Positions 1 to 64,000 of a stretch of 64,000 nt of DNA are shown here, piece after piece. The position numbers were made by a program, and so were the translations under genes. Each line of letters starts with the position of its first letter. Position 1 is the first letter of the stretch. The DNA comes from Balanoglossus misakiensis (lineage: Eukaryota; Animalia; Hemichordata): assembly GCA_040954595.2 (NCBI GenBank), contig CM082580.2, positions 7,914,390 through 7,978,389 on the forward strand, in the 5' to 3' direction. The notes under the pieces are model-generated. The model did no database searches. It saw nothing but the letters and a program-made list of their open reading frames with translations, and was not told where the DNA came from.

Positions 1-3000
1 TAAACGAGAACATTGTGTCATGTTATGATTGAATTAGGGGTACAGCACATCATTGTAAACTACCACGGTAGTCTGTTTCCCATTGAAATCAGCCAGAGGT
101 TTATTCTTCACATAGCATCATCATGATCATGGGTGGAATTAAAAGCTCTGGCTCATGAGAATGGGATTGCCACCTTGATGTATGATTTGGTGATGTGTTA
201 CATGTACTGGCATTTGGGATAATAAGTGAATGCAGGTTTTTGGATCTCTCATTCCAATTCACCCATTTTGTCTATCAGCTGTGATCTGTGTGTTCTGACC
301 TTCAGGGCAGCAGAGTGGTGGCAGGTGCACAAGTACAGACAGAGACTACATTTACAGAGGTGAACTACATCTTTATTGACAGCTGCCCAAATAAAACATT
401 AGTCTACAACCTCACATGAACAATCAACACTGTAAATATCTCAGTAAAAGCATATTTTCCCTGCAACATAACTGAAGATATATAAACTAAAAATTAACAT
501 AACAGCGAAATGAAAATTTACAATATTACTTTTGAACCATGGTTCTTTTGGTCTACATTGGTAAGAGTACAAGCATTGTCCTGATTGGCTGTTCCATTAC
601 CATGACAGCTGTAGCAGCCAATCAGTGTACACTTTGCTCGGGGAAAGGTGGACCATGCCACTTCAAAGTGGTTTCAGTGAAGCCTGACTATGAATCCTGC
701 TACTGGCATAAGTGTGGAATTCTGGGTAAAATGGCAGAGGTCGAAGTTCACTGGACAGAGTGACATGACTATGGATGGAAGAGCTTTGGAACTACAAAGA
801 GGTGCATTCGGAAGACACAGTGAGATCTAAAACGTTGTGTGGACTTACAAAACTACTAGAACTTCATCAGATGGCAAAGATGGCAATTATGCTTACCTAA
901 TCACTGACCATGTTGCAGAGGGAACTTCGCCCCAAGTCTGGGTAAAAGACGCAGGTCTACTGCAGGTAAAGTAATTAATTATGAATCAAAATGTGCACTG
1001 TGTTGTTATAAACATGTCAAAATGTTAAAGCACTTATAAAGCCCTGTGCTGGGTCATCCAAAGTGGCAAATAATTTTTGCGACCACAAGGTTGCCAGTAA
1101 TGACAACTTCCCGCAAAGGCCACCTAGTATAACGATGAATTTTCCAGGCAGAAAATCAACTTGGGGAACAGAGCTGCTCTAAATTGCAGCATAATCATGT
1201 TCCTGTCCACGACAATTTTCCATATACATGTTTGTACGTTTCAAAAGCATGATCATAATCTGAATATCAAACAGTAGTAATCGTGTGAATTTAATTACAC
1301 TAAATTATAAAACTTACATGTAACCAGTACACCTATCAAAGACAGTAATAATTTACCAATTTTTCTTGTGTATATTGTAATTCATAAAATAATTTAGACT
1401 GTAATTATACCTTGAATGTACACTTAAAATCTGTAGTAAATGCAGCACTATTCTTATTAAAATAAAAGCCTCTGGAGATTTACAGGCAATATAATACCAT
1501 CACAAAACTGACAACAGTGGTCAAAATAAGGTAAATTATGTCATGGGGGACCAACAGATTCTAACTGGAGTACACTACACTTTATGATGCCTGTGAAAAA
1601 CATGACCAGAGTGATTGAGAGGAGAGAGACACCTTAAAATTCACAGTTATGTGCAAAGAACCATGATATGGACTCACAAAGCACCATAATATTTTCATAT
1701 ATGAACTTCACCAATGAAGAGAATACATCTACTTATAACACTCCTTAAGATATACATAATGTATCAGCTCTGGAGATATTCTGAAATGTTTACGAAGTGC
1801 AAATTGCACTCAACTGGTTTATGAAACAATCACAAATCGTTTTGTTTTTTTCACTATACCATTTACGTATCTTGACCACAGCTGATTTTCTATAGGCTAG
1901 AATAATATGGTGTTACTAATCCCTGTGGTCAAACAAGTTTACACACGTCTGATAATATTGTTGAAAAAAATAAAAAGTCAAAAAAATTTGATATTTCAGA
2001 TTTGGAAAAGGCAACAATTATCAGGTAGTAAAGTTTCAAGATTTCATTTCAGTGACTTATTCCCAAGATATATCGAAGATATTTTAATTTTTTTAAATGC
2101 ATATCAGAAACCACCAATGTTGATCTTGTGCACATAATTTTCACCGAAGCATCCATAGTAACAGTTATTCTTTGTGAATCTCTGCACACCAAGGTAACTT
2201 TGGCAAGTAGTTACATTGCAAGATACATTATACTGTAATTGTACAAGCAGTTAAGAGAGTCATATATCAGTCTTTTCTCGATTTCACACTTTAATTCACA
2301 AGCAGTTATATCATCTAGTCTCTTGTGCGATACCAGGCAGGCTAGACTTGCATCTAGAGTAAAATTAGACTAAAAATTAACACATCTCACAGAACAAAAC
2401 CAAATTTTTGATCAAAAGGGGCCATTTTTTAAAAAGCTTTACGTTTACATGGTGACTTTTGTATACGTTGGTCATTGCTTCTTACAATATACAAAACAAT
2501 GTGAAAAATTTGGATAAAAACCAAAAAGTGTTTCAGGTGGTAGGGCCTAGATGACGTCTAAAATTTGTGAGTCTGTAACATACTCATCTTGCACATTTTC
2601 AATTTCCTTTCGGTCGTCCATTGGACAGCTCAAGCAATAATTAACAACTTTAATCATTGTACATAATATCCATTTACAAGAAACAAATCTGTTTTTAAAA
2701 GCCTAATACCAAGCATTTTCTTTGATAAATATATATTTCCATTACAAAATGTCAAACCCAAACCATGACAATCTCATGTCTAGCAACCTATACAGTAATA
2801 CATTTAGTAACTATTGCTGTAATACTTTCGTGGCAACGTTATTCGATTTTTGTAATAAACGTGCATACACCTGTGATGGAGACTACATGTATATGTCACC
2901 AACAGCTGTGTATGTACGCCAGTGATGTCATCAAAAGCTGTGCGCAAATACAGATGATGTTATAGAAACTATATACTTATGATGACATCATCAAAAGAAG

Positions 3001-3645
3001 TGTACAAGTCTTACCAATACATTCACTGGCCTTTAGGATCATAAAATATTGGCCAACAACCCAAGAACCATTTTGCCTTTAATACTTGTAAATCATAACA
3101 ATACATTTTTTACAGTTTCAGAAGACATGAAAATCCACTCCACTACTTAACAGTCTGTGCTAATGCACAAAATCAAAAGCGTTATAATTTAAAATATTTT
3201 TTTTTTCAAAAAATAATTTGAGAGCTATTTAATGAAAAAAAATACATACAGATAGTAGATTGCAAACTGGTATACTGACTGTATATCGCATTTCAAGCCC
3301 AAGAATATTTTTCACTTCATGAGATAAAACTCGTTTCCCATAGACTGGGACTGTTCGACAAAATAGGGAAGGGAAGAAATTCTTGTTTGTAGCAAAACAT
3401 TAATCGGTAAATATCACATTAAAATGTATGACCCAAGACTGGTTAATACCCTGAATGTCATCTGAGTTTAATTCTGAGGTGTGTATAGACCATAATTATG
3501 GCGATATGTCCACTCGACATCTGCATGGGACAGCAGAGTGAATGGGAAATCAACGTAACTGAAAATATATGCTCATGAAGAATGGTCATTTTTTGTGCTC
3601 ATTAATATACATTTCTGCAGCTTCTTTTCCAAGCACTCCAACATA

Positions 3646-4848
3646 TCATTTCTTTCTCAACCAACCGAGATACCCTCCTCTCACTGCATCCATTGGTTTA
3701 TCGCTGTTCTCGGACAGGTCCACGTAGCTGTCCAGCTCCGTTTCGTCCAGCATCTCGAAACCGGCAATATCTGCGTCAATGTCTGAAGGCGTGTGAATTT
3801 CGGGGATCGCCGACTTGTCGGGTGTCGCGTCGCTCGGTTCCGGCTGCTCTGAGGTTGTCACGGCGGCCGAGGAGGTATCGCTGCCGAACAGAGCGTCTTT
3901 CGACTGTCTCAAGGCTGAGTACGTGCCCTGCATTACGGTGTTCACAGTCTGCGAGACAAATTCCGAGGTCTTGCTGCCAAGGTGCGCCTTGGCGTCGTCC
4001 GTCTCCGTGTCGGAGTCCCTGGAAAGCTCGTTTACGTCCGGGAATTGCAAACCGTGGGAAATGGACTTTTCGGCTTCGTCGTCCGAGTCCTCGAAGTGAG
4101 AGGGAACAAAATGTATGGCGTCATTTTGAGCATCATCTGATTGCACGCCACCTGTTGTGGGTTCGGTCTCTTGAGTGCCGCCAAAGCCAATCTGTATGAT
4201 CGGAATGAGGTCCAGCGGCAAGTTCTCCGCACTTCCTTGCAAGAGGGAGTCGTCGTGGGCCGGAAATTCACCGATTCCCGCCATAAAGCTGGCTTCATTG
4301 TCAGTTTGATTCTCTGTAAACAACAACAAAAAACCCAGACACATTCAAACATGACATCCCACATATTGCTGTTCCAATTTGTATTGGGAAAACATGACAG
4401 GGATGGATTATATGTGGATTATAGGTGATTGGAAAGATAGAAAAGAAGGCAGGTAGTGGCAAATCCTTGGCAACGTTGAAATCATGGGCGTATTAAAAAT
4501 GTCGAGAGAGTTTCGCAGGGGTGATTGGTCCATCACTGACACTGAACAAAAATAAGGCAGCTAACAAAACCACCAGTTGCTGTGCACCAAAAATAGAAAC
4601 TCGTCAGAAAAGATGGTAGAACAGAATGCGTATGTTACACTGTGTTAATTGAAATTGACTTCATCACAAAGTATTTTGAAAGTGACAGCCAAGGTCATAG
4701 CCAATTCAATGTTACAGACACAAAGGTAGAGTCGGGTGGCCTACTGCCGATAAAAGCATTTCACCCAGACAGCAAGCCCTCAGTTTCCACCACAGTTCTT
4801 GTACCAATTATCATGCGTACATTTGCCCGCACACAGGCATGTACCCCA

Positions 4849-4884
<36 letters not shown>

Positions 4885-7800
4885 TACAGATGCATGCAGT
4901 ATCTGACTAATCTACAACTATGGGCACTAAATGAAATGATGCTGTCACAAGAGTTTATTGAGGGAAAAGTCAGGGTGAAAGTACAAGGAGCAGAGAGGAG
5001 ACGAAAATGGATGCACTGCGAGGATGTTTCTACAGAGAGGGAAAACCAGAGGATGATCCAGACGGAGGATGGATGGATGGATGGAAACGTCAGATCATGC
5101 TACCTTCGTCGAGTATGCGGGAAAACGACGGCTCTCGGGAGATCCTGCCGATGAGACTGGAAGCTTCCTCCTCGGATATGTCCGAGGCCGAGTCGGGATC
5201 GGTCACAGCTCTGGCCAGCGCTGCCGTGGTCTCGGGGTCCTCGGAGGGCATGAACTCTGCAATGTCGCTGTCGCTCTCGGAGATGTCCTCCGCTTGACCG
5301 CCGCTGTCTTCGGCCGATTTGGAGCAGAGTCGCTTTCCTGTGTACCGGGAGAAAAGGCACAATTTAGAAATGTTGCACGATTTGAACTTATCGGATGATT
5401 CTGTAATACCTGCTGTTAGTGTTACAAGCCATTAATGCCATCGCACTGAAAATAGAACATAGACATTTACAAGCTAGATCACAGTCTTTAGTTATATATG
5501 CCGGTATACAGTAATAGCAATGAGAGGCATGCACACAAACTTACGTCTTCGCCTTGTGGTCTTACTCCTCATCATGCTATACTCCAACTGCATCCACAGT
5601 GGCTCCAATTTGTTGTAAATCTTTTGGTTGATGCTGTGGTACTCCACCACTGGCCATAGCAACAGACTCAGGACTGTGAAAACATAAACGTTTGAGACAT
5701 GAGTGTACCATCATTGATGGTTTCAATTCAGCACTTTCTGTACATTTTTTTATTTTCCTGCAGATATTGGTTGATGTGGTTTTATTTTGATCATAAAATA
5801 TGTCCCAACTAGCAAACACTGAGAATGAAGTCTTACCCATGATGTAGGCCAGCATGACCCCAGGTATGTAATGACCAATTATTATTAAAGTTGCACATAT
5901 TGAGCACATTGACAGACAAAACTAAAAAGCAAACAAAAGAGAAATATATATATACTGATTAGCATGAACAACGAAGACAGCTGTGTATAAAATGTAAGAT
6001 TCCAATACTACAGCTGCCATAATGTATCATGATTTAATGTCATCTTGACATTTATAACACAAGTGGCACGGGATATGCTGAATGGAAGTGCATACATGAC
6101 CTAGGGCACAATCATTTGCACAGCACTAAATGACATTTGCAAAATAACAGCGAGCGAGAAACTGTCTTAAAAGGATAATTTTCTTTCATACATACATATG
6201 CACACAAACAAATACAATTTTTTTATGATATCTTAATCTTACCTTGCCAGGCTGTTCATTTCTCACAACCCAAACCCATTCACAGAATGACGTGAAAGAC
6301 ACACACATCTCTGCTAGATGATGACACAGCTCTGGTACACTCAATAGCTTGGGATGCACCGGTGTCCAGCTGTTGAAAATCACAAGAACAATTGTTCCGT
6401 TTGAAATTTTCATTCACTGCCATTTCTTGGTTTTATAACCAGCTGTTACCACATTATATAACACTGATAGCTCTTTCATTTCTGCAGTGATGTTGTTCAT
6501 TTTATGAGAACTTTATTTACAACCCGATACTCTAAAATCACCTTTCTGCTGCTCACATCAAAGACCTATCACAGTTTACAGCAGCACAAAGAAAATCAAT
6601 GTAAGAACCTTTGTCAAACACAGGACAAACTGCATGTATCTCCTTCCGACATGACTTGGCAGTCATCCCAAAATATCCCATTTATAGTTTGACAGGTCAA
6701 GATTCAGAGCACAGTAGAGTAGAGAAATCTATTAAATGCAATATGGCATTCTTGTCTTTGGTTTTAAAAACTCTGTGTCATATCCTAACGCGGCAACAGT
6801 CCGACTTTCTACTACAGGTATTACAGATCTATGCAATAATATACTGGTTTGTAGGCTCGACTTTCATTTTTGAAAGTGCCAGGTAACCTGAATTAATAAA
6901 CATGAACCTAGGGTCAGAAACCTGTTTAAAATGCATACTAGGGTTGGTAAGCCGAATACTCTCCTTGAAACACTATGGTTGGCAACCTGAATAATCTAAA
7001 AAAAGCCACTTGAAATCTCCGCTGACTCTTGTATCTGGCTGGTCAAGGTCAAATTCTCTGTATCATTTGACATTGACAAATCAGAGGTCAATTCATTGGC
7101 CAGACTACAAACAAGATATACCTTCCTCATGTCATGATACAATGCAGGTTTGAAAAATAAATAAGTAAATATGTACAGTTACAGTACCAGCAAAAGAGAT
7201 GTACACAGAAAAGTCAATATAATTAGGTTTACTATTTTCAATAACAAAAGATGACAATGTGTCCTATTTTCAAACTTTGTTAACCGCAATGGGAGTTACA
7301 GGGTGGGCAATGTAGAACCTTGTCTTGATATGATACGTTGGCTATTTGGATGGCAGGAAATTCAAAACTGAGTCACTGTGGTTATTCAATTGTGACAAAT
7401 TGTGACAAATGAGTCATATTTTTCCTCAAATAGTCCATGATTAATTAAGTCTTAATTTACCATCAAAACCTGTTGATGATGTCATCATGATTGAGCAAAC
7501 AGCTCATCAACATGACAGTGTTCATTAGGAGAATATGTTTGCGAAGTTTATTAATTGAATTTATACAAGGCATACTAGGTCTAGACATTGCAGATACAAG
7601 CTTACAACAGACTTAATTATTACTTGATAGTTATTTATCTATTATTTCCCCACCAATTCAAGTCTTCCAATAGTTTATGCAAACTGGGCAGACAGTGAAT
7701 TATGTCTTAATTGAAGCTTCATATGCCTGATACACTCAAGATCATGACCTAATTCACATTTGGTTATGCATGACATCACAATACGTCACCCATAGCTACA

Positions 7801-10597
7801 AATGTGGCAATGCTACTCTAAGGCACAATGGTAAGAAGTATAAATCACAGCCCGGGCTGAAAAATCCACACTGGAAGTTTGACACTATTTTGGTATGATA
7901 GTCATGCCAGATAATATCAACTTTCACAGTTGCAGTTTCTATTCTAACCAAACAACACCCACTGGCATGTTTCATACATGTCATTTTTTGTCAGCGAAGA
8001 TTGAGTTTCATAGGCTAAACATTACGCAGAGAAATGCTTTTATGTTTATTGATAACTACATTATATATCGCCATGCCATCGTTAGTTTTATTTCAATACT
8101 AATCAATCATTGCCAATTTGCTCAATTAATCATGTTATATGCTCATTTGTCGAGCATTACCAGAAACACAATACCAGACTTCACTTGGCCAATGTGGACC
8201 AAGTGATGATTATTTTAATTTATTTACCCCTTTCATCAAAAATATTTGGTCAAATCCTATCGTTTTTTAATTGTACACTATAGTAGAGGTGGCATGGCTG
8301 GTTACAACATACCTCAGCCGAGCTTTAATGATTGGCAAAATCACAATATATCAGAAATTTCAACTCACATGATTAAATTTCCTCACTGTTACAAAATGTT
8401 TAAATGATTTGAAATGACACAAAGGTATTGGAATGAAATGTCAACAACTATCAAAAACCAGATGGTGAATGTACCTATTTATAGCTGAATTACAATTAAT
8501 TCAATATGAATAATTCATTGTCATTACATTACAAATTTTAAATGTAAAGTATTAAAACTTGCGACCTACTTCCATTCAATCATAATTTACTCATTCAAAT
8601 TTAAAACCCTTTTAAAATCTGTCATTAATTTTTCCTACTTTTCAAACGAACAACAGTCTTGTGATGTATGTTCAATAACCAAATACATTTTACTGGTAAA
8701 CATATATTTACAATCCATTTTTCTGATGGCTACATTGTAATTTTCGATGGTAACTATGGCAAAATTTGCATAGGTGACTATACCTTTAAAGGCTGGATTT
8801 ATATTTTTAACGATAACAGTGTTTACAAACAATGCGGGTTGTGTTGATAAGTTTAATACTAGGAATTTCGTCATACTGCAGGCAGGCAAACTGAGATAAA
8901 CAGCAGAATGTTATTGATGATGGAGCTTTTACTAATCAATACATAATCTGTTCTACTTTTCTCATGTCATGGCCCTGAACTTTGTTCTTTCATTGCCTTG
9001 TTTTGGTCCAATCCTATTGTTTCCAGATAATAGACAACAGTGCATACATACACCTTGCGTCAAAGCAGTATAGACTACCTCTAGGATGTAAAAACAAGCA
9101 ATTTACACATCTCAGCAGACATGACAAGGTCAATTACAAGTACTGACAGTTTAAATCAGAATTATATCAATAATTTACAAACTCAATGCCACAATCACAG
9201 CACCAACTCTGTTTGATCTCTGTCAACAGTGGTTTACAAGTTCTGAAGTTTACGTTTGAATAATAAATGACAATCCAGCTTACAAACATACTCGGGCAAT
9301 AAAGTTACACAAATATTGCACACCACTTCTAATGCCAAACTGTCCAAGTGCATACGTATAAGTATATAAGTCTTCTCTAGAATCTCCTTTGAGATGTCTA
9401 GGCAGTCCCAAAATTATCGTCCAGTCATGTGTGGCCAGTTTCACATTTTCACATAACAGCCATATGGGTGCATATAATCAAATTGGCAAGTCAATCTTAA
9501 TGAAGATACAAGAAATAGTACACAAAAATTGTGTGTATCTAAAATATGTCAAAGTTTGTTTTGACGTAAATGTTATGTCTATACATGTATTTTTAATTCA
9601 AATGCAGACCACTAATATTCAAAAGTAGATTTGTGGTGTGAAAACGCAATGCATGACCTGTAACCTACTTTTAAATATGCATTGTTATTCAGATCTGAGT
9701 GTGTTTGTTTCCATGTTATTAATAAAGTTAGTACCCAAATATATATTCACACCTAATTAAACATAACGGTTTGTGGTATACGCAAACATCCTGTGGTGTG
9801 ACCGTTAGTTTTGTTGTCTACGCTACTCGCATCTATTTTGGGTAACTTACTGTTACAAGATCAGAAAGTACACGCCAGCATTGCGGCAAAACTTGGCAAA
9901 TGCCCAAAATGTATCACGCGGTCTTTTACACAACACAACATCAACAAAATTCAGAACTCACCCTTCTTCGTTGTCATCCGGCTTGGGTACTTGAAAACAA
10001 AACAGAGATACACGCTGGAGTTACAAGTCGGTTAACAGTTAGCCTTGGACACATAACTCGATCATAATATCATATGAATTAAAAGACATGGCGAGACATT
10101 TGACTTAAAATCCATACACACGTACACGCACCTCGTATTTCTGGCCAAATTCGGGATTTCCACGCCTCCACGAACACCACCACCATACCGGTGATCGCGA
10201 GCAAAAACACCACCCGGTAGCTGGTCGTTGAGACAAACCTGTAAGGAGGTACACAACACATTACGTAGCAAGAATCCGAGCGCGGCCCCGTGAATCAAGG
10301 ACGGGATCCTGAACTGTGTCCAAGACATTACATTTACAGTGCGTTTAAAATTTTAATGAGCGCGACTCACCAGAAGGCTCCGTTGACGCAGAGAAACATG
10401 ACGACGCTGTGTCCCGGCTTTTCCCACACAAGCACACCTTGCATGTACATTATCACAGGCTCGAGTGGGACAAGAACTTTCTTCAGCTTTTCCTCTTTCG
10501 CGCTGATCAGTCGCATGGTCTCTGCGTCCGCCGGATCGGCCGTTTGAGGTCGGTACTCCGACAGGGCCGGTCCTTGACAATCTCGATCCTCAGCCAT
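3646..10597 (-). CDS. RETREG3: Reticulophagy regulator (FAM134/RETREG family, RETREG3-like) ER-phagy receptor, 8 coding exons
   Basis: Exons read with GT/AG ends: 10597-10371, 10238-10132, 9989-9962, 6369-6243, 5921-5837, 5673-5545, ~5337-5104, ~4315-3646. Peptides [40 protein letters not shown] and [13 protein letters not shown] match the FAM134 reticulon-homology region. An acidic tail carries the LIR-like motif [13 protein letters not shown] (FAM134 LIR is DDFELL). Confidence 0.9.
4850..4880. repeat. (CA)n microsatellite
   Basis: Direct read. Confidence 0.95.
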
Positions 10598-10838
10598 CTT
10601 TGACAGTGCAGTTCTATGCGCACAGTCTGTTTCTGTTTTTGTTTTGCTATGACGTCACACGATAATATAACTCTCGCACTTTTGGAGAATACCGCAGAAC
10701 GCGAGAGTGAGTATTGCGCAGGCTCGGAGGACAGTCTTCAAACTTTAGCGCCAGGGAAAGTCTCGGTGCGGTGTTGACGTTCAAAATAATTACTCCAAAG
10801 ATACCTACGAACAACATTAGAATCGACAGAGTTCCGCC
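10598..10838. promoter_or_regulatory. Compact bidirectional promoter between RETREG-like and gamma-tubulin genes
   Basis: Only 241 bp separate the divergent ATGs (10597 on -, 10839 on +). Perfect CRE palindrome TGACGTCA at 10650-10657, TGCGCA motifs near 10617 and 10715, and an inverted pair ACTCTCGC...GCGAGAGT (~10670-10708). Confidence 0.7.
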
Positions 10839-14706
<3,868 letters not shown>

Positions 14707-16107
14707 GGACCTACTTGTATATTTACTTTGTCTATGTGGTGTTTGTCTTTTTGGAGTCGGTGGACCCTCTTTCAGTGTTTACAGAACTTTGTGATGTGTA
14801 CATAATCTTATATTTTGTACTATGATAGAGCCTTTAGTTTTTGACTGAATTGGGTGCGAAATGAATGTTACGAGTTAACAATGCTCACCTCTTCTATCTT
14901 TGCATTTTGCTGTAAATCTTACAGCACACAATAATCATTGATTATTACCCATAAATTTTGTTTCAGCATTTTGACAACCCTTTCCTTCAGTTTTCACAAT
15001 CCCCAAACTGCCATCATTTTGCATTATATTTACATTTTACTACTTATTAAAAATCATTTATAGAGACACTTCACCAGAAGTTAACTTGTACCAAAGCCAA
15101 GATTGTGTTGACTTCTTGGTTTGGTGCATGTCTGTTCGACACTCTTGTTGAAATGTCACAAAGTGCCTTAGTCATATTTGCATTCCAATCTCATATACTC
15201 ATTGCAAATCCCCCTAAGAAATTCTCTATAATAGTAGCCTGGCTCAGACCCCTTTTGCATCTTATCCTAGGTGAAGCCCAGGTGGATATTTTATGATCCT
15301 CTGTCACTTACACATCTGCATACACACACAGCTAGTGACTACCACAAACATTCGCTCACCGCAAAAATCACAGCACAGTCAGTTTAATAATCACTGGTAC
15401 ATGCTTTATTGATGTATATATTAGGAATGACTGCTATCAAATATTACAAAATAAACATCGCTGCCATGAGTGATCTGTTTTGTTGATTAGTACACAAACA
15501 CACTTCCATTTGTCTGTTTAGAAACCGCAGTATCATTGAACTTGCTGACCACAGTTGTATCCACTATTGATCTATCTCCACTCATACAGTGTGTGCTCTA
15601 TACATAATCAGGAAATGCCTTATCGTGACAATTTTTCATGTGTACATATAAATTATGGTAATTATTCAAAAATATTTTGACAATGCTCCTTTTACTCAGA
15701 ACTAATTTGGAGCAAATTTTTACAATGCTCATTTTGACTCTGAAACAAACATGATACATGTAATCATTTTTAAGCAGAACCAATCTTTTCCATGATGCTC
15801 ATGGTACAAAAGAATGTGCTACTTGCTGTACATGTAGCTGCTAATGTTCCAAGTGTCCGTACCATAATCAGCAACTTTTTATGGCGTTATCCATAATACA
15901 ATACAGAGGCAGTGATTGAGAGGTTTGGCAGTGTTACATCACTTGATGACAAAGTATCACAAAGTAATCTTGAAATGAACGGCAGTGAAACCTTTCTCAT
16001 TGGAGTAAACATAAACATTTTTATCAAAACAGTAAGACCTCAGTAGACTTAGACAGATGATGTCAAAACTGAACCTAATCCTCAATTAGGAATTATCCGG
16101 CAAACTA

Positions 16108-18291
16108 TCAACTTACTGTTTTATACTGGAAGTCCCCATAGTGACTCCGGTAATACACGACATAACACGGTAAGATGTGGTGCGAGTGAAATATTATAAG
16201 TTCTTTTACATCTGGAGATGTGTGGGAATCGTGGCCTGTCATTCTGGCTGCACCATGTATCAACTTATCACACCTGTAAGCCTGTATGTCAGATAAAAAG
16301 TCCAATGAAATAGAACAGTCGTTAACATTGGATTAACAATAGAAATAGCAAGAACCATTGAGGGAAAAAAGTTATAAATACAATGTAGATGTTAGATACC
16401 TTTCCCAGTAGGACAAGGCAGAGTAGAAGTCTGTTTCCTCCTTTGATGTAACCCATGGCATAGTTAGGATACTCGCTGAAATAAACACCACTACCATAGA
16501 AACCGGTGTCTGTGGCATGCTTAAATCCTTCATCACCTGACACAAATAGAAAACTATAAATGAGCTCCGGCTTTACCCTTTGAACCCGACACAGAAGGAA
16601 AGTACTGCAGTGAAAAGGGTAGTAGCACTTCCACACCAGTACATGTACAAGATACTCACCAGGTACTCTGAAACCTTCCCTTACAATAGAATCTATGTTA
16701 TCATCCACGGTTCCATGGAATGCTAGCACTGGGTAGGACATCTCTTCACCACGATTCTTCTTCAATTTTTCTCTAGCTTTCCTGTGACAAAACAACTTTG
16801 GATCAATTTTCTGTGTGGGAAATTCACGAATCAAAATGTAATGTAGATGTGACATAGGTGAGCTAATGCCCCCACGTCCACACAAGCCTGTAAGTTGTGT
16901 ATATCCTTACATACAGTAACATTTATGGTAAATTTTGATGGTTGTAGAGTCAACTGAATTAAATTGTGACATAATTATGTTTCAGGCTTATGATACTAAC
17001 TGCATCAAAGAGACTTACTTGAACCGCTTGACAAGTTCTGGTGCCACGACATAATCAACTTTTTCAATACGTACACTGAAAAACACACACATGGAAAATA
17101 GTTACATATATTTGATCCTTCCAACTTGACAAACTCGTTCAAATTCTTCCGTGTGATCGGTAATCTGTCGCTGCTCAGCCACTGTGGCCTTTCTGTTATT
17201 CCACACTCAATTTTGAAGTCAGGCAAGGGAGACTTGTCAATGTTATTAATACTCAAACTTACTTTGCTCCTGGTGCAAGCAATCTGTAAAACTGTGATTC
17301 TGCCAGTCGGAAATGAATCTGTAGGAAAACACCAAAGACTACGTAAGAAATACCATACGCAAGATATTGCATTCTATAATCAACCACAACCACTTGTAAA
17401 TGTCTCATAACATTTAAAATAGATAACGTCAAGAATAGTTTTGCGAGTCAAACAAGAATAAAATAATGGCCCTTAAGTGAAATGTTCTCCAAGTCCAATT
17501 GAAATCAGCAGGCATTTTCCCCTACACTTTAAAAGAACTGACCTGATTGGCTGATCCTTCTTTGTATTCTCGCTCAGCAAAGAGTGGGAAATACTTGACA
17601 TCATTCCCAGCTAGAGCTTCCTTTTCACCATCAATCAACGGCATCTCTTTTCCAAGCTGTAACATAAGTGTTTTAAAATTACTGGGGTGGGAAGACAAAA
17701 AAGGCATCTGACACAGTGGATGCACATCAGTGGATGCACATCGCAAATTTATCACAAAAATACAAAAACATGGAATTTTAGTGAGGGCAATCGAATCACT
17801 TGCAGGTAGATTTTTAATAGAAGTGGATAGTGCCAAATACAAGCTCTCTATAGAGAATTTACATGTAACAGGGTACAAAATAACAGCAGGTTTTAGCAAT
17901 CATGAACAATTCTGTATGATCATTGTACAACCTTTTCTTGCATTCTGGCCAATTCAGCCTCCTTTTCTTGGATTTTCTTCTTTGTTTGCATCAACTCTTC
18001 TTTCATCTTTTTCTTGGCTTCCATCGCATAAATAATCAGTTCTTTCCTCTCTTCCTCCGTTAGCTGGGAGTACTTCTTCACAATAGATGGACCTCTGGAG
18101 ACTGCCTGCACTGGTTTCTTTGGACGGTTCTTTTCCGGTTATAATTTTTCAGGCCAGTTTAGGGAAAAATTAATACACATCTTTCAGTTAATTAGTTTAC
18201 TGTACTCCAATGTTGAAAAATCTGTCAGTCAGTCAATCAATCAACCAATCAATTAATTAAAATAATTATTAATTTATTAACAATCAGTCAA

Positions 18292-18344
<53 letters not shown>

Positions 18345-18964
18345 ACTTTGATTTTGATTTGAGAATAAAATTAAGTAATGGTTTAGCATCCCCCTGCGAC
18401 TTTGTCACTCCGTATAAGAGATAAATAAGTTATAAAATACTCAGAGTAGATTCTTATGGTTGCAAAGAAATGATACGCAAATGAGGTATACGGTACCATT
18501 TCGTTGTCGGAGTCTGTACTACTATCTTCACATGATTCTGTGTCGTCACCACTATCTGCATCCCCAGCGTTCTCCGTATCCGTGACCTTTTGGGCATCTG
18601 GGTCAGTCCTGTTTGATAGTGGATGCCAAAACTCGGCGAAGTGGAATAGGTTTCTTCTGTAGCACAGTGCTCCATACGGACATACCGGCAGGTCTTTCGA
18701 AGAACTGGCGCCAGCAGCACCAGGATCCCTGGCACTGGATGATGCTGTACGAGAAGCTTGGTCAGCAGATTCTGTTCTCTGGCTTTTCAACTTGGCGCCA
18801 TCGGCGGTGGACGGTTTCTTCGGAGTTGCTGGGTGTCTGTATTCTCTACGATGCTTAGGGTTTTTCCGGTAACACGACGGTCCATACGGACAAATTGGCA
18901 AATCATAGTTTATTGCCACCGAGGCCAGAACTCTCCGCCTTTTCTTTACTGGATCGGTAGCCAT
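16108..18964 (-). CDS. Tandem PBZ (PAR-binding zinc finger) plus PARP-family ADP-ribosyltransferase catalytic domain protein, about 8 exons
   Basis: Exon 1 (18964-18497) has two PBZ motifs, CPYGPSCYRKNPKHRREYRHP and CPYGALCYRRNLFHFAEFWHP. Further exons ~18130-17932 (acceptor uncertain, coiled-coil), ~17657-17543, ~17318-17263, ~17074-17020, ~16781-16660 (AFHGT), ~16537-16400 (GFYGSGVYFS), ~16281-16108 (DSH..KELIIF..ILPCYVVYY). The 3' end could splice further because a GTAAGT overlaps the last codons. Confidence 0.85.
18294..18344. repeat. (GATT)n microsatellite
   Basis: Direct read; a short complementary (CAAT)/(CAGT) run lies at ~18222-18253. Confidence 0.93.
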
Positions 18965-19529
18965 GCCAATCTGTGCAAAGTCCCTTTCACCTCTCATCCA
19001 TATCCAGGTCAGGTCGTCTGCTGCATCGAGTAACGCATTATTTTGAGTACTAAACTTCAAGATATTGTAAGTTATAATCCCGTACAAGTTATCACCAAAT
19101 TCTACCATTTGTGTCACAAGAATTATTGATTTTATTTTGTAAATTATTAGGCTTTAAATTTATTAAAAGACAGTTTTAGTTTTATTAATGCAAACATCAC
19201 TTTTGCATGCTGAGTCTGACAATAACAAAACGTATTCAGTTACACATGCCACAGCCGACAGCTTCAAGGCACTTCTTTTGTTTACAGAACTACATGCACA
19301 GACTTGCGTACGGCGTGTGTCAACGTCCAGCATACTTCTTTCAATACTTATTTATTAAATCATAATACGCTTCTTCAATCGCTTTTGCAGATTTGTTGAG
19401 AATATTATAATTTATTGACGTCCCTTATACTTTATTGGTGAATGAATAACGTATGCACACTATAACAAGCGGACATAAAATTCTCATGCAGTATGTTTTG
19501 TCACCATCAAAGCAATTTTTGTGTTAAAA

Positions 19530-19830
19530 TTAAAGTTTGCACCACGCTTCTCTCCTAGTAACAAGTGCCATGGAGATTTCACTCAGTCGACTACAACCTG
19601 AAACAAAGGAGAACAGTATTGATCAGATCTAGTCTCTGTGTAACGGTCATAGGGCCTATCTGCCTCAAGTTCTCCCATGGGTGACGTCATTCTTTGAGAT
19701 GCAATATAAAGTCGAAGCATGTTTTGTTGATACATGTGATATGTGGAGACAAACACTGACCTGTTAAAGCCATGGCTCGGCTTAACTCATCCTTCAGAAT
19801 CATAAGAACTTCCTTCACCCCTTCTTCTCC
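19530..19830 (-). pseudogene. Orphan last two exons of a hydroxyacid oxidase/glycolate oxidase (HAO-like) gene
   Basis: Exon 19830-19761 (70 nt, cag|...|gtcagt) encodes GEEGVKEVLMILKDELSRAMALTG. Exon 19597-19530 encodes CSRLSEISMALVTRREAWCKL*, ending in PTS1-like CKL. This resembles the HAO1 C-terminus ([25 protein letters not shown]...SKI). No upstream HAO exons were recognised in the window. Confidence 0.7.
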
Positions 19831-21042
19831 CTGGAAAATTAAAATTGGTGAGTGAGAGCCAGAGAGTGAGTGGGTATAGGTAGGTAGGTAGGGTTGGTAG
19901 GAAGGTGGATGGATGGATGGTGTATGTGTGGGTTGGTTGGTGGGTGGGTGGGTGAGTGAGTGAGTATGTGAGTGATGAGAAAAGGTGTTGTGACAGAGAT
20001 GCATGGGGTAAAAAGGCTCGTCCGTGTGTTCTTCAGATGCAGCGCACGTGGAGCGACCAGTCCCTCCACTCCCCTCCACTAGACTGGAGGTACGGCGCCC
20101 TCTAGTGACTTGTCTGACCTTCTCGAACCTTGATTGATAGGTTATGTGAAGGCAACTTTGAAAGTGTTATGTATAAAAAATGAATTGTAGGTACATCAAT
20201 GGGTTTGCCACTTTAGCCATTTTATTGTTATTTGTATGGTTTAAAAAACAAACATCGATTACATATTGTGTTTTATGAAGAATCAGTACAGAACTTGTGC
20301 TAAAACTTTTTTTTTATATTGTTTGATATGAATTATCTAACATTCTCTCCTTTTGCTCAAGGCAACTTTAGAATATCTCTTTTAAAATTGAAAGGTTTTG
20401 GCGAATTATCTTTGCTAAAAGTCTGTCCCCAAGTCATATACTACTTTAGAGCCACTTTCTCATTGTATGTACAGTCACTTCAATTAGCATAAAAATCTCA
20501 CGCTTTAATTTATGAATATACATTAAATATTTGCATAGAATCTTTTCATCAGAATATTTAAAACAAAGGTACAAAATTCACACAATTTTCCATCTGACTT
20601 GAGAGAAAATGTACAAACTCTAATCTGTGTAAATCCGGATTTTGATTGTGCCCTTAATTTGGTAAAAAATATTCAAAAATGACAAACACTCACCATTAAA
20701 AAAACATTATATTTATAACATAAACCAAAATTAATTGATGATGAAATAGCCAGTATCCAGTTCCTTAACACAATCTATATATATACATGTATATATAATT
20801 TATAGCATTGTTATTGTGCAGAAGATGAATTCAAGTTTGGACTAGAATTCATTTGTCAACAATAGCAATGGCTGTTACAATAAAGTCTACAAAAGCGCAG
20901 GACTGGGTATAATATTAGCAAGCTGTTTTCGAATAGGACAAGAAATGCATTTGGTACACTGAACAAATAAAGCCAAAAGTAACAACGAATGTCCCTTTAA
21001 GGTATATCCGGAATTACTGTGACAGTCTGGGTCTCTCCTGAT

Positions 21043-24000
21043 TCACTCAAAGTTTTCAATGTGTATCCCGAGTCCAAGCGGCTCATCCGGATATTCCTCC
21101 TTGACTGCCGCGTTCTGATAATCGTGATCCACGGGAAGACCTGCAGGAGGGGATCGCATGGCCTCCATCTCCATGCTGCTTATGTAGGTGTGCTTGATCG
21201 CGCCGGCCGCTTGCTGCTGCCGGTTCAGTTTCTGGTAGCCGTCCTCCTCCGCGGCCCGGTTCCTGGTGACCGGGTTCTCGTAGCCGGCTTCGCTTTCCGC
21301 CAGCTGGCTGCTCATGGGTAGGTAGTCGTCCTCCGTGTAATACGGCTTTCCGGCCTCACTGGGCGCCAGGTAATTGCTGTCGCGGTAGTCCGGGGGTACG
21401 CTGCGGAGCGGACCGGCTGGCCGCAGCTGCAGGGGTCCTGAGACGGGCAAGCCAGAAGGGCCGGGATCTGTGTCGCCGTCGCCCCGGAATTCGGCGTACG
21501 GTAGAATCGGTTCCGGATCCTCAATTTCTGAATACACGGAATTCGTCTCGCCTGTCTCGTCCTTCTTCTTCTCGGTCTTTTGCCACGGTAACAAATCGTC
21601 AGCCCAGTTGGCTTGCAGCTGCGGCGGTCCGAGGAGGGCTGCAGGCGCCTGTTTCCGTCTCACGACACGGACGCAAACTGCAACGGTGATAACTGCTACA
21701 ACTGCCACCACAACACTGCATATGATTATCACCAATATTGTGGTTGTTAGTCCGGAATTCTTCTTGGCTGCACACAGAACAGAAATGATTTATTATTCAT
21801 ATTAATTATAAATCAGCTTTCAAACCGACCATTACATCTGAGAAAATCAAATTAAATTTATATTAGCCCCATGCAATAACTATAGCCACTTTGCAATATT
21901 TTCTCGATTATACTTTCAAACTTATTTGATTTGCCCATTTAAACAAGCTTATACTTCTGTGTATATACAGACATATTATCAATCTCAGCCAAAATAGCTT
22001 TAACTCGTTGAAGTCAGTTTGATTTGTAACATACCCTAAGGTACCAGTATGACATATAGGACCCGATTGAAATGGTTAATATGTTGCACAGTAACTCTTC
22101 ATATAAATATATCCACGCTATATATTCCAAATCTCATCCATTCACACTACCCTGTATTTTCCCCCCATAAATTCAAACAACGCAAGGTACTGCCTGTCGT
22201 ACGTACCCTCGCAATCTGCCCTACTGGTTGAGCCAGCATTTGACACTGGAGTTTCAGGAGGACAAAGGATACAAGCTACTGCCCCAGTGTCTGGCTGATA
22301 GGAACCTGCGTCGCACTCACTACAGGGCTCAACCCCATCGTCTGACCAATGACCAGCTCTGCAGTCTGGACAATAAATAGGGTATTTCATATAAACACTT
22401 AGTTATAATAGTACAAGTCACTGTATCTGTGAAGGTGAAGTTTGTGTTAAGGTGTGACGATCAACAGTGTATTATCACAGTCAGTAAGAAATATCCATGC
22501 ATGTGTAACCCTATAGCTTTGCTCACGACTGCATTTTGTGACACTTTCTAACCAAGATGCAATCACCCTTTCACCACCATGGTTCAGTCCACACCCATTG
22601 TTTTCTACGCTAAGGTTGGACCTCTATATGAAGAACTGGGGTGAAAGGGTTAAAAGTCTGTTTCTTGCTGCAATTGTATGAAATTGAAAAGAAAAAATGT
22701 TCGAAAATACACAGTGATAGAGAAATAGACTCAAAAGTTTATGCGATACATTTCACAACTGTATGTATTAAAGTTCATTTATCAGAAATTGGCTTCAAAA
22801 TTAGCATTTAGAAAATTTACACCTTGTTTTGCATTACCTAGTTCAGTGAATGAGCTCTCTGTTGACACAGCGTAGGGCGGCAAAGATCCTCCGAGAATGG
22901 CCTGGTCAAAGAGTGCTTTCATGGCAGTTTCGTCTGGCATTTCATCGTCACTTGTCACATCAGCTTCGTGGGTCATAGTGTACTCCACGATGATGCTGTT
23001 TGCAGGCCTGTCAAAAGCAACACAACATTCCAGAACATTAATTCACACACATTTTCAGTAAAAAATACAGTGGGGTCAGAAAATCAAATCAAACACTTAC
23101 AGGATACCAGTTATGGTGACATTTATTCTACCAGCGATGTCATTGAAGATGTTACCAATAGCAGTCACAAATTCTGATGTAAAGGCTTCGTCGCTGATCA
23201 AGTACCTGCTCCACTCTCGGTTGGTTATCTTCAGACGACCACCATAATGGCGTTTTTCTGAAAGGATGTAACCATTTGTACATTTAGTATACATTTATTG
23301 ACTTTAGAACTCAATGTGTGCTAAACTTATAGCCTACAGGAGCTCTGCATGTACTGTCAACTTACGTGTGTAAGTGTCGCAGTGGTCTCCGAAATAAGAG
23401 AGCGCGTTGCTGCAGTCACAACGGTACTCAGTGCAAGACACGGGATGGCAGACGCCGCCGTTTTTGCACGGCTCGGCCAGGGCGTCACAGACATCGTCTA
23501 CAATCCTGGGCAGCGTCGCAGGTGCCGGGGTCGGGCAAAAGTAACCCTGGTCGTGGTTCTCGTCCCTGACGCACGTGCCGTCGTGGCTCTGGCACGCCGA
23601 GGTGGCGTGGCACGGGTTGATGGCGTCGCAGTTGACCACGTCGTACCCGCTGGGGCAGTTGCACTGGTACTTGTTGTCGAACGAGGAGGCCAGGTTGCAG
23701 GTGCCGTTGTTCAGGCAGGGGGACGGCTCTAGGTCGCACGGGTCGTACGCGGTCTGGCAGTGGTCGCCCTGGTACTGCTGGCCGCACGAGCAGGTGACCG
23801 TGGTCGCGTCGAAGACCTCGCAGATGCCGCCGTGGAGACACGGATTGGGCGAGCACGTCTGGCCCTCGACGACCGTCTCGCAGTTCCGCCCGACGAAGCC
23901 GCTGTCGCACGCGCACACGTAGCCGGCTTCTCTCGACTGGCACGTGCCGCTATTCTGACAGGGATTAACAGGCCGGCAGAAATCGGTGTCCACTTCGCAG

Positions 24001-27000
24001 TTTTTGCCCCGGTAACCAGAGGCACAGCTGCACAGGTAGTCGCCCACCTGATTGGTGCAGGTTCCGCCGTTCAGGCACGGGTTGCTCGGCCGACAGCAGT
24101 CGGCGACACTGTCGCAGTCGCCACCCAACCACCCGTCCAGACAGTCGCAGCGAGGATCCCCGTATCGTACGTTGGCACACTTTCGGTTGTCAGGGCAGGT
24201 ACTGGCATCTTGGCACTCGTCAATGTCTGAAAATTGAACAAAGAAGATGTGCTTAAAGTAACAAGACTCATATGAACTGGGGAGTTTGTATTGCAGATTG
24301 ACACTCAGTGTTACTTTGACATGTGGCACTGTACTGCTGACACTTTGACTCTGACTGTTCCTTTACCCCTTTCACCCCTGTTTCCATCTGTGCAGGTCCC
24401 ACTTTACCATAGAAAACAATGGATCTGGATCATACCACGTTAGTGATAGGGTTGATAAATGAACTGATTCGCATTGTATAAATTGACAATAAAGAAGTCT
24501 GCAGGAGAATCTGATGAACTAATTTTTTGACCTAGAATTTTTGGCATATCTGAACTAATTGTTGCACATTCACTGCCGATGACAATAATTGTCATACAAT
24601 TAATAGTTTTCCTTTTAAAAGATAAGGATTTACCATTAAATATCCTACATATACGTTTTTGCCTGATTTACTTCACAGATGAATTTCAATTTGACTATTT
24701 CCCTGTCTGATATGATAATTATTACCTCCACACCAGGACTCTTCCCTGACCATGCTTTCCTTCTTCTGGTCTGAAAGCGACTGCAGAAAATCTGGCCACG
24801 CGAAAAGTAGCGTACTCTCACTGCCGTAACTCAGGGAACACCGCGTCTGCAACGGAGTAGAAGTGGCCGCCAACTTCCCAACGTTGCCGGCACTCAGAAC
24901 GCTTTTGTACATGTGGAGACGACTCATCTCACCAATGAAGGCTCTGCCTTGGAAGAATATGCCACTGGTGGCGCTCTTGTACTGACCTGCAAGTGTACAA
25001 TTGTACCGTACGCGCTGGAATGTCAGATTATATTTTGATAGACATCCACACTTTGTGGCATTGGTGAAGTAAAATTGTAATGTGTCAGAAAAATGATAAT
25101 CAAGTATAGACAGTTTGTTGAAAGGAGTCCCTTTTTTTCATGTATTGAGCTCTAAGATATGGAATTTGATCAATATCGTGGATCCACGGTCTAGAACAGA
25201 ACAGTTCTTCAGTGCAAGTTTTAAATCTAGTACTCTTCTAGTATTACGCGTGTTTGGCCCAAAACTGTCAAGAAAGAGCTGTCGATACATGATGACGCCT
25301 GGCAAGGTTGTCCAATGGATATTTCCTTTGCCATTAATCACTTTTTTCCACACATGAAAGGCAGAACACATGGATTAATATGTAAATTCTGTGAACCTGG
25401 ATGCACCAGACCCCTATATACAGAAAGTTGGACACCTGATAAACAGTACAGACTTACCCGCTGTGACTGTTCCCCCACTCCTAATTATCACCCCTTGTTG
25501 GAAACCAGAATCGGATGCCTCCAGAGCGCCGTCTTTGAAAAGCTGCCAGTTGCCTGTCGTGCTCGTCCACGTCACGCAAATGTGGTGCCAAAGGCCGTCG
25601 TTCACGGAAACTGTTGTCGACACACTCCGGCCAGCAACTACAAGCTGTGAGAAAACATATTTTAACTTTAGGGGAAAACAACAAAAGACTTTTGCTTTTT
25701 TCAAAACAATATGAGAAAGGCTGACTAGTACATTGAATTTTCAATGTAAGATTTCTGTATCATTACTTCTAAATCAACTACAGTATCAAAATAAAAATAT
25801 ATAAATTCTTTCCCAATCATCACTACTGATCGCGTATTCACTTTGTACCAAAGGTGTTGAAATATCTGAAGCACTTCATGATGCAGACTTTCTGAGATGA
25901 GAATACTTATAATTGACCACTATGTTGTATAGGACCAGGTTGTTATGTGAGGACCATTAAAATACTGAACATTTACACATTTCATGGACAATAATTAGAG
26001 GGTAGCTAGTAAGCTCACCTTCAGATTTGCACAATCATACCAAGCGATTTCCACGTCACTTTGGCCAGAAACAGTGTAAGTCAGTATTGTTCCAAGGTTG
26101 TTCACATCTTGTGTTTTGATCCATACACTGATTGAAAACGATGCCATGTTGGGTATGTTATCCATTTCAACAAACTCAGATACATCACCAGTGAACACCA
26201 TGTCAAAGTCCAATGACAGGCCTGTCACAAAAAGTTGCAAATATTATTTTTCAGACAAATGATTCGTGTACATACAATATATATAGTAGCTTGTATATTT
26301 TACATTGGGTCAGATCTACTCTCCTAACTTTATGCTTGAATTTCAATGAATACTTACGTTGTAAGCAGTTCAACCCGGTATATGAGGGTTTACACTGACA
26401 TCTATACATGGCGACTTCCTCATGACAAGCCACTGAATTCTGACAGGGATTGCTAAGGCACTCATCAATCTCATTATCACATGTAATCCCTGCAATATAA
26501 AAGAGGAATTGAGATAATGTTAAATACGGATGTAGAAAATGTTTTAGCTAATAAAACTGGTTGAAATGTACACCATTGACGTACGTCTCGTCAAAGATTA
26601 TTTTTTCCAACAGTATAGATTTCAAGAGCAGTTGCAAGGTCATGACATTCTACAATATTCCAGTACTGCATTTTTTTCCCCAGGATTTCACTCATTGTAG
26701 ACTTTTTATCAATGGTTGGCAATTCCAAAAACATGTGCAAAGGGGCGGAAATTGTCTGACAAACGCATTTTTTCAAGGTCATTATACCAGGTCATGAAGC
26801 TGTGAACAAAAAACTCACCTGTGTAACCAAGGGCACATTGGCAGGAGAACTTCCCCACTTCATCGACACATGTGGCGCCATTCTTGCAAGGATCTGACAC
26901 GCATTCATTGATTTCAATCTCACAAGCCCCGTCTGTCAGTTAAAGTGGGAGAAACAGACGTTAAGTGTCATTTAGCTCTGCAAAAGTTGACATATTAGTC

Positions 27001-30000
27001 AAAATGAAAAATCTAGAAGAGATTCCAATGACAAGAAAATTATTTAATTTACAGTTTGTGTATACACATCCTTAAAAAAAGTTTAAGATTTGTTTCCCAG
27101 ACAAGATTATAATTGTCCAAAATCTAACAAACCTGAATTTCTTTTTTTTGTCCAGTGTGAAAATACTAACCTACATATCCAGGATAGCAAAAACATGTAG
27201 TCCCAGTACACACACCATGAACACAGCTTTCACACAACTTTTTTATATCTTCACACTCGTCGCCATCGTAATCATCGGGACAGAAACAATAATTTCCACC
27301 ATCGTCAGAACGCGCACACAATCCTTCATTGTGACAGGTGTTCGTCGGACATGTACTTGATGCATCTGTGACAAAAACAAAAGGGTGGTTTTATCAATAA
27401 AATTATTGAGCTTTGAGTGAATGTTTAAATATTACCCTCAGACCTTTTATTTCTTTGTTGGTACCAAACGACCTGGCACCCTTAATACCAGGAAGTGAGT
27501 AGTACCCATATACATATAGTGGACTTCCCTTTTATGTCAATAAAAAGATAATTGCCCATGAAAAAATTCAATTGGATTTGTGTCAACAAACTTTTGGCTG
27601 AATTTCTGCTATAATGGCTTAGACATACAGTACCGGTATATGGAAAAAGCAATCCCTAAATGTACATCCATGACAAATCAAAGTACAGATACAAATTCAT
27701 GCACTAATGTGGCACAGTGCCTTTGATCATTTAGAATGACTGCAGACACATGCACATGCAGGTTTCAAAGAATGACTGACCACTGAGCGACTGACTCACT
27801 TATTCACTCGCTCACTACTCACTCACTGACTCACTTATACACTGCGGTGATATTCCACTCCATATTCCAGTACTGGTGCATGTCCTGGAAATTTCACCAA
27901 GCATGACGTAACCATCACCACAGTCCACTGTGAGTGTTGCTCTATCCCAAACTTTATACGGGCCAGGCTCTCTGGGGTATGTAACATTAGTGGCATCTCC
28001 TAGGTCTGTTATAGCTTCGCAAGTCACTTCTGTAATCCACAGAGAAAAGGACATTGTTCATTGTAAAATAGTGAAATCTGTGGTCAAATATATAAAAGCT
28101 GTATTTGTGAAGAGAAAAATCACAGTTCATTGGGGTTTGGGAGGGGCAATTATTTCCCCATTCATTACATGTTAGAGAAGTCTATAGAAGTCCAACTTTT
28201 CCATGGAAAACAATGGATGTGGACCAAACCATGGTGGTGAAAGGGTTAAGGGACTTATTTTCGACATTTTCTTTTTTTTAAATGAGACTGTATTCCAATC
28301 TTGTCACTGTTCATCTCAATTTAATACCTTCGCACACTGGCAGATCTCCATACCAATAGACAGTTCCGTTGTCGTGAAGCAGGCACACCATGGCTGGACC
28401 TGTGGTCAATCTGTGGTTCCCGTAACAACGAAAGTGACAGGAATCCCCAACTGTTCTCTTACATGTACCATTTCCAGTGTGGTCAGAAAAGTGGATCCCA
28501 TCCACATGGTAGCTCTCAGCATAGGGTACATACGGTAGAGGACTACAGGTTGCAACTATAAAGGGTACAAAATGTCAAAAATTAAAAAGTCACACATTTC
28601 GCAATTTTTCTTCAACCTATTTCAATTTTCATGTTCCTGTTCTTAGAGACACCTTGGAATTCAAACCAGCTCTATGAATGTTGACTAAATATTTGATAAA
28701 AACAGCCAAGGTTTATTTTGCATATTCTAAGCTTAGCTTGTCTGTGAGGGTCTCAGTGCTGCAGGTAATCATATTCATGTATCTAACTTGACAATTCCGA
28801 CTGTATTGTTTCCGTACCTGTACATCCTGATCCGGGAACTATTTCCGAGTAACCCGGCTGACACACACAATCACTCAGATCTGTGGCACCGACATCCCTC
28901 GTGGTCCTGAAAGAAGGACAACTGATGCACTTGCCTGGCTCTGGGTCATTCCTATAGGTCCCTAGGGGGCACGCTGAAATTTAAAAGAACAAAGATATGC
29001 ATTTTTATTATCTTGAAGTAGTGATCAAAGCCCGCAAACAGATTTGTCAATTAATGTACAAAATAATCTACAGTGTACATATTTTTGTACAGTGATATGC
29101 GAGGTAAAAATCACCAGAAAAGCTGTATGTGCATGGCTGGATTTGGCATTGTTAACATTTTAGTGTACGTAGACAACTACATGTACTTTGTGGATTTTCA
29201 ATGGGTATTTCAAAAATCCTCTTCCTATTGTGTGCGATTGCATTGTCACTGTCACTAATAGGTGTCTGACTGACGCCACACCCAATTTTATGTGATTGAA
29301 AATATTGCTATCCCTTCTTATAGTAAAGAGACTTAAGTTCCCTTTCATCACCATGGTTCAGTCCAAACCCTTTGTTTTCAATGGTAAGGTCGGACCTCTA
29401 AAGTGAAAACTGGGGATGAAAGGGTTAAAGGGACAAAGTCTCTTTTGATATTTTGGGGTGTTTTTTTTTAGTTTCATTTTATGTTAATTCTCTCTGAAAC
29501 ATGATACATGTAAATGACTTAATTAGTTTTTCCAATTCAACTTACACCTTTGTACATGGGTATAACACAAATATAATCTACATGTATGCTATAATTTTTG
29601 GTATAGACCAAAAATTAAATAATGGAACCTGTATTTCAGCAAAATAATTTTAATAACCAACTTTTCCTATTCTCACTACCGGTCATTTAAAAAAGATGCC
29701 GGCTGCTAGAAACTTTGGAATATTTTTAAGTCTGCAAAAAATTCTAGCCTCACCTTCACAAGATGCCCCGTTGCCATGGAAACCTGCATCGCAAACGCAA
29801 TGATATCTACCAGTGTCTAACCCACAGAGACAGACAGCATGGCTGCTACAAGTAGAAGGACACATGTCCATCTCTGCTTGCGTCCAATTTTTATCTTCTA
29901 CAGCTGTAGGGGGGTTGGAAGTAATTAAATTAAACCAATTTCACTTCTGTTTTAGTTCAGTCCCAGGCAAAGGAATTGTGTTGTGCCGATAATCTGATAT

Positions 30001-30715
30001 ATTTATGACCCGACCCTTATCAGCCAAGTGGAAAGAAACCTATACCCATCTCTGCTTGCGTCCAATTTTTATCTTCTACAGCTGTAGGGGGGTTGGAAGT
30101 AATTAAATTAAACCAATTTCACTTCTGTTTTAGTTCAGTCCCAGGCAAAGGAATTGTGTTGTGCCGATAATCTGATATATTTATGACCCGACCCTTATCA
30201 GCCAAGTGGAAAGAAACCTATACCCATCTCTGCTTACGTCCAATTTTTATCTTCTACAGCTGTAGGGGGGTTGGAAGTAATTAAATTAAACCAATTTCAC
30301 TTCTGTTTTAGTTCAGTCCCAGGCAAAGGAATTGTGTTGTGCCGATAATCTGATATATTTATGACCCGACCCTTATCAGCCAAGTGGAAAGAAACCTATA
30401 CCCACTCCATTTTTGAAATACAGCCTCAACAGAAACAATAATGCATATAATCACGGTGGGTGAAACCTCTCCTTAATAACACCAATGCCTTCAATAAATT
30501 GGAACGAAAAAAAAACAATTTCTGACTTACTTTGGAATTCACATAAGGAATATTTTGGCGCATTGCATCCTGTATCATCTAGCTTGTATCCAGTAGTGTC
30601 TCCAAGATACCTATAAAAAGTGGCATTACTGTTTGTATATCTTTCATGAGAAATGAAAGCCTGTTAAGTGACTATACAAACATGTGCATACATACATACA
30701 TACATACATACATAC

Positions 30716-30746
<31 letters not shown>

Positions 30747-32241
30747 CATACATACATACATACAGACAGACAGACATACATACATACATACATACATACA
30801 TACAGACAGACAGACAGACATACATACATACATACAGACAGACAGACAGACAGACATACATACATACATACATACATACATACATACATACATACATTAC
30901 ATGTAAGAATATGTTTCAAAATATAAAACATACCACAATTGCAAACAGTCTCCAGAGTCATTGGGCTCACCATTTCCCCAGAGACCACTTTCTACTGACA
31001 GCTGGTGATTATCATGAGTTCTCCATACACCTGAACTGTCTTTATATCCATTAATCCAAATATCTTGAGGAGTCAAACTATATTTCTCTATTTCTTCCTG
31101 GGCTTCATTCAATGACTCCCCATCTACAATCTTGGCAAGGATTTTCCCTTGCTGTAGACAGGCATCCACTGCCTCCTCCCACGGTAACTTTTCTGCGATT
31201 ATCTGAAACCGCCCTTAATTAAATGAAGGCAGAAATCTAAGTGTTAAGGTAGTACACGCCCCAAAAATCGAAATCTTAAACTCTGTCTCATTTTTTGTCC
31301 AAACTTTAGATGATTCTCTTTTTACAATTGAAAATAAAAACAGGGGGTTTTGTGCAAAATTTTGACTGGGAGAGCAAAATTACCTCAAACTTGCAATTCA
31401 AAATGGCCGCCATTCTGTGTGTAAAGTATATTTCAATTGAAATGTACTGATAAAAATCAGGTACAATGTATGTGTAACATATCGTGCGCATGCATCTTTA
31501 ATCAAGTTTATAGATTTCAGTTTCAACTTTCAACCTACCCCGTGTAAATCTCACGGCCAGCTGCTTGAACTTGGCAAAGGAGTCTAAATACATCGCATAG
31601 CTGGAGTCAGACACCACGGACAACAACTCGTCTTGGTCTGCATCCTGAAGACCAAGAGCAAAGATGTGCACAGGTGAGCTGGCATTCCACCCCAGCGACA
31701 TCAGTTCCCTGTTGGCGACTTTTGGGGGCTCCCCGATGTTGGATTTCCCATTGGTAATCAGGAAGACCACTTTCTTGGAGTCCTGGCGGCAGTTGAACAA
31801 GACGTTCCTGGCTTCCCGCAACGCGTCGGTGGTCGCCGTCCAACCGAACGTATCCCTCGATATCGCGTCGATGCGTGAGAATAGCTCGCATTTGTCCAGG
31901 TCGCCCGAACCTCCGCCATCGGGGATCGAATTGAAATCGACCGTGGGTCGCGTGCTGTAGGTTAGGACGGCCGCCCTCGTCCAATCTTGGTCGATTTTGA
32001 AGGGCGTCAGTAGGTTTTTTATGAAGGCGAAAATGGTGTCCATGGCAACTGGGTGCGACCTCAGACTTTGCGACCGTTCAACCACAAACACGACGTCAAC
32101 TTTTTCTTGGGAAGCAGAGAGAAACCCATCACGAATTACGTCCACTGCATCATCGACTTCAGTTGCTACATTGTAACAAGGGAGGGTCCCGATGATCACG
32201 ACAATTAAACCAAGACAGTTGAAATATGTCACGAAATACAT
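21043..32241 (-). CDS. SVEP1/polydom-like multidomain type-I membrane receptor (signal peptide, VWA, C-type lectin, EGF, ephrin-receptor-like Cys repeat, 2 sushi, EGFs, pentraxin/LamG, EGF array, SEA, Cys repeat, TM, Tyr-rich tail)
   Basis: Exons: 32241-31539 signal+VWA ([23 protein letters not shown]); ~31214-30933 and ~30610-30531 CTL; 29903-29754 EGF-like; ~28974-28818 CPLGTY..CISCP; ~28555-28328 and ~28029-27836 sushi; ~27366-27257, ~26933-26819, ~26491-26357 EGF; ~26221-26019, ~25644-25458, ~24985-24725 pentraxin ([24 protein letters not shown]; [12 protein letters not shown]); ~24226-23366 EGF array; ~23257-23100 and ~23007-22822 SEA-like; ~22365-22207 Cys repeat; ~21767-21043 TM ([29 protein letters not shown]) and tail. 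An alternative in-frame ATG lies at 32340. Confidence 0.85.
22563..22653. mobile_element. ~90 bp MITE, piggyBac-like termini (copy 1)
   Basis: caccctttcacc ... ggtgaaagggttaa terminal inverted repeats, with an internal ccatggtt..ccattgttttc..aaggtnggacct shared with three other copies. Confidence 0.65.
24362..24454. mobile_element. ~90 bp MITE (copy 2, reverse orientation, diverged)
   Basis: ttacccctttcacccc..ggtcccactttaccatagaaaacaatgg..gtgatagggttga. Confidence 0.55.
28172..28249. mobile_element. ~90 bp MITE (copy 3, reverse orientation, partial)
   Basis: gtccaacttttccatggaaaacaatggatgtggaccaaaccatggtggtgaaagggttaa. Confidence 0.6.
29336..29428. mobile_element. ~90 bp MITE (copy 4)
   Basis: ccctttcatcaccatggttcagtccaaaccctttgttttcaatggtaaggtcggacct..ggggatgaaagggttaa. 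Confidence 0.65.
29868..30404. repeat. Tandem repeat, 178 bp x3, including a splice acceptor and the first 36 nt of an exon
   Basis: The unit ccatctctgcttgcgtcc...gaaagaaacctatac starts at 29868, 30046 and 30224 and is nearly identical in all three. Confidence 0.93.
30686..30896. repeat. Compound (CATA)n/(CAGA)n microsatellite
   Basis: Direct read; lies in the intron that splits the CTL domain. Confidence 0.95.
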
Positions 32242-33474
32242 ACCGATAGTTGACGTCAAGAAACGAGATGTTTCTCCCAAGCCGCCAAGTTGAAACCCTC
32301 CTTCAGTGTCGAGTAAAAGGTAGCGATCAACCGCACCCATACATTCAGGAAAGTTATAACGCGGAAATGCGGTGGTAAAAACGTACGGAAATTAATGCAG
32401 TTAACGCGCGTGAACTGAGAAAATAATCACGCAGTATTTCAAATCAGCGACAACGTCGCGTTCCTATATCTACAGTTTGGCACAAATTACTTCCGTTTTT
32501 TAGCTTGATTGCGCCTGTTTGCAGGAATAAAGAACAAAAGCCAGTCCCGGGATAGCAGCCTGTTGCTTTCGGTAAAGCCGCGATCTGCGTCATGGCAAGG
32601 TCGGGTCAAAATTTGCAAAATAAAAAGAGGGATGAAAACTTTCGAGGTTAATATTGTGATTGGCTACCATAGTTCGGGGTCATGCGAGGTAACCCAGACA
32701 TACATGGACTGACCGGGTTATATAATGTTAATAATCAGTTTCCATAAACTCAACTCATAGCTAACAAAGTAAATGGGAAAGACATAAAATATTGAAAACT
32801 TTCTATCGAAGTTACAGTAAAGTGAGACAGACTCCGTAAACATTTACCTCAAGTGAACCAGGAAGTCACCTCGGAATTGGGTCAAGTAATAGTACGCATT
32901 GTTGTATTTCATTGTGTGGGTGTGACCACAGTGTACCAGCTATAGTGTCGTGACTAGCTGAAATAGTCTTGGTGGGATGGATCGTACGACTTGCCCTATC
33001 CGCACGAAACATCGCACACGCCGCAAGATCCAGTACAGAGCAAGATACTTTACGTACAGCAACTTTAAGATTTATGCTTGAATATCAATATTTATTATTA
33101 CCCACTCTAGATAGTTTAATTACAACAGTAGTGTCAGTTATTTATAAACACACTGATACGAAGATGCTCATCATTTCCTAATTGACAACATCGTTTCAAT
33201 CATCAAATTTGCTAGAAAGAGTCTCGGCACACAGTGGTCGCACTTCTTGGAGGCTTATCTTTGAATATGTAGGTATATGATAAATGTAAAATATCACCGA
33301 GCGTTTAATAACTCAATTATATAGATGGTCTCATCAGTTTGAACAGTCACATTATGTCGAATTACCGCAATATATATTTCGCCATATAATACGTAGGCTG
33401 TAATTTGTTTCTATTCAGGCGTGATTATATACGGCACCAGATAGACCTCGATGTCTTCGGGTTGCATTTTTGTT

Positions 33475-36400
33475 TCATTCTGAGTTCGGGAACAGGTTCA
33501 TCAGAATCTGCTTTTCGCCGACGAACAGGAAGTCTCTCGCCGACTTCAATCTTCCGCTGACGATATCGAAGTAAAACTTCGTCTGCCTCTTCAGGAACGA
33601 AGAGGAGATGACGACATCGAACTCCTTAGCACACCGGGTCAAAACTTTGCACGTCTGCCCCGGGTTGACCACATCAACCCTCAGGATGACGTCGGACATT
33701 GTCTCGTTGTCGTAATCAGCGATTTCGAAATCGTGGACGTCTGGGACCTCCCTCTCGGCGTTGACTATTGCCTTGTCGAAGGTCACCCTCACGGTGATGT
33801 TGCCCTTTTCGGCGTTCCCGCCAGTCAGCAGTGAAGTCGCGTCCGACACGTGCGCAGTATATGTTGGTACCAAGTACACGTGATATTCGGTACTTGTCTG
33901 ACCACCAAGTTTGTTTTCGTCCTCACTGACGATCTGTGAAGTCAAGATTGCACGCATTAATATTTGCACAGAACACGTACCAAAAATACTATAAAATTAG
34001 TCAAAAATTGCAGATAGCAAACATAAAGGCGATAGACGATGACGTAATAATAAAAGTTTAATAATAAAAAGTGTGTGTGTTTGTGAACAAGGTCTATGGA
34101 ACACCTAACCCCCTCGGGTAGACGAGCATGATCATGAGATGATGATAGATCAATCGCGTATTATTTCCATATGTTAAGAATGCAAGATGTATAGTTTGCA
34201 TCGCGCGAGCGGCCGGCGGAGCTAACCTGGCCAGACATCTCCAATATCAGTACATCCCCGTCTTGTAATCTCTCCTGGAAATATATGCCCAACCGATATT
34301 CCGTCAGGTCTCGCCCAAGGAACAGGAATCGTTGTTTCGTCGGTTTCAAGATGGTGACGTTGCCCCTTCTGAGAGTCACGATGAAATCGCTGCTGATGAC
34401 GTCATGACCGTCATACCCAGGTAGAAGTGTGATGGTTGATACCTGAAAATAACCAGAAAATAACCAGAAATTGGTGTGACATCACAGTATGAACGACACA
34501 GGGCCGCCATGTGAGAAGACAGAAGGAACCGACCTCATCGGCGACTGTGTCCGGTATCTGTTGTTTTCGCCTTATTGGCCTGGTAAAGAACACGTTGGCA
34601 ACCACGCTCATTTTGTCCTCCTGAACTTGAAAATCCACCCTCGACAGTCCCGCTAGAACGGGCACATTGAATTCCGGAATGAGGCTTCGGACGTCGGCTA
34701 GAGTAATATTCCAGGTGAAAGCGTTCTCCTGGCAGTCGTCGAGAAGATGGCTTGTCGCTCGTATGTTTTTGCCTTCTGTGCAAACTTGGAAAGGCCATAT
34801 TCCGCGGCATGTTTTCTCCGGCCCTGCAATGAAATTAAACTTGGTCTTGTTTATCCCAAACAAGAACACAAATAAATGAATAAAAAATGAATATACGAAT
34901 ACATATACAATATATAACACCATACAGACAGACAGACAGACACTCACCTTTTGCATTGATGGACAAATAACGCGGGAGGTTTTGCATCAGCAACGTTTCT
35001 TGAAATCGGTTAGCCTCTTGAATCATCAGAATGTCGCCAAGCTTAACGACCATTCCATTGGGTTTGTGGTCATTGACAACACGGAATCTCAGCAATCCCG
35101 ATGTGTCCGCCTTGCTCACGTCGAAAGAAGCGCTTTTGTAGTCATCCTCGCCCTCGTCGCGATTCACCGCGCCGGTCGCCGACGCTAACATGAAGTGATC
35201 GCCGTAATGGAGTTCCTCTCTCTGAACGTTCACGATGGACAACGGAGAGACGATCGCAAACAACTTATTCTGTTCACCTGTCATTGAATAAAACAGGAAA
35301 GCGTTTGCAAAGCAGGTGACACATTTCAAGTAGATGCTTGTTTGGTTTAATACAAACCTACTGAGATATTAACGTTTACTCTAAGCTTAATCGACAGAGA
35401 GAATACTTAGCGTGCAAATTGTCCTGTGTGCCCCCAAAAATATGATTCAGAAACAAACTTGCCATAAAACCTTTACTGAACGATCGCTTAGATGGACAGA
35501 TGGTTTGCAGAAAGCTAAACAACAAACTCAACCAAGCGATGACCGGATTAATTGATATGAATATTAACATGCAAATTATGATACAACCCAGAATGCAATG
35601 CGATGTGTCCGCACATTCCTAACTATACAGAATCACTTCTCGTGAAGTTCAGCATGAAGTTCGACCATTTGCACTCGCTGATCCTGTCCAATAATAATCA
35701 ATTCCTATACACGTGGAATTGGTCCCAACTTTATTGAAATATACTCACTGCTCACGACGCGATACTGCACCCTGAAACTCTTCAACTTCAAATCGTCCCA
35801 AACGTTGCCGAAGTGTTCCTTGTCGAGTTCATGGTAGCAAGACCAGTGATATGTGAAGTCGTACAGTTTACTTTTTGTCTTCTTCCAAAACCACACTCCC
35901 TAAACGTGATAGTCACATGATATCAATAAATTACGAGAAATGTATCGGACACTGTACGAAATTATATACCTTTTAGCCAAGCTTTACGTTTATAAAAGCC
36001 AGACAGTGAACACCATGTTTTTTTTTCTTTGATTTAAAAGCGACTTGGAGGACTATCATATTTTAACCACTGTTACATACCGTGGTCACGTCATGATAAG
36101 CCGGAATTTCAACTCGCTCTGGCGAAGTGAAGATGATGCAAAAACCGCCCTCATGCGCCGTGAACGTTCCGGCTTGACAGCCTGTCGTCTGCTTGCAGTG
36201 ATCTTCACAATCCTCTTCGGATAGGCCTGCAATAAAAACGGCATGCAGTCGCACATTTCTGTGTCATTAACAAATTACAACATGTATGTCGCATTCAGTG
36301 AAGTTTGGCGTTGAAGTTCAGTGGCGTCAAGTTTCTTATTTCAGGGTTTGAGAATTGCGGTGTACAAATTCGTGTTCCGGCGACTTCTCGGTCGAGCCTA

Positions 36401-39400
36401 CAGCCTCTACTCGAAGTTACGTATACCGTACTCATGACTAAAACGAGGATAGTTAACTACAATTTTATAGCACCTGTAGACAAAGCCGTGTAAAGCCTCT
36501 CTCTAAACTAACCCTGCTTTTCTGAGAAGTGCCCATGTTTCACAAATCAGAAGCCGTGTCCATTAATCTGAAAACCGGGAATGTCACCTCCAGATATAGG
36601 ACACATACCTGTATACGTCACACACTTCGAGGATATAGTGTTGTGTACTTGCTTCATGAATTTCACCCATTCGTTCCCGTTGGGATTGCTTGGCCCACTA
36701 GATTTCTGTTGGACCCACGTACACAGTTGATTTGGTAATGGTATAATCGACGCCTTTGAAGTCGACGAGCCTAGCAAATCAGATAGCAGAAACGAAAGAC
36801 GATCGGCGTTAAACACAAATATGAATGCCATGTTTAAAGTATCCGTACTGTAGCCAAACTAGAATGCCGTCTTAAAAATAGCAATCTTGCACGTGCGCAC
36901 AGGACGATGAGGTTCACACTATACCACAGAAATACAACTTGTGAATCATTGGGCAGATTTCAAAGAAGTCGTTTCAGTTCGACTTAGACTTTTTACCGAT
37001 TGTCGACATCCGCTCTTGGCCATGTGCGTTTGGAACTTGAATAAGTATCGAATTCACAACTACGTGGGCAATCATGAATCACCTATGACACTGGCTGTGT
37101 CTGTATAGTACAGATAAATCATCTGTGATTTAGACAAAGACACGGAATTTCTCGTTTCAGTCAAGTATGCAGACAGGAACATATACATGTACCTTTAAAA
37201 TCCGCGGCTGCCGCGTAGATTCCATCTGTTTCATCTCTGAGAAAAAACACCTTTTCGTTACAGTCTCTCATCGTAATATGGACGATATCCCCAACATGCA
37301 CGGCGTTGCCGTCTTCGTCTTGGCCGCGTTGACTGAAATCTGTGCAACGTGCGTCTGGTATGCGATTGCAGTAACCTTGGTATTTGGCTCGCAATATCTG
37401 TCGGACAAATTTGAGGGAGGTTTTAAAGAAGGTGACGATTAAGGGGGTTGGGTTCATATGTATGAATTGTGAAAGAGATGAGAGGGAGGGAGTGACAAGG
37501 GAGGATAGAGAAAGTGATTTTCTGCTATAAAGCAGCGAGCTTACACCCTGTTTTGTTTCAATCTTCTTGTCACTCGGGAAGTTCTCTGGCGTCAGCAGAT
37601 CCACCACAGCCGCCAGACTGTACTTGATCGGAACGGGATTGTTGAAGACTGTGCTGGCCCACTCCTTCATCGAATCGGTGCTCCCTTCTTTGATTTCGCC
37701 GACGCCGGCCTCGCCTCCAAGGAAGAACTCGGTACTCGACTGGTCCGACTGAGACAGCGAGTTTTTCATGGAGTTTGATATCTTGCTCTTCATACTTTCT
37801 TTGACCTTAAATATGCCTGAAAAGGAAAATGGGAATAATTATGTCAGTGCTGGGTTTATACACCCTATATGCCTGTCAACATTAATTGAATGCGTCACAT
37901 TTTTCTCTATTCTGAAAGCAAAATATTTGTTGACGTTTAGGAACGTTTTTATAGGAAATCACCCAGCGCTCCTAGATAATAAATGATTCACCCCTCACCA
38001 GTCACCCCTGCTGACACCTCAAACGAAGAACTGAGTTCATTTTCCTGAATCTTCTCCATGGATTGACTCGTCATCTGATATCTCTGGGTGGCTTTCCCGC
38101 CCATGAGAACCCTGGTGGCGTAGTGCGTCCCGAAGGCGCCGATGAAGTCGTCGTAGAAACCGCAGTCGGAATGGCATCGGACGCTGTACGTGCAGCACGC
38201 TATGGCCGGCAGGTTTTTCACGGCCTCTCGGAACTCGTCGCTAGCGTCCGCGTTGAAGGGGGCCAGGCGGGCGTCGTAGACGATCACTCTACCGACGACG
38301 TCGACGTACACGTTCTGCATGTTGACGGTCGTCTGCGTCATCGTGTGGTACGAGGTGCTGGCGCTGAAGCCGCCGGTGATCTCCTCAATGGTGCCGCTGA
38401 CTTCCACGCTGACGTCCAACTCCAGGGAATTCTTGTAGCTCCTCTCGGACGTTATGATGGACGTCGTCGAGCCGAAGCTGCTCCCCATCTCGCGTATGAC
38501 GTCAGCCTGGTCGGGCATGAGGAACATCCGGTCCGACGAGAACCTGACCTTGTCGTAAGTCAACCCGATCACAGCCTGCCGAAATCCAGGGTCCACCGAG
38601 CCATCGTCGTTTCGCGGGTTACCATAGAAGATGTCGTATCCTCGTCCCAGGTAGCCGATATTCGGAAATGAGGTTTTGCCATCGGCTGGCACCTCTAGCC
38701 TGTTTTTCGCCGCAGATTGACGAGCCCTCACTTCAAGAAGTTCAGCTTTGGCCAGCTGCTCCGGTATCGACATGTTGGCACGAAGAGTCTGAAGGAAAGT
38801 AATGGTGAAATCAATAGCTGTGTTTGTGGTTTAAATAAGACGATAAAGGGTTTAAGAACAACAGGTGAACGCGTTGGTAAATATCGCAGCACATAACATG
38901 AAATAGTGCTGTGATCAACTGTGATGCGAGAACAAAAAGCTTCGCCTTTTCTTTATAATACCTGGTATTCGAACTGGATCTCTCTTTCGGCGATATCCTG
39001 TTTGGCGGCGATGAGGTCGGCCCTGGCCTGGACATCCGGCAAGGTGAGGTTCAGTTGTCGGTCGATCCGCGTCCGTTGGCTGTAGATCTGACCCTGGCGC
39101 AGAAGCTGCAGCGACTGCCAAACGTTGCAATCTGCAGTGAGAAGTGAACGGTGTTGCTTGTTTTAAGGCAGTAATTCGCCTCGAAAATCAGAGTTAAGGC
39201 GTCAACATAATACAAAATCATGAATGAAAGAGCACATACACACATAACCTCGAACTCTCACCATCCTGCACGATATCAGGTGAGAGACTGTTGTACCCAT
39301 GGATAGATGGTTCACACACACCACGGACGCTCATTGTCGTAAGACATACCTGAGTAATCTTGACACGCTTCACTTGACGCCGGCTCGGGGGAAGATTGAC

Positions 39401-39963
39401 AATAACTGTCTCCGACACGCGATCCGTTGCTGGCCACACAGAATACAGACCTGGATAAAGAGTGGAAACTTTTGATCAAAACACCGGATCTGTGTTTCAA
39501 TGGACACTACGGATTTTTGGGGTTAATCTATTGGTAGAAGTCTTTTCCCTATATACATGATTTACACATCAGAGGCGGCCATGATTTAGGAAAAATGTAC
39601 ACAGCAAGGCGAATCCGGTATAATTTGCCGCATTCGAAAATCTTGATACTATCAATAGGACATATTTTACAAACGGAAATATATGTCTGTATATACACCG
39701 ATAATTTTCGTTGGTACTACTAGTACGTCACGAACGATGATGACGAGAGACATCATGCATGACGTCAGTATGTCTCACCTTGAAAGGAAGCCCCCACCAC
39801 AATTACCAGAACACTTGCTCCAGTCGTTGTAATCCCAATAATAAGTACATTCACTGTAATCCGAACACCTGCAAAATGCAAAGGTAGATTTTTATGCAAT
39901 CTTCGCCGACACAGTTTGCACTCAAAAATGCGTTCCGCATACACCCGCTAAGCAACAAGTTTG

Positions 39964-40049
<86 letters not shown>

Positions 40050-43000
40050 TAAACTAAAAGAAAATCGATCCAACTAACCGTAAATATGGTGTTTCTCTAT
40101 CTGGCTTATCGAAGCTGCAGTAGTACTCGGGAACTGCTTGTTGGCTCTCTTTGTTCACACAGACCAGCTCAGTCAGGATGTGTCCCGCTCCGCATTTGTG
40201 GGACCCTTCACAGACTGCCCCAGGGCGGGGGCGATATTTCCATTGGAAACAGCTACGGGGAAGAAAGGGAATACATTTTAAAATTGAAGCTTTTTGGACA
40301 AGTGAGATTAACTGCTGCGTGGTCTCTTGTCGAAAAATTTATAAGCTCGCGGGCACAGTATTTTTTCAACGTCATCACCACAGTATACACAGTTTATTTT
40401 TTTTTATTTTTTTATTTATTTATTTATTAAGTTCCCCATTGCTTGAAACCTGAACATAACGCCCTGGAAATATTTGCATAAAATCAGAGTGGGTGGGTCA
40501 GCTCGGAGAACCTCACGACGGACACATACCTGGCGATGTAGTGATACACGCAAGATTGGTTCGTGTGCGGGCGCAATTTGTAGCGGCAGAATTTCTCATC
40601 TGTGGGCAGGTTCGTCAAAGCTTGGACACACTTCACGCGTCGTGTTTGTATTCCCCCGATGCAACCGGCTGAATCACAGGCACTCCAAGGCCCGACCGAC
40701 CACTTGAATACTGTAAAGGGACACATATGAACGATACAGTCACAATCGCAACATTTCTCCTGCGTCACGTCGGCTACCATTGCCGTGGTGGCGAGGCCAA
40801 TGGGAGAAAAGTTGACCAATCACACCAAGGGTGCTTCTCCAAAGGCCTCGTTTTGAGTGCAAATTTATGATGACACGCACTTTCTTAGTTCCACTTACAT
40901 TTTATTTGAAGACTCAACTTCGGTCTCAGGCTCGATTGTTTCCACACGATGATGTCATCAAAGCCAGCTTGTTGTTGATCTTTGAGCGGGCGCAGCATGA
41001 AACCATTGCGGCCGGCGATGAACTTGCCGTTCAACAGCCCCTGACCAACGAAGAAATAAGAAAAAGTTACAGCTAATGCAGGTTCATTGGGGAAAAATCA
41101 CACTGTACACAGCTGTATCGATTGACGCCCGACCAATATAAACCAAAGTCTAAACAGATCGTACTTGCCAATATATTGTCAGAGCTCTTCATTCATGCAA
41201 GAAAAGCCACGCATTTACCTCAAGCAATGTCGTCAGTGAATCAGATCGGATGGAGACACTTTGGTGACTGGTTGTATTCGTATCGATGGTATCAATCAAA
41301 ACACTCCGTGGAATACTGGTGTTGGACGAGGATATCCTGGTCCAAGGGTCTATTACACCTTCCAGCGCCAAGTACCGTATGTCTCTCTCTCCCTTGAAGT
41401 TCAGATCCATAACAGCACTTTCCACGATGACGGACATGTCCTCCAAGTTCCTGCTCCTGAGGCTGTTTATTCTGAAATTCAGCAGCGCCACGCATTCGGT
41501 GTTTGCAAAGATGTCGTTGTTAGATTTGCAGTCGGACGATTTTGCAGTGGCTGAAAAGTGCATATAACGTGGTTACATCGTCAGTTGCTGAAGCCTTACA
41601 GACTAAGCTTCATTAGTGAACAGAATCATAAGAACACGAGGCATAATTCACACCAATGCAGTTCCAACAACCGCCAGCCCCTCAAAACATGGGTATTTGG
41701 CGACGTTAGACATTGAGGCAAGACTTACACTGGGTTTCACATATGAAATATTTCATGTCATTGCATGCTGTATCGTCTAGCTTGTGTCCAATCGTGTCTC
41801 CGCGATACCTGTCGAGCAAAAGTGGAGATAATTTTTCTTTAGTTTCCATACATACTTAATATAACATAAAACATACCACAGCTGCAAATACCATAAAAAC
41901 ATACCACAGCTGCAAACATTTTCCAGAGTTATCCGGCTGGCCCTCAGCCCACAGACCGCCCTCCAGTGACAGAGGCAGATTATCCTGAGCTTTCCACACT
42001 CCGAAGTTGTCTCTGTAGCCGTTAACCCAAAAGTCCTGTGGGGTCAAACCGTGTCTCTTTATTTCCTCCTCCACTTCATTGAGAGTCTCATCGTCCAACA
42101 CCTTGACGAGGATTCTACCCTGGGCTAGGCACGCGTCCGCTGCACCTTGCCAAGATTTGGATTCGGTGGTTATCAGGAAACGCCCTTCTTCTTCTGAATC
42201 AGAAAAAGCCCAGAAAACAATAATGCGTCTCAAATCACATTCCTTCCTTCACTGTGTCCATGTGAAGTGTTCATCAGCTCCCGTCACTGCATGCTGCATG
42301 CGGTCGTTTTGAGAGCAGACAATTGATTGCATTTGGTTATTTATTAAGGCACAATACCTGTAAAAATTGAAACATCTACGAGGCTTACAATTTGTCCAAT
42401 AGTGACTAGCGCCCTCTGCAGTACTCACCATCAGCGTCGCGCTTCCTGCGTCTGTAGGGATCCTCTCTCTCCCCGATCTCCACAAAATATGGCGGCCAGT
42501 TGTCTGCACTCGGTATTCCGATCGAAACCAACTGTGGCGTCAAGGGGCACCAGCCGAAGAAGGCCTCGTTGTAGGCCGTGGAGTAGGCCATGGTTGTGCA
42601 GGCAAATCCGTGGTAGTCGGAAAAGATCGTTGTGGTGGCTGAAATGAAGGTACGGCAAATGGAGTTGCAGGTTCAGTGTTGTCAATCAGGATTTCAAATT
42701 ATGTATTTTTCCGTGACACAGGGTCTTGTAAATACAATGTATGCTAACTTTGGATTGACAATTCTACAGTGTTGTAAAAGCAAAGAGGAAACGCAACAGT
42801 ATGCACGCCTCACATTTTGCTGACGTATGCGACAACACCACGTGACCCAAATGATGGACGACACAGATTCAGAGATATCTGAAAATCTTGACAACTACAT
42901 AGAATATCCCGATCGTTTTAACATTCCTCCCGGGTCCGGGACTAGCAAGACGCGGTTGTTAATACACAATAGAAAAAAAAACGATGAACATTTGTAAAAT

Positions 43001-43747
43001 TTACATGTCTATGCCAATCAATGTCTTGAACTTACGTACCTGGCGTGATAAGACGCGTATTGGACACTGTCCCGCCGAGGAATCCTTTTCTCTGGCATTC
43101 CGTCACCCCTTCCATCTTGTTGATGTAAGACTCTCCACACCAGTCACACGTGAATGTAGTAATCACACTGTCCAGTTGGATTTCAACCTAAAGAGGAAAC
43201 GCCATATTCTTTGGGATGTGCAAAAGGTGTCTTCGTCGATCTCCTAATTCGGCCAACCTGACTGAACTGAGATATTCTATCAGTTTCGTGACTGTGACTG
43301 TCGAGTAACTCCCAATTCGCATAGTTCATAACCTGGAATAAATCTGCAATTGGGAATGTACCCCCGGTACTTCACCAAATTTTATAAAACTTCTCTCATA
43401 TGTTGATCTCAGAAAGATGTGACAACTGCTGTGGAACAGGCAGGTCATTATGGCGTTCCTTACCGTTTCTACAGTAACCCCATTACCGATCTGCCCGACC
43501 AGCTTCAACGCTGTAACGAAGCCCACGTTTCTGTTTATGACGTAGAATTGCCGGTTGCCTGGTTTGATAAACAAGTTTATCGGAGTCGTGTCGTTCAGCG
43601 TCCCGACAATCATGAACGCTATGTGTAACCCATCGGTTGGTCCCTCCGTCATGTATACGTTTATACTGTAGTTTTTGTAAGCTGAAAAATAAAATAATGT
43701 CGTGAAGTTTGAATGTACATACATACATACATACATACATACATACA

Positions 43748-43779
<32 letters not shown>

Positions 43780-46700
43780 CATACATACACACATACATAC
43801 ATTCATTCATACATACATACATACATACATACATACACACATACATACATACATACATACATACATACATACATACATACATACATACATACATACATAC
43901 ATACATACATACATACATACATACATACATACATACATACATACATACATACATACATACATACATACACACATACATACATACATACATACATACATAC
44001 ATACATACATACATACATACATACATACATACATACATACATACATACATACATACATACATACATACATACATACATACATACATACATACATACTTCA
44101 ATGTCATGTGCAGTATGAAGATTACCTAAATTCCGAAAAACCATGAAATTTTGCAATCCCACGTCTCGCCATATTTCGCCCGGGTTTCTTGGGTCCGACT
44201 CCGCCCAGCATCCCCATGTAAGGATGTAGTTGCCATCATCAATGTTCTGGTCCAAGTATTTGGCCCATTCGTCATTTTTCTGGAGGACGATTGGCGTGTT
44301 CATGTCTGTGTACAGTGTACACAGTCTCACATCTGTTTCGTTGTCGTTCTTGTTGTAGCCGTGTGTGGAATATGTATAGGCTTCGCATCCACTGCAAGAT
44401 GAAGAAATATACACGAACACTGTACACAAACAAATCAAAACACGCCCCAACAAAAGAAACACATAAAAACAAATAAAAAGTGTCCAGTAACCTTACATTT
44501 GATGGCTATTTTAATGACCCTTACAATATGGCCGACATAATCATCACGTTAGCGCACACTTTTACCTTTTCAGGCATTCTTGGTAACATACATCGGCATC
44601 CATATTGTAAATATTGTCGACCAATGACTGGGCATCGCGGCCGACGGCATGTGCGCATGCGTATGTCCAACCAACGAATGATTGCGGCTGGATGTACTTT
44701 CCTGACGGATCCAGGTCATCTTTCTTCTGGAAAGCGCATGTGCATATCTCGCCGTTTATGAGTGGGACGCGGTTGTAGATTTGAGTTTGGTCATCGGCAA
44801 CTGCAAGTAAAACGTTAGCCAATATAAAAAAATGAGGGACGCATAGAAACAATCGAAAAGTAACATGTCATGACTTACATCACAGACTTGAACCACGCCT
44901 GCCAATTTTTTTCTACTTTTTCGGAGACGAAAAAATCGGATTCATAAACCAGCACAGCCACAGGTGAAAATGTCAACGTGGAATACTTACCACACGATTC
45001 GCTGGCGGATAGAACCATGCCATCCGGACAGGCTATTTTGAGGAAATAAAAACAAAGGAATTGCGCTTAGGGTGTTGAGAGGAACAAGCGCGAAGGTTAT
45101 GGAATATGCGACCACATTCATCACATCAGTAATGTACGGGGTGACACGGGACGTTCAGTGTGGGCAGTCAACTTCGCAAAGAGAAGGGATGCAACTGCCC
45201 CTAAAGCAGTTAAAACTATTAGTGTATCCAGATTCGTTCAGCTGACAGTCATAGACTCTTGTTCGTGATTTAGAGTCAAAAACACTCGCTCCAGCCAACA
45301 CTCACGCTTTGGGCACGCAGGGCGCGGTTCGCCTATGTTGCACGTTTCTGGGACCAACGCGTTGTCGGGGATCGTATAGCACCAAGCAGAACTCTGGTAT
45401 CCGAATGGGTTCCGACAATAACTTCCAAGACCAAACAGCGACATCAGGTAGCCCGGCCACGCTTCGCACTGTTTACCGCTTATGGTCGTGGAAACCCTTC
45501 CACGGTAATCTGACCCGTCCGTTTGAGTGTAACACTCCACAGTATCTGCAGAACAAGACAATGTATTTGAGATTTGTATATGTTTGATTTGACGATACTT
45601 ATAACATGATGACTTCGCAATCGCCACAAACATTAAATCGACCCACCTTCCAATTCCGGTAACATTATGGTCTGTTCCAGCGACCAGCTGCCGATTCCGA
45701 GCTTGTTCCTGGCAGCCACCCTGAACTTGTAGATCTTGAAGGGCTCCAAGCCACCGAGAGTGACGGCGTTTCCCTCGAACTTGGCATCAGCGAACGTGGA
45801 CCAGCGACTGAGATGTCCGAAGGTCAGGTTCTGGACGATGTATCCCGTGATCTGGTTGCCGTTGACCGAGTCTTCGGGAGGACTGGACCATTTGATCGCC
45901 ACTGTGTCGCCGAGGATTGAGCCGATTTCTACATCGACGGGGGCATTGGGTGTGCCTGGATAAAATTGAAATGCAAGTTGTCGAACGCGGTATTAACAAA
46001 AAGCACCGAGGAGCTACCCCATCGTGCATGCGTCTCTTACAAAATGCAATATGATACGCAATTTTTGCACAGTCATTGCATCAATTCAACAATATTTTTT
46101 TTACGAAATGTATTAACTAATATTAATTGTGTTGCTATGAAACTCAGGAACAGAGACCCCTTCTATGGGATTTGAGCACTCTAGCTCACCCCAGAACAAA
46201 ACTTGGGGGAGTGACCCTATAGGCCTCGCTTTGAGCTCAAATTCATGGCGGCTGCGTGAGGGCGCTAGACTTTGAATGAAGCGGGTGTGTCCTCAGACGG
46301 CCAGGGTCTCATTTTAGAACGGCACTCACCGGGCACTTTCACGGCGTTTGTCGGCACTCCCTTGCGGCTGCGGCCGCTGCTGTGTATCCCGGTGATTCGG
46401 AACTTATAGAAGCCGTTGTTCTGCGGAGGATACTCGAACGTCATGAAGGTCTCGTTGGCGGCCGACGTCGTCTTCAGTTCGCGCCATTGGTCGTAGCGCG
46501 ACGTTGCCCGGTCGGCGAACTTGTACTCCAGTCTGAAATGTACTATCGGGTCTGAGCTGAACCACACGAGTTGCCAAGAGAGATGTAGTTTGTCAGAGTC
46601 GACAATCACTTGAGGTGGCGGGAAAGGTTCGCCGTCTTCTAACGTCTTTGTCCGCGAAGTCACTGAAAAAGACGGCACTATCGTCATGGTGGACATTTTC

Positions 46701-48670
46701 TTGGATTTATGGCCGTTGTTCTTTATTATAACCTAGTACGGTGGCTTTAACTCTCTTGTTTTTCTCTCTTGAAAATGATGCTTTTTTACCTAGAATTTAT
46801 GAGCTATACACAATTTTAGACACGGTTTTCAACGGGAACATTCTAGGAAGAACTCACTCCGCGTTTTGTATATATTTCACTTCTGCTGTCCAAATAAAGC
46901 TTTGGTGTTTGTCCTAAGTGTACTGAACCCACCGAGACCTTTTGCGTATGATAGATGCGGTACGTTCCACGGCGGTTGTGATTCATGAGTAATTGAAAAT
47001 TCCCGTCCAGACTGTGACGGTTCAGCACGTGCATCTGTCTATCGTCGACTGTCCTGGTGTTTATCCTTCGGTTATTGAATGAGAAGGATAAACTAAACAC
47101 ACACAAAAAATACATCTATAACACACACCAATTTACAGCTGGTGATTGTCAAGACGGCTGTGGTTGCTAGAAAGAACTGAAAACAAGAAAGCCGAGAAAA
47201 GGCGAGATAAATTCGTATCGGATCGAGAAAACGCGAGAGTCGCCGTACTTTGGGTAGCTGTAACGTGATTGGTCAGTTGATCATCTGCATACAATTTTGG
47301 TACATGCGTGTTGACTATTACTATTCAAGATTCTTTTGGATCAGTGAAAGCCAACAATCGACATTAAAAACTGAATTTGCTAAAAAAAATGACCACAAGG
47401 TAAACCTGCGTCCCCTGAATAATGTGATATTTTGCTCACCGATGGGTATTCACGAACATATTATTCACATGTGATTGTGGCTCTACAATTAAATATGGCC
47501 AAGTTAAATAATAAAAGGGTGTCACACCTGTTTATTCAACTGCCCATTGCAAGAGTTTTCAACTATCGCGGTATGCAAACATGGGTGTTAGAATCTCCAC
47601 AAATTCGAAATGGTGTCGTCTGTCGACTAACGATAAGGAGAAAATTGGAGCTTGGATTTCATTGATTAACTTTATGCTAAAAATGGCAGCTATTGGCCCT
47701 TTAACGCTCAGAACCTCGCGATGGAGACTCACCCAGTGGTTGGCATCGCCCACCCTCCTGCAAGTCTTCTGTCTTACACAGACATTCACCGTCACCATAG
47801 ATACCGTCGTCGCATGGCTGAAATCCGCAATCGCACACTAATGCCAAGAGAAGAATGAGTCAAAGTTAGGTAATATGTAAAGATTTCATTGCCAGAGGCT
47901 CATGTTGGCGCAAGATTTCTCCAATAACATGAAGGAAGAAAATTCGAATGCCTCTTCCCCCATTGCAGAATCTATTTTGCTTGAACAGTATAAAGTTTGT
48001 TCCATTCCGGCCTATGGTAATTAGCATGCGAGTTATGGTAGCAAAGAGGATTAAACCAACTTTGGTAGAAAACTGTTTCGTTTGAATTTACCTGTGCGCC
48101 TATTTTCGGCCAAACAGGTGAAAGCTATTGCATCGAGGTTGAATTACTACAAGTAAAAATATCTTCAAAATATTTCATCACTGTGGTGGTTATTTAACAT
48201 GTAATTGCAACTTACGCTTTCCTTATACAGAACAACTGAAAGCTTTTCCCGTCTATCTTTCGCATTAAATTTAATTAGCTGAAAATGATGTATTTTCCAA
48301 AACCGACACCTACCGTAACGCACCTGCGTTGTGTGTGCACAGTGTACCTGTGCCGTTCGAAAGGCTATACCGGAGAGCCAGTACGATCCTTACCGTTTTC
48401 ACACTTGAGTCCGTAGCGGTTCGGGGGACATTCTCCACACGGCTGGTGTTCGTAGTTGGTGCAGCTTTTGCAGTGGTCAAACAGAGAGCACCCGTACTGT
48501 CGGACGGTAGCGCTGCTGTCGAGGGTGTAGTACACGCCGTCGGCACAGAGACACGTCAGCGGGCCGTAAGAATCGCCGTACCCGGCGTTCACCTGCGCGT
48601 GGCGATGCTGCAGGGCGGCGACGCAGATCACCACGGCGACCAGACGAGAAGTCCGCGGAATCACCATCAT
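33475..48670 (-). CDS. Giant secreted mosaic MACPF/perforin-like protein (~30 exons, ~2,300 aa)
   Basis: Splice phases were followed by eye and stay consistent from ATG 48670 (signal peptide MMVIPRTSRLVAVVICVAAL) to TGA 33475. Exons: 48670-48394 and 47837-47733 (EGF-like), 46662-46330 and 45955-45647 (FN3), 45545-45306 (kringle CYTQTDGSDYRG..YCRNP..AWCYT), 45032-44991, ~44800-44565 and ~44391-44125 (PAN-like), ~43681-43464 and ~43186-43040 (PLAT-like), ~42638-42429 (RRRKR), ~42194-41904 and ~41808-41730 (CTL), ~41550-41218 and ~41040-40898 (DNRLRE-like), ~40710-40530, ~40252-40079, ~39868-39779, ~39450-39349 (TSP1), ~39131-38961, ~38788-37998 and ~37816-37545 (MACPF: YLGRGYDIFYGNP..DPGF; FGTHYATRVLMGGK; WASTVFNNPVPIKY), then ~37397-37192, ~36770-36608, ~36225-36080 (PAN), ~35899-35748, ~35277-34948, ~34823-34534, ~34442-34227, ~33933-33475. 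Confidence 0.85.
37545..38788 (-). other. MACPF domain exons of the mosaic gene
   Basis: The MACPF signature (Y/F)GTHY-x6-GG is present as FGTHYATRVLMGG. Ser/Thr/Gly-rich amphipathic segments typical of TMH1/TMH2 are present (LELDVSVEVSGTIEEITGGFSASTSY; SSFEVSAGVTGIFKVKES). Confidence 0.92.
39964..40048. repeat. (CTAA)n microsatellite
   Basis: Direct read. Confidence 0.95.
43716..44096. repeat. Long (CATA)n microsatellite (~380 bp) filling most of an intron
   Basis: Direct read. Confidence 0.96.
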
Positions 48671-49022
48671 GGCCACCTTGGTTTCCCTGGGTCCCAGGGC
48701 CGAGTGTGTGCAGCAAGACAGAAGACACCCTCGAAACCGAAATGGAAAGCCTCTCACCCCTTTCCTGATATATGTTTGTTTATGCAATTATTTATCTGAG
48801 GAGGACGGGTCCTGACAAACAATTCTAGACAACATCATCGTCTGCATCATTTAACATTATGGCCGGCCATCTCGGTTTCCCGGGTTCCAGTGAGTGTGTG
48901 CAGTAAAAAAATTTCCCTTCGAAACCGAAATGGAAAGCCTCTCACCCCTTTCCTGATATATGTTTGTTTATGCAATTATTTATCGGAGGAGGACGGGTCC
49001 TGACAAACACTTCTAGCCAACA
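48671..49022 (-). promoter_or_regulatory. Tandemly duplicated (period 188 bp) promoter/5'UTR segment of the MACPF gene
   Basis: Near-identical block cgaaaccgaaatggaaagcctctcacccctttcctgatatatgtttgtttatgcaattatttatc..gaggaggacgggtcctgacaaaca at ~48732-48821 and ~48920-49009. Each copy carries GAAACCGAAA and a minus-strand CATATATC TATA-like element. Confidence 0.7.
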
Positions 49023-49867
49023 TGCATAGCAAGGGGCCATGTGGTTTGCTTGTTGTCAGGATTTTCGCAGCAATATTCGCCCTCGGAAAGGGCCGGTGCC
49101 AGATGATTGTCTCAACTACGTAAACACAATTGACCAGAAGCCCTTGTTTGTTTGCACAGTTTTCTTTTAATAAATCGCTCACCGGACTCAGAAAAAGAAC
49201 TGCTCAGTGTACATATTATGTGTTGCGTCGAATAAATTTGGCCGACCCCACAGTCCTTTGCGCGCGATTTTTTAAAATCTAGTTTAAAAAAGGAGCGTTG
49301 TACAAGTTGTGAAACGTTTCGGGGCGGTTTGTCGTCCAATATAAATGAAGTGTACTCGATAGTTGAAATATATGGTCTGGTCTTTCCACCTGATAAAAAA
49401 AGTCAAAACTACAGATATTTGTAAATGGTTTTTATTATAATTAGAATCTTAGGACGCATTGTTTGTGAATAGATATTTAGGTGACGCACAGACAAAGAGA
49501 AACAGACTAGCAACGCTATTGTCAAAAGGTGTGAAGTACATCTCCTAATCCCCTTATGCGTGTCTCGGTTCGCCTTCAAGGTGCAGCTTGTCTCCAAGAT
49601 TTCCGAACGTATCCACTTCGGCAATGTCCGGAATTTTCCCGATAATAAAACGAAAGTGTTTTCGTGAAAGTTCGTGTTGTCGGTTTCAGTCAGCTGTAGA
49701 CGGAAGGCGAGTGGACAGTGACTTTTTGTCTGTGGGTGACGATGATGTTCAGGTGATTTTCCCCTACTCCAACATTTCAAAGCACATGGTAAACTCTTTC
49801 AGATGTTCAAAATGTCTGGCAAACTACGACAAGAATTTCAACAGTTTTATCAGCACTTTTGACGCGG

Positions 49868-49925
49868 GTCACGTGACGTGACGTAAGACGCGCCAGAGCA
49901 AAGTTTTCGCTGCTGATTGGTTGGA
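49868..49925 (+). promoter_or_regulatory. Promoter-like motif cluster (E-box/CLEAR palindrome, CRE-like half sites, CCAAT box)
   Basis: GTCACGTGAC at 49868-49877, overlapping TGACGT repeats, CTGATTGG at 49913-49920, followed by a strong donor cg|GTAAGT at 50084/50085. Confidence 0.5.
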
Positions 49926-51332
49926 GCCACCTGGACCATCTCCACTTGGAAATTTCCGTTCCGCCTTCCGTGCATTTTCATTAGAGAGTCAGACGGCCAC
50001 GCTGCAGCACGGACCTCGAGAAGATGCGGAGAACTCTGTCCCAAAACAGAGTTTCTCCGCTGGATAGTTTTCACGACGACAGCGGTAAGTAAAGTAACAG
50101 AAGTAGACACATTTACTCAATTTTTAAACAGAAACATGGGTTATTTTGTGGCGAGTTACGAGCAACTAAAAAGCGAGACGTTTACACCACAGAATTGAAA
50201 AATTGGATACGTCACCGTCAGCTCGATTCAGCGTTTCCCTGCGTTTTAGTTCACAAATTCCACCCTTTCGCGTTACTCAACTTGAGATGTGCGGTTTATC
50301 AAATTAAGACAAGTCGGTGTTATAGCTGTACTGGTGGGCGGCATGTTTTTTTCACATAAAAAGGTAGTTTTTCTGGAAAAGGAAGGGGGCTACAACGAAT
50401 TGCTAGCGGGTTCGGTGAATTGACAGCGGGCTCACGTGTAGTCAGCGTGTTTTCGAATTGTGAGCGAATGCAAATTTTGTACTATACATGTACTACCAGT
50501 CAATAGCAAAATGACTTCGAAACGCTTCATTGGGAACAGTTTTTTTGTGTGTGTGTCCGTGAAGAATTTGCCAAAAAAGTGTTGAAGTTTAATATGTTCC
50601 GCTTGGCTGTGGGCCTAAAATTGAAAATGTGTGGGGTTTTGGGGGTATGTGTCTGTCAGCGAAGCCCTAAAATATTTGGTGTCACGTATGCTGTACAATG
50701 TGCGAATGAACAACAGTTTGGCGTACGGTGACCAGGTAGATATTTGGTTTCGTGTTTATGGATAGACTATTCACTTCCCTTTCCTCGTTTTGCAGACTGA
50801 TCCCGGATTTCAACGACCAAGCCACGCAGCTGGAGGCTAGTCCTTATCCGTTCCACGTGGATGCTATGATGTTACAAGCATGATGTAAAAGTAAGCGGTA
50901 TTAGCCAAATTTTGGGCAATTTTTAAGATCTTTCAACGATTCTGACTGGTGCCGGTAGCCAGTTCAGCGAACCGATTTTGAACAAACCTGAAAAATGCAA
51001 CAATACGGATGCTATATGCGGATGTCATTTGAAAGTTTTGAAACCAACATGACTACATGCTCGGTGTATGGGTCATTTTTGTTACGGCACCAACAAGTTC
51101 ATCGGCTTTGAATGCTTCGAAAGGTGCTCGTTGTTGTGAATGCGTGTGTGCATGAGTGTACGGTAAGTTGTACGGTATATTTGGGCCATGCAGCTAGACT
51201 ACAATGAGGTGAGCGTTTGTATGTTCCATGGCTGAATGAAGACCAGTGGATGAAGTTTCGTAACAAGTAAGTTATATAGACATAAATAAAATCCCCGGTG
51301 CGGGTGGGTCCCATCCCTTAGACTGTTGGTTT

Positions 51333-52100
51333 AATATAATTAATACGCGTTTTTTTTCAGATATGTAATCTTTCATCATTATTCAATAAAAAAAATTAAA
51401 AACATACACGCACTCATAATACTGGGAGTAGTTTATTTCCGTACCGATCATCTTCGCGCGTGCGTATATAGTTAATAGTTTTTTAGATATGTTATCTTTC
51501 GTCATTATTCAATAAAAAAAATAATAAAAACATACGTGTATTGATAAAACTGAGAGTGGTTTATTTCCGTACCGATCATCTTCCCCTCGTGTATATAGTT
51601 AATACAGGTTTTTTAGAGTTGTTATCTTGCGTCATTATTCAATAAAAAAAATAAAAACATACACGCACCCATAATACTGAGTGGTTTATTTCCGTACCGA
51701 TCATCTTCCCCTCGTGTATATAGTAAATACAGTTTTTTTTTAGATTTGTTATCTTTCGTCATTATTCAATAAAAATAAAATAAAAACATACACGCACTCA
51801 TAATACTTGGAGTGGTTTATTTCCGTACCGATCATCTTCCCCCTCACGTATATAGTTAATACAGGTTTTTTAGATATGTTATCTTTCGTCATTATTCAAT
51901 AAAAAAAATAAAAACATACACGCACCCATAATACTGAGAGTGGTTTATTTCCGTACCGATCATCTTCCCCCTCACGTATATAGTAAATACAGGTTTTTTT
52001 AGATTTGTTATCTTTCGTCATTATTCAATAAAAAATATTAAAAACATACGTGTATTGATAAAACTGAGAGTGGTTTATTTCCGTACCGATCATCTTCGCT
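51333..52100. repeat. Minisatellite, ~128 bp x6
   Basis: tttatttccgtaccgatcatcttc recurs at 51432, 51560, 51685, 51816, 51944 and 52074. Confidence 0.92.
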
Positions 52101-52214
52101 TGTGTGTATGTCTCTGTTAGTCAGTTTTTATGGTAAATAAGGTATTTACTTTCCAGACATTAACTTTATTTGCTTGTTTTGCAGATGCAGAGACCAGAGT
52201 TGTTTTCGTCATGC

Positions 52215-52610
52215 AGCGGCATAGCTGGGTGAGGTAAGGGCAGGTATCTTCCATGGCTGAACGATCATGAATATTGCAGACACTCACTCCATTTGCTTGT
52301 TTTGCAGATCCAGAGACGAGATCAACTCATAATGGTATTCACCAACCAAGCTTGGGCCTAAGTGACTAGTTATTTTTGCCATGCAGCAATAGAGCTTGGG
52401 TGAGGTAAGGGCATGTATCTTCCATGGCTGAACGATCATGAATATTGCAGACACTCACTCCATTTGCTTGTTTTGCAGATCCAGAGACGAGATCAACTCA
52501 TAATGGTATTCACCAACCAAGCTTGGGCCTAAGTGACTAGTTATTTTTGCCATGCAGCAGTAGAGCTGGGTGCGGTAAGGGCAGTATGTTCAATGGCTGA
52601 ACGAAGACCA
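52215..52610. repeat. Tandem duplication, ~171 bp x~2.3
   Basis: gggtgaggtaagggc..ttccatggctgaacga..ttgcagatccagagacgagatcaac is repeated with period ~171. Confidence 0.88.
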
Positions 52611-55600
52611 CAGGTTTCAAGCAAGGTTTGACAAGCGATTCATGGTGGCCATTTTGATTTTTTTCGATTCAGACTGGTGCTGTTGCCCAGTCAAGCGAAC
52701 TGATTTTGCACAAACCTGCATGTAACAATACTTACCCGGTACTATATGTGGATGTCAATTCAATTGTTTGAAAACCGACCTGACTGCCAGATGCATGGGG
52801 TGGCCATTTTGTTGTGGCACAAACATGTCCGCCATCTTTGTAGGAGACATTCAATTTACATACTATTCATTTATTCCAGGGATCCCACAGATGATGCTAG
52901 GATGATTGCCAGCCTGTGTGATTGATGTCCAGAGATTACTGAATGGTTGTGGGGAGGTAAGAATTGTGGGAAAGAAAATTGAAGCAATGACGGAGACATT
53001 GCATGGCAGGGGTGTGTGTGTGGGTGGGGTGTGTTTGTTCACAATTTCCAGGAGTTGTCGGTTCAACTAAGCTTATATGGGCAGATCTCTATCGTTGTTG
53101 CAGTATAATTTAATCAAGTTGCCAAATAGAGAGTGCAATTCCAAGCAGCCATACAGATTTGTATGAAGTACCTTCTGCGAATGAACAACTATTGGCGTAC
53201 AGTGGTGATCATGCTTTGATTCATGTCCATGGGTATTATAGACATTCATTTCTACATTGCTTGTTTTGCAGATGCGAAGACTAGATGGGTATCCGGCAAC
53301 CAAGCTGAGGACGAAGTGTCCATTTTCCGCGATGCAGCTGTAATTGTTACTGGCAGTCTGCAGTGACCACTTAAAATCTAATGACAATTGTATTTCCATT
53401 TCCAAGTAATAAACTTGCTCCTTTTTCATATTGTAAGTATACAGATAACACTGTATACATGTATCCTCTTTTGTTTATGGTTTTAAAAACTTTGAAATTA
53501 AAATTTTCAATGAACTGGATTAAAGTGAAATACTTGTGTCTGTATCATTTTATTACCCCAACACTGCCTTGATGTTGAGATAATTGAAACGAGTAAGGTC
53601 AACAAAAACCTCTGTTGTCCCATTGAAAGTCAAACAGCGTCAGGTTTGCAACCATTATAGATACTGACGTATGCAAAGAAGGTGAAAAGTCGTCACAATT
53701 TTGGCAAACTAATTCTATTCCGTAATTGGCCATAGCAACTGAGACCTTGGTCTTTGCTTCCTACTGACGCTCAGGAAATTCAAAAGTAGGCGAAAGATCA
53801 CCTGTAAACATGGAAACAAATTCTGGAAGTTTGACCCGTTTTCTGAATTTGCTAAAATGTTCAACAGTATGTCAAAACTTGCCACAAATCCAAAGTCTGT
53901 ACCCGTGCTGGGCTTTTCCAAGTAAACATATCCATGTACACTACAAAAGCCGAGACAGGGCGAAAAAATTGTGGTTGAATGAGGTAGCAGTTTGCACACT
54001 ACGCACTCAAATTATCAAAGTACCTGCGAAGTTTAATCCAATTTAGTTGACACTCTGGTCGCCAAAACTATACATGTAATTTGATTACTTAATTTGCATT
54101 CCGTGTCCTCCAAAGTTTAGATATAGCAATATCACTGTATGAACGCCACTTAAACAATTTTTTTCCTGAGCTCCTAAGCCTAATTAGCGATTTCCATATA
54201 GGAAGCGTTGGGAGGGATTGGGTGGGGCAAACTTTGGCGTACGTCGCTGAGGGCGCCAGTGTGTGCTGCCACGTTGATAACAATCTGTAACACTCGAGCA
54301 TATTATCAGCATAAATAAATGTAGCACAACTATCTAAGCGTTCAATTTAATAATGACCCAAATTATAGACAAGGTTTCTTTCGGGTAATCGTCCAAATTG
54401 TCTTCTATAGAAATTAGATATAATTTATGGTAAAATGAATGGCAATTATCGACAGCAATCTGCAATACTCAACCATTTTATCAAGCATAAACGTTAATTT
54501 CCAAAGTGTACTACGACTATCCAATATGCGATAAATATTAGTAGTGATCCAAACGAGGCAGATTTTTCGGGTAATCGTTCAAATGGTCTGGAAATAGTGT
54601 ATTGAAATATTAACGAGCGAGGCGTAGTCCAAGGGCACGCCTTGGTAGGTGTTTGTATAGTGATTATGATGGACATTAAATCTGCTACTTTAGATTTTTT
54701 TAAAATAAAAACACACATAGGATTTGAAGGGAGCTAACGTTAACTGTTTTTCACTTACACAAGAAACATATAGGGAGGTTTTTTTTCAGTATGATATGAA
54801 CTCCATTTCTTTTGATCTAAACACAGTTTTCTAATTTAAAAGTACGTATATTATATCCCCGCCCATATTTCAATGAACAATGTTGGAAGTTACGTAGTAT
54901 TACGCACACGATGACGTATGTGTACAATACGATCACAATGCACAACAGGTTAATGTAATCGCTTTTAAAGTTCAACCCGACTTTTGGAAATGCACACGTA
55001 CACTTCTAAGTTGTCTCAGAGTCTGTAGTACAAGCCAGTCATCACGTAGGCCACCGTGACGCCAGACAACAGCAGAGCTTTTGCATTTTCATCCGCTGTG
55101 GCAGAGTGACCTCTTTCGTCATGAGCCAGGAAACGCAATCAGCTTGTCTCGATTTCCAGTAACTAATTGAAAAACCCCTCCGCCTTTTAAGAAGTTGTAT
55201 ATACGCACGCAATACAACTCCAATATTAATGCGTTTTACAAGATAAAATGCATGGTGGCCCCGGGGGCCATTTTTACGTTCAGCAGCGAAAAGTGTGATT
55301 AGACAAGAAAACGGTCATTTATGTTTTGCTTGGCTCGGAATTGAATCGTGTGGCTTGGATTTTTATTTCATCGAGATGTAAGAGCTGCTTAGTTTTGGGG
55401 GATCAGTAGAAATCAGGTTGGCGTGAACGATATCACTTTCATCTGATTTAACAGAATTAATCACTTCATCTTACAGTTGATGACAGCTGCGAAGAGTTCT
55501 GTCCCCAAGCACTTCGCGGCACACAGTTTATAGAACCCAATCGCGACAATTTGTTTCTCAAATACCACCCCGAGTTCTCCATGCGTGAACGGAAGAAACG

Positions 55601-64000: not shown

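Follow-up and report, generated by a model that had tools for sequence, protein, structure and literature searches.

A conserved 30-exon acorn-worm gene encoding a predicted secreted MACPF protein with a putative helical arm and MIR-like beta-trefoil around its MACPF domain

The window, the whole stretch of 64,000 nucleotides of Balanoglossus misakiensis contig CM082580.2 analysed here, carries 30 minus-strand coding exons, from 48670 to 33475, that join into one open frame. The coding sequence of 6,963 nt gives 2,320 aa and a stop, a product of about 260 kDa. All 29 introns are GT-AG (phases 1/0/2 in 17/7/5 cases). Acceptors read YAG in 29/29 introns against a background of 0.47 of 825 AG, donors have G at +5 in 24/29 against 0.32 of 1,086 GT, and GC content is 0.52 in the coding sequence versus 0.39 in the introns. 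The splice sites were chosen by hand to keep the frame open, and the independent check is therefore homology. The exons are:

48670-48394, 47837-47733, 46662-46330, 45955-45647, 45545-45306, 45032-44991, minus strand: coding exons 1-6
44800-44566, 44391-44126, 43681-43464, 43187-43040, 42638-42429, 42193-41905, minus strand: coding exons 7-12
41808-41729, 41550-41219, 41040-40899, 40710-40530, 40252-40079, 39868-39779, minus strand: coding exons 13-18
39450-39350, 39131-38962, 38788-37999, 37816-37545, 37397-37193, 36770-36609, minus strand: coding exons 19-24
36226-36081, 35899-35749, 35277-34948, 34823-34534, 34442-34227, 33933-33475, minus strand: coding exons 25-30

Saccoglossus, Glandiceps and Ptychodera have four RefSeq proteins that are single chains of 2,313-2,343 aa, 50-53% identical to the window protein, colinear and of the same layout: P. 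flava XP_070539755.1 (2,321 aa), G. talaboti LOC144434246 and LOC144446518 (2,343 and 2,329 aa), and S. kowalevskii LOC100370048 (2,313 aa). Every one of the 30 exons aligns to these natural proteins over their full length, exon 6 in Saccoglossus being the one exception. Of the 79 cysteines in the model, 69 are kept in all four, and conservation is even along the chain. Together with the gene model, they bear out the original prediction of one frame of ~2,300 aa and ~30 exons. The window copy shares their whole architecture and differs in that its kringle is shortened and its lectin reads QPD. Each genome has one or two copies, at 50-70% identity, with no sign of gene expansion among the records found, and the acorn-worm MACPFs form one clade in the tree (support 99/100). 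Judged by its sequence, the window gene is an intact member of a conserved acorn-worm family. All RefSeq acorn-worm records of this family are named 'uncharacterized'.

The direct P. flava orthologue (64-70% identity) is annotated by RefSeq as two models, XP_070567032.1 and XP_070566443.1, whose 27 covered exons all align (27/27, 49-87%, few gaps); neither covers model aa 1076-1240. Their break falls exactly at the exon 15 junction, as expected if the locus held two genes, or mainly two transcripts, one for a secreted N-terminal adhesin/lectin ending near exon 15 and one for a separate MACPF protein. An AATAAA at 40906, at the end of exon 15, four more in intron 16 (40398-40428) and a stop four codons beyond the exon-15 donor, if read through, agree with such a split. 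Yet the four RefSeq relatives cross the junction with 0-2 gap columns, and both Capsaspora owczarzaki CAOG_06312 and P0002 keep DNRLRE-like domain, TSP1, helix and MACPF in one chain. Moreover, the second P. flava model begins within a TSP1 repeat and lacks a signal peptide, the MACPF half likewise has none of its own yet is Cys-rich, and introns 15-19 are just 188-328 nt long. Separate genes, or mainly separate transcripts, are very improbable; a short extra isoform may exist besides the full chain.

The single chain is laid out as follows:

48593..48670, minus strand: predicted signal peptide, aa 1 to about 26, the chain's sole strongly hydrophobic stretch
47733..48592, minus strand: Cys-rich, EGF-like N-terminal region, exons 1-2 (Cys pattern)
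45647..46662, minus strand: two FN3 domains, exons 3-4 (Pfam fn3, E 0.016 and 1e-9)
45306..45545, minus strand: kringle, exon 5 (Pfam, E 5e-12)
44126..45032, minus strand: Cys-rich linker and N-terminal PAN-like domain, exons 6-8 (relatives and internal homology)
42454..43681, minus strand: conserved beta-rich region, exons 9-11 (43-56% identity to four relatives)
42439..42453, minus strand: basic motif RRRKR, aa 787-791, predicted proprotein-convertase site (motif)
41729..42193, minus strand: C-type lectin, exons 12-13 (Pfam, E 7e-5)
40899..41550, minus strand: DNRLRE/CBM96-like domain, exons 14-15 (indirect, from homologues)
39350..40710, minus strand: three TSP1 repeats of ADAMTS type, exons 16-19 (Pfam TSP1_ADAMTS)
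38696..39126, minus strand: predicted helical arm of about 85 residues, aa 1260-1345, directly N-terminal of MACPF
37362..38674, minus strand: MACPF domain, aa about 1353-1680 (Pfam, E 6e-15 in exon 21 and 5e-9 in exon 22)
38315-38446, minus strand: MACPF TMH1, 44 aa
38096-38134, minus strand: MACPF signature FGTH..GG, aa 1533 (motif match)
37737-38065, minus strand: MACPF TMH2, 49 aa
37659-37718, minus strand: MACPF GG-X17-W (motif match)
34680..37310, minus strand: predicted MIR-like beta-trefoil 'foot', aa about 1697-2048 (VIA-align)
35749-36770, minus strand: C-terminal PAN, exons 24-26 (Pfam, E 5e-4), inserted after the trefoil's first lobe
33478..34660, minus strand: two predicted Ig-like beta-sandwiches, aa about 2055-2320 (VIA-align)

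Secretion without a transmembrane helix, as originally proposed, is supported by the predicted signal peptide, which has a hydrophobic counterpart at the relatives' N-termini, and by a hydropathy maximum of only 1.29 elsewhere (19-residue windows). Pfam searches, run on single exons of the window gene, recovered the FN3, kringle, C-type lectin, TSP1, MACPF and C-terminal PAN modules of the earlier module list. The EGF-like region has its Cys pattern, 61-83% identity to the P. flava orthologue and a weak EGF_STAB1-2 match there (E 0.019). Both FN3 domains match FN3 tandems by fold (Z 12-14), and the kringle carries a 16-residue deletion relative to the four relatives. The N-terminal PAN has no Pfam match in the window exons; PAN_1 is found in two stretches each of the Saccoglossus relative and one Glandiceps relative, and a profile built from the segment picks up the C-terminal PAN (E 5e-5 to 1e-2), with weak profile-profile support. 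Exons 9-11, listed before as PLAT-like, gave no convincing family or structure match in Pfam and structure searches, leaving PLAT unconfirmed; strands are predicted there with low confidence. The RRRKR position has a KR or RR equivalent in 5/5 relatives.

The lectin reads QPD (41931-41939) in the window protein and the P. flava orthologue only, and EPN in the four full-length relatives. QPD goes with galactose-type glycans, common on animal cells, and EPN with the mannose/GlcNAc type. Sugar binding by the window lectin is unsure because it reads LDD where Ca-dependent lectins have WND. The DNRLRE-like assignment gains indirect support from the corresponding Capsaspora segment, which NCBIfam DNRLRE_dom matches at E 1e-4, under its curated cut-off; CBM96 clusters listed in the ESM Atlas (0.89) are no more than a lead. 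The TSP1 repeats match at E 3e-12, 1e-3 and, for the third, split in halves, 9e-4/2e-3. In the arm region the orthologue model has helices at 21-80 and 83-107 (pLDDT under about 57), and the arm shows no heptad signal; a homologous stretch is present in Capsaspora, oyster and one further relative.

The MACPF domain keeps the motifs of pore-formers. In the passages drawn on here, Ni and Gilbert (PMC5483515) give Y/F-G-T/S-H-X7-G-G as the superfamily signature, name this motif, the GGXnW tryptophan and near-equal hairpins as pore-former marks, and report the tryptophan absent from astrotactin, Torso-like and BRINP and astrotactin hairpin lengths differing by 30. The window MACPF has the signature; the tryptophan is present in 6/6 acorn-worm rows and invariant in the alignment (16/16 rows), and the hairpins measure 44/49 aa in all five full-length sequences. 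Exons 21-22 rank among the best-conserved exons (60-69%, four relatives). By its matches to TgPLP1 (Z 18.4), C8alpha (17.3) and MPEG1 (17.0), the predicted orthologue model has the four-stranded bent sheet and two flanking helix clusters of the fold; Foldseek gives E 3e-16. The hairpin amphipathicity on which the lytic reading had been staked gives a mixed picture. In the window protein the alternation score was reached by 62 (TMH1) and 28 (TMH2) of 2,000 shuffles, in the relatives by more variable numbers (TMH1 62-194, TMH2 58-939): TMH2 is non-significant in 3/4 (692-939/2,000) and TMH1 borderline in one (194/2,000).

What had been called a long C-terminus appears, in structure models that are mediocre (mean pLDDT 54.6 and 36.8), to be a beta-trefoil with an inserted PAN followed by two Ig-like domains. 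The trefoil region holds three short repeats and, in VIA-align (orthologue residues 458-807), matches RyR2 (Z 9.8), IP3R (9.7 and 9.1) and Pmt MIR (8.7 and 8.0). The Ig-like part matches SbsC at Z 9.3 (rmsd 10.1, 161 aligned), and single sandwiches reach Z 7.0-7.8.

Several known systems were compared. Toxoplasma TgPLP1 (PDB 5OUP) is the best solved match by sequence (E 4e-34, with the same start motif) and, narrowly, by fold (rmsd 3.8, 248 aligned, predicted model), at about 23% identity and with different flanking domains. In the same profile MPEG1 gives E 5e-15, after TgPLP1 and one other chain (9xda) among solved sequences, and C6-C9 give 4e-8 to 8e-3 (C8beta 4e-8, C6 2e-6). The proposed affinity to PLPs over C6-C9 therefore holds by sequence for PLP1, while the lead by fold is slim (Z 18.4 vs 17.3). 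Apicomplexan PLPs carry C-terminal APC-beta repeats; in the orthologue model the region after MACPF matches beta-trefoils. The MACPF fold and motifs are also shared with MPEG1/perforin-2, perforin-1 and apextrin. In the passages of PMC11312191 used here, C6-C9 and chordate C6-like proteins are secreted and bear TSP1 repeats ahead of MACPF; the window protein has both features (three TSP1, best model TSP1_ADAMTS) but lacks LDLa and the EGF-TSP1-CCP-FIMAC behind MACPF. Its TSP1 repeats are of ADAMTS type, a predicted helix of about 85 residues precedes MACPF, and a predicted beta-trefoil succeeds it. The TSP1-MACPF pairing probably arose separately in the two groups, by convergence. No match to LDLa or a post-MACPF EGF was found in 29 window exons or five relatives, nor, in window exons or relatives, to C2 (perforin-1 has EGF and C2 after MACPF). 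The type I membrane anchor of MPEG1/perforin-2 is absent at the hydropathy given above. Apextrin is described in part of PMC9585378 as signal peptide, MACPF and ApeC; ApeC had no match in window exons or relatives, and the same scan gives it in P0062 (E 1e-86). C6-C9, perforin, MPEG1 and apextrin identities were rejected on domain content.

A literature search found no description of this architecture, in line with the claim that it was new. The family is apparently a MACPF subfamily not described before, in which the models place a long helix ahead of the pore domain and a MIR-like beta-trefoil behind it. The novelty is in family, anatomy and deep link, the sequence type being already in RefSeq.

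At about even chances, we read the gene as encoding a convertase-processed, secreted, glycan-targeted antimicrobial pore-former. A host convertase would cut at the basic motif, splitting the protein into an N-piece of about 765 aa (EGF-like, two FN3, kringle, PAN), possibly a pro-part or an anchor to matrix or mucus, and a remainder of about 1,530 aa with the lectin at its start. Cysteine counts are odd on both sides (35 and 43), so one linking disulfide is possible, a hint only. Lectin, DNRLRE/CBM96-like and TSP1 modules on the helical arm would catch microbial glycans, and the trefoil/PAN foot would occupy the place of other MACPFs' membrane-binding domain. Following the known MACPF mechanism, docked monomers would then oligomerise and open their hairpins (44 and 49 aa) into a beta-barrel. 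This may take place in the mucus, gut or coelom of an animal that burrows and feeds on deposits, for defence or for digesting the microbes it swallows. Activation had originally been placed within the chain; this gains no support: the searches showed neither a protease nor another catalytic domain in it, and the basic site, its sole candidate control point, depends on a host convertase, whose cut would divide the chain. For an immune gene in an arms race, one or two copies at 50-70% identity would be an uneventful record, which counts against the antimicrobial reading.

The same low copy number, with even conservation, would suit a non-lytic matrix, mucus or adhesion scaffold or developmental factor whose MACPF just oligomerises, as proposed for apextrin, Torso-like and astrotactin. 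Matrix and adhesion proteins commonly carry FN3, ADAMTS-type TSP1, kringle, PAN and Ig-like modules, TMH2 alternation is weak in three relatives, and sea-urchin apextrin, in part of PMC9585378, shows that a secreted invertebrate MACPF can have a matrix-adhesion role. Developmental MACPFs, however, lack the tryptophan and near-equal hairpins kept here or (astrotactin) have unequal ones, and astrotactin-2 ranks beneath pore-formers by fold (Z 13.3 vs 18.4), so that we hold a non-lytic role of this kind to be unlikely. Less likely still is a lytic chain whose targets are animal or protist cells; it would serve in skin mucus or eggs as a defensive toxin, guided by its lectin, against predators and parasites. 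Its lectin-plus-MACPF logic fits the AB-type defensive toxins of invertebrates, QPD suggests glycans that are common on animal cells, and TgPLP1, the nearest solved MACPF, acts on host-cell membranes, but the full-length relatives carry EPN and the gene expansion usual in toxin families is not seen among records found.

The original prediction had missed both the acorn-worm family and a core cassette that it shares with Capsaspora. An alignment of CAOG_06312 covers model aa 936-1900 (E 3e-66, 24%), with the parts in the same order, DNRLRE-like, TSP1, long helix, MACPF and trefoil/PAN; its DNRLRE-like domain, TSP1, helix, first trefoil lobe and PAN each beat 200/200 local shuffles. Both proteins have a basic motif upstream, but an LRR N-terminus replaces EGF-FN3-kringle-PAN, no C-type lectin was found in CAOG_06312, and its record stops ahead of the later trefoil lobes. 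These lobes and an Ig-like part are shared with CAOG_03644; both records are annotated as hypothetical MACPF proteins. Targeting modules thus vary around a constant pore core (QPD/EPN lectin, shortened kringle, LRR for N-piece). In trees that left out C6-C9, perforin and MPEG1 sequences, the window MACPF falls in a 23-row clade with Capsaspora, amoebozoan and oyster proteins (99/97); Besnoitia PLP1, the one PLP, lies outside on a long branch. The subfamily core may be either older than animals or protist-derived. More tentatively, a pre-metazoan cassette (convertase site, DNRLRE-like, three TSP1, helical arm, MACPF, beta-trefoil/PAN foot) was possibly inherited or acquired by the enteropneust ancestor and refitted by exon shuffling, which added animal recognition modules, into a single-chain, lectin-guided lytic effector. 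If true, the chordates' sister lineage would have, independently of complement, its own answer to 'lectin pathway plus MAC'.

Passages of a survey that included Saccoglossus place C6-C9-like components in vertebrates, amphioxus and ascidians only (PMC11312191), and part of PMC3477005 gives perforin as absent outside jawed vertebrates. How invertebrate deuterostomes lyse microbes is an open question, for which the window protein is a concrete candidate effector. A secreted MACPF with pore-former marks intact is retained in three acorn-worm families, and Saccoglossus or Ptychodera would suit tests. The tentative ancestry also holds the cassette to have existed already in unicellular holozoans and to be related to amoebozoan MACPFs, with a membrane-anchored branch in oysters; oyster-type clade members have a C-terminal TM helix (hydropathy 2.65-3.38 in the same scan).

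The gene runs from an ATG at 48670 to a stop ending at 33475 on the minus strand, and its 30 exons (6,963 nt) encode 2,320 aa with a single terminal stop. The mosaic perforin-like gene of the original prediction is real: an intron-rich, minus-strand animal gene with one continuous frame. All 29 of its introns are GT-AG, the acceptors are YAG in 29/29 cases (background 0.47), the donor +5 position is G in 24/29 (background 0.32), and the GC content is 0.52 in the coding sequence vs 0.39 in the introns. The splice sites were picked by hand for a continuous frame, so the true test of the model lies in homology, which bears it out. Strong hydrophobicity was confined in a hydropathy scan to the first ~26 residues of the chain. 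We rejected a reading in which the gene is fused to its vWA neighbour downstream, since the stop in exon 30 coincides with the C-termini of the relatives and a separate hydrophobic leader is present in the vWA frame.

The closest records to this protein are two RefSeq models of P. flava, XP_070567032.1 (1,092 aa, 64% identical to residues 1-1075) and XP_070566443.1 (1,075 aa, 70% identical to residues 1241-2315). It had been predicted that a single chain carries the whole architecture, and we therefore examined this split as the case that would refute it. The first P. flava model ends 4 residues past the exon-15 boundary, the second starts inside a TSP1 repeat and has no signal peptide, and residues 1076-1240 are absent from both. 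RefSeq appears to have split one P. flava gene into two models and to have left out the ~165 intervening residues, which are TSP1 repeats. Among 1.84 billion representatives, one search recovered a single-chain P. flava paralogue of 2,321 aa. A second search recovered single chains of 2,343 and 2,329 aa from Glandiceps and of 2,313 aa from Saccoglossus; it gave 7 matches among 7,972 scored candidates, the remaining three being vertebrate ADAMTS-like proteins that match in TSP1 only. The four full-length relatives, which are gene predictions from three genomes and not sequenced proteins, show 50-53% overall identity and align across all 30 exons, save that Saccoglossus does not align in exon 6 and that one Glandiceps isoform has deletions in exons 27-28. 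Across exons 15-16 they have 0-2 gap columns. These four colinear chains speak against a true split, and that the locus holds two genes, as the pair of P. flava models would have it, is very improbable. On the minus strand, intron 16 has four AATAAA hexamers within an A-rich tract (40398-40428), and a fifth lies where exon 15 ends (40906). These poly(A)-like hexamers leave room for an extra isoform, and intronic polyadenylation there could possibly give a short secreted product without MACPF.

The predicted domain list was largely recovered: Pfam searches with single exons identified FN3, kringle, C-type lectin, three TSP1 repeats, MACPF and the C-terminal PAN. The PLAT-like domain was not confirmed, as neither the structure model of the N-terminal half, nor its fold search, nor a structure search with exon 9 (no solved-structure match at E 10) supported it. 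This model is poor (mean pLDDT 36.8) and its fold search matched FN3 only, so that fold comparison says little about the PLAT-like, DNRLRE-like and lectin parts. The kringle is 16 residues shorter in the alignment than those of the relatives. Each of the six acorn-worm sequences that cover the stretch before the lectin has a basic motif there. The lectin motif itself is QPD in our protein and its P. flava orthologue, and the remaining four have EPN. The DNRLRE-like region is supported indirectly, by an NCBIfam match on the corresponding Capsaspora segment (E 1e-4, under the cut-off) and by an ESM Atlas lead to CBM96. In the database relative P0002 this segment was not found by direct BLAST with exon 14, and the profile gave a weak match (2.3 bits, 0/200 shuffles).

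The C-terminal half was folded as the orthologue XP_070566443.1, from a 16-row alignment (mean pLDDT 54.6), and searched against 48,161 chains. Residues 116-447 of the orthologue are MACPF by fold (Z 18.4 to TgPLP1, 17.3 to C8alpha and 17.0 to MPEG1). Residues 458-807 match MIR-type beta-trefoils (RyR2 at Z 9.8, rmsd 3.4 over 152 aligned residues; IP3R at 9.7; Pmt MIR at 8.0-8.7), and residues 814-1075 match Ig-like sandwiches at Z 7.0-9.3. The MACPF is thus predicted to be followed by a MIR-type beta-trefoil and then by Ig-like sandwiches; the Z scores for these folds are modest, but one and the same range is matched by many independent trefoils. Three short [VL]x[FY]GD repeats correspond to the lobes of the trefoil, and the PAN domain is inserted behind the first lobe. 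In profile-profile comparisons the trefoil repeats matched over only 10-13 columns (0/30 shuffles); PAN against PAN (5/30) and Ig-like against Ig-like part (9/30) were not significant. Exon 27 gave chance-level matches only in the solved-structure search. Directly upstream of MACPF lies a helical arm of 85 residues, for which coiled-coil heptads were ruled out (441-843 of 1,000 shuffles attain the score).

A number of observations bear on whether such a protein makes pores. First, Ni and Gilbert (PMC5483515) give three marks, namely the signature motif, the GGXnW tryptophan and hairpins of equal length, and the second of these is described there as occurring in pore-formers and absent from astrotactin, Torso-like and BRINP. 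All three are present here. Second, hydrophobicity alternates in the two MACPF hairpins (TMH1 and TMH2), with 62/2,000 and 28/2,000 shuffles reaching the score; the TMH2 test failed in 3 of 4 relatives. Third, the same review reports that beta-rich domains C-terminal to MACPF often bind membranes, which is the place taken here by the trefoil/PAN foot. A non-lytic role in the matrix or in development, for which apextrin offers a precedent (PMC9585378), is considered rather unlikely. The protein is a member of the MACPF superfamily and likely works like a perforin. We give an even chance to the following scheme: a convertase would cut the secreted proprotein at residues 787-791; the lectin, DNRLRE-like and TSP1 modules, held on the helical arm, would catch microbial glycans; the predicted trefoil foot would dock on the membrane; and the docked chains would oligomerise and open a beta-barrel pore. 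A toxin aimed at animal or protist cells is a still less probable reading. The activation step that the original prediction placed within the chain is left unsupported: a catalytic domain was looked for and none was found.

Among known MACPF proteins, the profile search of solved structures placed TgPLP1 (4e-34) ahead of MPEG1 (5e-15), perforin (3e-8), C8beta (4e-8) and C6 (2e-6). Unlike C6-C9 (PMC11312191), the protein has no LDLa and no EGF after MACPF, and it fails the defining domain tests of perforin-1, MPEG1 and apextrin. Beyond acorn worms, the range of the family is seen through ten looked-up matches out of the 150 listed, whose named members are Capsaspora CAOG_03644 and CAOG_06312, KAK3101541.1 of the oyster Pinctada, and one from the amoebozoan Clydonella. 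CAOG_06312 matches residues 936-1900 (E 3e-66), and segment profiles recover in it, in the same order, the DNRLRE-like region, TSP1, helix, first trefoil lobe and PAN, each above 200/200 local shuffles; they did not find the later trefoil lobes or the Ig-like part. Its N-terminus consists of LRRs, and the N-terminal part of our protein was found in it via its PAN alone (4/200 shuffles). In P0002 a single ORF contains TSP1, helix and MACPF, and support for a DNRLRE-like region in it is weak.

A MACPF tree (LG+C20+F+G4) was built from 33 rows chosen by hand among 150 well-covered domains, excluding C6-C9, perforin, MPEG1 and apextrin. In it, the acorn-worm MACPFs group at 99/100, within a 23-row clade (99/97) that includes Capsaspora, oyster-type and amoebozoan rows and is also found in a quicker 48-row tree (SH-aLRT 92). 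A 99/100 pairing in the tree, together with the sequence identities, suggests that the locus likely belongs to an enteropneust near P. flava but distinct from it. The tree does not settle the inner order of the 23-row clade, and CAOG_06312, like Besnoitia PLP1, is a long branch, so that horizontal transfer and loss are indistinguishable. A bacterial origin was rejected: related loci numbered 1 among 14 pattern matches in the prokaryote genome scan and 40 among 92 in metagenomes, and none of the 41 matches beyond the MACPF core. The ESM Atlas returned generic MACPF clusters only (0.82-0.88). Searches of the open full-text literature yielded no paper on the family, its architecture or its Capsaspora proteins, and two supplementary files published with the hemichordate genome paper, searched by term, gave 0 matches. 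The acorn-worm family is apparently undescribed, and the cassette on which it is built also occurs in a unicellular holozoan. The oyster-type members P0016 (KAK3101541.1), P0017 and P0024 share the pre-MACPF helix and have a C-terminal TM helix; their topology is MPEG1-like, yet they belong to a different clade. P0142 (1,069 aa), in which MACPF is followed by five C-type-lectin-like repeats, lies outside the 23-row clade and is a separate lectin-MACPF fusion.

The gene has the following neighbours in the window:

3646-4344 (likely) and 10370-10654, minus strand: RETREG/FAM134-like reticulon-homology gene
11579 onward, plus strand: tubulin, likely gamma
16322-19153, minus strand: PBZ-plus-PARP-like gene
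~19690-20166, minus strand: FMN-dehydrogenase fragment
60062-60847, plus strand: DAN gene, a single ORF whose start is signal-like and whose C-terminus carries a DAN cystine-knot domain (E 1e-7)

The product of the last may be a BMP antagonist or resemble a hormone. The next gene downstream (~21043-32391, minus strand) is a mosaic, receptor-like gene. Behind a hydrophobic leader it encodes vWA, C-type lectin, EGF, pentraxin/LamG and an EGF run, and these are followed by a TM helix with a tail rich in Tyr; it is possibly a partner pattern-recognition receptor. Its lectin exons (30530-31214, minus strand) resemble those of the MACPF gene (41729-42193, minus strand) at 58% in protein and 69% in DNA over 292 nt, and the exon split is identical. 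The lectin of the P. flava orthologue is less similar (47%). That the neighbour's lectin is closer than the orthologue's and has the same exon split suggests local exchange of the module, or gene conversion, between the two genes; the neighbour's motif is EPN vs QPD in the MACPF gene. A near-identical direct duplication of ~120-130 nt, spotted by eye, lies directly upstream of the start codon (48705-48830 and 48880-49015), and long intronic tetranucleotide microsatellites (ACAT, CTAA) occur in the MACPF gene and its neighbour, at 43717-44096, 39960-40050 and ~30670-30900.
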